A stretch of 64,000 bases of DNA. Source: Octopus bimaculoides. Lineage: Eukaryota. Every line of letters begins with the position of its first letter. Positions within the stretch are counted from its first letter, which is position 1. Made by a program: the position numbers and the translations under genes. The stretch covers positions 129,539,062 through 129,603,061 of the forward strand of contig NC_068982.1 of the NCBI RefSeq assembly GCF_001194135.2, given 5' to 3'. Below the pieces are notes generated by a model. The model searched no databases. It had not been told where the DNA came from and saw only the letters and a list, made by a program, of their open reading frames with translations. This document shows, piece by piece, positions 1-64,000 of the stretch.

Positions 1-39
1 GCAGTGTGTTCATTTATCCATAATGATATCACTGCAGGT

Positions 40-305
40 AGAAAGTGAAATTAAAAGTGTTATGATGAACATTATCCAAGAACTATCAGAGACAGCACAG
101 GATATAAGAATGAAAGCTGATAGGTGATGAGTATATTATGAAAATAAAAGAAGCTTTCAAAAATAAACAATAAAAATTCAGATGCCAGTGGTTTTTCAAT
201 TTGCGATGATATTCTGATGTATACCCAAAGAGTGATGGTTCTAACTACATTACGAAAAGGTGTATTGCAACAATTTCATAGCAGACATCCAGGAATGGCA
301 AGGAT
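40..305 (+). mobile_element. Degenerate Gypsy/Ty3 pol fragment (RNase H-integrase linker / zinc-binding region)
   Basis: Frameshifted translation TAQDIRMKA..DEYIMKIKEA..FSICDDILMY..RVMV..LRKGVLQQFHSRHPGMARM, resembling RVVVP..LR..IL..FH.GHPG..RM. Confidence 0.7.
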
Positions 306-600
306 GTCTGATCATTTTTAAACTTCTCATTCCACACATACACACTTCTTTGCAGTAGAGCAGCATTCCTGTATTGAACTGAAAGTTTTCAATGAATTTC
401 AGCCCCTGACACACTTTCAGACCCAAGAATTCAAATCACTGATCTCTGTTCTTCTTTGGTGCACACTACCAGTGGAGTGGCCATGTTTACTCTGTAACAT
501 AACAGAGAAAACTGGAGCGATCAAGGTTAAACCTTTGTTACTTAACCACAAGAGTACCACCTTTTAGCATTTGAGCACTGAAGGCAGTGTGGATAGTTGA
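306..600 (-). mobile_element. Mariner transposase 5' fragment (N-terminal HTH)
   Basis: From ATG at 484: MATPLVVCTKEEQRSVI*ILGSESVSGAEIH*KLSVQYRNAALLQRSVYVWNEKFKN, typical of mariner N-termini; contains stops. Confidence 0.75.
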
Positions 601-636
601 AAGAAAACTTTGGCAAAAGGGAGGATTATTTTTGAC

Positions 637-745
637 ATTAACCCTTTCGTTACTGTATTATATTGAGATGCTCTGTATTTCTTTTAATTACTTTAAATAT
701 AACAAAGAATTTAGTAAAATAACTTAGTTATCATTCAGCTAGTGT
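637..745 (+). mobile_element. piggyBac-like non-autonomous DNA element fragment; a related copy lies at about 3907-4110
   Basis: Starts ttaaccctttc; shares aagaatttagtaaaataact with the 3907 copy (ttaacccctttt). Confidence 0.5.
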
Positions 746-850
746 TATCTTATAAATCTTTCCAAATGTTATACTTTGTCCTGTGACAAGATAACTAACT
801 GTGTGCTTGAAGTTTCACATCTAATCGGTGAATTATGTTTCACATTTCAG

Positions 851-895
851 GTATGAAAAAGAGAGGAAAGAGTGACAGAGATGATTTGTTCTCGG
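851..895 (+). CDS. GAPVD1: GAPVD1 small linker exon (GMKKRGKSDRDDLFS), phase 1-1
   Basis: tttcacatttcag acceptor, G|gtaagt donor, 45 nt open in one frame; joins the 4181 exon in frame; resembles human DKEKDRDDL. Confidence 0.7.
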
Positions 896-2168
896 GTAAG
901 TAACATTATATGGAAAATGCTCATCTCCTATGTATGTCTTACGTCATAATTGTTTAGAAAGACAAGTAGGGTCATGAGTCTTGTCTAAAGACAAGGCTTG
1001 TAACACTGCTGCTTGCTTTTCAATAATTCTAATTGATGATAAGTGTCAATCCACTTCCAGAATTTAGTCTTAAGCAAGATAAGCAGACTTAAAGATATAT
1101 ATATATATATATTTCAGTGGAATATCAGTGCCAGCCACCTTACCATGCAGCAAAGGCATGGGACTACAGCATGGTGGATTGTGAAAAGATAGCAGAAGAG
1201 CTCAGCTGAGCCACCAGTGCTTCTTAGATTGATGCTGAGTCGAGGGATCATAGAAGATCAATGGTCAGGATCACCAAGTTCTATCAAGAGAGTAACTGCA
1301 ACACATCCATATGGGCAGCACTCATGGTTGTGTAATCAGCTAATGAAAGATTCATTATGACTCAAGCTCCAAATTCATAATAATGGAATTGGATGATGAC
1401 AGAGAGCCATGAGAATCGGTGAAAAGAAATGTGCATGTATTTACATTATAGCATATCACCATCATCATCGTTTAACATCCGCTTTCCATGCTAGCATGGG
1501 TTGGACGATTTGACTGAGGACTGGCGAACCAGATGGCTACGCCAGGCTCCAATCTGATTTGGCAGAGTTTCTACAGCTGGATGCCCTTCCTAACGCCAAC
1601 CACTCCGAAAGTGTAGTGGGTGCTTTTACATGCCACTGGCACGAAGGCCAGTCAGGCGGTACTGGCAACGGCCAAGCTCAAAGTGGTGTATTTTATGTCA
1701 CCTGCACAGGAGCCAGTCCAGTGGCACTGGCAACGACCTCGCTCGAATGTCTTTTCACATGCCACCGGCACAAGTGCCAGGAAGGCGACACTGGTAACGT
1801 ATATATATATATATATATATATATATTGCATGCTATTTATCTTTGCAATTTTCAAGTTAGATTTTGATATGTAAGATTATGTCACTAAGATACAATTTTA
1901 AATATAGATAAAAAAAGTTATCTGAAAATCATCACCCTTTTCATATTTGCTTTTTCCATGTATGCATAAGTTGAGTGTGACTTCTTGTGACAAAGTTCCT
2001 TGGCTGTATACCCTACCTGATGTCAACCCCTGCTTGTTTTTAAGTAAGGCACTTCATTCCACTGTCCTTTGCATGTAAAACTGCTGAGCTACAGGACACA
2101 AACTGTTGATAAAAGTGGTGTTAGTTAGCAGACATATCCATGCATATACTCTCTCTCTCACTCACTCA

Positions 2169-2206
<38 letters not shown>

Positions 2207-5200
2207 AGGATGCTGTATGAATGCCATTTGTCAAATTTCACTCTTAAGTGCTATAGTAGAAGATGCTGAAGGTGCTGTGCAGTAGGGCTGAACCTGAAAC
2301 TATGTGATTGCAAAGTAAACTTGTTAACCACACAGCTCTGCCTGCACCTTATTGTATTGGGATATTTGTAAATTATCTGCAAGTTATAGGTAACTTTTAT
2401 GGAGTTAGTATTTATAGGAAATGTTTAATGATCTAACATTTATTGCAAGGTGTCACTAGTGTCTTTGTCTCTTTCAGAGGAATTTGGTGCTTGTGGTGAT
2501 GCTTTTGATGGTGGTGGTAATGGCAACTTTGCTGGTGCTTGTGTTGGTAACAATGTTATAGGTGGCAAAAACTTTGTCTGTCCAGGTTAGTACTTTATAA
2601 GAATGACTTCAGCATATTTTGTTATATAAATATTTTAAAATTATCGTGGTGTGAAAAAAGTTGTAGGATGTTAGATTAAATGCCGTGTGGTGTTTATTTA
2701 CATCCCATTATATTTATGTGTTGAAAATCCCCATGATGTTAACTTTGTCTTTCATCATTTTTGGGTCACTGAAATAAGTTCCAGTTTTGTATTGGAGTTA
2801 ATTCATGCTATACCTTTCCACTATAAATTTGTGGATTTGTCTGAAATCAGAAACCATTACTATTAAGAATATCATTATTATTTACATGGTAAGCTGGCCA
2901 ACACTTTAGCATGACTCTTGTGCGGGTGGCACATAAAAGACACCATTTCGAGCGTGGCCGTTTTCGTGCGGGTGACACGTAAAAGCACCCACTACACTCT
3001 CTGAGTGGTTGGCGTTAGGAAGGGCATCCAGCTGTAGAAACTCTGCCAAATTAGATTGGAGCCTGGTGTTGCCATCCGGTTTCACCAGTCCTCAGTCAAA
3101 TCGTCCAACCCATGCTAGCATGGAAGGCGGACGTTAAACGATGATGATGATGATGATAAGATGCTTAATGGCATTTCTACTGACTTCACATTCTGATCTT
3201 AAATATTTTACCTTTTAATCCTTTTGGTGGGGGTCAATAAAATAAGTCTCAGCTGAGCACAAGAGTCAATGATGTAATTGATTAACCTGCTCCTGGACTT
3301 GTGCTTATAGTAGAAAAATTATTATTAAGATGGTGAGCTGGCAGAATTGTTAGTGCATTGGACAGAATACTTAACATTTCCTCTGGCTTTATGTTCTTAG
3401 CACACCAGACAAAATGGTTAGCAGTATTTCTTCCAGCATATTCCTCTAAGTTCAAATGTCACTGAGATCAACTTTGCCTTTCACCCTTTCAGAGTCAATA
3501 ATATAATTACTAGTTCAACACTGGGCTCAATATAATTGACTGGCTCCCTTCCACTAAAATTTTAGGCTTTGTGCCTACAGTAGAAAGGATTATTATTATT
3601 TGGCTGTAGTGTCTGAATTGTTAATGTTGCAAGATGTTTATTAAGTTACGTTGGTTAGAATTTTATGAAGTGGTCACTATGTTTTGAAGGAGATTTTTTT
3701 TTCTTGTTGAACTAAATGTGCTGTATTTAATTTCAACCTTCCATGATCAGAGTTTTCATCCTAATGGGATAAACTTGGCTGTTCATCCCTCTAGAGATCA
3801 TTCTACCATTCCCTACAAATTTATGGCAATATGTCATTGTATGAAAACATAAGACATCAATACTAAATGAGGTCTTATTTTAATTTTAAATGACCGTAGT
3901 CAGGCATTAACCCCTTTTGTTACCATACTTCTGAGGAAATGCCCAGCCTTTGTTTCAATTAATTTTGAAAATAATGAAGAATTTAGTAAAATAACTTTCT
4001 CATTATTAAGCTGGTGTTTCAAACATAGATTAACATGAAGTTTTGATGGAAGATATTTAGATCTCTTTAAAACATGAGTCTTGTATCACAGAACCATAGC
4101 AGGTTATTGGTGGGTTGGTATATAAAGTGTTAAAATTGTACTTATTTTATTTATTTGTGCTTTTTAAATTTTTGTTTTAGAAACCGGAGATGAGATTCTA
4201 GCTAAGTATCGTAAAAAACCAAATTTACCATCTTCACAAAGTCTTGATATGACTGATGATAATCAAAAGGATAAACACCCTACAAAAGAAGAACAGATCA
4301 ATGAAGTTCCCTACTATGATCCTAATAACCTAGAAAACTGCTTTGCATTTGCTGATGCTAAAAGGAAACTTCGACTTGTGCTCAGTGTTGGTGACTACCA
4401 GAACTGTTCTATTCGCTATCAGACATGTGGTCGATGGATGCCGAGCAGTCCATGTGATAATGATGGCACACCTGGTAGTGGTGGTCATTGGAAAGAAACT
4501 GAACTTGTTCATATTTTAAGTGTTCAGTTGGCTGAGGCTATAAATCTTCGTAACAAGGAAATGGTTGCACAACTACATGAAGTAATCCGCTGTATTAAGT
4601 TATTTGATAATGAAGGGTAAGTGTAAACAGTTATTCACTTACTTTATTCCATTTTTGTGTTGCTTTGGTGTTAGTCTTTCTCAAAATTTATTTTAGTTTA
4701 TTAATTCATGAGTTCTGTTTCTACTCTAGACATAACCCTAACTTTAAATGAGGTTCATTAATTTCCTTCCTTCTGTAAGCACAATTCTTATTTTATAGAC
4801 ATAAGGTTAACATTAGAAAGAGCACCCATTTGTATATATATATCTGCAACAATTAATTTATTACTTACATATTGTTGGTTATTTTTGATTATAGGTGACC
4901 TGGATTCTCAATAATAACTAGACATTCCTTTTTATCTCTACAATATATTTTCAAATCCAAATAAGTTTTATGAAGAACTATATAGACACTTTTAAGTGAA
5001 ACTTTTTATGTATTTGAAATATGTTCATCCTCTTTAACAGATGTAGATATTAAGATATTTATTAAATTGTTGATTTGTTTTGCCTCGTATTAAGTCCCTG
5101 ACCTTTTGTATCAACACCATTCTTAGGCAATATTATTTTAATTGTAAATCAATTATTAATTTCTGTTAAATAGAGCAAGCTTTCAGAGTGTATGTGATAT

Positions 5201-8200
5201 GTTTTATTTGTTAGTTTTCAACTTCAATGTTTATATATGCAAGTTAGAAAAAGTGGCCACTACAGAAGTAGACATACATATGGTGCTATGGCCCATCACT
5301 TCTCCAAACTATATTCATGGGAAGGATTGACCTTGACACTGCAAATCATTGAAACATATGACAATTTTACATTGTTCTGCTTACAGCAGTGAACTAAATT
5401 ACTCTGTGTTATTTAGTGTAGACAGACAGTGCTGGAGATGCAATATAAACTATTGCTGTATTGACACAGTCATCTGCAGCTCTATACATGATGTGTTGTA
5501 GATGTTCCTTTTTATTGCAGTTCTACAGTGCCAATCAATGGAGAGTGATATTCCTGCATGTATGGTTGGTCTTGTCAATTAATTTAATTCATTTGCCGTA
5601 AATTCTTCTTTAAGTTGAACTTGGTAGTTTAAATTTTTCATTTCATCCTACTGAAAATTGTAGCCTATACTGAAAGTTGTTAAGATGATAAGATACTACT
5701 CTCTCTCTCTCTCTCTCTCTCTCTTATAGCAACCTATTAGTTTTTCTTCCAACCACAAACTGTCCATACAGCTTAGCACTTCCTCAAGATATCTATTGTA
5801 TAATAAGATAAATGAAGCTGTTTGGAATTAAGCATCCTTGTCAGTGGATTCATAATAGTACCTAATTATTGGATATAAATTGGACGAGTGTGCATTTTGT
5901 TATTTTTGTAAATAATCAAGAACTCTAGATTAATATAGTTACTTATATTACTTCAAATTTTATTTTTATTTATTTGTATAGCTGTAAAAAATTATTTAAA
6001 TTACTTGAAGAAGATTACAAAGGAAGAGCACATTATGTGGCTTACTTAACTCGCTGCAAGCAGGGCCTGTTAACAAGTTTGTATTTCCTCCAAGGACTTT
6101 TACAGCGAGCACAAAGGTGAAGTCTGATTTTATACAACATTAGTTTATATATTTTGTACATTATTATATTCACATATTTGTAATCCCAGTATTTGACTGG
6201 CACTTACCAGTCAAGTACTGGGATTGATGTAATTGCTTAACTTCTCCTCCAAATTGCTGGCCTTGTGCCTGAATTAAAAAGTTGGGCTAGCACAGAGTCG
6301 ATAAAATATAATACTAGGTTAGTACTGGGGGTAATGTAATCAACCATCCACTCCCTTCAAAGTTACTGACTGTGTACCTCTATTTGAAGCAATTAGTAGA
6401 TACATACAAAACTGGTGTTTATTTGATTATTTGATGTGATGATTGTGAACAAATCTAAATGGGGAGAACCATGAGAGGAACTTCAATCAATCTGAAGGTT
6501 CTTTTTATGTGTGATGTATAACAAGATTCACATTATGCACCTTCTTTGAAAGGCAGTTGGTCATTGAGTGTGGAGAAGCATGTCTCATACACACACACAC
6601 ACAAAATGGCTGAAACCAAAAGATATCACAAGGTGGAAATGGGTTTCAGGTTCAGTTCCACTGCACAGCACCTTGAGCAAGAGCTTCTTTCTATAACTAT
6701 TAGCCAACCAAGCATTGTTAGTGTACATGGGACGATAACTCTAATAGACCTATATGTGTGTTTGTGTGTGCGCGTGCACTTGTGCAAGAATGTTATTTCA
6801 TTTGTCATCATTTGAGTGAAGCAGTGATGATGTTGATATTATGACCAATTGCTGCTTTCAAATACATGTGGAGCATCGAAGAAACCCTTACCTGTAAAGC
6901 ATATGAGATTTGCCTCAAAATCAATTCTTCTCCAAGCCATGTTAGCATGGAAAAGTATATGTTAAATGAGTGGATTTAATTGATGGAAATTACCATTGTA
7001 TAACTATTTATATGTTTGTATCTCCTTATCTTGATGTTATGTAGTAGTTGTAAACGAGTGTCATCATCATATAAGCAGTGTTGTAAAAACATGTGTGGGT
7101 CATTAGAAACAGGCAAGGGTTGCTGACATGAAGGGCTTCTAGCCAAAGAAAATCTGTTATTTCAATGAATTTCATCTGACACATGCAAGCATGGAAAATA
7201 GATGTCAAGAATTATGAAAAGCATATTGAAATAATTGTGTATGAAAATGTGTGGGTTAGATAGAGTAAAACAATGTGTAAGTTCAGATGGAGTAAAGGTA
7301 AATGTTTTAATAATTGTTATATGAATTTTTTCACAGAGAAAAAGAAATTTGCAACAATCACCTGAATAATGTGTGTGTACAAAGGTTCATTGAAAGTAAA
7401 GACAAACTACTTTCAAATTTTATAGCAGATTTTCAAAAGCTTACTATGTCAGATGAAAAAGTAAGTAACCTTTTTTTAACTGTTCTTTTAAAGATCTTTT
7501 ATTTGTATTTTTCAAGTATTGAAGGCTTTTTTATAATCATCATCATCATCATCAACATTTAATGTCTCTTTGTCCATGCTGTGCAAAGAATTTAAAAACT
7601 ATATTCATTTTTATTTTATTTCTAAGTTAAGTCCCCACTTAATTTTATTCAGTGCTTCCATAAATAGATGCTAGCAAAACACAGAACAGTTTGGAGAAGA
7701 AAGATCCCTTCCCAGTCATACATAGCTTTAACGCAGTACTAAGTATTGCACATAATGAGGAAAAGGAGATAAAAATATCTCAGTTGTCTTCTATGTCATA
7801 TGACATGCTCCTTACCACAGAATAGTTCTGTAGATTTGTATTAAGTTCTGAGCTGATGGAATGTAACATAAGGGTGCTAGAGAGAAGTTTGTCTACACTA
7901 GTACAGACATTGGTTGTGTATGGAGGACAATAGTTAAGTAAAGAAGTGCCAAATGGTCCAAATAGAAGAAATTTATGGAAGAGGAAAACTTGAGAAGTGA
8001 TGATGGTTGATCTCCGTATGATAAACTTCACAAACGAGATGACAACTATCATGTAGTGAGACCCTGTTTTGTAGAAGATCTATCCAACTTATGCAAGCAT
8101 AGAAAGGCAGGCATAAGATGATCATGATTTCTTGTTTTGGCTTAAAAGTCTTTAGAAGGATGGAGAGATTAAATCAGAAATATCTGACTTCCATGCCAAT

Positions 8201-11200
8201 CTCACTTAGCACAGAAAGTTAAGAAACTTCCACTCTAAATTCAAATTTAAAAGAATGAAAGTGTTAACATTATTTAATCATAAAACTTACTACTTTTGAT
8301 TAAGGGTGGTGACTTCAAAAGTTGCAGAATGAAAAATTGCTAATTTTCTTTTTGTCAAAATACCAAGAAATGTGCCTGTCTGGATATGTATTTTAGAGAA
8401 TAGAAGCATATGTATTAGTTAATGTGTTAATGCAGAGGTTAAAGCACCTGAATTGAGAGTTCACTTGGGATGGTCCCTCAACACATCTAATGCACACAGC
8501 AAAAAAAAAAAAAAATGTTAATAGTTGTGTACATATTCTTTAGATATGAATGTCTTTCCTATTTGCTAACCACTTCATAGCTTGAACTGGGTACATTCTG
8601 TCATGCAACTGGCACTAAAGATTGTCCTATCAGTTTTTATTTCAGATTTACTGCTCCCCTAAATGCTTTACATTCTCTACAACTTGTCAATTCCACATTT
8701 TCCTTTATTGCTTCTTTTGTTTCCAGTCAGCAACCATTTTATTTTATGAACTTGGTGCTTTTTACTGAGCCAGTATTATAGTATATACACTTTTAACAGG
8801 ATTCAAAGTATCAATGAGAAGAGTTAGTAACATGTAGGATTTGACTAAGGTGTCTAACTATATGCAAAAATTTTCATATAACATTCAATAACATTTCAGG
8901 TTATCAACAAGATAAAAAAAAATACAAATTCTATAGTAATTCTAATTCAACAATTGGTTTTGTAGAAATGTACTAAGGTTAAAATGTTAAATTTTAGTGC
9001 TTGTTATTAAAAAAATGTACATGAACACTACGAATTCCCATTTATTGTTTTCCAGAATTTCTGATCTAATTAGAAAATGGTTATTTCTTTGATGACTTTT
9101 GAAGCTTTTTGAATGATGAGATAATCTGTTTATTTACTTTATTTCTTTAAATTATTTTCTTTTCTGTATTTCAGGAAGATTTAGTTGAACGTTTCTTGAA
9201 TGGACTTTATCAAAGTATTCAAACAGATGCTCTCTGGCAAGGTATGAAAGAAATTTGGTATATAACTGGGGAGACTAATCTTTTAGTTAATGACTCACTA
9301 TTCCAATATTTTCATCTGCAGACAAAAAGAATAGTGGTTAGTTGTGAACAGTGGTGGCTCATAGATAAAATTAGTTGGGTGTGTTGCTTCAGAGAATTTT
9401 TAGCTGTTTTAATATTGTGTAAAAGGAAGTGAACATATAAAAAGAATATTTATACTTAAACTTGATTGGTTCACATTTTAGCCCCTCCTTGGTAGTGTTT
9501 AATTTGCTCACTAAACACTGCCGTGAATTCCTCCTTGTTTTTCAAAAATCCCCACTAAATCACAAAATAAGTGTTGGGGGTGGGAATCTGCCCTATTTTT
9601 CAAATCCTGGCAGCAACACTGAAGCTGGAAGCAGGATAATAATCTAATTCTACACTTTATCACATTCAAGATTATAAACATGCTTTTGAGCACAACATAC
9701 GTGAACAACAGTGCTCTCTCTTCCTAGTGTGAAGCTTCCTATCTTGGACATGTGAGCTTGCACACAACAGCCAAACACTGCATCGCTGGAACTGTTAAGC
9801 GCACAGTTCTATACAAGGATTTTTGTATTTTTTTCGTAAACTAGGGGATGGCTGCTGACATTAAGCTTAAGGATTATATAATGTACAAGTATAAAGAAAG
9901 AATTAAAGAAAAAAAGACTCATTATATTGAATGTTATCGATAATATCAAGTGGAAATAGTGGTGTTGCAGTTCTGCAGTGCCTATACACGAGCCGCCACT
10001 GGTTGTGAATATGAACCAGTTAAATGTTTTAATAGATCTAGCCTCATATGGTTTGTTATAAATGATTTACTAGTACGCTTTAATTAGAATTCATTATGAT
10101 GCAATCATTTTAAATATGGATCTTCTAGTATGCAGTTTACGTAAGACAAATGAGCTGATTGCTTCATCTGCTGAAAGTCTCAAAAGAAAAAAATGTATGT
10201 GGGGGGGGGGGCAGTGATTAATGTATTCATAGATATGCTAGATCTAAAAAATACAGGATGATCGTGGTTGGAATGTCTTGGTCATAGGTCTGCTTGATCA
10301 GGACTAGGGCTAAACAAAAACAAACAGATTGGTCTATTAGCCCGTCATATATGTACTAGAATGAATGCTGAACTCTTCAAGAAAACATATACATACATAT
10401 GCACTGGCACACATATAAGCTTCATCTCTTCAGATTCAGTTTAATTTCCTTTTTATAGAACTTTATGTAAATTTTATTCTTTTTTATCGTGGAAACATTG
10501 GCAGGTTTCTTCTCCAAATGCTTAAAATGTGTTTGTAATCCTTAATTAAAAATGGCCCATTTTTATTTTACCTCACCTTTCTTTACAGTCACATTTTAAG
10601 TTTTTCTTTAAGCTGTTTTATTATATATATTTTTTAATAGATTTATAGATTGGTCTTTTAGAATAGGTACACTTATCTCTGCATATCTCAAAACATGACT
10701 AAAAGGATTGTTGTCAGTCAGGGCATCTCACCTTACAATACTGCCTCAAAAGATCCTGTCCAGCTAATGCTATCATGGAAGAGAGGACACAAAAATGATG
10801 ATGATATTGTTGATTGTATATGTAGGTTTGATAAGTTCAAAAGATTATACAGCAAAAAGCTGGAGGAATTATATTTGTCATATGTATTATTCTTATTACC
10901 ATCTTCTATCATATAATATGGCTATTTAATTCCTCTATTCAATCAAATGAAAATAAGCAGTCTACTATTGCCTAAAATTCAAATTAGAAGTAGAATGAAC
11001 TAAATTTACTGCAGACACAAGGGTCACAAATATTGAAGAGATATCCTTTTGTTCTTTTACTGATTCAGTTATTAGACTTCAATCATATTGGAGAACTGCT
11101 TCCAAGAGTTTTAGTCATTCATATTGACCCCAATAATTTCAGTCTGGTGTTTATGTTATCGATCTTATTTATTGAATATTTAAGTTGCCTTTTGTTGTAA

Positions 11201-14200
11201 AGGTATGCAACTTGATGCACCACTTTACATCAGTATTCACAGGCAGATATGCAACAGGTTATTGCAGTTTCTCCCTACCATATTCTGCTCATGAGACACT
11301 GGTCAAACTATACAATTAAATCATATTTCTGTTACTTTTTTTTAATCCCTTCTCTCCTAATAGATGATAGGTCAGCCACAGCAGAGATTGAACTCTGAAC
11401 GTAAAAGAATGTCACTAAATACTGCAAAATACTTTTGTCTGCTATTCTACTGATTTTGCTCATTTATAATATTTGCAATATAAGGTTAAACTTTTGGGTT
11501 TTTGTTTTAAACAAAATCCATTTTCTAGGTTGCAGTGAAAGTCAGTTACAAAGCAGTTGCATTGCTCTGGAGCGCTATGTTATGGGACGAATTTATACAC
11601 ATGCCATGTTTCCCAATGGAGATGGAGATATTTTGAGAGATCAGTAAGTACATATATTCTAATATAAGATGCTTTCACTGTGATATATTTTTATAATGGT
11701 TGCATGAAATCACAACTACTACATCTGCATATCAAAAGCAGCAATGACTAAATTCATCTCCCACCATTTCACCTTTTACCAGCAACATCAAATATCACCA
11801 ACCATCACACACAAAATGATACACATAGAACATTAGTGCACAAATAACATATTGGATCAGAGATTATTCTTTTATCCTTAACCTTTCCAAAATAAACACA
11901 AACTAGAAAAGCACAGCCTCCACCAAACCAGCAGGAGCAGCACTACGACGACCACCACCACTACCACATCATCAGCAGCATTGTTATTGCTTCCACTTCA
12001 ACCACATACACTGCCATCAACGTTATCATGACAGTCACTTTCACCACCACAACCAGTATAACCACTACAATACTATCATCACACAACTAACACTATCATC
12101 ACTTTTACCACTCTCACACATCACACTGTTCCTGTCACCATTATAACCACCAATACTGTTTTATCCTCCTCCCATACTTATCTCGACCATTGTCATCATC
12201 AACACTGTCTCTGCTTTCACCACAATCAGTTTCTTTACACAGTTGAAAATCTATTATCCGATACTCATGGGACCGAGATTGTTGCAGATTTTTGATTTTT
12301 CTAATTTTGGAGTGCTTTATCAAAAAAGAAAAATTGCATCTACAAAACGGAACAGTTTTTGGTACAATAGCTTATAGACATACTCTGAATGTAGTACTAT
12401 ATAAATCTTTAATAATTTTTTTTTTATACTTAAGACCACCAAATATGTTAAGATATCAGCCTCTACCCACGTTGTCATGCTTTGATTAAAAGGTTACAGC
12501 GTAGATTAGATTACTTAGATAAGTTTCGGGAAGAGATACAGTCAGCTCTGGAGAACCATAGCCATTCAAGCAGAGGGTTATTGTTTTCAGAGACATCTGG
12601 GTGTGGGTGGTTTATCTGGTATTTGTTGGGGTTAATCATCTAGGGATCGTTTGAATGCCGTGAAGTCACTTCCCTCCTTTATGTGTCTGGCACGATGTTG
12701 AAGAGAGCAGGGCCAATTGAGGTGAAATAGTTGTCATAGTGTTGTGATATGACACGAACATTTCTGTAGTGGACAGATGGCATTGGGGCCAAGCCTCAGA
12801 CGAATTTTAAAGATGGGCAATGTTGATGGAATATTTTCCACATCATACAGATGATATAGAGCTCACAGCGGCAGTGGAGGAGCAAAGCCTGAGCTCTTTG
12901 AGTCGATCCCAATAGTGAAGGCTTGTCATGTCATCCTTCGCAGATCTCTGCCAAGCAGCTCATTTTAAGATAGATACATAAGTAAAATTACTAATAGAGA
13001 AATGAAAATAAACTCTGGAAACAGCAACGCCACCATAGATTACGTGCAAACAATGAACGTGTTTTCAAGGGAGATAATCAAAGAATGTAATACTTCTTGT
13101 AAAGTAAATATAACAAATGAAAACTCCTTCAAGAATCCATAAAAATTCCTGGATCACTACCAAAATTTCATCATCTGTTCCTTGTGTCATTTCCAACTTT
13201 TCCTGCAAGTTTCATCAAATACCGTTCACAACTTTTTTTAGTTATTTTGCACACAGACAGACAAACCAATGCCGATGAAAACATAACCTCATTCCTTGGT
13301 GGATGAACAACACAAAACAATATACTTGGCAACAACAGAAGTTATAAAAAAGTACTCAATTAAATAAAAATATTACAAATAAGATACCACCTAGCCATTT
13401 GAGAACCACATTTGTCACTGCAACATGTATAATCAACACCATTACATATAGAATCAACTGCAAATACATTTATAATACTCTAAACACAGCCTCTGCCTCT
13501 CCAATCAGTTTTGACAAACATAAAACTCACAAATAGTAGTAACATTAATAACCTTTTAAGACCCAAATAATTAACTGGTATCGTACATCACTAATGGGGA
13601 AACTACAATATATACTTCAGGTTTATTTTGTAGTTTCTGTTGCTGTTACCAATGTAGACATGGAGTGGGGGAAAAGCAGCATGCTTAGACAACTCCACAA
13701 CACCCACGTAATGAACTACTGCATATTGAAGTGCTCAGTATTGGCCTGTAATAGTATATCTGGAACAATCAGTCATACTTTATTCTTTAATCAACAGCTC
13801 TGCACCCCAAATCTGCTTCATCACTGCTAACTTGCAGGATTCATGGAGATAACAGCAATAAAATTGCACATAGCCATCTTTACCATGTCCCTAGAAATGT
13901 AGACCTCATTTAGTCTCACTGGAAATTAAATTCATTTGTGTGTCTTCTTATAAGGTTGTGAATATAAGTTGAAACTAGCAGCAGTGAAAAATAAGTTATA
14001 TTTAGACAAACTCTTTTTCACTGTTTACAGATAACTAACAATTTTTGTAGACAAGTTCCATGTACAGCATTTATATAAGGATAACATAAATGTGTTTGAA
14101 AACAAAATATATGAATGGTTGTGTTTGTACAAGTTGATTGAATAATTCATGTTGGTCTGTTCAGTTAAGCATACCTCCTATTGAGACTAACTGAAACCAA

Positions 14201-14289
14201 TTAGAAATACCACTGGAAATAGTAGTGGTAGGTCACCACATTCTATTATGGTGAGATGAGAGGAGCTAAGCTAGAGAAACAGATTTGAC

Positions 14290-14331
<42 letters not shown>

Positions 14332-16073
14332 CCAACGGGATTGAAATATTTCTGGTTTTTGATTGGCCAATAAAACCAGTGAACTGCCAAAATGTCACCC
14401 TTTACATGATGTCCTGAAAAAATAGGCAATTGTTGTTCTTGCCTAGCACTAGGTTGGTTTTGTTTCAGCAGACCTATGATTAAAGGCATTCCAGCCGAGA
14501 CCACTCCATCTTGTCCTATGTACATGAAACTTAAGACCACATTATACAAAGTCTTCTCTTTTTTTCAAGACAGCTGTGTAATTTGAGGATGATTTGGTTG
14601 CTATTCTAACAGGTTGATCAACCATGTAGATGCCTCCTCCTTCACTGGCTCAGACCAGCTGCATGCTGGTACTGAGCCAAGCAAGGAGCCTCTACATAAA
14701 TAAGTTGATCAACCTATTTTAAGTTCACTTGCCATGCTATCTCATTCGCTTTTGGCTTGGTACCTTTCCTAACACCACCCACTCTATACTACTCTAGCAT
14801 GGTTCAAATCAGTAAAAGAGTTTATTCAGTTAGTCTCCTAATGTCTAAGAAAGTCAATGTTTATAAATATCAATGTCTCTTATGGCTGTGTATGTGCATA
14901 CATTCTTGATTATTAAACTCAGTTTGAATCATATTTTGTAGAAAATTCAACTAAATCTTCACTGGTTCATTGTTAAAACTTAAAAATGCAATAGTCTGCT
15001 TATCTCTTTATTTTAGTTTATTTTTTTTCTTAGTTTCAATCCTCTTGTGCAACTCTAGTATATTGTATCTTATAATTTTTTGTAGACTAATTCATGAACA
15101 CATCAAAAACCTATCTCAAGTGATATCTCCTACACATAAAGATTTATGTATCCCAAAGATATATCAGTTTGAGTGTCCTTGGCCAGCTGCTCAAAGAGAA
15201 ATCCATATGATAAATGCATACAAGGTTGGTATCAATATAAATACCTCCATTTATTTGATTATTGTAGAGTATTATAGTATTTAATATTCATCCTTACTAG
15301 AAAACTTAGTACAAGTTTGAAAAAATAGCTTATTTCCTCACTGGTTAGTTTTCATTTCTCTACTTTAATTCATTGTTTCATTCATTTATAAGCATTTTAT
15401 AATGTTGTAGTTGTAGTGAATGTAAAATTTTATTGAATCATTCTTTATGTTGATAGTTACGAAGTCCAATGATTCTGTTTGAAGTTGAAATATTAAACTA
15501 CAGCAGTATTTTGTACACTCCATTTATTATTCATTGTCTTAAGAATTTATTGAACTGCTATTTTACTTCTTGATTTTTTTAAAGAATTGGTGTTATAAAA
15601 GATGATTTTTGCTTTCAAACTATTTTCATCTATAGATAAGGAAAATTGTTATACACACAAAAAGTTTATAAATCCATAAAAATTTATTCAATTTCACATC
15701 CACCTTATCGTATCAGTTAATATAACAAATTTTTCTCTGATTTCAATGTGCCTGTTTTTATTTCGTTTTGGTAAATGGTAAAAAAATATTCTGTTTCATT
15801 TTCTTTCAGACACCAAAAGATAAAGTGCAGTGTGTATATCGTTGTTCATTATGTATTATGAATTTATTGAGTATGGCCAATGACCGAAAAGTGCCAGCTG
15901 CAGATGACTTTTTCCCTGTGCTCATTTATGTTATTATTAAGGCCAACCCCCCTTGTTTATTGTCAACCATCCAATATGTTAACAGTTTCTATGGTGAGCG
16001 TGTAACTGGAGAAGAACAATATTGGTGGATGCAGTTCTTCTCTGCAGTAAAATTCATTAAAACAATGGATTGA
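851..16073 (+). CDS. GAPVD1: GTPase-activating protein and VPS9 domain-containing protein 1 (GAPex-5), 3' part; spliced CDS join(851-895,4181-4616,5982-6116,7337-7460,9175-9241,11529-11643,15086-15224,15810-16073); 5' exons lie upstream of the window
   Basis: All introns GT-AG with consistent phases (1,2,2,0,1,2,0). The translation matches the vertebrate GAPVD1 C-terminus as recalled: EILAKYR, DAKRKLRLVL, VQLAEAINL, YLTRCKQGL, FPNGDGDILRDQ, PWPAAQREI, and the VPS9 core PAADDFFPVLIYVIIKANPP...YWWMQF...FIKTMD*. Confidence 0.96.
1455..1798 (-). mobile_element. 3' end of RTE-clade LINE (or SINE sharing its tail), (GAT)n tail
   Basis: Near-identical to the tail after the RTE ORF at 21228-21446; ends ttaaacgatgatgatg on -. 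Confidence 0.85.
2150..2202. repeat. (CT)n/(CTCA)n/(CA)n compound microsatellite
   Basis: Direct reading. Confidence 0.95.
2915..3156 (+). mobile_element. RTE 3'-end copy, (GAT)n tail
   Basis: Same family as 1455-1798, opposite orientation. Confidence 0.85.
4181..4616 (+). CDS. GAPVD1: GAPVD1 exon (ETGDEILAKYR...IKLFDNEG)
   Basis: tttgttttag acceptor, GG|gtaagt donor; contains ORF 4249-4620. Confidence 0.95.
5982..6116 (+). CDS. GAPVD1: GAPVD1 exon (CKKLFKLLEEDYKGRAHYVAYLTRCKQGLL...QRAQR)
   Basis: tatttgtatag acceptor, AG|gtgaag donor; phase 2-2; homologous to CRKLLASIAEDYRKRAPYIAYLTRCRQGL. Confidence 0.95.
7337..7460 (+). CDS. GAPVD1: GAPVD1 exon (EKEICNNHLNNVCVQRFIESK...DFQKLTMSDEK)
   Basis: ttttttcacag acceptor, AAA|gtaagt donor. 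Confidence 0.95.
9175..9241 (+). CDS. GAPVD1: GAPVD1 exon (EDLVERFLNGLYQSIQTDALWQ)
   Basis: Long pyrimidine tract + tttcag acceptor, G|gtatga donor. Confidence 0.93.
11529..11643 (+). CDS. GAPVD1: GAPVD1 exon (CSESQLQSSCIALERYVMGRIYTHAMFPNGDGDILRDQ)
   Basis: ttttctag acceptor, CA|gtaagt donor. Confidence 0.95.
12545..12960 (-). mobile_element. Degenerate CR1/L2-group LINE ORF2 C-terminus
   Basis: Minus-strand fragments RLGP..ICP, GPALFNIVPDT*RRE, DFTAFKRSLD..PQQIPDKPPTP resemble LINE ORF2 ends. Confidence 0.55.
13140..13300 (+). mobile_element. Non-autonomous repeat fragment, Helentron/DINE-1-like architecture
   Basis: aagtttcatcaaa..ccgttcacaactttttagttattttgc, acagacagacaaac microsatellite, gaaaacataacctc; family assignment from memory only. 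Confidence 0.4.
15086..15224 (+). CDS. GAPVD1: GAPVD1 exon (LIHEHIKNLSQVI...PWPAAQREIHMINAYK)
   Basis: tttttgtag acceptor, AAG|gttggt donor. Confidence 0.95.
15810..16073 (+). CDS. GAPVD1: GAPVD1 last coding exon, VPS9 catalytic core
   Basis: ttttctttcag acceptor; TPKDKVQC...ADDFFPVL...YWWMQF...TGA at 16071-16073. Confidence 0.97.
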   Translation, partial: TPKDKVQCVYRCSLCIMNLLSMANDRKVPAADDFFPVLIYVIIKANPPCLLSTIQYVNSFYGERVTGEEQYWWMQFFSAVKFIKTMD

Positions 16074-16495
16074 AGGAACCATCAAAATTTACAATGATAA
16101 AAAGTTGTAAATGACAAACTTACTAATCAATATTGTCAACATTTTTGGCTTAGTTGTTGACTAAGTGATGACATTTCTACACTGTACAACTGTGATTATA
16201 TCACAGGAACTGCTACAATAATAGAACTTATTTCATCCAGTTTAGCTATTCAGATGCCATCCATCATCAGTATTGGTTTCTGTAACAGACCTACAATACT
16301 GGCTGTATCAGTTAGTTGTAGTATTATGTCTCCTCTTCTAGCACCCGGGTTGTGTTATGCTAAAAGGAAGGAGCAGACCATTACAATAGGTATGTTGGCA
16401 CCAGGAAGACATTTGGGCGAAACAGGTAGGTGTGCAATCTAAAGAAACGAAAGGGTTGTGTAAGCTATTTGCTCAATCATTTAATTGATGCATGT

Positions 16496-16501
16496 AATAA
16501 A
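16496..16501 (+). terminator. Candidate poly(A) signal AATAAA for GAPVD1
   Basis: First AATAAA seen after the stop codon, about 420 nt downstream, followed by T-rich sequence. Confidence 0.45.
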
Positions 16502-17323
16502 ATTTTTCAGCTAGATCATTGTCAGTTAATTTTCAGCTGTGACAGTACATTGACATTTCTTAAATTGTTTAATCATAAACAGATTCTAGTTTCATAATAA
16601 TACACTAAATATGAAGTTATTCAAATGTAGCTCTTTAAACTCTTGGAGCTATGGAGGGCATAAAAAAACTGCTGGAATTCTTTGTAAAATAATATTTGTA
16701 TAGACAGAATGTATATGATTTCCATGTGCAGTTTTGTGAATTTGCTTGTTTTTCCTGCCACCATTAAAGAACAAGTTTCTTTTTGACTTCCTTCTGGTGT
16801 TCCTTCTACCTTCATGCCAAACTTGCCTCCTTCCTTTTTACATTACCCCAGTTCTACAGTTGGATAACATATACTATATTCATTTACAGAAAAAATATTG
16901 TCAAGGGCTATTCTGTTATTAAAACTGTGAGTCATAAGAAAATAGTCGTTTTCTTTTGTTTTTGTTTTTTTTACATGTTGATGATGAGTAAATTTTCGCT
17001 GCTGTTAGCCCTTCCAGATTATTGATGATGAAATGATGGTTTATCAGAAGATATTCAATATGAGTATTTTTTTTTCTCAATCAGGAATTTTCAGCAAAAA
17101 CAAAATAATTTGCTAAGTTATTTACATTAAAATAATTGAGCTAATGAAGCAGACTCTACATGGCTGCTTGCCCTGTTAGAAAAAAACAGTCAAATTTCCC
17201 TCAAATCGTACTCTACCAATTTAAGAGGACATAAGGTAGATTATTGCTGAAATTAAAATGGGATGGTCGCAGCTGTAATACCTTTGATCAAAGGCTGACT
17301 TGAGACTAAACATTAAATTGATA

Positions 17324-17855
17324 TTAAGATATACTGTCCTTTGAGTCATAATATATATTTAAATTTCTTCTTTTGAACTTTTTGTTTTCACCAGGTGAAA
17401 CTAAAGATGTATTAGATCGTTTTGATGTATTTGAAGAACTTCCTGATGAATCAATGGATTCCAATAACTCTGTTGTTTCTATAATTGATTCATTGTTAAC
17501 TTCTGCCTGTGGTATATGATCTTGAGGAGAGGTTGGGTCAAGGCTCTTTTCATTTACATTCTTTAAGTAACTGGTGTGAACATTATCTTCTTCAGAACTA
17601 GAAAATTCTGAATGAACAGTATCTGTGATATTTTGCATACTAATGTTAGAGTTACTGTTGAAACTACTGTCCATATTATTTAGAACTCTATTTGGGTCTG
17701 TTAAATCTAACATATCACAAAGTAAAGTTGTCTGTTCATTGATCTGTATGTCTGAGCCATTTTCACTCTGCACAAAATTTTCTGGGATGGTAAGATCTCC
17801 ACCAAAATCATCGATTATATTTTGTATGTCTTCATCAGTTGCTGTGAAATCATAC
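17324..17855 (-). CDS. DBR1: DBR1 coding exon 8 ([11 protein letters not shown]... S/N/D-rich disordered tail ...[19 protein letters not shown])
   Basis: ttttttatctattggtccccag acceptor; ORF 17324-17926; TAA at 17326-17324. Confidence 0.95.
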
Positions 17856-20800
17856 CTGGGGACCAATAGATAAAAAAAGAAAAAAGCTGATAAGAATACA
17901 TGAAATGACCCAACATCAGCTGACAAATTTAAATGTAATTTTGCTGAACAATGTCTATTAAATAATTCAACATTCCGTGGAGGCGCAATGGCCCAGTGGT
18001 TAGGGCAGTGGACTCACGGTCATAGGATCGCGGTTTTGATTCCCAGACCGGGCGTTGTGAGTGTTTATTGAGCGAAAACACCTAAAGTTCCACGAGGCTC
18101 CGGCAGGGGATGGTGGTGAACCCTGCTGTACTCTTTCACCACAACTTTCTCTCACTCTTACTTCCTGTTTCTGTTGTGCCTGTAATTCAAAGGGTCAGCC
18201 TTGTCACACTGTGTCACGCTGAATATCCCTGAGAACTACGTTAAGAGTACATGTGTCTGTGGAGTGCTCAGCCACTTGGACATTAATTTCACGAGCAGGC
18301 TGTTCCGTTGATCGGATCAACTGGAACCCTCGACGTTGTAAGTAACGGAGTGCCAACAACAACAACAATTCAACATTCCAATCAATTATAAGATCTAAAA
18401 GTTATACCGTTCATCAGTTCCAGGTCCAGGCATGTAACAGTTGGACCTATGCAAGTTTAGTAAATGGTTTGTTGATTTTAGAACAGCTAACCATTCAGGG
18501 TCTAACTGTAGCTTTAAAGGTTTTCTGTGAGGAATATCTAAAATCTGAAGTTGAAAAGACAAAAAAAATTTATATTAATTCAATTGTAGAAAAATATTCC
18601 TGTCTTTGACACATAAATAACATAAGCTACAATAAGTATTTGATTTGCAGTGTTTGCCTCATGATCACAAATTCAACCAAGCAATGTCTAGAAAAAATTT
18701 TTTTTTTTAAATTTATCTAAAATGGGTGCGGGAGTGGCTGTGTGGTAAGTAGCTTGCTCACCAACCACATGGTTCTGTGTTCAGTCCTACTGCGTGGCAC
18801 CTTGGGCAAGTGTCTTCTAATATAGCCTCGGGCCGACCAAAGCCTTGTGACTGGATTTGATAGACGGAAACTGAAAGAAGCCCGTCGTATATATGTATAT
18901 GTGCTTGTCCCCCCAACATCACTTGACAACCGATGCTGGTGTGTTTACGTCCCCGTAACTTAGCGGTTCGGCCGATAGAATAAGTCCTGGGGTCGATTTG
19001 CTCGACTAAAGGCGGTGCTCCAGCATGGCCACAGTCAAATGACTGAAACAAGTAAAAGAGAGTAAGACAATTACCTGTAAGAAATCTCTTCTCGGTAAAC
19101 ATTTATCAAGTGAAAGAAATTTGGTTTTTGATTTAAATTCACCACTTTCAGTCTAGAAATATATGGGGAAAAAATAAGAAAACAAAACAGTAAGCAAATG
19201 TTTTAAGTTTAGTAGAAATAATAAGCAATTATTCAGTTCACTTTAACTGAGCTTTAAAATTTTGGAATGTGGATGAAGGGAATCTAGTGAAAGGAGACAT
19301 GGCTAAAACTCAGACCTTACATTGTCAGGAAAAGGCTATTTTGATAGAAATGCTATCAAAGAGCTATCATCTTATGTCTGTTAAGGAATGGATGTGTTAT
19401 TATAGACCAAATCATAGTGAGTAGCATGTACACAGAAGGCTATATTAAGATGGTTATTTATTCAAAGTTGAAGAAGAATAGTACCAGAGATATTTGAAGA
19501 AAACCCTGCACCTCCAGTGGCAGAACAGACAGAGGAATATTCTTTTCTACTCTTGGCACAATGCCCAAAATTTTTGGGGAAGGAGGGGGGGGCAATTAGA
19601 TCAACCCCAGTATGCAACTGGTACTTAATTTATTGACCCTGAAAGGATGAAAGGCAAAGTCGACCTCAGCGGAGTTTGAACTCAGAACATAAAGACAGAC
19701 GAAATACCTGGTGTGCCAATGATTCTGCCAGCTAGCTGCCTTAGAGGAATATTATTGTGCAAGAGTAAGGCCCTATACCATTCTTTGAATCTATATTTAC
19801 ACATCAGCTGTGATGAACTGGTCATATTGTGCAAATGCTCATCATCAGCTTCCAAAAACAATTGTCTATGCAGGAAAACATATGAAGAGGGCAAAGGAAG
19901 TGGTATCTAGATGTACTGAAAGGAAATTCACACAGGTATCAATGTGTACAAGTTTGTGTCTTTTCATAAATAACTGACACAAGTGGAAACAGAGATTAGT
20001 TTCAGCCTTTCAGGGTCATAAAAGAAAAAAATCTAGGGTAGTGGAATGGCAAAAATGTTAGAACGAATAATCACTAAGCTTCCCTTCTGACGATCTAACA
20101 GCAAAACCTGCAACAACACTGGTGACAAGTTGTATTGGGCCTAAAGTGGTGGCCTTCCCCACAGACTACATCAATGATGTATATAAGAAATTTGAAGATT
20201 ATTTTTTTTAATTATCTCTCAGTAACAACATCAGGAGTTTGCCTTAAAATTTTCACTTCATAAATAGCAAGTTAGTTTTTGTTTGTGGCAGATGTTCAGG
20301 TGCAATAAAGACTGTAAACAAACAGGAAACAACTTCTATCTCATTCCAGGGTGAAAAACTAGAGGTAGTCGATAGCTTCCGCTATCTGGGCGACCAAGTT
20401 AGTAGTGGGGGTGGGTGCGCTGAAAGTGTAGCTGCTAGAATAAGAATAGCCTGGGCAAAGTTTAGAGAGCTCTTACCCCTGCTGGCGACAAAGGGACTCT
20501 CACTCAGAGTAAAAGGCAGACTGTATGACGCATGCGTACGAACGACCATGCTACATGGCAGTGAAACATGGGCTGTANNNNNNNNNNNNNNNNNNNNNNN
20601 NNNNNNNNNNNNNNNNNNNNNNNNNNNNNNNNNNNNNNNNNNNNNNNNNNNNNNNNNNNNNNNNNNNNNNNNNNNNNNNNNNNNNNNNNNNNNNNNNNNN
20701 NNNNNNNNNNNNNNNNNNNNNNNNNNNNNNNNNNNNNNNNNNNNNNNNNNNNNNNNNNNNNNNNNNNNNNNNNNNNNNNNNNNNNNNNNNNNNNNNNNNN

Positions 20801-23800
20801 NNNNNNNNNNNNNNNNNNNNNNNNNNNNNNNNNNNNNNNNNNNNNNNNNNNNNNNNNNNNNNNNNNNNNNNNNNNNNNNNNNNNNNNNNNNNNNNNNNNN
20901 NNNNNNNNNNNNNNNNNNNNNNNNNNNNNNNNNNNNNNNNNNNNNNNNNNNNNNNNNNNNNNNNNNNNNNNNNNNNNNNNNNNNNNNNNNNNNNNNNNNN
21001 NNNNNNNNNNNNNNNNNNNNNNNNNNNNNNNNNNNNNNNNNNNNNNNNNNNNNNNNNNNNNNNNNNNNNNNNNNNNNNNNNNNNNNNNNNNNNNNNNNNN
21101 NNNNNNNNNNNNNNNNNNNNNNNNNNNNNNNNNNNNNNNNNNNNNNNNNNNNNNNNNNNNNNNNNNNNNNNNNNNNNNNNNNNNNNNNNNNNNNNNNNNN
21201 NNNNNNNNNNNNNNNNNNNNNNNNNNNAAAAGACACCATTTCGAGCGTGGCCGTTTTCGTGCGGGTGACACGTAAAAGCACCCACTACACTCTCTGAGTG
21301 GTTGGCGTTAGGAAGGGCATCCAGCTGTAGAAACTCTGCCAAATCAGACTGGAGCCTGGTGTTGCCATCCGGTTTCACCAGTACTCAGTCAAATCGTCCA
21401 ACCCATGCTAGCATGGAAAGCGGACGTTAAACGATGATGATGATGAAATAGAATGTTCATATGTCTGATTTTACATCCATCTTTCCAGAGCTTACATGAT
21501 ATATTTAAAACAGAATTATTATGCAATCGTTAGACATCAAACTGCATCACTTCAATATTGAAAAATGTAAAGATCTGCTAGAAATAAAAAACAGGCTATA
21601 CAAAAATATATTACTGAAGTATTGTTCTGCAGCCAGATGCCCTTCCTGCCATTAATTCTTTTTTATCTTTTTAGGAAGGGATGTCTTATTTTACATGTTT
21701 TGCTAGCTTGGGTTGGACGATTTGACTGAGGACTGGTGAAACCAGATGGCTACACCAGGCTCCAATCTGAAGTGAGCAGACAATTTGTTGAAAGTGACAC
21801 CAGTAATACTGCTCGGAGCTTACATAGAGCACAAATGTAAACAAACACAGGCTCACGTGTGTATGTGTGTGTAATATGCATATGACTGGCTTCCTTCAGT
21901 TTCCATCTACTCTAGCCCTAAATTAACTAAAGCCCAAGGTGCCATGCACTGAGATTGAAACCAACCCACAGCTAAGCTTGCCTCTATTATGAGTGAGAAA
22001 TCATTCATCTTTTGAACATGTAAAAATATATAATGGGAAGTGTGTCTGTAAGTTTCAATAAAAAAAGAAAATGTTCGACTTCACCTTAATTCATATGTAT
22101 CTAATAATATTATAAGGTACAGGCATGAACTACACAGTCGAGAAGTTTACATATTTTCAGGTTCAGTCTTACTGTGGTACTTTGAGCAAGTGTTTTCTAC
22201 TCTAGCCTTGGGTTGACTAAAGCCTGGTGAGTGGATCTAGCAGACAGAAACTGGAAGAAGCCTGTAGTGTATATATATATGATGGACTCTACTGTCAAAG
22301 ATGACATATGAGCGTTCAACTTTTGCTGAATGGCCTCCACAAATGTATGTGCTGTACATTAGCTTACTCCTTCCATCAAATCAACATTACCTGAACAGGT
22401 ACACAGTGTACCACACATCAGGTGGTAAAGTGTTTTGGTCAAGAATGCACCACCCAGTCTAGGAATTGAAACTAAGATCTCGCTGTCATGAGTGCAACAC
22501 CCTAACAACTAGGCCATGTGTTGACACTATATATTGACATGAGTGCGTATCTCCTTATCTTGATATGATGTGACAGTTGTGTCAGTGTTGAGCAAGCAGT
22601 GCCCTTCATTTCCAATTCTCTGTAAAAACATCTGGACATGGGAAAATATTACTTTATTTGGAAAAAGTGATTAGTGACAGGAAGGGCATCCAGGCATGGA
22701 AAATCTTTCTCCACAAATTCCCTCTGGCCCATGCAAACATAAAAAAAGGGGACGTTTTAGATGTTGAGATCTATTGTTTGAAGAGTTTAATAATTATTTA
22801 AAACATATTTACCCTATGAGGCACAATAGCAGAAAATTTTACATGTAGATGGGCAGAAAACCAGTATGTTGGTTGAAGGATGTAAAGAAGTTCCTCAGCA
22901 GGTGGACTACCTAATGTGTTAGTCTCAATGTCATTTTCCAGAAATTTCTTCTTTCGAAGGAGATCTTTGAGATCCCCATATTTATGAATTCCACGTGGCC
23001 AATCATGTGATAACATTATATCAACATGCCGCTTGATCTGTAAATAGATACAATTACATAAATTGTTTAGTGACAGCTTTCTATAATGAAATCTTAAAAA
23101 GAAAATTTAAATAAGCAGCAGTTTAAAACATTTTAGTTCTGACATTATTTTTTTTCTTTTCTTTTGAAAGATATAGGAATAAATTTAAAAGCTATCTTAA
23201 TGATCATTCTCTATCTTAAAATTACCTGTTTCATTCGGAAAAATTCTAAGTTCCGAACATGGTAGACAGATCGTTTTGTCTCTTCTGTGTAAGGTGGATG
23301 TTCATAATGGCCTACAATATGAGAATGACAAAATTCATTGATTTTGATCACAAAATGATATATTTAAAACACAATTATCATGCAATAGTTAGACATCAAA
23401 CTGCATCGCTTTAATATAGAAAAATGTAAAGATCTACTAGAAATAAAAACTGTGGATCTCAAATAAATTTAAAGTTTCAGATTCTAACTTTTGAGTCAAG
23501 GTATTAAACTATTGCAATTCATACCATCCTATTGCCTTCTTACTATGAATATTTTCTGTTGTTATCTACTGACATCTTTCATTGTTTCCTAAAAATTCAG
23601 CCCTTGCATTAGACTCAAAATGTACAGTAAAGAGATTACGAAATATACTTAGCAACTTAATACAATCTTACATTATTTGATTCTACTGGCAGCAACCAAT
23701 CTGCCATTGCTGTAGCATTTGCTAACTTAAAATGTTTTATTAACAAATAACTTTTTGAAAAAAAAAACCTGTGATGAAATTCCTCCAAAAGCAGAGTAAT

Positions 23801-25841
23801 CAATTTTCACCATTGTAAGGCCAAATGGAAGTAACAAAATCTGAATATTTTTGTTTCTATATTTAATGCTTCACCTTTCAAGGTTATTACAAGGACAGAA
23901 ATAATTTGGTTAAGTTCAGCATTTGAAGAAGATTGGATTAGAACAATCCAAAATGGCAGAGATACAGGACATCTCGGAAAGATGAAAGTCTCCTCAACAG
24001 GGAAAACACAGTAAAGAAGATGACGATAGTTAGAAATGTTTGGGAGAGAAGCTACAGATAATATCAGAAGGATGAGGAACAGAGTAGATTATATATAGTC
24101 ACAGAAACCATTTTGTGCAAAGAGTACAACATTCAATGATGATGATGATGATGATGAGTACAATTAAGACACAGAATATGAGGTTTACTAGTTAACAGGT
24201 GAGGGATTAAGTCAGATAGGGAGGGAAAAAATTCCTTGCATGTTTTTATATTAATGTTGGAAAATTATTATATCAATGTAGTTTTACCTCTATAAAAATC
24301 TTGCCCTTTATAAATCCCTGATAATCCACCAATACGGACACCACCAAACTGAACAATAGAAGCATAACCTATAACAGAAAACAAAACCACTGCATGACAA
24401 ATTAAGTTATCTTTACACTCTTCAGCCATTTTATCTAGTTCAGTATTGTCAAACAGTTACTGAATATTTAAGTAAAAAAATAACCCTGAAATATAATCAT
24501 ATGAAGCCCAGACAAAGAGACATGAGAACTTTCACACACACACACATGATGGACTTTTAGTTCGTACCTACCAAATTCACTCACAAGGCTTTTGGTTGGC
24601 TCAAGGCTATTGTAGAAAACACTTACCCAAGGTGCTGCACGGTGGGACTGAACTTGAGACCATGTGGTTGGGAGATGAACTTCACCACATGGCTATACCT
24701 TTTCATTTTAGTGAACAATTCCTAGCCATGACTTTCTGGTGGAAAGTATAGAGAGTAATTGCCAAGAGACTATGTGTAGTTAGAATCATGTAGAAGCTAT
24801 TGTGACTAAAGTGGTAATTTTTCATTCACAGAACATATTAAGTTATAAATATTTTTTGAATTTATCACTTCATCTTGAATGTGCCCATGCATACATGCAG
24901 AAGTATTATGTTATGTTGACTAACACTTCAACTTATATGATTCATTACTGCATGTCAGAGTGTGCAGCCAGGCAGAGGTAAGTACAAATATCTGTAGGTT
25001 GTGTTTAGTCATTTGGCCAACTGTCTTTCATGCCACAGATCTGCTTGATCACAGCTGACCTGGCACTACACAACACCACAAACAAATTGAAAGAGTTGAA
25101 AATAAAAACAAATTTGATATCAAAATATAAACAATAACTGGTAATAGTTTCTTTAGTAATAACATGACTGATTGAATCATTAACTTACCGAGATAATAAA
25201 TATTTGGAGCCAACCAGCCACCATAAGGTAATTCTTGCATGTAATTGGAGGCTTCATGATTCCCTCCAATGATAATTGTGAGAACTGGAGCAACTTTTTC
25301 CCCGTTATAATACCTAGAGAAAGAGTATTAACATCAATAATTCACAATCCAAAATGGCTAACTGTTTTTAAATTGAAGACTAGGAAGCAAAACTTGATGC
25401 AAATTTTAAGAAAAGTATTTCTAATGATGTACTCAGTATCATAATTCTAGAAAGTAAGTAAAACTATTGGTAAATATTTCTCAACGTTTTTTTTTTTTNN
25501 NNNNNNNNTTTTTTTTTTTTTAGTTGCAATTAAAAAAATATGATATACTTATTAACTTAAGAGTGCTTATATTCAATGTAAATTTTTATGTCCTCAGAAA
25601 AATCTAATGATTAGTATTTTAAAACAACAAAAATAAGTACATACTTATAAAATGAATTCATTTTTTGAAATTTCTTTGGTACAGCCATACATTTCATATC
25701 ACTTTCATATCTGACAGCTTGAAAATCACCACAAATTAAGAGTAGGTCAACCTTGATGTTTTCTTTCTTTTCAATATGCTGAATAGTTTCATAAATTTTG
25801 TCCAGCTCCCCATGAGCACAACCCTCAACAGCAATCTTCAT
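17324..25841 (-). CDS. DBR1: Lariat debranching enzyme, complete CDS: complement join(25645-25841,25189-25313,24288-24368,23226-23311,22813-23037,19075-19152,18408-18544,17324-17855), 1461 nt, 486 aa
   Basis: All introns GT-AG and in frame. Metallophosphoesterase motifs GCAHG, GDFQ, GNHE, SHDW, AHLH; [11 protein letters not shown]; LDPEWLAVL; C-terminal KKFKRRN NLS-like motif as in human DBR1. Confidence 0.97.
17977..18366 (+). mobile_element. Full-length tRNA-derived SINE with (AAC)n tail and 13-bp TSD, in DBR1 intron 7
   Basis: Head ggcgcaatggcccagtggttagggcag..gattccc (A/B-box-like); TSD aattcaacattcc at 17964-17976 and 18367-18379. Confidence 0.9.
18408..18544 (-). CDS. DBR1: DBR1 coding exon 7 ([29 protein letters not shown]...GTDER)
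   Basis: cttttcaacttcag acceptor, CG|gtataa donor, 137 nt. Confidence 0.95.
18724..19064 (+). mobile_element. tRNA-derived CORE-like SINE (family B); other copies about 26097-26476(+), 44366-44760(+), 54648-55003(+), 26760-26930(-), 24545-24710(-)
   Basis: Head ggagtggctgtgtggtaagtagc..ggttcagtcc; CORE-like gcaccttgggcaagtg; tail gactgaaacaagtaaaaga; internal (TA)/(TG) microsatellite. Confidence 0.85.
19075..19152 (-). CDS. DBR1: DBR1 coding exon 6 ([26 protein letters not shown])
   Basis: atttctag acceptor, CAG|gtaatt donor, 78 nt. Confidence 0.95.
19540..19742 (-). mobile_element. tRNA-derived SINE (family C); other copies about 27812-28022(-), 38845-39060(-), 41800-42015(-), 49410-49640(+)
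   Basis: Shared ttctgagttcaaattccgccgaggtcgactttgcctttcatcctttcgggg..cagttgcatactgggg. Confidence 0.8.
20272..21446 (+). mobile_element. 5'-truncated RTE-clade LINE spanning an assembly gap (RT C-terminus + 3'UTR), in DBR1 intron 5
   Basis: Open frame FVCGRC...[23 protein letters not shown]...[17 protein letters not shown]...[22 protein letters not shown] up to the N gap; after the gap, the (GAT)n-tailed 3' repeat. Confidence 0.9.
20578..21227. other. Assembly gap (650 N); other gaps 25499-25508, 32319-32729, 39331-39708
   Basis: N runs in the sequence. Confidence 1.
22813..23037 (-). CDS. DBR1: DBR1 coding exon 5 ([16 protein letters not shown]...[18 protein letters not shown])
   Basis: ctatttacag acceptor, AGG|gtaaat donor, 225 nt. 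Confidence 0.97.
23226..23311 (-). CDS. DBR1: DBR1 coding exon 4 ([29 protein letters not shown]; lariat recognition loop region)
   Basis: catattgtag acceptor, CAG|gtaatt donor, 86 nt. Confidence 0.96.
24288..24368 (-). CDS. DBR1: DBR1 coding exon 3 ([27 protein letters not shown])
   Basis: tttctgttatag acceptor, G|gtaaaa donor, 81 nt. Confidence 0.96.
25189..25313 (-). CDS. DBR1: DBR1 coding exon 2 ([41 protein letters not shown])
   Basis: ctttctctag acceptor, G|gtaagt donor, 125 nt. Confidence 0.97.
25645..25841 (-). CDS. DBR1: DBR1 coding exon 1 ([14 protein letters not shown]...GDFQAVR...FYK); exon begins at 25859 after a ttttcag acceptor, so an upstream 5'UTR exon exists
   Basis: ORF 25611-25841; AA|gtatgt donor. 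Confidence 0.97.
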
Positions 25842-26477
25842 TTTTATGTCAGACCAAAGCTGAAAAAGAAAATGAAAAGATTGTTATATTCATAACAACT
25901 TTTATCTTTTATTTGTTTCAGTCACTAGGCTGTGGCCATGCTGGAGCACTACCTTGAAGAATTTTAGTTGAGCGAATTGACTCCAGCACTTAGGTTTTTA
26001 ATTTACTGAACCACTAATTTATAGGGACATAAACACACCAACACTGGTCGTCAAGAGGGGGGGAACAAACACAGACACAAAAACATGTGTATATATAGGC
26101 GTAGGAGTGGCTGTATGGTAAGTAGCTTGCTTACCAACCACATGGTTCTGGGTTCAGTCCCACTGCGTGGCACTTTGGGCAAGTGTCTTATACTATAGCC
26201 TCAGGTCGACCAAAGTCTTGTGAGTGGATTTGGTAGACGGAAACTGATAGAAGCCCGTCGTATATATATATGTGTGTGTGTGTTTGCCCCCCAACATCGC
26301 TTGGCAACCGATGGTGGTGTGTTTCCGTCCCCGTAACTTAGCGGTTCGGCAAAAGAGACCGATAGAATAAGTACTAGGCTTCCAAAGAATAAGTCCTGGA
26401 ATCGATTTGCTTGACTAAAGGCGGTGCTCCAGCATGGCCACAGTCAAATGACTGAAACAAGTAAAAGAGTAAAGAGT

Positions 26478-26755
26478 ATCATCGTTTAACGTCTGCCTTC
26501 CATGCTAGCTTGGGTTGGACGATTTGACTGAGAACTGGCGAAATAGAAGGCTGCACCAGACTCCAATCTGATCTGGCAGAGTTTCTACAGCTGGATGCTC
26601 TTCCTAACGCCAACCACTCCAAGAGTGTAGTGGGTGCTTTTACATACCACCGGCACGAGTGCCAGTCAGGCGGTACTGGCAACAGCCATGCTCAAAATGG
26701 TGTTTTTTACGTGCCACCTGCACAGGAGCCAGTCCAATGGCACTGGCAACGACCT
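26478..26755 (-). mobile_element. RTE 3'-end copy
   Basis: Same family as 1455-1798. Confidence 0.8.
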
Positions 26756-29358
26756 CAGCACAATAGGCTTCTTTCAACCTCCAGCTAGCACCAAATCCAC
26801 TCACAAGGCTTTGGTCAACCCAACTCTATAGCAGAAGACACTTGCCCAAGGTGCCATGCATTGGGATTGAACCTGGAACCATGTGGTTGGGAAGCAAGTT
26901 TCTTACCAAACAGCCATGCCTGTGCCTATAACTGATATTTCTTTTCTATAACAGAAATTTTTGTTTCATTTCTTTGAGAGGATACATTCAAATAGTTTTC
27001 TTTTTGCTTGCACCAGTGACATAGGCAGAAAGCTAACAGAGCAATTAGACCGGAGTCTTTTGGATACAGATATAGTTTAAGATAGATGGCAGAAGAACTA
27101 TCAACTAACTCCACAATAATTGTGTGAAAAATTCGTGTGTCTTGTGTTGATAAGAAAGAGAGAAAACTAAGGTTGGATTTTCTTTGAGACTGATTTAATT
27201 GTGAATAAAATAATCAATAAAAAGCTAAGAAACCAGAAGGTGCATGGTCTAGTGATTAGGGTGTTGGCACTCGTGATTAGGGTGTTGGCACTCGTGATCA
27301 AGAGATCATAGTTTTGGCTGCCAGACCAGCTGTGCATTATGTTCTTAAGCAAAACACTTCATTTCATCTTGCTTCAGTCCACTCAGCTGTAAATGGGTAA
27401 CCTTGTGATGAATTGGTGTACAAAGGTGAGATGGTGACTCAAGAAAATCACCTGAATGGCGGTCTTGTGAGCCATCTTTTTCTGAATCTGTGATTAAAAG
27501 GGTGAATAGTACCTGTACTGTGAATCCTGGCTGGTTGAGATTGGTTGTTCAACTACGTTGAAGGAGAACGATAAGTTTCCTGTATTGCCAACTAATTCAG
27601 AAAATACAGGCATGGCCATGTGGTTAAGAAATTTGCATTGCAACCATGTGGTTCTGGCTTTGATCCCATGACAGCATCTTTTATGGTAGCTTTAAATTCT
27701 GTGAGTGGAATTTGGTAGCTGGAAACTGTGCAGAATCATGTGTGTATGTATGTGTGTGTTTGTGTGAATATACATATACACACACATATACATTTATATA
27801 TATATATATACTTTTCTACTCTAGGCACGAGACCCAAAATTTTGGGAGAGGGGGCCAGTTGATTAGATCAACCCAGTATGCAACTTGTACTTAATCTATT
27901 GACCCTGAAAGGATAAAAGGCAAAGTCGACGTCGGTGGAATTTGAACTCAGAACATAAAGACAGATGAAATACCGCTAAGCATTTTGCCCGGCATGCTAG
28001 CGATTCTGTTAGCTTGCTGCCTTACATACATACACACATATATATATATTAGTCCCACCCATGCTAGCATGGAAGGCGGATGTTAAAAGAACCTGGAACC
28101 ATGTGGTTGGTAAGCAAGCTACTTACCACACAGCCACTCCTGCACCTATATATATATATATAGACAGCTATGCTACATGGTAGAACATAGGACCCTTTAT
28201 TTTTCAGAGCCTCTGAAACTGGTGGGAGAAAAGGAGGAAGATATTCTTAAATCAGGCCCAAATGTTTGCATCTGAGTGAACTCTTAGTAATGATACTGCA
28301 GGATCAGATGGTGGTGTTAAACTGGGCAATGGATCAAGTCTATAAACCAAAACCTCAGAATGCAAAGGGCTCAAACAAACACCACAAGACATCTTGTTCT
28401 ATGCACTAACAATTCTGTTAATTCCCACAACTTCAGGCTGGTTTTATTTTATCAATTCTGAATGGATGAAACGTAAAGTTAACTTTAGCGAGATTTGAAA
28501 TCTCCCTAAAAAGCTGAAGCAAATGATTCACATGGTGAAAGAGGAAACATGTTACCTAAAAAATACCAACAAACTTCAACAGAACAAGCTACATTTAGTC
28601 AAAATATATTTTGAATAAACTAGCCGCCTTACTTTAATACTGATATCGTCTTGTTATTAAACACAGTATAGTCATAAGAGATATCTTCAGATGAATGCCA
28701 CAGTTAATTTGGCCTTTTGTATTTGCATTCACTATGATGCACTGGTGGTTATTTTATAGTGTACATGAAGGGGAATTTAAAAAAAATCATTGAATGTAAT
28801 TTGGGAAGGAATAATCAGACTAATAAGCAGAATTAGTAGCAAATAATTATACTAATTATATAAGAGAAGCTACACAAATAAGACTAATAACTGATGAGAG
28901 AATGTATTACTTTTATATATATATATATATATTGTTTTGTAAAAATTACTACAAAATAAACACTGTGTGAACATGACAGTTTTCAGAAAAGAGAAAACAG
29001 CATTTCTAATTCACAAAACAAAATGAGATGGTAAAACAGGTGATGCAAGGGAAAATATGTGCTGATGTGTGGTTAATCAGGTTAATTAAATTCATATATG
29101 GAGCTTAATTAAAACAGAATAAATAGGATTTAGGACACTAATTTCTGTTTTTTCTTACTTGTATTTTTGTATTGTAATTCCTAACGACAGAATTCAAGAC
29201 AATTCTTATGATAATTTCTATTAACAGTAAACTGGTTCTAACTGCAAAATGATAGCTAAGTGTATTAGTTCATTAGAATTTATGGCATAGTAAATCAACA
29301 AATTTACTGAGGACTTTATTCTATCTTTTCTAGGTAGCATGAGGTAGATCAAACTTAC

Positions 29359-29445
29359 TCGGGTTTATAACATGTTGGATCATATATTTAGAGAACGTAC
29401 ATAACCATTGTAGATGGATCTTGCCACACTACACATTGTCTCAGA
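29359..29445 (-). other. Candidate internal 5'UTR exon of DBR1 containing upstream ATGs
   Basis: tttattttttacaag acceptor and CGA|gtaagt donor on -, lying between the CpG-richer region and DBR1 coding exon 1, which itself has an acceptor. Confidence 0.5.
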
Positions 29446-29949
29446 CTTGTAAAAAATAAAAATAACAGTAAAAATTTGAAGCCAAGTAGAGCAAGGTCAA
29501 TGACTGCGTGAGTAAACAGTTACCATTTCCACATCTTGTAAGCACAGTGCTTACATGTTGTAGGTTCCAGTTCAACTTGTTGCTTGCTAATTTTCTTTTG
29601 TTTGATTGTGCTAGCTGGTCGTTTTATTGAATTGCTAGATAAAATTCTTTAGAAGTTATTAAAAAGAATGATATAGACTATAGACTGAAAAAAAAAAAAA
29701 AGCTTCGAAACGGTTAGGTGGCCAAAAAATAATTTTGCCCATCTTAAGGAATGACAAATGTCACAAATAGCATTACGAATCATCTTCTAAAGATGTGTGT
29801 GGTGTGTGAGAGAGAGAGAGAGAGTGTGTGTGTGTGTGTGTGTGTGTGAACATGGTCTTCCCCTCTTATAACAAATTTTTGTGAAAAATGATCCAAAGTT
29901 GCATATGTTTGAGCATTACTTTCAAAAATAAATCTTTTAACCAAGTAAA

Positions 29950-31700
29950 CAACGGAAACCAAAATTTGGTTAACACGACCTTAGAATCGTTTACCACTTT
30001 AGCATCAGTCTTCAGTTTGCCTAAAATATTTCGTTGCCAAAATGAACAGTGCACTTAGTTACTTTAAATATTTAGAACAACTTGAAAAAAATCGACGATG
30101 ATAGTTCCTTCCTCTTATTTACGATTCAAATAAGCGCGTTTGTCTTGACAATTTTTAAGCAAGCTTGCCGAGGTATCAAAAACAAAGTTCTCACTTGCAA
30201 CTTTCGCTCCAGACTTTTCAGAATGTTAACTTTGAATATCGAAATGCTAAGATTAAACACCTTAATATTTACGTTTCTTTTTAGATAAGAATATTACCTA
30301 AAACGTGTTAATGTCTCCGGATTCGGTAAATTTTTACCACCTCACCCCTACGCACGTGTTAATAGTTGAACATCATTGGATGTATGTCTTTATATATTGA
30401 TTATTAAACAAAACGGTAAAAATTTACCAACAAAACTGACCCAAAACGATTGCATGTGACCCACGAGCCAACGTAAGAGCTTATATGTGTTCGCTCGACC
30501 TGCAATATACAACAAAATCTATCAAATTATAGTTACCGTCTTCAAAGAGGGGAAAAATTAATGCTTCTGGATACACTGTGCATGAGAAAGGGGGCAGGAT
30601 GATCACAGCTGAAACGCTTCCGCTCATAAGTTTGCAGGATTAGAGCTTTTCTTGAGTTAATTAACAACGAAGATTTAAGAGAACTTGTTATATCAACACA
30701 TTCGAGAACAAAATATTATCAAATAGTCTATAAAGCAGTCCCTACACACAGTATCTCATGTTTTAAAATTCGAAATGTCTGTTTACTGTTTAAAATTTTA
30801 AGGTAAATGAAGAAATTGAAATAGTATAAAAGAAGAGGAGAAAATAAAAGAAGAGATTGTTTGTAGATAGGCAATATTAGCAGTGGAATTATATATAGAA
30901 AAATATGACCCATTCTATGGCAAAGGAGAAACATTTAGCACACGGATGAAACAAAAACAGTGATATTTCATGTAATCGATTAATTTCATAATTAATAATA
31001 AAGTTTAAAATTAAAAACATTGATGCGACTTACGATGTGAAATGTGATAAAACTATGCAAGCAGAGCTAGCATACTGGTTTACGAAACTAAGGTTTTAGC
31101 TTTGTAAGAAACCAAATAAATTTACGAAAATGTTTCGTCTTTGCGACGAACACGTAGAGAGGAATCGAGCCAACGACAGAGCTTCTACAGCTACGTGGGC
31201 GATCAGCCTCGTAGAAATAGCCGCCAATTTATACTAGTTTTAAAAAAAACCACACGTCAGGATAATCTTTCTTTAAGGATATATATAAATGCTGGGTTGA
31301 AAAATGAAGTCAGGAATGTACAAAAATAAACTTGGCTATCCTGGGTAAACGAAACGAATAATTTACTTTAACGTAAACAACTGGAATGCTTTTAATCATG
31401 GTATGACTGGGCAAGAATAATATCGCTGCTTCTATTTCATATTCGCTTTTGGTCATGTCTGTTCGCTCAGCGATTGCCTGAGGCTTAACAATAATGTAGA
31501 GAATTGATCAGGGCGATCCTTCGGTATTGGTATACAGAGTGTCGGTGTGAGAAGACGTCATTCACTCTCTTTTACAGCCTAGTCTCTTTAACTATGTCAT
31601 GATGTCATGAGGGAAAGATGTTAGGGTGAATGCTATTGTTTACCAATACCGAAAGATTGTCGGCTAGATCTGAAATTGACAAGAAGCGCCAAATCTGAAA
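29950..31700. promoter_or_regulatory. CpG-enriched, repeat-poor segment: likely promoter/first exon region of DBR1 (possibly bidirectional)
   Basis: Visibly higher CpG density than the flanks; E-box CACGTG near 30353; several minus-strand donor candidates (CAA|gtgaga near 30192, AG|gtaata near 30297). Confidence 0.45.
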
Positions 31701-32924
31701 GTAAATTTTCAGAGTAACACCCGCACGATTTTCACTAAGAAAAATCAAAAACTCCGATTTTTTGCGTGGAATCAAGTACCCTGACCTAATATGCTGCAAA
31801 TCCCTTATTTTGGTTCAGAAAGGATGGGGGTGCGAAGAGGGAGACTCTCCCGTCCCGGATTCATTGGAAATTGGGCACTATCATGCTATTAGCTGTCAGA
31901 AGTGAACGTGCTCACTGCCTGCTAGTGAAGTATCTGTTTGTCTGCCTGTCTGCCTGCTGGCCTGTCGATTCTTTGTCTACTGACAGCTAATACCATGACT
32001 GGCCGGAGCGAGCTATATGTCTGTCTGTCTCTCTCTCTATCTATCTATCACTCGAAAGTTCGCGCGTCCGCGCTAGCTAGTCGTGAGTAGAAACCCAAAT
32101 TTAATATAAAAACATATTTCCTGAAATTGCAAATTATTTAAAATATAAAAATATAATTTTCAACAGAGAGAATTTATCAAAATAGAAAACAAATGAAGTT
32201 TGAAGTTTAAAAATAATAGGATCGACCACTCACGACTAGCTAGCGCGGACGCGAGTACCCTTATACTCTGTGTTTTCAAACGCATGGATATAGGTGTCAA
32301 ATTTGTTCCAATAACTTTNNNNNNNNNNNNNNNNNNNNNNNNNNNNNNNNNNNNNNNNNNNNNNNNNNNNNNNNNNNNNNNNNNNNNNNNNNNNNNNNNN
32401 NNNNNNNNNNNNNNNNNNNNNNNNNNNNNNNNNNNNNNNNNNNNNNNNNNNNNNNNNNNNNNNNNNNNNNNNNNNNNNNNNNNNNNNNNNNNNNNNNNNN
32501 NNNNNNNNNNNNNNNNNNNNNNNNNNNNNNNNNNNNNNNNNNNNNNNNNNNNNNNNNNNNNNNNNNNNNNNNNNNNNNNNNNNNNNNNNNNNNNNNNNNN
32601 NNNNNNNNNNNNNNNNNNNNNNNNNNNNNNNNNNNNNNNNNNNNNNNNNNNNNNNNNNNNNNNNNNNNNNNNNNNNNNNNNNNNNNNNNNNNNNNNNNNN
32701 NNNNNNNNNNNNNNNNNNNNNNNNNNNNNATTAGGGTTTTGTAGCATATTAGGATGTCACAGGAATTCATTCAACGAAAAAAATAAAATTTCCAATGATT
32801 CTGAGACGGGGGGGGGGACTTTCGCCCCTCCCTTTCCGAACTAAAGTCAGTGATTTGCTGCATATTAGGAGGTCAGGGTACTTGATTCCATGCAAAAAAT
32901 CCGAGTTTTGCTCTGAAAATTTAC
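31701..32924. mobile_element. Foldback/MITE-like element with long imperfect terminal inverted repeats and two internal hairpins; interrupted by a gap
   Basis: 31701-31872 is the inverse complement of 32787-32924; internal IRs 31881-31899/31980-31998 and 32063-32088/32228-32253. Confidence 0.7.
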
Positions 32925-33202
32925 CCTGAAATTTAACATGGACTTATACAAAACCAGTTACTTTCCTATTATCGACAGCCAATTTTTTTTTTTTTTTTTT
33001 ACTAAAGGATTAGTAAATAAACTATTACACTCAAAAAATGAATGTAATAGTTGATCAATGGACTTTTGGAATAGCTATCTCTGTCTCATGGAAACGAAAA
33101 AGGGCAAGGAACTGGGTGATTGTTTAATATGTTATTTACTAATACTTTAGTAAATAAATAAAAATTGGTTTGTACCTTAAAATAAAGTTTAAAAATTATA
33201 AT

Positions 33203-33530
33203 CATGTGCCGGTGGCACATGTAAAGACATTCGACCGAGTTCGTTGCCAGTGCCGCCGGACTGGCTCCTGTGCAGGTGGCACGTAAAATACACCATTTTG
33301 AGCGTGACCGTTGCCAGTACCACCTGACTGGCCTTTGTGCTGGTGGCATATAAAAGCACCCACTACACTCTCAGAGTGGTTGGCGTTAGGAAGGGCATCC
33401 AGCTGTAGAAACTCTGCCAAATCAGATTGGAGCCTGGTGTAACCATCTGGTTCACCAGTCCTCAGTCAAATCGTCCAACCCATGCTGGCATGGAAAGCGG
33501 ACATTAAACAATAATGATGATGATGATGAT
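33203..33530 (+). mobile_element. RTE 3'-end copy; another at about 33965-34170 (+)
   Basis: Family sequence with (GAT)n tail. Confidence 0.85.
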
Positions 33531-34962
33531 TTTGAGATTGCTGGTGTTCATGCTCTGAGAAAGGCATGAACATCACATAATTTCGTTTTCATTCATCTCC
33601 AAATCAGAGACACTTAAATAAGAGCAATATTTTTCTTTCAGTTGTGGCAAACACTCATGATGATCCAAGTTTGCAATGTGCACCAGATTCTCTAACATCT
33701 TTTCTCTTTGCTTTTGCCGTCAGTGTTTTAGAGAAAGGTATGAACGTCACAACTTCTTATTCTCCTATATGAGGCTTGTTGGGATTTAGTGTGGAAGCTA
33801 ATGTTTTGCTTTATTACTACTACAATCCATGGGTGCTGGATCAACAGGAAATCATAGTTTTTGTCATAATGCTGAGTTTGAATTCACCTGCAGCCAAAGC
33901 TGCCTACAACAGATCAATATTTTATCAACAGAGATATTTATCTCTCATCCACAAACTATTATGGAGCTGTCCGCCTGACTGGCCCTCGTGTTGGTGGCAC
34001 GTAAAACACCCACTACACTCTGAGTGGTTGGCATTAGGAAGGGCATCTAGCTGTAGAAACTCTGCCAAATCAGATTGGAGCCTGGTGTCACCTCCTGGTC
34101 CACCAGCCCTCAGTCAAATTGTCCAACCCATGCTAGCATGGAAAGCAGACGTTAAACGATGATGATGATAATGAGGAGGAGGACCAGTTCTACATTCTCA
34201 GCTGACTCTGACTCAGTTTCCATTATCAATTTCTGTTTTACTTCCATTAAGCAGTGTTGAATTTCATCTCAGTACTGCAAGTTAATGAAACATTTGTCCA
34301 TAGCTCTCACTGGTTGCTTCTTATGATTTTAGTGGAATAATCATTTACTGATAAGGTTCAGTAAACTAAAAACAGTGACGTCCCTTCGATCTCTCTTTTA
34401 CTGAATCTTTTGCTAAAATCTTTGGATATACTCTGTAGTAAACTTTTGTATGAAAATTAACCACTGCTAGCATGCCGGTAATTTATATGGAGGAAATTAT
34501 AGCTATAACTTGATACTTGACTATTTAACTTTTAAATATCTCACATGAGCCAGTTTCTCTTTCATCTTGCAAGTGTTACATCTCACCTTTTATAAATCTG
34601 GTCTCGTGTAGAAGCAAAAAAACGTTTAATTTCAATCCATTGAAAAGATATTTAGAATATGATAGAGACAGAATTAATGGGCTTTTTTGGTTGCTAAACA
34701 AAGACTGCAAGAGGCTAGATGATAGTCTCCTAGTTGAGGTGGGTAGAAGCAAAATTTCAAGTTGATTCCAATTTTGCACAGCGTTACTACAGAATCATAT
34801 GCATAAAATATTTCCAAGTTATATGAGACCAGCCAGTTATGTCAAGAAGAGATCATTATAGTAACAATACAAAAAACCAAAATAGGAAGAAGCATGTCTG
34901 TGGACTGAAGACTGGAATGTATCTGTATGTGACTTTGTACCTTTCTATGGATGTGGTCTAGC

Positions 34963-34966
<4 letters not shown>

Positions 34967-35032
<66 letters not shown>
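34967..35032. repeat. (GT)n(GA)n compound microsatellite
   Basis: Direct reading. Confidence 0.95.
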
Positions 35033-35036
<4 letters not shown>

Positions 35037-35039
35037 AGC

Positions 35040-35520
35040 TCCCAGATGTAGGAGCTATACTCCTTTATGCATCTAACCTGAGCTTTGTAGGATATCTGCA
35101 GTTGTTGGGGACTTAAGTATTTCCTAGCTCTGAAGAGAAGAGCCAGTTGTTGAGATTTCCTAGCTTTATTAAAGATATGCTTTCACCAGTAGAGATCTTT
35201 GGAAATAGTGAGGCCTAGCATTTGGAATAAACATAAGGGCTCTAGTTCTATTATACTTGTGTTTAGAGGGTTGAGGTTCAATATTTGGAGGATGCTTTCA
35301 AGGTGTCTTTTTATGTAGTAAGTGCATGTTTGACATGTGGTATTAGGCTTGCATGTGGATGACGCATGGTTGGAAATATTAGGGAAGAATAAAGGGTAGT
35401 ATCATCTGCAGAAGAGTGAACAATGTTGTATGTGACAACAAGGTCATTTATAGATAGAAAGAAGATAGCATGAGAGAAAACAAAATTCTGGTGAATATTT
35501 TAACTTACTCCACTACAGAG
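35040..35520 (-). mobile_element. Degenerate non-LTR reverse transcriptase fragment (Jockey/CR1/L2-like)
   Basis: Minus strand LSINDL..VHSSADDTTLY corresponds to the YADD catalytic region. Confidence 0.65.
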
Positions 35521-36441
35521 AAGTTGGAAGTGCTATGAAGCATTTCAAACACATCAATAATTCTAGGACAATTCAAGAATTGTGTTGGCATCATTTCAGT
35601 TTTCAAGTTCCAGTGATGTATCTTATCACATAACAACAACAAGGCCTATTATCATTTTGGTCTGACACCTATAAATAAGTTTATTGGTCCACAACATATC
35701 CTTGTATTTACTCTTGCTTATAAATTGATTGATCAACAAGAAGCATAAGTTTTTGTTGATGATTTGTTCTCCCACTTATCTCTTTCTGTCTTCCTCTGTG
35801 TTCTTCTTTTCATTGTTACCTTATTATAATTTACCTTGCCAATAGTTGAATTTAAATTGAGCTATAAATCTTACACTGAGTGCACATACACACACACATT
35901 CCAATCAATGATTAGAATTATTTACATAGTTGAATCTAGATTTCAGAATTAAATGAAAGACCACTTCAAATATTTCACTTTATGACTTTCTTAAATTAAA
36001 GTTCTGTTTAATCAAAACTCTGTTTTCTCCTGAGCCAACAAGTCAACAGACCATCTGTTACACTTTGGCAGCACACATCAACCCTAAGCATTTAAATAAA
36101 TGATTCTAAGAATTTACTTTGTGATGATTCACATCAGTTTACCAGATAAAGCCTGTTTCCTTAGACATAATTGGTATTATTGATGATTTATTCCAAGATT
36201 ATTTGCATCCCCCCCAAAAAAATTTGTGTTATTGGAAATTGGCTACACAGTTGACATATCAACATTTTTGTCTGACATGTGAAAGACAATAATTTAGAAA
36301 GATCTTGTAATTTTTTTTTTTTTATAGGAGAAATAATACTACTTAAACATTGAAGAATAAAATATTAAATGACAAATCCTGAAGCTAATTCAAGCTGTCA
36401 ATTCAATCAACCACAACATATTGAGAATCATTGAATAAACT

Positions 36442-36667
36442 TTAATCCTTTAGCATTTAAACCAGCCATGTCTCGCCCAAATATTCTACCTGTTTTATTT
36501 TTATACTGACCAGGTTTGGTCTCTCACACCTAACCTACAATGTCATTCTCAAAATATATAATCACATCATTGACGTCTCAAAGCTACGTGATAATGCATG
36601 ATTAATTTAAATAATTGTGAATAAATAAGCATTGCATTTGACAGTAGTCTGAATGTTGAGGGGTTAA
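36442..36667 (+). mobile_element. piggyBac-like MITE; inverted partial copy at about 37975-38145
   Basis: Ends ttaatcctttagc...gttgaggggttaa (TTAA-CCCT-type termini); internal tgcatgattaatt shared with the second copy. Confidence 0.6.
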
Positions 36668-36949
36668 TGAAGTCTGTAGATGTGAAATAGGTTAGTAGAT
36701 AAGATATTTGACAACCTGTCAAATGTTCAAATCTAATACGTGTGTTTTATTGTGTAATTTAATACTGCTACAATACACTTCTTATGCTACTTTGTCATTG
36801 AATCCAAACTTGGAATTCTATTATAACTGCTTGTGATGGCTAGTATAAATCAGTCAATTCTATATTAACCTTTTAGAATTTAGATTAAGCTGTCAAATGT
36901 AATGCATGTTTATTCTCATTCATCACTATCATTTAATGTCCATTGTCCA

Positions 36950-37945
36950 CTTGTGCTGGTGGCACGTGAACAAAACATTCAAGCAAGGTTGTTGCCAGTG
37001 CCGCTAGACTGACTCCTGTGCAGGTGGCACGTAAAAAACACCATTTGAGCGTGGTCAATGCCAGTACCATCAGACTGGCCCTCATGCCGGTGGCACATAA
37101 AAGCACCCACTACACTCTCGGAGTAGTTGGTGTTAGGAAGGGCATCCAGCTGTAGAAACTCTGCCAGATCAGATTGGAGCTGGGTGCAGCCATCTGGTTC
37201 ACCAGTCCTCAGTCAAATCGTCCAACCCATGCTAGCATGGAAAGCGGATGTTAAACGATGATGATGATGTCCATGCTGGCATGGGTTGGATGGTATGATC
37301 AGAGCTGGCAAGCTGGGGAGCTGCACCAGACTCCAGTCTGATTTGGCATGGCTTCTACAGCTGGATGTCTTTCCTAATGCCAACCACTTTATAGAGTGTG
37401 CTGGGTGCTTTTTATATGGCATCACATGGGCACTTTTATGTAGCACCACATAGGCACTTTTACATGGCACTGCATGGGCACTTTTACATGGAACTACATG
37501 GATGCTTTTGTGTGGCACTGCCATGAGTGCTTTACACCGCAAGCAGGATCAGTTTTAACACTTCTGCTGCAGAGTACAGATCTTCTTCAGTATGGCCAGA
37601 TACCAGGTATCTCGGTCCTTTGTCATTTTGCCTGAAACGGTCAGCTTCCGGAGGTCATTCGTCAGTACTTCATCCCATGTCTTCCTGGATCTCCCACTTT
37701 GAGAGATCAGCACTTCTTTATGGAGCTGTCAGCATCCATCCACATAGCTTGACCAAACCAGTGCAGTCATTTCTCTTGCACACAGCAATTAAGTTCTCTT
37801 ATGCCTAACTTCTTTCTCAGAACACTGGTACTCTGTCAAACATGTACACTTACATTACACATCCAGTGAAGCATACTAACCTCATTCCTTTCTAACCTTC
37901 ACATGTCCTCTGCATTCGGGGTCCATGTCTCACTACCATGTAGAA
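36950..37945. mobile_element. Tail-to-tail RTE fragments: 3'-end copy (+, 36950-37268) and RT C-terminus + 3'UTR (-, 37270-37945)
   Basis: Minus strand LHGSETWTPNAEDM*RLERNEVSML.WMCNV ... MTKDRDTW; (GAT)n junction at about 37257-37268. Confidence 0.8.
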
Positions 37946-38678
37946 TTATTGTCTGTATACATGCACATTGTTTTGAATTAATCATGCATTATCTCATAGC
38001 TTCATGATCTCAGTAATATGATTGTTTATTTTTAGAATGACACAGTATAATAGGTGTAAGAGGTTGAATCTGGCTGGTTTGAACATAAACAAGGTCGAAT
38101 ATTTATTGTTGAATATAACCAGTTTAAATTCTAAAAAGTTTAAAGTTATCTAGTATAGAGTATCTGCCCTCAATAGGACACCTTTCTTCATCATATAGAA
38201 AACCTCTGAACATTGTACATTTTCATGACTTCAGATATATGAAAGAAAAGTGTCTCCCGGTTGAAAACTGGCACAGCCATTCTACCAAATTTCCAACATG
38301 AAATACAATGTTACAAGTAGTAAATTCTAAATTTGCAAAAGAAACAGCAAAATGGAATATCAATGGGCATGTCAATCAATTTATAAATATTTTATCAAAC
38401 ATAAAAACTTGACAATTCAATGCAGTCACATATTACATTTGTAAAGTGTTGACAAACTTATAAAAGACACATAAAACCAAACACATTTTGAAAGATAAGG
38501 CTTTTAATATTGATATATGCAAAATAAATTCCAATCAATAAAATATTGTTCAATGGAGCATTATAAACATGTGATTTATAGCTATCTATTTAGTCTATAG
38601 GCACACACACAATCATAACATATATATATATATATATATATGCATGCACATACACAAATATATACATACACACACATG

Positions 38679-38718
<40 letters not shown>

Positions 38719-39708
38719 GTATATATATATATATCAATATGTCATAGGTATATATATATACACACACATGCATATCTATATATATTTATATGTCATAAGT
38801 ATACACACACACACACACATACACATACATATATGCATACATCTACCTTCTACTATAGGTGCAAGGCCTGAAATTTTGGTGGAGGGGTATATAATCGATT
38901 ACATCAACCTCAGTGCTCAACTGGTACTTATTTAATTATCCCCGAAAATATGAAAAGCAAAGTTGACCTCAGTGCAATTTGAACTCAGAATATAAAGATG
39001 GATGAAATGTCATTTGGCATTTTGTTCAGTGTGCTAACGACTCTGCCAGCTTGCTACCTTACATATATTATACATATCATCATCATCTTAATATCTAATT
39101 TTCAATATGTATGTATGCATGTATGTATGCATGTATGTATACATGTTTGTATGCATGCATGTGTGTGTGCATGTGTGTCTCTGTGTGTGTCTGAAGCATA
39201 TGTATATGAGTAGCATATTTATGGTGTCATCTGACTTCAGACTGACCACCTGACAGAATAAAATATACCCTATAATTTTATTTTTCTATTTTGACATACT
39301 TCAGTCATTCCTTTATACATACATATATATNNNNNNNNNNNNNNNNNNNNNNNNNNNNNNNNNNNNNNNNNNNNNNNNNNNNNNNNNNNNNNNNNNNNNN
39401 NNNNNNNNNNNNNNNNNNNNNNNNNNNNNNNNNNNNNNNNNNNNNNNNNNNNNNNNNNNNNNNNNNNNNNNNNNNNNNNNNNNNNNNNNNNNNNNNNNNN
39501 NNNNNNNNNNNNNNNNNNNNNNNNNNNNNNNNNNNNNNNNNNNNNNNNNNNNNNNNNNNNNNNNNNNNNNNNNNNNNNNNNNNNNNNNNNNNNNNNNNNN
39601 NNNNNNNNNNNNNNNNNNNNNNNNNNNNNNNNNNNNNNNNNNNNNNNNNNNNNNNNNNNNNNNNNNNNNNNNNNNNNNNNNNNNNNNNNNNNNNNNNNNN
39701 NNNNNNNN

Positions 39709-39752
<44 letters not shown>

Positions 39753-39774
39753 CATATATGTATATATGTATGTG

Positions 39775-40095
39775 CATGACTCAGTGGTTAGAGTATCACA
39801 CTCACAATCATGAGGCAGTGAGTTCAATTCCCAGACCAGGCTGTGTGTTGTGTTCTTGAGCAAAATACTTTACTTCACATTGCTCCAGTTCACTCAGCTG
39901 TAGAAATGAGTTGCGATGTCACAGGTCCCAAGCTGTATCAGCCTTTGCCTTTCCCTTGGATAACATTGGTTGCACAGAGAGGGGAGGCTGGTATGCATGG
40001 GCAACTGCTGGTCTTCCATAAACAAACTTGTCTGGACTTGTTCCTCAGAGGGTAACTTTCTAGGTGCAACCCCACAGTCATTCATGACTGAAGGG
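39775..40095 (+). mobile_element. tRNA-derived CORE-like SINE
   Basis: gactcagtggttagag..gagttcaattccc head; tgtgttgtgttcttgagcaa..ttcacattgctccagttcactcagctgtagaaatgag CORE-like domain. Confidence 0.75.
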
Positions 40096-40449
40096 GGTCC
40101 ACTTATGTATGTATGTGTGTGTGGGGGTGTATACACATGAATATGTGTATGTGTTTGCAGTTTTATAACACTCCTAACATCCTTACCAACACAAACAAAA
40201 ATGAACTCTGTATTAAATGAACTTTGATACCAAATAAAGAATCTCTTGAAAGCTATTTTTAACCAAAAAAACTCAAAATAGAGTCATGGCTTGTAAACAC
40301 CTAGTGAAAATTTTCCCTCAAACATCTAATTATTAAAGTGGAAAAATTACCAGAAAAGCCATTCCCATTCATTTTTTCAAATATATAATACTGTGCCAAA
40401 GTCATTCTAGTTCTAATTCTAATGTGGACAGTTGCATAAAGAATTACTG

Positions 40450-41437
40450 ATCACTAAAAGTGGATGGAACTTGTGGAAGAGAAAGACATGGAATGGGATA
40501 TTAAAGGTTGATCTCAAGATGCTGAGCCTTATGAAGGAGATGACAAAGGACCGAGATACCCCATAATCACCCCCCACATTCATCCCCTAACACCCATCAC
40601 AGAATAGGTACATACTCCATATCCTATTTTTCTGAGTTATCTCTCTTCCCTCTACCTAAGACCACTTCCATTTCTCCACTCATCTCCTATCCCCACCAAT
40701 CACCTCCTTTCTGTGCCTTCTCTCATTAAGCGAGGTGTTGATGATGTTCTTCATCATTAATCCCTCATTTACCTGCTATCACCCACAGTGCCCTCACATA
40801 TCTCCCACAACGTCTTCCCCTGAGCCTCTCATATATTCCTCTTCATCATTTGTTTGGTTACCTCAATCTTGCCCACTCACCTAGTCCAAGCCTCTGTATC
40901 ACTTCACCTATTCTCATCACCACCAAAGTCCCTCAAGGGCATGTCCCAACACATTTTCACCATTGTCTCTCTCTCTCACTCTCTCTCACTACCACCCTCT
41001 TTATCTTACTCTCTAACTCACTCCTTTTTTTCCAACTGGGGTACCCATGTATCTACTCTACAGCAAGACACCTGTACCTGTCCTTCTATAACTTTAATCT
41101 CTCAACTAGCACAAAACCACATCCCTCAATACCACTCCCCGCTTCCAGTTGAGGGGGTTTGTACTTGATGACCCTGTCAGTGCTGGTGCCATGTCAAAAG
41201 CACTCTGATGGTGCTACGAAAAAAGCACTGGTGCTGGTGCCGCTTAAAAACACTAGTGCAGCATAAAAATCAGCCAAGTGCACTCCATAAGGTGGTTGGC
41301 ATTAGGAAGGCATCCAACCATAGAAACCATACCAAAACACAATGAAACCTGATGCAGCTCTTGGCCTTGCCAGCTCCTATCAAATGATGCAACCCATGCC
41401 AGCATGGAAAACAGATGTTAAATGATGATGATGATGA
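40450..41437 (+). mobile_element. Degenerate RTE 3' region (ORF end, CT-rich spacer, (GAT)n tail)
   Basis: GILKVDLKMLSLMKEMTKDRDT followed by a pyrimidine-rich stretch and the family tail ttaaatgatgatgatg. Confidence 0.65.
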
Positions 41438-41616
41438 CGACATATTTATATATATGTAAAAATAACGATAGCCACAAGTTGATATTAAAGTTCCTATGTG
41501 CATTTCACCATTATAGTTATTTGTAGCCTGGTGATAGCTGTTCCAATTGCATATATGTCAACCACAATGGATCCTCAAGGAACACATTATTATATCAAGT
41601 TACAGATGGTAGATGG

Positions 41617-41663
<47 letters not shown>

Positions 41664-42464
41664 TATAAACAAGTAAGCATATAGGTACAAAACCAGGTGG
41701 TAAAATTAGCACTTAAACACCAAAAGTAAAGTAAAATACTATTTTATTAAAGCTGAAAAAACTTAGGTCATTGTAAAAATATGCTTGCCATCTCATTCTT
41801 ATTTCTTTATTGCCCACAAGGGGCTAAACATAAGGACAGATAAAGGGATTAAGTCGATTATGTCGACCCCAGTGCGTAACTGGTACTTAATTCATCGACC
41901 CCGAAAAGATGAAAGGCAAAGTCGACCTCAGCAGAACTTGAACTCAGAACGCAACGGCAGATGAAACACCGCTAAGCATTTTGCCCGGCACGCTAACGTT
42001 TCTGCCAGCTCACTTGCCATCTCATTCTGCTGATGAAATCTTCAGTTTTCTCTATAAGATCTTTAAAGTGCAGTTTATTTGATGGAACTGAAATGCTCTT
42101 TATCGAAAGATTCAGCAAGTATAGTTTCATTTTCCAGCTGTTTTTTCTCCCTTTTGAGGAGAGTCACTCGAACTAACAAAAGGTGCAATATACACATATA
42201 CAAATATTTACATACACACACATATTTACATACACAGGGCCTACCTTGAGATTTTTCCAAACAGGTGTATTGGACACCTGTTTCAGTAGAATACTCTTCA
42301 CATTCACTGGACCTCTCATCACCCGACATTTTTTTTTATTGGGTAGGGTGGGGGGAATACTCAAAAGATAAAGTTTGTGGTACAAAAGTGGCATGAGTTG
42401 ATGGACTGAAGGAAGTCCACATATATATATGCACTCACTATATATATATATATATATTGCCATG

Positions 42465-42660
42465 ATAGATCGCTGACCAAACCATTCAATTTTTTTTCTC
42501 CGTGTTTTTGTCCTTGTTTTCTCCGTATTCTTTCTGTTGAAGAGCGTAGCTCGAAACGTTAAAGACTTTCTGTATTCCCGAGCGTTAAACTAATACATCC
42601 TTTTGTTGTTTACACCACCTGTCTTCGTCTGTTGTTGTTTTTTTCGTAAATTCTCCCATA
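42465..42660 (+). mobile_element. Penelope-like pseudo-LTR-type fragment between (TA)n tracts, carrying a hammerhead-like motif
   Basis: ctgttgaagagcgtagctcgaaacgtt motif; flanked by (TA)n at 42421-42457 and 42659-42671. Confidence 0.6.
42529..42565 (+). ncRNA. Minimal type I hammerhead ribozyme variant (core CUGUUGA)
   Basis: UCUUU-CUGUUGA-A-GAGC/GUA/GCUC-GAA-ACGU-U-AAAGA: stem I 5 bp, stem II 4 bp, palindromic ACGU in place of stem III; position 6 is U rather than A. Confidence 0.55.
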
Positions 42661-43729
42661 TATATATATATACACACACATACTCACACGCACACATTCA
42701 CATACCTCCCTTTTACATGCACACACATATACTCACACAGAGATGAAATGTTGATTTTTTTTCATCCCTTCCTTCCTTATTCATCTATCACCCCTTCCTT
42801 TCTCCATTGCTATTACTTTCTCTCACTCACTCTCAGTCAGGGCTATTACTCTCACTACTTCTCCTTCACTGAATTACTATTTTCTCTCCTCTCTCTTCAC
42901 TTATACTAGTCTTTCTCCTACTCCACCCTACTCCTACTCTGTGATTTTGGACAAATATGTATTTTCATTTTCCCCCTTCTTGAAAATTTGCCATGCAATG
43001 AAAGCTAGTTAGAAACCCTTTTTAACCCTTCTTACACACATCTATATTAAAATATGTTTTCAGTTTAGCATTCTGCCTTTTTATTATTATTATTTTTTCT
43101 TTTCCTATTATCTCTCCACGTGCGGTTAACACAACCCCAACATTTACATACAAATATATTAAAACACTATGTTCATTATTATATTAGGAGATGACATAAG
43201 TATAAACAGGCAAACAACAGGTATGAGGTTAGATTATGACATTTATATATCTAAACATGAAGGTTGAGTCATTACACGAATACAGATCATATGAAAGAAA
43301 GAAAAAGTGTGCAGATAGTCTCTGAAAGCTGTTTCAATATGTTGATCTACAGATGGTGCATTTTTCTGCAAACAATCAACAGTCAACCTTATAGTAGCAA
43401 TCTATTCCATCATCGGAGGGAGAATGAGCTGAATTCTATATTACCTGTGCGCGCATGTGTGTGTGTGTGTGCGTGTGTGTATAATATACACACACAGACA
43501 CATGTGACTGTGCACACATATACATACACTTACATATATTGCTAAATGTCTTATTAGATATGTAGACAGATATGCTATAAATTTTAATAAACAGAAATAT
43601 TAAGGGAAAAGAGGACTTGTATATAGTAAAATATATGTTTGGAATATATATATTATTTATACAATACTATATTATAGACTTATTCAAGTTGCTTTTACCA
43701 TTCAGTTTCAAATATAAGAATTGGGGAAC

Positions 43730-43767
<38 letters not shown>

Positions 43768-44171
43768 CATGTGTATGTATGTGTATATGTTTGCATGCAT
43801 GTATGTATTATATATTGTGTATCAAAACACATCTAGTTTTGTGGTCAATGTACACATTTGCCATGCGAGTATTAAAACAGATAATAGATGTTTAAGATGT
43901 CTTGGTTAATTGTTTGATACTGAAACTTTAACTGCTATTATTAAATGGATTTGGTCTCAAATTTTACAGTTTATAGCTGTTGGTGCAATGATTGACACTA
44001 TGTTTGTGCATCTTGGTGTATGTATAGAAGAAAATAATATTGATACATATTTGAATTTTGCATTCTGTTCTTTTCTGAAGTTCTTGAATATATAGTATTG
44101 ACCAGTATGTTGCCAGCATCAGATAGCATTGGTTTCTGTAAAAATAAAAATAAAAACTGAATATTATAACC

Positions 44172-44224
<53 letters not shown>

Positions 44225-44926
44225 ATGTATGTATGTATGTATGTATGTATGTAGGTATGGGTGTATGGGTGTATGTTTGGATGTCTGTGTAGATAGATAG
44301 ACATACAGACAGACAGGTAGATAGATAAATAGATAGATAGATAGATATGAATGACAAAAAAGAAGTTAGGCGCAGGAGTGGCTGTGTGGTAAGTAGCTTG
44401 CTTACCAGCCACATGGTTCCGGGTTCAGTTTCACTGCATGGCACCTTGGGCAAGTGTCTTCTACTATAGCCTCGGGCCGACCAAAGCCTTGTGAGTGGAT
44501 TTAGTGGATGGAAACTGAAAGAAGCCCGTCGAATATATGTATATGTATATATGTGTGTATATGTTTGTCCCCCCAACATCGCTTGACAACTGGTACTGAT
44601 GTGTTTGCATTCCCGTAAAGTAGCAGTTCAGCAAAAGAGACCGATAGAATAAGTACTAGGCTTCCAAAGAATAAGTCCTGGAGTCGATTTGCTCGACTAA
44701 AGGCAGTGCTCCAGCATGGCCGCAGTCAAATGACTGAAACAAGTAAAAGAGAGAAAGAGTATGTCATTTTCATTAGCTTACTGCTGTTTCAGCCACATGG
44801 AACTGTACACTAACTAACAGTTGAGTACCACTATGACATCTTATAACTTCATATATATATATATAGTAGAATAATAAAAAGGAAGTTCTTGGCACAGTAT
44901 TATATATTTGAAAAAAATGAGTTGAG

Positions 44927-45631
44927 AGTAGCTTTTGCGGGGAGCGGGGATGATTTTTATTTTAATAATGTTTACAGTGAGTTACTCTGTTTACAAGTTT
45001 CAAGCTTCATATAACTGCTTTCAAACTGAAAAATATATGTTTTACTGGTTGTTTAAATAGAAAAAAAATTCAGATAACAAAAAATATATATAAAAAAATA
45101 CAAAAGTATATGTGTAGAAGAAGAAGAAGAAGAAGAAGAAGGGGGAAATGGAATAAAGCTAAAAGTAAAAATAAATATAAAAATAGTAATCAAGAACATG
45201 GGGGGAAAGAAAGTTAAGTACATCAAGAATAAAGAAATGGAATATTTTGGAGTGGTCAAAATATTCCATTTCTTTATTCTTGATGTACTTAACTCTCTCC
45301 TTCCCCCATATTCTCAGTCACTATTTTTATATTTATTTTTACTTTTAGTTTTATTCCATTTCCCCCTTCTTCTTCTTCTTCTTCTTCTTCTTCTTCTTCT
45401 TCTTCTTCTTTCTTTCTTTCTTTCTTTCTTTATTTCTTTCTTTCTTTCTTTCTTCTACACATGTGCTTTTGTATTTTATTTTTATATATATTTTCTGCTA
45501 TTTAAGCAACCAGTAAAACATACATTTTTCAGTTTGAAAACAATCATTTGAAGCTTGAAACTCATAAACAGAGTAACTCACTGCAAACATTATTAAAATA
45601 AAAATCATCCCCACTCCCTGCAAAAGCTACT
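44927..45631. repeat. 705-bp near-perfect palindrome (foldback/MITE-like)
   Basis: Arms mirror each other from agtagcttttgc to gcaaaagctact, including (GAA)n versus (TTC)n; loop gagtggt at 45250-45256. Confidence 0.9.
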
Positions 45632-47175
45632 ATGAATAGAGTTGTTTTTGTTCAAACTATGCTACATACATTTAGATAGCATGTCTATTTATTTGTTCAC
45701 AATGTATTACATAATGATATTATATAATGTGAATTACATAACCAAACCATTTCTTGAGGCATCTTGAACAGTTGACAGTTAAAATTGGTTTGTATGTGTA
45801 TCTATTCTTTTATTCTTTTACTTGTTTCAGTTATTTAACTGTGGCCATGCTGGAGCACTGCCTTTAGTTGAACAAATCGATCCCTAGGCTTATTCTTTGT
45901 AAGCTTGTTACTAATTCTATTGGCCTCTTTGGCTGAACTGCTAAGTTATCTATATAATCATTTAATGTCAGCTACTCTGCAGGCATGGGTTGGCTGGTTC
46001 AACAGGACCTGATGAACTGGAGAACTATGTCAGGCTCCAATGTTTACTTAGCATGATTTCTATAACTGGAACCTCTTCATAATGCCAACCATTTTACAGA
46101 GTGGACTGGGTGCTTTTTTTTGTGACATTAGCACTAGTGAAGATTGTTTCAGGCTAAAGTGCCTGAAATGGTTTCTACAACTGAGGGAGAATAGAAGAGA
46201 GAGCATGCAATGATTCTAAGTAGGGGATGTAAGTGAGAGGAGAGGACCAGATTTATAGTTACAATTGGATGGCTGTGGAGGGAGTGACAGTAAGCATTAA
46301 GTAGTTAGTAGTATGGCAAAGAACAAGGGAGAGTGAAGGGATCAGTGTCAAGGGTTATTGAGAAAAATGGGAGGACAGAGTAGGAAGGTGATAGGGTGAA
46401 TTGTTAGGTGGGGAAAAGAGGAAATGGGGGATGTAATAGACTAGGGTGGAGAGGAATTATAAGAGAGTCATACTCTCTAGGTTCATATTGATTTCTTTTA
46501 TTGGTGGAAGGTCATAAATTTGTCAGGTAGGATTTTAATTGAGTAGACCTTGTATGGTAAATATCTATTAATCCTTGTGAAGAAAGGCAAATTCAACAGT
46601 TGTTATGCTTGTTAGATTAAATGATTTTGTATGTGAATTTAATATTTTTGTCATTATCATATCTATTTAACTTTAGCACATTATAATGAAAGTTATTACT
46701 TTGGCTCAAAACCACAAATTTTGAAAGAAGATTGCAGTCAATCTGATTGATCTAATATTTGACTGCTTTTTCTCAATATCAATCTTAGAAAGAAAGTAAA
46801 GTCAACCATGTTAAGGTTTGAATTTAGCAATATAAAGCAACTAAAGGCTATAAGATATTCAGTTTAACTTTCTACAGTTTCTACGAACCACTGTTTTCTG
46901 CTGTAGTGCTTGTCTAAAATACCTTATAATGTTTTGCTATATTTCATTATATTCTGAGTTCAGATTTTTGGCGGGATTTTATAAGGGTTATTTTTGCATT
47001 TCATCTTGGGATCAATTTAATGGGCTATTATTACTTTTTCCATACAAATATCCGATTCCATCTCAGAATTAGAAATTATGATTTTGAGAATACAATAGTT
47101 TTAATTCAGATTTCTTTAGCAGAACAATAAAGAATAATTTACTGGTGATGTACACTGATATACTTTAATGTTGTT

Positions 47176-47207
47176 TTAGTTCAATGCCGCAATAACAAAT
47201 CTAAAGA
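47176..47207 (-). CDS. Orphan glycoprotein exon 4 (VFRFVIAALN*)
   Basis: ttttttttctttcag acceptor after a 60-nt intron; in-frame TAA at 47178-47176. Confidence 0.7.
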
Positions 47208-50200
47208 CTGAAAGAAAAAAAACTGCAGAATAAATTATGAATTTCTTTCAAGATCTTTCATACATACCAAGGGAAACATTGCCTGCAGCTGCTTTGGAAA
47301 CATTATTCTTCATCAATGTTGGGTGGTTTGCTTGAGTAGTTATTTCAAGAGACAATATTTTCCTTAGTGTCAGACTCACTAAATTCAAGTTACTCATGAC
47401 AGGAGAACTCCCATTATGTTTGGCCACAGTGGTATTTGTTGAAACATTGGTCTCATTCTTTGCACCAGTGTCTCTCTCTGCATTAGTCTTATTTGACACT
47501 GTTGCATTTGCCTTGTTGTTCTTACATCTAATTTCATCTGCAGCAGAAGAGTTGGAAATTTCAGCTGCACTCCTGACTGCATACTGAGAACCATTTACTT
47601 TTTTGATCTTACTTTTTGTGTTTGGTGTGACAGCTTCAGCACTATCATTTCTCACAGCAGTACCATTTATAGTTTGTTGATCATTGTTTATAGTTTCATT
47701 GGTAGCGGTCTTGTTTGGCATGTCACCCCTCTTGCTGAGGTCTGTTAATTCTTCCTGGAAACTTTCTGCTTCGAGTGCTACAAAGTTTTTGACTGTGGAT
47801 GATTCTGGAAGATTATCAAGGTTTTGGTCAGTGTCATTTGTACGTCGGGTCATTGAAATATTTTGCCCTTGGCCTGTACTGGTAGAGTTAGGACCCTTTT
47901 CTACATTTCCTCTATTGGCAATATTTGAATCATTCACTGTTCTTATTTCCCTTGTTATTTTTCCATCTGAAGAATTAACATTTTTCATAGTTGTTTCTTC
48001 ACTATTTTTTACCGCTGTGCCATTTTCTCCTGTTGTATTTCCCCTAGGGGACAGATTCACAAGTTGATGATCTTCAGTTTTTACACTACTATTTAAAGTT
48101 TCTTGTGTGTTATCGTTTATGTGTTCGGTTGAGTTCCTTGATGTATTTACAGCTGTATCATTTGTAACTTCTAAATTATTTCCAGTAGAAACATTGCTTT
48201 CTGGAGCTTTGTCTTCAGTCTCAAAATTGAAACGTTGGGTATCTGTCACAGGACTCACATTTTTATCGTTAGAAACAGTAGAGGTTTTACTGTAATTGAC
48301 AGTTTTGTTTGGGTGTGAGACAGAGCTATTGCTTGAGTCATCAGCTTGCACCACAGAGTTATTAGATTGCTGGATATTTTTTGCTTGTAATGTTATCTTT
48401 GAAGAGTCATTCTGAGCTGCCTTGGATGATGGTTGATCTTGAATAATTACCATATTCAAAGTAGCATTTTCTGAGACTGAAAATAAAAATTATAGAATTT
48501 AAAACTGTAAGCAGCAATCACAAAGAAATGTTAATTATTGGAATAGTCAAGAACTCTGGTGAATTTAGAAAGCTAAGTGGCAACAGTAATAATATTTGTT
48601 TCATGTGAAATCATTTGTTTCTATTGTTCTATTTATAAAATATTTTGAAGCATTAAATTTCATATTTCTGAGGCAAGGGATTTCTGTCACTGTACCAGCA
48701 ATATCTATAAGTTTAATGTAATGAAATAGTTGAAATCATTTAGATGTTCAATGTAATGAAATATATAAATGAAACAAACATGGTCATGTGGTTAGGAAGT
48801 TTGCTTCTCAATCATGCAGCTTCAGGTTCAGTCCTATTGTGCCACACCTTTTGCAAGTGTCTTCTACTATATCCTCAGACTGACCAATGCCTTGCAAGGG
48901 CATTTGATAGGCAGAAACTGAAAAAAGCCTGTGATATGTGTGCCTGTGTGTGTGTATACAAGTGCATGTGTATGTGTGCACATGCATGTATGAATGTTTA
49001 CAAAACTACACTGAGCCATGACTTTTACCATTTGTGTTTGGACTGCAAATGGTGATGTTTGTTGGCATTTCCAATCAACAAATTGTCTGCTAGCTCTGTT
49101 TCCAAAAAAGAAATACTTCAATTGTGATTGAAAGTGCATTTGGTCATAAGAATCCTGCCTCTATTTCCTCTGTCTAAGCCATGCCAGTATGGTCATTAAA
49201 TGATTCAAACAAATAAGTAAATGAATGAAATCCTTTAACATTAAAGTTAATTTTCTATTTTGATTTTGTTAAAAGGGGGGGAAAAAAAAAGCAGCAAAAA
49301 AAACTTTGATTTTGTCATAAGATTAAGTTCACAATATCAGAGTGTGAAGCTTGTGCAAGAAGTAAGAAGTTTGTTGCTGCATGGTTGTAATATTGAAAGA
49401 AGATTTTTAAGGCGGTGAGCTGGCAGAAATGTTAGCATGCCAGGTGAAATGCTAAGAGGTATTTCATCTGCCAGTATTTTGTTCTGAGTTCAAATTCCGC
49501 CGAGGTCGACTTTGCCCTTCATCCTTTCAGGGTTGATTAAATAAGTCCCAGTTATGCACTGGGGTCAATGTAATCAACTTATCCCTTTGTCTGATTTTGT
49601 TTGTCCCCGCTATGTTTATCCCCCTGTGGGCAATAAAGAAATAAATAATGAAAGAAGATCATCTGCAGAGAACTGAAAGAAAGAAATCAAGTATGAGGCA
49701 TTGAATATGCAACTTTGAGCTAGAAGAAGTTAAGCACAAGTTCTCAGGAGATAGACTGAGTAGGAAATTTTTTAAGTAATGTGAACAGAATTTGTTGCTG
49801 TACTTGTCTGGATATATAATAAAAATATACAACACCTCAGTGAAAAAGAATTGAGCTAAACCTAGAACATGGAAAGGAGTGAAAAAATTGGGTGTCTGAC
49901 TTGGTCATAGAATTACTTCTGGCCTTCAATCTCAGGCTTAAAAATATCTAAATGTTCACCTATGGTGCATTGATAACTTTTAAGAAACAACTATGTACAG
50001 TTACTTGCATTAACTGGTGATTAAAATTCTTAGATTTAGTTAAAAATCTATGGAAAGCCAAAAATCTGTCAAAGCAGTGCTACTCAAAGTGGTAGTCCAT
50101 GGACCAGTGCTGGTCTGTGAGCCATCAGCTGCTAGTATGCGGTGAGTTTTCAGAAAAGAAAGAAAAATTATAAAATACTTATGTAATATTGTATTATTTG

Positions 50201-52403
50201 TTTAGAAACATAAGATAAAAAAAGATAAAATTTAAAAAAATTGTCAACTTATATTATATTCATTATATATTGTTTCCAATATAAATTAATATTACTAAGA
50301 AGTATTACTGGTCCCTGGCACATTGGAAAAAAAAAGAAAAAACTGCTGGTACGCCACATCAGGTAGTTTGAGAAGCACTGTGTTAAAGCCCTTTATTCAA
50401 CTACCAGCTCAAAGATTCCCACTTGCCAAAATTTTGATGGGCCTTTATAAGAGTAAAGACCCCTTGAAAGTCACCTAATTTTACCTTTCTTTAACTTAAC
50501 TCAGAAACTTGAAACATGAAATTTGTTTTAGAATCCCTTAAATTCAACTTATATTTCATCACTGACAACCATACAAATATTTTATTACAATTGTTTCTTG
50601 AAAGGCTTATAAAACTAGAAACTATTCTAAACTGTCCATATTTCTTGCATTGGCAGAAATTTGTTGAGGGAGAGTAAAGTCTACTGAAATAACTCCGAAC
50701 TAGTGATTTGGTGGAATCATTGGAGTACTGGATAAAATGCCTTGTGAAATTTGTTTTGACTTTCTGAACCCTGAGTTCAAACTCCGCTGAGATCAACTTT
50801 GCCTTTCATTCTTTCAGATTAAATAAAAAAAGTAGTGGATTGGCGGAAGTGTTAGAATGTTGGTCCAGATACCTTGTGGTATTTGTTCTGGCTCTTTATG
50901 TTCTGAGTTTGAATCCTTCCACAATCCCTTTGATATTTAATATCATCACCTGACACAATGGATGCCTTTAGAGGAATTTACCCTCCATTTCAAAGATATT
51001 TTTCTCCCTCCCTCTCACCACATTTGCTGGCCCTGACTGAAAAAGAAAATTCACCAATTGAAAACTCTATAAATGGAAAATGCTCTGATGAGTACTTACA
51101 GTCCTTGGTGCACATAAGATAAGGGACATTTCCGTCATTGTCATCAACACATTTACAGTTGTAGGGAGAGCCATTAAATGACAATGTTTTGTTTTGTTGG
51201 GTTAGTATAGAAACATTCTTGTAGTAACAATCTGCAATGGAAATTCATCTCACTTAACACATATATCTGCATAACTACTAATATAAATACCTGCATACCT
51301 ACAAACCTACCTTCCTCTCACTGCATTGATCTACCCAGCCAGTTATATATCATATCTTTTGTCTCTCTCTTCCTACCTTTGTATATCATTACCTACCAAA
51401 CTATGCTTCTAAATTTTTATTTACAAGCAAATAAGAATCAGAGTGCAGGGACATTAATAATGATTTGTGTTGATAAAAATCATTTAACAAAGTTCACAAT
51501 ATGGTTTAGTTTTAATGCCAAGGAAGGCATGAGTTCTAACATTTTGAGCAAAGCCATTTCTTCAGGAAGAGAAATATTTAAATGTTCAAGATATCACTGA
51601 GCTAATAGGTTTTACATAGTTTTATCTAAAGAATGGCTTTCTTTGAAATGTAAGTACTCATATTTCCTTATGGCATATAAACTTACATATTTCTTTAACA
51701 ATTTATCCAGATTTTGATACTATTTACCTATTTATCTAGTTTCTTCTTTAACTATTTATTTGCCAACCTGTTATCTACATAAATTCATATGTATTTATCT
51801 CCATCCCTCTCTGTTTACCATCTTAACAGATGTACAATCCTATCTGGTTATGTGTCCTGGGCAAGACATTAAATGCATCTGGTGGTAAAGTCCCAGCAAG
51901 GGAGTTCAGGAGTTTTACAAAAAGTGTGGAGATGGGAAATGAGTGAGAAAAAGAGAGGTAGGCAACACCAACAATACAAGAGAGGAAGAAAGGGGGCAGT
52001 CAGAGATGAGTAGTCAGTGCAGAACAGTAGAATAGTAATGAGGATACAGTAGACAGGAGAAGGATGAGGGAGATAATAAGTTGTTGGGCAGGTCACAGGA
52101 ATGAGTGGGGAAGAGTAAGTAGTCAATACAGTATTGAAACAAAAACTGTTTTTAGTTCTTCACACTCTAAAAGCCTTGATACTTGTAAAAAGTTCAGTTT
52201 GATATAGTTATTATACCAGGGGAAAAAATGGTAACAAAGAAAGAAAATTATATCTCAAATCAGTTTATAAACAGACTGAAAAAGTTAGTTGTAAATTTTT
52301 GCTGCTAGCATAGAAATGTTATAAATTTAGAATCTTACTTACTTTTATCAGCAGAGCAAATTGACAGCAATAAGATGAAAATAATTTGAAAAGTAGTTTC
52401 CAT
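47176..52403 (-). CDS. Uncharacterized secreted/GPI-anchored-like glycoprotein: complement join(52343-52403,51019-51231,47268-48476,47176-47207), 1515 nt, 504 aa
   Basis: Four exons joined by phase-1 GT-AG introns give one open frame: signal peptide METTFQIIFILLLSICSA, a 6-Cys module, a 403-codon S/T/N-rich exon (ORF 47248-48459) and a hydrophobic end VSLVFRFVIAALN*. Confidence 0.85.
47268..48476 (-). CDS. Orphan glycoprotein exon 3 (S/T/N-rich stalk)
   Basis: atttttattttcag acceptor, G|gtatgt donor; 1209 nt open, phase 1-1. Confidence 0.9.
50075..50380 (+). mobile_element. hAT (Charlie-like) MITE
   Basis: TIRs cagtgctactcaaa / tttgagaagcactg; 8-bp TSD tgtcaaag (50067-50074) / tgttaaag (50381-50388). 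Confidence 0.85.
51019..51231 (-). CDS. Orphan glycoprotein exon 2 (CYYKNVSILTQQNKTLSFNGSPYNCKCVDDNDGNVPYLMCTKDCKYSSEHFPFIEFSIGEFSFSVRASKC)
   Basis: atttccattgcag acceptor, G|gtgaga donor; 213 nt, phase 1-1; 6 Cys with a CxC motif. Confidence 0.8.
52343..52403 (-). CDS. Orphan glycoprotein exon 1 (signal peptide METTFQIIFILLLSICSADK); exon starts at 52409
   Basis: cattttatttattag acceptor, A|gtaagt donor, phase 1. Confidence 0.8.
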
Positions 52404-52819
52404 CCTGTTCTAATAAATAAAATGAAATGTCAATTGATGATATCTATTAAAGAAAAACAAAATACATTGAAATACAATTTAAATGGCTTTTGCCTGTGAT
52501 GTTTCTAGAAAATAATTGAGATGAAGGAGTGACAGCCTACAGATGATGGACTGTATTTAGTGGTTACTGCAAGACATTAGAAGTAAGGGGGCACAGTACA
52601 GCTGACAAGAAGAGGAGAAGAAACAAGTTAGAGGGGGTCTAAGTAGAGATGACACAAGACCAGCTAGTCCCAAAGAACAGAAACCACTATAGTAGCAGTA
52701 CTGGAAAAGTTGCAGAGAAGACACAGAACATATGTAAACCCAAGGCTGGAATGTGTTGGTGACAAGTATTTTAATAGCAATCAGTCAGTTGATCTTTTTT
52801 CTATTAATGCAGTCTAGAA

Positions 52820-52860
<41 letters not shown>

Positions 52861-53497
52861 CAGCAGCAGCACTGCTCCAAATAGAGAAGTAGTATTCCAT
52901 TGAGCTTTTGGATAGTATTAATAACTGTCGGAGAACTGAAATAGTGATGGAGGCAGTACAGTAATGACAGTAGTGTGGTATTAGTGATGGTATGGTATGG
53001 TGTAAGAATGGTGGAGATGTGGTACCATCAATAGAGTGCTAAACAAAATACCATTAGTATATTGATATAAACTACCTTTAGTTTCTTTCAGCTGTTTTGC
53101 AGCATACTACATGGGAAGAGGTTATTAAAAATTAAGATAGCTTTAAACTTTTTAATCTTGTCCACACCATGACAAAGAAAGAAGAATTATATGGATATAA
53201 ACTCTATTTTGTCTTCTCCTTAATAAAGATGTGCCAAAATTGACTTCACCTTTCATCTTTTGGGTTTGATAAGATAAGTACCAGTTGAGTAATGGGGTCA
53301 AGTAATCAACTCACTCCCTCCTTTAAAACTGCTGGCCTTGTGCCAAAATTAGAACTAGAAAGAGTTGATAAAGGAAATGGAGTGAGTAGCAAAAGAATTT
53401 CACAAATATTTTTGATAGGAGTCTGATGCTTGCCAGTTTGAGAGCAACTGATGTATATGGTGTATATATAGCATTCATAAGAACATGTCAGAGATTG

Positions 53498-53863
53498 TAC
53501 ATTATTTATATTATTTACATTCAACGGATATTTGTCCTCATCTTGTTTGTTGTTAGCACAACATTTCGGCTGATATACTCTCCAGCCTTCTTCAGGTGTC
53601 TTGGGGAAATTTCGAACCTGGGTTCTCATTCCGAAGGTATTTTTCAATGTTATTATTATTATTGTTGTTATTGTTGTTATTATTGTTTAGGTCACTGCTT
53701 GGAATCGAACTCGGAATCTTGGGGTTAGTAGCTTGCACTCTTAACCACACTTAACCGCTCTTAAACGTTGTGTTAACAACAAACAAGATGAGGACAAATA
53801 TCCATCGAATGTAAATAATGTAAATAATGTACATAATTCCTCATCTCTTAAATATAGAACAGT
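53498..53863 (-). mobile_element. tRNA-headed SINE-like element with a Penelope-type tail, hammerhead motif and inverted 3'-end duplication
   Basis: Minus strand: A-box-like gtggttaagagtg (53748), B-box gagttcgattcc (53712-53701), (AAT/AAC)n, hammerhead, tail. Inverted tail copy at 53763-53863. 13-bp TSD atgtcagagattg (53485-53497) / atgtcagaaattg (53864-53876). Confidence 0.75.
53555..53600 (-). ncRNA. Minimal type I hammerhead ribozyme
   Basis: GACAC-CUGAAGA-A-GGCUGG/AGAGUAUA/UCAGCC-GAA-AUGU-U-GUGCU; the inverted copy at 53764-53774 reads AACGUUGUGUU, restoring the ACGU palindrome and stem I. Confidence 0.7.
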
Positions 53864-55006
53864 ATGTCAGAAATTGCTTTAAAATAATCAATCAAAAAAC
53901 ATAATAAAATAGTGAAAATATTGTGTCTGATATTGCTCAGTTAACAGAATAGGAATTAAAGTTAAACTAACAATTTGTAAGTATTCAATAGAATTAAATT
54001 CTATGACAGCATCTTTAAAAAGAAAACTAGCAAAAGTATTCAGCTGAATAATATTTTTTTTTAGAATTTAAGTTGTATAAAATGTCAGCAACAAAAATGG
54101 GAAATACACCAACATGAACAATTCTTACTTTCTGTTGTTCTTTATAGCTTGGTCTTCTGAATGTTATCAAATTTTAAATCCTGATGCCTGGTCTTATATT
54201 ATTGTTATGTGTGACTTCAACTATGTTCTACTCAACAACTGCTTGTTTCTTATGGCAAACAATATATGTAAGTGTAGTCCACAATGCCACATGCAACTTA
54301 CTTATTGATAGGCTAATTAAATATCCTGTTTTAAATTACCAATCAAAAGCAGAACCAGCTTGGCTTTTCATTGGCTGAAAATTTCTCAGTTTGTGTTGTC
54401 AAAATAAACTTCAATGCTAGCAACTTGTTCAATATTCATGTTATTCAAAATAATAGTTTAAAAAGTTATAAAATTTCAAGGTAGAGTTTATAGTTTGTAT
54501 CTCTTCTTTTTATTATTTATTATCTTTTTCTTTAACATTTGCCTACAAAGAATTAATTAAAAAATTTGAAATCAGTGAAATCATTCCCAAAAGAACATAC
54601 ACCAATAAAATAAATTGCAAAATAAAAACTATCTTAGGTTACTTCAACAGGCATGGCTGGGTGATTATGAAGTTCAGTCTGCAACCAAAAGGTTTCAAGT
54701 TCAGTCCAACTGCAGATCACCTTGAACAAGTATCTTCTACTCCAGCCTTGGGTTGACCAATGCCTTGTGAGTGAATTTGGTTGATGGAAACTGTGTGGAA
54801 GCCTGTTGTATGTGTGCACGTGCATGTGTGTGTTTGTTCCCTACTACCACTTGACAACCACTGTTGGTTTCTTAGTGGTTTGGCAATAAGACTGATAAAG
54901 TATCGAACTTTAAATAAGTACTGAGGTCAATTTCTTTAACTAAACCCTTTAAGGCAGTGCTCCAGCATGGCTACAGTCAAAATTAACTGAATCAAGTAAA
55001 AGACAA

Positions 55007-55150
55007 TCATCATCACCATCATCATCGTTTAACGTCTGCTTTTCATGCTAGCATGGGTTGGACGATTTGACTGAGGACTAGTGAAACCAGATGGCAACAC
55101 TAGGCTCCAATCTGATTTGGCAGAGTTTCTACAGTTGGATGGCCTTCCTT
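55007..55150 (-). mobile_element. RTE 3'-end copy (short)
   Basis: catcatcgtttaacgtctgc family start. Confidence 0.8.
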
Positions 55151-57566
55151 GGTAAAATCATTAGCATATCAGATAAAATGTCCTTCCTGCAGTACTTGTT
55201 CTGATTCCTGGGGTTTTGGGCTCTAATTCTACCGAGTTCAACTTTGCTTTTCATCAATATAGGATCAATAAAAGAGAGCCAATCTTGGGTGTTGAATTAG
55301 TAGTAATGTGTAGACTGGATGTATTGTAGTATTTGTTCAGCTTTTTGTATTCTGAGTTCAAATTCTGTCATGGTACAAATGTAAAAATGTCATCAGGGTG
55401 CCATGTGGTATTTGTTCTATTTCTTTGTGCTGTGAGTTCAAGTCCTGCCATGGTCTACTTGAGTGATAAACTTGAACTGTTGTCTGGTGTAACACCACTA
55501 CCTGGCACCTTGGGTGTTCTTAAGGGAGTCCAATATATTGCAAGCATTTAGGACAAGCTTCTGATTTGAGGATATCTCCCTTCCACCTGTTTTGGAGGCC
55601 CTGCAAAGGGCCATGAGTACTACATTTTCTCGGGGCTAAAAGATATAAAAAAAACCTCCAAAAGATTGATGTAGTACTTTACCTGAAATTGTAGTTCTTA
55701 TTGTTGCTTACTTAAACTCTTTGCTCCTTATGCAGCAATAAGCCCTCAATGACTTTTCTCCAATGCTCTGAACCCCTACACCCTCAGTATAAAGTAGGGG
55801 GTGCCCTGTATATTTCCCTAAGGGAAAGCCTTCCCCTCTCCTAGGTCTTGTTAGTTTTGATTGTCACTGATGCTTCTGCAACTGTACTTTTTCCTAGCTA
55901 GGTGTCTTCACCTTACACAAACTGATTTCATCTTTGAGAAGAAGAATCCATATAAATCTGGCCTCTATCCTTTGATCTGTCCAGAATGGGAGGCTCTACC
56001 AGGAGCTTACACTCTGCTGGCATAACTCTCAGTGTCATTGGAGCACACAAGCCATCATACCACAACAAGGATTGGGCCTTGTGGGAGAGTTCTTATTGTA
56101 CTTAGACAATAATCTAATTGCTGACACTAGCATTCAGCAGCAAATGTTGATGTTAAACTTTTTAAAGTAGATTTCCAGGGATATTTAGTGACAACTTAAA
56201 TAATGGATGCACTTGTGTACACATGTGCATAATTTTTAGGAAAGATTCTAATTTTTTAGGGGAGATTTGTAAGAGAGATCTTAGGAGAGGAATGAATTGG
56301 AGATCTCTGTACATTTAGGATGACCATTTCTCTTCACAAGAATGTACAGGCCTGGGTAAAGTTTTTTGAAGACAAATGGTTGTTGCTTGTACATGGTAGC
56401 CTCCTTTCTCTACACAACCATTGCAGCAGGTGAAAGTGACTACTTTAAGACCATTACAGTATGGCACCAGTGTTGTTGCAGGTATTGTTGTCAGAATATA
56501 AAAACCATAACAGATAACACAAGGCAGTTTTTTTCTTAATCCTCTAAAATAGTTCAGCAAATCCAATGACTGGATTGGCAAATCTTTATATACCCTGAAA
56601 CGATAGATGATGAAGCTAACTTCAGTGAGATTTGAAGTCAGAGAATCAGAACAAATACTATGAAGTATTTTATCCAACACTTTAATGACTACTAATTCAC
56701 TGCCAACTAAATGGATTAATATCAACATTATTATTAATATCTGTTTTATTGAGGTGAAGTGGGAGGTGGCGGTACAAAAGTCAATATCATCAATCTGGCA
56801 AAATTTAATTCAGAAAAGTGCATGGTACCTTAGGCAAGTGTCTTCTTCTATAGCCCTGGGTTGATTACTGACTTGTGAATGATTATAGTACACAGAAACT
56901 GTGAGGTGGATACCTGTTGTGCACGTGTGTGTGTGTGTGTGTGTGTTTGTGTTAGTATTTGTCACCCACTGCTTGACCACAGGTGTTGAATTGTTTACAT
57001 CCCAATAACTTAGTAGTTTGGCATAAGATACCAGCATAAAAGAGTATCTAATACAAAAAAAATAAGAACTGGCCACAGTCCAATGACTGAAACAAGTAAA
57101 AGATAAAAGATACTGAAAAATAGACTAAAATTCTACAGATGTTCATGTGTGTGTATGTGTATACACACATGTGTACCTGCCTCAGTGTGTGCGTATATAT
57201 GTGTGCAAATGAACATGTGTGTATGCAAGTGTGTGTGTATGTTTTTTTATAAGTCAAACTGTTTTATGTATTTTTGTTATGTAAGTACACATTCATTACT
57301 CTGGAATGTAAACCAATATATTGACATGACAAGTAGGATTCCATTTATATTTTAATGCATTTTGATTTCCTAATTAAATAATTAGCTAATGAGTTATTAA
57401 TATTGGAAGGAAATTGACTTCCTAGGCACCTATGTGAATAAACATGTTTATCTCACCCAAGTTTTTATGTAACTGATTTTGTTTTACATAGCTTGTTGAG
57501 CCTATGTTGACTAAAATGGGTAAATGTTTAATGTCAAAATGACTTGCCGAAAAAGAGAAAATAAAA

Positions 57567-57619
<53 letters not shown>
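57567..57619. repeat. (TAA)n microsatellite
   Basis: Direct reading; abuts an R4/Dong fragment. Confidence 0.95.
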
Positions 57620-57629
57620 TGACACAGGT

Positions 57630-58230
57630 AGAATATAAGAGATGGAGGCATGACCAGGTTGTAAAACTTTTGCACTGGAAACTGTGCTAGAAATGGGGAT
57701 TTGAAGCTGGAAACACATAGTACAAACACCAAGTCGAAAAAGTACTGGAGTTGGAGAAATGTAAGATTTTGTGGGTCTTTCCTATTCAAACAGACAAGAA
57801 GTTAGAAAATAATAGACCAGACATAACAATTATAGATAAGGAAAAGCAAAGTTGCTTACTAATCAACCCATCATGCCCTTTTGATTCCAGGATCGTAAAG
57901 AAAGAGGACAAAAAGTTAGAAAAATACAATCCCTTAAAATTTGAAATAGGAAGAATTTGGAGCATAAAGGTTATGCCTGTAATAATTGGTGCATTGGGAA
58001 CACTAAGCAAAGATATAGACAAATGGCTGTAGGAGATTGAAATAAAATGTCCTGTAGAGCTCCTACAGAAAGTTTGTCTGTTAAGGACAGCAAGGATTAT
58101 CAGGAGAGTTCTAAACACTTCAAAGACTGCTGAAAACTTGTGGATACCTAAGGTTACAGGTAGTAACCCACTACCCACATAAATCCTACCAGGAATAAGA
58201 CCGAACCTGAGCCAAACCAAAATAAAAATC
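57630..58230 (+). mobile_element. R4/Dong-clade non-LTR element, C-terminal restriction-like endonuclease region + 3'UTR
   Basis: RHDQVVKLLHW...NRPDITIIDK..K..KKLEKY..L..EI...W...PVIIGALGT..LLQKVCLLRTARIIRRVL; RHD and PD-(D/E)xK-type motifs; contains stops. Confidence 0.85.
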
Positions 58231-58239
58231 CTTGATGTC

Positions 58240-58975
58240 ATTCAGAACTCAGAGCAAATAGCTGCCTTGCTACCTACTAGGAAAAACTGAAGACACAAAA
58301 GACCTAAAGAACTACCAAACAATAACATTTCTCAACACCACTTACAAGATCCTCACATTTGTAATAACTGAAAGAGTGTACATTTTCCTTGAACAGAACT
58401 CTATCTTTCCACAAGTTCAAAAAAGTTGTAAAAGAAATTCTTATGTGTGCAAAAACTAATTGCTCATAAATAAAACAATTGTAGAGAATTGCCGGAGCAA
58501 AAACAAGAACCTGAGTATGGTATGGATAGACTACAGGAAAGGGTTTGACAGTGTCCCACACAAATGGATACTCAAGGCCCTTGAGATATACAAGATCTCT
58601 CCTGTCATTTTCAGATTCTTACAAAATAGCATGGCCAAGTGGAACACATGTCTCTTTCTAAACCATAGTAATGGGATGAGCCAATCCAACAGCATAAACA
58701 TCAAATAAGACTTCTTTCAAGATGATTCCCTCTGTCCATTACTTTTTTTGCATGGCACTGATCCCACTCTCAAACAAATTGAATAATGCCAGATATGAGT
58801 ACAAAATTTCTAACAGTATAGTAAACCATCTTTTTTACATGTATGATCTGAGGCTGTTTGCTAGGAATGTTGGGCAGCTAACAATTGTTAAAAAGTTTAG
58901 CAATGACACTGGGATGGATTTTGGCCTTGATAAGTATGCTAAAGCAACTTATGTGAGAGGCAAGTTCAGACAAGT
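58240..58975 (+). mobile_element. R4/Dong-clade reverse transcriptase fragment
   Basis: KNYQTITFLNTTYKILT...WIDYRKGFDSVPHKWI...FQDDSLCPL...NHLFYMYDLRLFA...GMDFGLDKYA; frameshifted. Confidence 0.85.
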
Positions 58976-60600
58976 AGCTTTTTTCTGTACCAAACCAAAC
59001 CTAACTCTACAGTTTAAACAAAATTGAGCTCAGAGAAATAACTCAAAAGAGCCAATATGTATTTGAATAGCATAAATACATACAGGTATATCAAATACCA
59101 TACAACATAAGTTCCTGATTTAATTGTTTAATTAAATTCCTGATAAAATTATCTCTGCCGCTAGAGAATGTATTATAATTGCCAAAAGATGGACTTACTT
59201 CTTCATGTGCCAAGCTGCAAGCCTACTAACTAGTTTAAGTTAATTTTTGCTCTTAGTACTGTCTCATATTTAGTGTTGTGCCAAACTCCTAGACCACCAA
59301 GCTATCTGATACCATTACAACAACAATCACATACATCACTAATTTACCATCTGAATCTATGAAAAATGTCTTTACCTTGTGAATAAAACCTTCTTAAAAC
59401 AAAACATACAGGCCAACTAAAAAATGCTTACATCTAATAATCATTGAAGATGGATGAGAGTGTATATATCCTGGAAATCTTGACCCCAGTGGTGGCTACA
59501 ACAGCTATGTTTAGTGACCTGAGGTTATTGAGGAAAAAAATTGAATGTAAACAAGAAAATTTCTTTCTGTGTATGTGACCAATATTTGAATATATTTTAT
59601 ACCACTATTATAGTCTTTAACATCTGATAGGTACATATTGGTACGCCTTATGCATGGACATTGTATTTTCTGTGTGTAATTGATCAACATATGACATGTT
59701 GAGTAAAACAAAATTTAAAAAGAAAAATGAAAAAAAAACATACTTTTCATTTTGTTCAGTCACCATTGAAACAAAAAAAATAATAATATTTGGATTGATT
59801 TCCATACAGCAGACAATCAAACAAACAAACATGATAAAAACAGTGACACCTAGGGGTTTTTGTTGTTGTTGTTGTTGTTGTTGTTAATACAAGTGAATAA
59901 TGGAGATAATGCATTAGACAGTTAACGTAAAATTAAATTGCTTAGAATTTTTTAAACAAGTATGAAGCTGTTTTTTAATCATTGAAAACATATGTCACCC
60001 TTAAATTCATATTCAAGGATAAAAATGCTGGAAGAACATATACGATATATTAACACCCTGTTCATTGTGTTATTACTGTTTTTGCAGTTGCCTGTTATAT
60101 TTCTGCACATGCATATAACATGAACCCAATTTCTTTTAACAAGAGGATATTGTATTTTATGTTTACTTACTTGGCTTTTCATTTTTATGGCTTGTAAATA
60201 ACATGTGAGTTATTGGAAATTTTGTTAGCCTGTAATGAAGAAAGTAACTGAATATTTATTTCCGATTAACAAAGCAAGCAAATTATTATTAAATTAAAAT
60301 GTAAAACAAAAAAGATTTAAGATTGAAATTAAAATGAAACCCTAATAATTGTCTGGATTGATATTCGTTATCTTTATCTTTTACTTGTTTCAGTTATTGG
60401 ACTATGGCCATGCTGGAGCACTGCCTTGAAGGGATAGTCAAACTAATTGATCCCAGTACTTATTTTTTTAGTATGGTACTTATTTTATTAGTCTCTTTTG
60501 TCAAACTACAAGGATACATGGATGTAAACAAACCAACACTGGTTTTCAGGTGGTGCTTGTGGTGGTGGTAGTGTTGGGGAAAAACACAAACATATACAAA

Positions 60601-61490
60601 CATGGTCTAATCAATAAGTATCCAGATTGTTGTTGCCGTAGTAACGAAGCTGAAGCACCCACAGTGAAGCCACTTGGCATAGATTGACCTTGAACACTGT
60701 TGGGCATGTGCACTAAGTTTTAATGTTCTTGTTCACTTCCACTGTTTACAGCAGTGCCTGGAAGGAAGGTGTGTAGCGTGTGATTATTGCACTGACCATG
60801 ATAGAGAAAGTTGAGCAGAGAATTTGCATTCAATTTTGCCAAAGGTTTGGCAATACCTGCTCAGAGGCCTACATAAAGTTTTCATCGTTTTCAACACAAT
60901 CAAGGAGATCTTGTGCAACTGAAACCTGAGTGTCTTTTTGGTCAGCTGAAAGCAGTTTTAGCACAAACTTGGCAGATATGCATCTCGTCCCCAAATCTTC
61001 TGTGATAATGGACTGAACTGAACCATAACTAATCTGCACATCCTCTGATAACTCACAGATAGTGATTTGATGATTTCCTCTCACAGCTTCACGCACATCT
61101 GCAATGTTTTTCTCAGTTCTGCTGGTTGCGGGTCTCCCAGAATGTTCGTCAATATCGACATTTTTTCTGCCACCTTGGAAATGTCTGAAGCACTTATACA
61201 CTTGTATGTGGCTCATACACTCCTCTCCATACACTTTCTGCAACTTTGAATAGGCCTCTGATCAGGTATCGCCGTGACAGCTTTCTCTGTCATGGTCAAT
61301 GTGACGATCACACAACACTACACATCTTCCTTCCAAGCACTACTGTAAACAGTGGAAGTGAGCTAGAATGTTAAAACTTAATGCATATGCACAGCAGTGT
61401 TCAAGGTCAATCTGTACCAAGTGGCTTCACTTTACATGCTTTAGCTTTGTTATTATACTAACAATCCGGATACTTATTGATCAGACCTTG
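60601..61490 (-). mobile_element. Rearranged mariner derivative with two 5' ends; truncated transposase ORF 60869-61243
   Basis: TIR (ta)caaggtctgatcaataagtatccgg at the right end and a degenerate copy at the left. ORF has mariner HTH features (HSGRPATS, ITICELSEDVQISYGSVQSII, SAKFVLKLL for WVPRLL). Confidence 0.85.
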
Positions 61491-62329
61491 TACATATATG
61501 ACTATATATAATATTTTGAAACATATATATATATATTTTTAGCCACTCCAATTATTCTCTCCATCACTTGCTATCTCTACAGCCACCTCAATTCTTCTCA
61601 ACATTACTTGCTATCTCTGCTATTTCTAAACATCTCCCCTCACATTCTTATGGAACATTCCCTCTATCCCCTCTGATTTACTTATACTACCCCCACTGCA
61701 GGTCCTCTCTCTCTCTCTTTCTCTCTCTCTCTAATTGAATCTACAAGCTCTTCTAGATTCAATTAGCTAATAATTCAGTACCCTTAATACTCAAAATCAT
61801 TTCAGGTGTTTATCAACACCCTTAGATAGCCCCAAAGACTACCATGGGTTAATATTGATCAATTTGCTGATATCTGATCTAAACCAACCAAATAATTTTT
61901 TTAAAATAGATTATATATCAAAATATTTAAAAAGTTCTATGAAATATTTTTGAAGGTAACAGCTCCCAAATTATTTTTTCCATGTTGAACATTGCAAAGC
62001 TTATTTTCAGCTTTCCCTCTATTTCTAACTAACTTCATTTGTTTTTTTTTTATTTTCAATATTTTTTGTTTGTCTTTAAAAAAAACACAAGAAGGGCAGT
62101 GATCCTGACTTCCTATGAGGACCCTGTGATTGATGGTAGGGAGGGAGGGAGGAAGGTATCCTCCAACTGGAACTTAACATTATAAGGAGAGCTCATTACT
62201 AACCACAGTTAACATAAACTTTGAGATATTCAAATGTAATTGATATCCAGATGGATTCAATGTTGCTGAGGATGTATTTCAGATATTACCTGGATGTTTG
62301 TGTTTTGGTAAATGATATTAAGTCGAAAC

Positions 62330-63095
62330 CTTTCAACATAGGTGTTGCATTTTAGTAAGGGTGTGTATTGCCACCTCTGAACTGGATTGACATGGACAGC
62401 TGTTGTGGAAGTGTATTCCAATCAGTGGATGCAGGATCAATCAGATGATATATGCAGACAACATGGCGCTGCTTGCCTCATCAAAAAGTGTTCTCCTGCG
62501 TGCACTGAATGGGCTTGCTGCTGAGTGCTGCAAGAAGAGGTGAAAATTAATGTTGCAAAGACTGTGGCAAAGGTTTTCTCAAGAAAGTCTTACCATTGCA
62601 CTGTGCATATTAGTGGGACATCACTGAGACAAGTGTTAAAGTTTAAGTATCATCACTTGTATTCACAAGTGATGGAAAGCAGGAAGCAGAATTCGATGCT
62701 AGAATTGCAGCTACTGGTTCAGTGATGTGCAAGCTCCAACATTTAATCTTGAGAAGAGGAGAGGTTTGTAAAAAGGCCAAACTCGCTATCTTCAATTTAG
62801 CTTGCGTGCCTTTCCTCACCTATGGTCATGAATGTTGGGCAATGGCTGAAAGTGTATGATTACAAATGCTAGCTGCTGAAATGGGGCTCCTCTGAAGGAT
62901 CTCTGGGAAAAAAGCTACTTGACAGGGAAGTCTCCAGGTCAAGCTGCTACTTCTCTGCATTGAGAGATGACAGCTCTAATACTTCAGACATGTAATTGGA
63001 ATGTCATAGGAAAGAATTGCTAGATGAATTTTTCAATTCAAACAAAGTGGTAGGAGACCTAGGAGTAGACCAAGAATGAGATGATTAGATGATAA
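62330..63095 (+). mobile_element. Degenerate RTE-clade RT fragment
   Basis: IYADNMALLAS, FKY, PFLTYGHECWAM..AAEMGLL..ISG, GRPRMR; many stops and frameshifts. Confidence 0.75.
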
Positions 63096-64000
63096 CCATG
63101 GTTACAATTGGTCTTACTTGAGAATCCAGCCAGAAAGTCTAATGATGGTTGCTTCTGACAGATATCTATAGAGGAAGTACCCAAGAATAGTGGGCAAGGA
63201 GGAAGGATTGAAGGATAGATGTATTTCAGAAGGAGATCAATGAGAAACCTCCCTCGGCACATGGGAATTTTGAAAGATCTAACTATTTGAAGGAAAAGTA
63301 TTAGTAATCACAACACGCTTTGTAAAGTCATATGAAGGAACCTGATTTACAAAGGTACACTTTCATAAAAGAAAAATTGTGATCGGATGGTAGAAAATTG
63401 CCTTTTTGACCATATAAAGCTTATGGTGTTTTAGATATCTAGATAGGGTTTTTAACTTTGTACATCTCAATTTTCCTATCTGTAATAAGTACATATCAGA
63501 TTTTCTCAGAACTGTATATCTAATTGACTAACATAGTGTCCAAGGGAAGATTCATCTTTCTTCCATTTAATATACAAGAACTTAAGGGGGCAAAGCTTTG
63601 CAGTTGTTTTTTTCATTTTTTTATGAAATACACAACACCTCTGGTTTTCTCTGATTTAGATATGTGATGAGATCATATTGTATGAAGAGTGATCATATTG
63701 CTTAACAGTGATGGTAACTGGGCAAAGGTAAGCCAAAAGAAGTGGAGTTAAAAAGTATAATTCATTTATGAACAAATTGGGATATAATAGAAAATAAAAG
63801 AACTTGTAACAAAAAAAGACAATTTGAAGTGAAAATATTTGTCGAATCAAAAACGTTGTGAAAACAGATATCCAATTGTAAAGATATTTTATTGAATACT
63901 TTATATTTTATTAAAGACAATCTTCTAGAAGACCTAGACATGTACAGCTTGATATATTCGACACGTTTGAAGAGGCGTTATTTTTGCAAACCTGCAGCCA

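Follow-up and report, generated by a model that had tools for sequence, protein, structure and literature searches.

Among known systems, the cysteine module of the octopus protein described here comes closest to FN1, the fibronectin type I module (PF00039), and to the N-terminal subdomain of VWC domains, which is related to FN1 in structure. The human fibronectin modules that we checked follow the pattern C-x(21-25)-CxC-x(6-9)-C, and FN1 modules are regarded as restricted to chordates. For the remainder of the protein, the described counterparts include mucins and other PTS-domain glycoproteins, and Ser/Thr-rich stalk proteins held by a GPI anchor. A further point of comparison is HIV-1 gp120, an unrelated viral protein whose 5.02 sequons per 100 aa have been called extreme (PMC2920574). 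More generally, observed-to-expected sequon ratios above 1 are typical of secretory-pathway proteins and of regions facing the lumen or exterior; soluble non-secretory proteins and cytosol-facing regions carry sequons at expectation (PMC5562741).

Within the window, a stretch of 64,000 nucleotides of Octopus bimaculoides DNA, the minus strand carries a real gene, LOC106875936. An initial sequence-only reading had called it an unrecognised orphan. It is indeed taxonomically restricted and uncharacterised, but RefSeq already lists it under the name “uncharacterized protein.” The coding part of RefSeq isoform X1 comprises four exons (slashes mark splice boundaries):

52343-52403, minus strand: coding exon 1, 61 nt, with phase-1 donor AAA/gtaagt; encodes METTFQIIFILLLSICSADK
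51100-51231, minus strand: coding exon 2, 132 nt, a phase 1-1 cassette with its acceptor at 51231, skipped in isoform X2; encodes NCYYKNVSILTQQNKTLSFNGSPYNCKCVDDNDGNVPYLMCTKD
47268-48476, minus strand: coding exon 3, 1209 nt, phase 1-1; encodes about 402 N/S/T-rich residues with 34 sequons
44119-44135, minus strand: terminal coding exon with acceptor ttttacag/AA; encodes (E)TNAI and then TGA, and is in all annotated models

Every intron is in phase 1. Isoform X1 is 472 aa long, and X2, which equals X1 lacking exon 2, is 428 aa. The sequence-only reading had placed exons 1 and 3, the acceptor of exon 2, and the phase-1 introns as in RefSeq X1, but its length of 504 aa corresponds to neither annotated product, and the terminal exon at 44119-44135 falls beyond the interval that it considered. 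Exons 1 and 3 and an ETNA/VI terminal exon are common to all annotated models of three species (X1 and X2 in O. bimaculoides and in O. sinensis, and a pair in O. vulgaris), and the short exon 2 is either included or skipped. These isoforms are taken from third-party annotation. The terminal exon agrees with the C-termini ETNAI (P0001, P0005) and ETNVI (P0002, P0003, P0006, P0007). It is well conserved with O. sinensis together with about 500 nt downstream, and a conserved 3′ UTR follows towards about 43590, with the first AATAAA/ATTAAA past the stop at 43588.

That the locus might instead be a pseudogene, or non-coding DNA with a chance open reading frame, is extremely improbable. Nothing speaks for this except the missing recognisable domains. 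Against it, a 1.2-kb frame (the 403 codons of exon 3) sits in DNA of 35% GC and is open in three species where neutral divergence should have introduced 3.7 stops; in simulations of such divergence, it stayed open in 2.2% of trials. Moreover, all indels in exon 3 are multiples of 3, the splice sites are canonical, the exon 2 coding sequence is near-invariant, and two pipelines annotate the locus as coding.

The start codon at 52403 lies three codons downstream of an in-frame TAG and opens a signal-peptide-like N-terminus, METTFQIIFILLLSICSA/DK, which is identical in RefSeq X1, X2, and the O. sinensis and O. vulgaris orthologues. It includes an 18-residue hydrophobic leader and gives the top 19-residue Kyte–Doolittle window of the whole protein. 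Exon 1 is predicted to encode a signal peptide with a probable cleavage site after SICSA, and the earlier suggestion of a secreted protein looks right. Both cleavage and sequon occupancy are inferred from sequence. The hydropathy scan along the protein revealed no hydrophobic window other than the signal peptide, and the ETNAI C-terminus, judged by its residues, is short, hydrophilic, and free of a membrane anchor.

A different architecture had been proposed from the sequence, namely a 504-aa cell-surface glycoprotein with a six-cysteine head of 70 aa and a GPI anchor at the tail NNVSKAAAGNVSLVFRFVIAALN. This model depends on two candidate features:

51019-51099, minus strand: 81-nt extension of exon 2 past the ACT/gtaagt donor, encoding CKYSSEHFPFIEFSIGEFSFSVRASKC with cysteines 5 and 6
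47176-47207, minus strand: candidate exon 4, encoding VFRFVIAALN and a stop; acceptor ttttttttctttcag/TCT plausible, but without annotation support

The extension is most likely intron read-through past the perfect and conserved GTAAGT donor between 51100 and 51099, which is used by the RefSeq X1 models of O. bimaculoides and O. sinensis and by both O. vulgaris models. No annotated isoform in the three species includes 51019-51099. In O. sinensis, insertions of 6 nt and 5 nt shift the frame of the extension and the region of the alternative GTGAGA donor is deleted. Nucleotide conservation falls and indels start exactly at the GTAAGT donor. Splicing at this donor leaves the module with four cysteines, spaced C-x23-CxC-x12-C; the fifth and sixth belong to the read-through.

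Candidate exon 4 most likely belongs to the last intron, the annotated models ending in the 44119-44135 exon instead. O. sinensis and the Logan species read CAA where O. bimaculoides has the TAA stop codon of this exon; the tail would therefore vary from species to species and run on into unrelated sequence. As usually defined, a GPI signal has a small omega residue followed by a polar spacer and an unbroken hydrophobic stretch of about 12-20 residues, but the hydrophobic run in this tail spans 10 residues and is interrupted by an Arg. Cell-surface anchoring is unsupported because the exon that would provide the anchor is itself unsupported.

Some observations do favour the 504-aa model. Both alternative sites look usable in O. 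bimaculoides (the long exon 2 would end at GTG/gtgaga, and exon 4 would follow ttttctttcag/), both keep phase 1, and an ATTAAA lies 6 nt past the exon 4 stop. In the Logan species, the frame of the extension is open and a cysteine and a GTGAGA donor are kept, and the sequence around exon 4 is conserved in three species. Given that neither site is used in any annotated isoform of three species, along with the frameshift, the non-conserved stop, and the short hydrophobic run, we consider the model very improbable. Like GPI-anchored stalk proteins, the octopus protein has a small head and a long stalk, expected to be glycosylated, behind a signal peptide, but it differs in its annotated C-terminus, which has no hydrophobic tail.

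The annotated module comprises 44 residues with four cysteines and three sequons. Exon 2 is identical to that of O. sinensis at 131 of 132 nt (flanking introns, about 90-92%), and about 7 of 132 nt differ in the Logan species against a background of about 15-18%. The module is nearly invariant, constrained, and probably folded. With single-sequence input, the best AlphaFold2 model is all-beta with a pLDDT of 82, and the other four reach 61-69. The top Foldseek matches in the PDB are pairs of FN1 modules (TM 0.69 for 3gxe_B, 0.66 for 3cal_C, and 0.75 for 2cku), with E-values of 0.7-1.9 that are not significant. We therefore describe the predicted fold as FN1-like, without an FN1 sequence signal, and the earlier wording “loosely FN1-like” was a fair one.

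The likeness to FN1 extends to a length of about 40-45 residues, to the cysteine spacing, and to the predicted placement of CxC on one strand and the last cysteine on an adjacent strand. The octopus module also occupies a symmetric phase 1-1 exon, as is typical of shuffled extracellular modules. However, hhalign gives a probability of 1.2% with an alignment limited to the CxC core, the module has neither the conserved Tyr nor the GDTW Trp nor a Gly-x-Gly following CxC, and the loop between the third and fourth cysteines is longer. Because FN1 is regarded as chordate-restricted, convergence or a generic beta-hairpin stack with two disulfides is as likely an explanation as homology.

Octopus proteins were the only ones returned when 5.8 billion protein clusters were searched with a single sequence and with profiles, and the same was true when 1.84 billion representatives were scanned exhaustively with HMMER for the cysteine module; a Pfam search gave no match even at E≤10. 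On these searches, the protein looks lineage-specific, with homologues seen in Octopus only, as had been supposed. Database pipelines name it after dentin sialophosphoprotein (DSPP) or Dictyostelium DDB_G0286901, but these names are automatic and reflect compositional similarity alone. All three proteins have N/S/D-rich low complexity, and DSPP is also secreted and carries an RGD. Unlike DSPP, the octopus protein has no (DSS)n repeats, and the searches yielded Octopus orthologues only, with no detectable homology.

Exon 3 encodes a long stalk with more Asn (15%) than any other residue, along with 12% Ser, 12% Thr, and 2.9% Pro. Full-length AlphaFold2 gives pLDDT values of 23-31 across it, and the stalk is predicted to be disordered. 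Three short features stand out within it:

47743-47823, minus strand: conserved island NLDNLPESSTVKNFVALEAESFQEELT, just before the RGD
47722-47730, minus strand: RGD tripeptide, X1 residues 314-316, in a disordered region (chance expectation 0.03)
47311-47394, minus strand: conserved C-terminal island SNLNLVSLTLRKILSLEITTQANHPTLM, with identity of 0.73-0.87 across three species in 15-residue windows

The C-terminal island contains the sole predicted helix of exon 3 (residues 428-444 of the O. sinensis protein; AlphaFold2, low confidence).

Secreted mucins and mucin-like PTS-domain glycoproteins likewise have a signal peptide, with a small cysteine-containing domain beside a long, disordered region rich in Ser and Thr, and similar glycan bottle-brush behaviour would be expected. 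However, the octopus stalk is low in proline and Asn-dominated, Tandem Repeats Finder detected no significant repeats in exon 3, and the Pfam search found no VWD, C8, or CK oligomerisation domains. The sequence-only reading was correct that this is not a classical O-glycan mucin stalk. A 2.3-fold over-representation of sequons in the stalk points to dominance of N-linked rather than O-linked glycans.

Exon 3 carries 34 N-x-S/T sequons, with any residue but P at x, and exon 2 another 3, exactly as had been counted by hand, giving 37 per 454 mature residues, or one per 12.3 (8.1 per 100 aa). When the residues of exon 3 were shuffled 20,000 times, the count averaged 14.5±3.1 sequons and never exceeded 27. 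The control motifs [ST]xN, NxxS/T, and N[ST] occur 12, 12, and 13 times. In three species, observed and expected counts are 34 vs. 14.5, 39 vs. 18.2, and 33 vs. 15.3 (z of 6.4, 6.1, and 5.4), and the reversed motif occurs 12-17 times. Asn is identical at 31 of 34 sequons, whereas residues elsewhere are identical at 226 of 333 positions (p=0.003); the middle sequon position is identical at 17 of 34. The Logan species keeps 26 of the 34 sequons, where neutral expectation is 19.5±2.7 (p about 0.012). As judged from these counts, the sequon density is far above chance, conserved, and selected, and the earlier description of an N-glycosylation-dense stalk holds. As in gp120, sequons exceed compositional expectation (3.8-fold there, 2.3-fold here) and individual sites turn over while the total is maintained (PMC2920574); gp120 is, however, a folded envelope protein with a lower density of 5.0 per 100 aa, whereas the octopus protein is predicted to be disordered and secreted.

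One alternative is that this is a fast-drifting, taxonomically restricted low-complexity protein whose sequons follow from its N/S/T-rich composition, the genome being AT-rich, and serve no glycan-dependent function. Consistent with this, dN/dS in exon 3 is 0.63-0.71, which shows weak constraint on the stalk; at the nucleotide level, exon 3 is 93.6% identical to O. sinensis and does not exceed the introns; no homologues were found outside Octopus; and Asn within sequons (31/34) shows no significant excess of conservation over Asn outside them (21/26, p=0.28). However, composition alone predicts fewer than half of the sequons observed, the enrichment recurs in three species while reversed or shifted motifs are not enriched, and sequons are kept above neutral expectation with N conserved, x free, and S/T retained. 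The frame itself is also preserved. We thus regard drift alone as a doubtful explanation.

A second alternative is an adhesive extracellular matrix ligand, in which the RGD would engage integrins and the FN1-like head would attach to matrix or collagen, like fibronectin or the RGD-bearing SIBLING proteins. The low chance expectation for an RGD, its retention in O. bimaculoides, O. sinensis, and O. vulgaris, its position beside a conserved island, and the predicted fold of the module are all compatible with such a role. In the Logan species, however, the tripeptide is RDD, sequons flank the RGD with glycans that could mask it, and FN1 membership fails at the sequence level. Therefore, we judge an adhesive role unlikely.

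We favour, as reasonably probable, the reading of LOC106875936 as an Octopus-only, soluble, secreted, hyper-N-glycosylated protein with an optional two-disulfide head. The exon 1 leader would direct the protein into the ER and be cleaved after SICSA, and oligosaccharyltransferase would add glycans to a large share of the 37 sequons while the chain is unfolded. The resulting stalk would form a “bottle-brush” that owes its mass and hydration mainly to N-glycans, not O-glycans. The four cysteines would form two disulfides in an FN1-like beta fold that serves as a binding or attachment head, and alternative splicing would include (X1) or omit (X2) this head. The few conserved stalk islands, possibly with the RGD, would be interaction motifs. 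The protein accessions are absent from the supplementary tables of two O. vulgaris skin-mucus proteome papers, which is weak negative evidence. If the favoured reading is true, the protein would likely act in Octopus as a secreted glycoprotein that forms a hydrated coating, lubricates, or associates with the matrix.

The gene examined here lies on the minus strand within AT-rich eukaryotic DNA (GC 31-43%, with assembly gaps) and is annotated by RefSeq in O. bimaculoides as LOC106875936, with isoforms X1 (XP_014779740.1, 472 aa) and X2 (XP_014779741.1, 428 aa). A sequence-only reading of this DNA had proposed a four-exon gene for a 504-aa protein, and translation of its candidate exons yields exactly that product. 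Its exon 1, exon 2 acceptor at 51231, exon 3, and phase-1 introns are all reproduced in this way, with the same phase throughout and with canonical donors and acceptors. The exons under consideration are the following.

52343-52403, minus strand: exon 1, with the ATG at 52403
51100-51231, minus strand: exon 2 in its annotated short form, 132 nt, donor ACT/gtaagt
47268-48476, minus strand: exon 3, 1209 nt
47176-47207, minus strand: exon 4 of the sequence-only reading, 32 nt, used by no annotated model
44119-44135, minus strand: terminal coding exon, 17 nt, encoding ETNAI and the stop codon, acceptor ttttacag/

Annotation and conservation together establish a structure for X1 in which exon 1, short exon 2, and exon 3 are joined to the ETNAI terminal exon, which lies 3.1 kb outside the interval originally assigned to the gene. 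The resulting coding sequence comprises 61+132+1209+17 = 1419 nt, or 472 codons plus a stop. Because exon 2 is 132 nt long, X2, which skips this exon, stays in frame. The annotated isoforms in O. sinensis are of similar size (X1, 473 aa; X2, 429 aa), and two models of the orthologue are annotated in O. vulgaris. One of these (P0003) begins with a 52-aa N-terminal extension ahead of METTF, which would leave the signal peptide internal. For O. bimaculoides, an in-frame TAG three codons 5′ of the ATG (52404-52415, minus strand) excludes an extension of this type, and the P0003 extension is probably a longest-ORF annotation artefact.

Self-BLAST and tblastn searches reveal one copy of the gene in the window, and the four proteins recovered from 5.8 billion protein clusters were all from Octopus. 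Thus, “orphan” in the earlier description holds insofar as homologues were found only in Octopus, but the gene had already been annotated. Literature searches with the LOC106875936 identifier or its protein accessions found nothing, and pairing “Dentin sialophosphoprotein” with “octopus” gave nothing relevant. Two skin-mucus proteome papers on octopus likewise do not list accessions of the product in their supplements. The dentin sialophosphoprotein name is an automatic UniRef label, and homology to that protein was rejected, as searches recovered Octopus orthologues only. Dentin sialophosphoprotein is characterized by (DSS)n phosphoserine repeats, whereas the octopus sequence has no DSS repeat array.

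The 3′ boundary of exon 2 was evaluated by comparison with the O. sinensis locus (L001) and with genomic Logan contigs (L002-L006) from a more distant octopod, hereafter called the Logan species. Short exon 2 is identical at 131 of 132 nucleotides between O. bimaculoides and O. sinensis, compared to ~90-92% identity in the neighbouring introns, and it differs from the Logan species at ~7 of 132 positions against a background of 15-18%. Nucleotide changes and indels start directly past the GTAAGT donor. In O. sinensis, insertions of 6 and 5 nt beyond this site create a frameshift, and the GTGAGA donor used by the sequence-only reading to extend the exon to 51019 is missing. Therefore, the fifth and sixth Cys residues of the proposed six-Cys module most likely represent intron read-through. 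In the Logan species, however, the read-through frame, a Cys, and a GTGAGA donor are all kept. The frame beyond the exon 2 donor (51019-51099, minus strand; L004 20-310) is open for 27-40 codons in all three species; at its end, two of the species have a Cys and then a phase-1 GTGAGA donor. Judging from these sequences, the GTGAGA site could serve as a minor alternative 5′ splice site, or could have arisen by chance.

The single difference between the two exon 2 sequences (51100-51231, minus strand) is synonymous, whereas the local neutral divergence predicts ~11-13 differences in 132 nt. Conservation down to synonymous sites is typical of alternatively spliced exons. The pattern suggests that synonymous sites of exon 2 are also under constraint, consistent with a regulated cassette exon. 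Neither Rfam nor tRNA scanning of 43000-53500 produced a match, so no known RNA accounts for how strongly exon 2 is conserved.

A second boundary in dispute concerns the C-terminus, for which the earlier model proposed a GPI-like tail encoded by exon 4. This candidate exon has a good acceptor and an ATTAAA closely behind it. Its TAA stop codon reads CAA in both O. sinensis and the Logan species, so the encoded tail would vary between species. The annotated terminal exon and ~500 nt of 3′ UTR are well conserved. In a GPI signal, a small omega residue is followed by a polar spacer and then by a hydrophobic tail some 12-20 residues long. This arrangement is found neither in the annotated C-terminus (…GNVSLETNAI) nor in the proposed tail LVFRFVIAALN, as read from the sequence; the latter has only 10 hydrophobic residues, interrupted by an Arg, and is therefore too short. 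Given that no annotated model includes exon 4, that its stop is not conserved, and that the hydrophobic run is insufficient, we abandon the GPI-like tail. The annotated product lacks an anchor, since it has no hydrophobic segment besides the signal peptide, and is thus soluble. Two other features were observed in the last intron. A 1.3-kb segment (44621-45943) matches its own reverse complement at ~71% identity and forms a big foldback or inverted repeat. A compound microsatellite, (AC)n(GTAT)n, occupies 44175-44250, 40-115 nt upstream (in the gene sense) of the terminal-exon acceptor, and differs in length in O. sinensis.

Comparative analysis indicates that exon 3 is clearly coding. Simulated neutral divergence of this exon introduces 3.7 stops on average and leaves the reading frame open in 2.2% of runs, yet the actual frame is open and all indels are multiples of three. 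Measured against O. sinensis and the Logan species (dS 0.085 and 0.17, respectively), a dN/dS of 0.63-0.71 indicates fast evolution. The encoded stalk is rich in Asn (15%), Ser (12%), and Thr (12%), with S+T at 23%, and is near charge-neutral. Tandem Repeats Finder, applied to 47100-48600, reported a single trivial 19-nt repeat, leaving exon 3 without tandem repeats. The stalk therefore lacks the Pro/Thr/Ser-rich tandem repeats that define mucins, and Pro accounts for only 2.9% of residues, in agreement with the contrast drawn earlier to O-glycan-bearing mucin stalks. AlphaFold2 predicts that exon 3 encodes a disordered chain (pLDDT 23-31), and the full-length model (pLDDT 28) is too poor for a fold search. 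Four islands of the stalk are much better conserved.

48160-48252, minus strand: conserved island
47854-47895, minus strand: conserved island
47743-47823, minus strand: conserved island
47311-47394, minus strand: conserved island that also contains the sole predicted helix

An RGD motif at 47722-47730 is common to three of four species. At 48060/48061 (minus strand), the O. bimaculoides genome lacks a 69-nt in-frame segment, VNASSNVTSSFSKKETESKSDNQ, which carries two sequons (N-x-S/T) and is present in the O. sinensis genome (L001 13412-13476), the O. vulgaris models, and the Logan species. In O. sinensis, GT…AG bound the segment and GTTAAT/GTGAAT flank it; the RefSeq isoforms of this species remove it like a mini-intron, whereas it is retained in the O. 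vulgaris annotation. An exitron is one possible explanation; another is an annotation artefact combined with a slippage deletion.

The most distinctive property of the protein is its density of sequons, for which the earlier tally of 34 in exon 3 and 3 in exon 2 is exact. Shuffling the residues of exon 3 gives 14.5±3.1 sequons (20,000 shuffles, maximum 27), and similar excesses are seen in O. sinensis (39 vs 18.2) and the Logan species (33 vs 15.3). The ratio of observed to expected sequons is 2.3, with z values of 5.4-6.4 across the three species, whereas control motifs occur at expectation ([ST]xN, 12-17; NxxS/T, 12; N[ST], 13). Sequons are also conserved, with 24 sharing an alignment column in all three species. 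In 31 of 34 columns the Asn of the sequon is identical, compared to 226 of 333 for other residues (p=0.003), and the free middle position is identical in just 17 of 34. Between O. bimaculoides and the Logan species, 26 of 34 sequons are kept, compared to 19.5±2.7 in a neutral substitution simulation (p about 0.012). Over the mature protein, density reaches 8.1 per 100 aa; HIV-1 gp120, whose sequons are described as being under “extreme selection,” reaches 5.02 per 100 aa (PMC2920574). The extreme density noted originally is thus real, and the comparisons argue that it is correct to describe a conserved and selected feature of a disordered stalk that is not of the mucin type.

An observed/expected sequon ratio above 1 is a mark of secretory-pathway proteins and of regions facing the lumen or exterior, whereas soluble non-secretory proteins and cytosol-facing regions have sequons at expectation (PMC5562741). 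The N-terminus, as read from the sequence, is a hydrophobic leader with small residues at positions -3 and -1 (C-S-A). The protein therefore combines a signal peptide with enriched N-x-S/T, the two features expected from that work of a secretory N-glycoprotein. Such a leader would direct the chain to the ER and be cleaved there, and many of the sequons along the disordered chain would then carry N-glycans.

With its corrected boundary, the module encoded by exon 2 contains four Cys residues (C-x23-CxC-x12-C). As a reference set, we used nine human fibronectin FN1 modules (set A2), each an exact match to PDB fibronectin chains. Their spacing (C-x21-25-CxC-x6-9-C) is similar to that of the octopus module, although the last loop of the latter is longer; the comparison with the 1-3/2-4 disulfides of FN1 concerns Cys spacing only, as connectivity is not legible in the module model. 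That single-sequence AlphaFold2 model is all-beta (pLDDT 82; other four models, 61-69), and the FN1 fold consists of a two-stranded sheet and a three-stranded antiparallel sheet. When the PDB was searched with Foldseek, pairs of fibronectin type I modules came out on top and did so repeatedly (3gxe_B, TMq 0.69, prob 0.90; 3cal_C, 0.66; 2cku, 0.75, rmsd 1.9 Å; 3ejh_B; 2cg6), but with non-significant E-values of 0.7-1.9, as expected for a 43-residue query.

Sequence comparisons give a different picture from spacing and predicted fold. Scanned against Pfam at E≤10, the full-length protein matched no family, FN1 (PF00039) included, and hhalign of the module against the nine-FN1 alignment returned a probability of 1.2%, with just the CxC core aligned. 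The near-invariant or invariant FN1 columns, namely the hairpin-1 Tyr, the Trp/Phe/Tyr of “GDTW,” and the Gly after CxC, are absent in the octopus module. Thus, the earlier “loosely FN1-like” label stands for the spacing and the modelled fold, and FN1 family membership is not demonstrable. A PDB sequence search with the module gave one chance-level match (E 0.34), a profile search with the four orthologues gave no further relatives, and when the 43-aa module was compared exhaustively with 1.84 billion representatives by HMMER, the only matches were Octopus proteins and repeat-summed noise in Ig-like repeat proteins. Matches to filamin, SprB, Big_12, and Ig-repeat proteins were rejected as homologues; their scores are summed over a repeated short “NGSPF.C.C”-like strand motif. 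For example, the module strand FNGSPYNCKCVDD (51160-51200, minus strand) is 60% identical over 15 residues to the filamin-repeat motif INGSPFACKCID, and this likeness accounts for the repeat-summed E of 1e-42 obtained against a filamin protein with 16 repeats. We judge it to be a convergent beta-strand motif.

Dispersed SINE-like repeats of ~170-230 bp were noted at 49400-49645 and 50700-50900, within introns 2 and 1; elsewhere in the window, copies related to them lie at 41799-42013, 27857-28024, 19595-19709, and 38897-39069. ARAGORN detected no tRNA and Rfam no family within 43000-53500. A 200-aa S/N/D-rich ORF (17324-17926, minus strand) has a sub-threshold match to the C-terminal domain of the lariat debranching enzyme DBR1 (E 0.0075) and is probably an exon of a neighbouring DBR1 gene. 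Similarly, a 124-aa ORF (60869-61243, minus strand) with a sub-threshold match to the Mos1 transposase HTH (HTH_48, E 0.04) probably represents what remains of a mariner-type transposon. Runs of N mark assembly gaps at 20578-21227, 32319-32729, and 39331-39708, and these give rise to spurious long ORFs.

The best-supported reading of these sequence features is a soluble secreted glycoprotein, restricted to Octopus, in which a long disordered chain would bear N-glycans and an alternatively spliced head would be disulfide-bonded. The product of LOC106875936 would then resemble mucins as a secreted glycoprotein, but one in which N-sequons dominate. The sequon density and the non-mucin stalk of the original model are retained, and its six-Cys architecture, GPI-like tail, and “unrecognised” status are not. 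The head, included or skipped by splicing, may have a binding role. A more ambitious interpretation is a lineage-specific “N-mucin,” in which ~35 selected N-glycans (8 per 100 aa) create a bottle-brush, joined to an alternatively spliced, two-disulfide FN1-like head that exists outside chordates by convergence or very distant homology. We regard this full combination as unlikely. Such a protein would differ from known mucins in having a non-repetitive disordered chain with N-glycans instead of O-glycans, and its sequons are denser than those of gp120.

In practical terms, the analysis corrects the gene model and quantifies a conserved enrichment in sequons; for a gene that is annotated yet uncharacterised, the immediate value is modest. 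A mollusc protein with an FN1-like fold would be relevant to whether the FN1 module is truly confined to chordates. If the sequons are occupied, the protein would be among the most densely N-glycosylated animal proteins described and would constitute a natural mucin-like material founded on N-glycans, with relevance to glycobiology in molluscs, to secreted biomaterials, and to the question of how taxonomically restricted genes arose in cephalopods.
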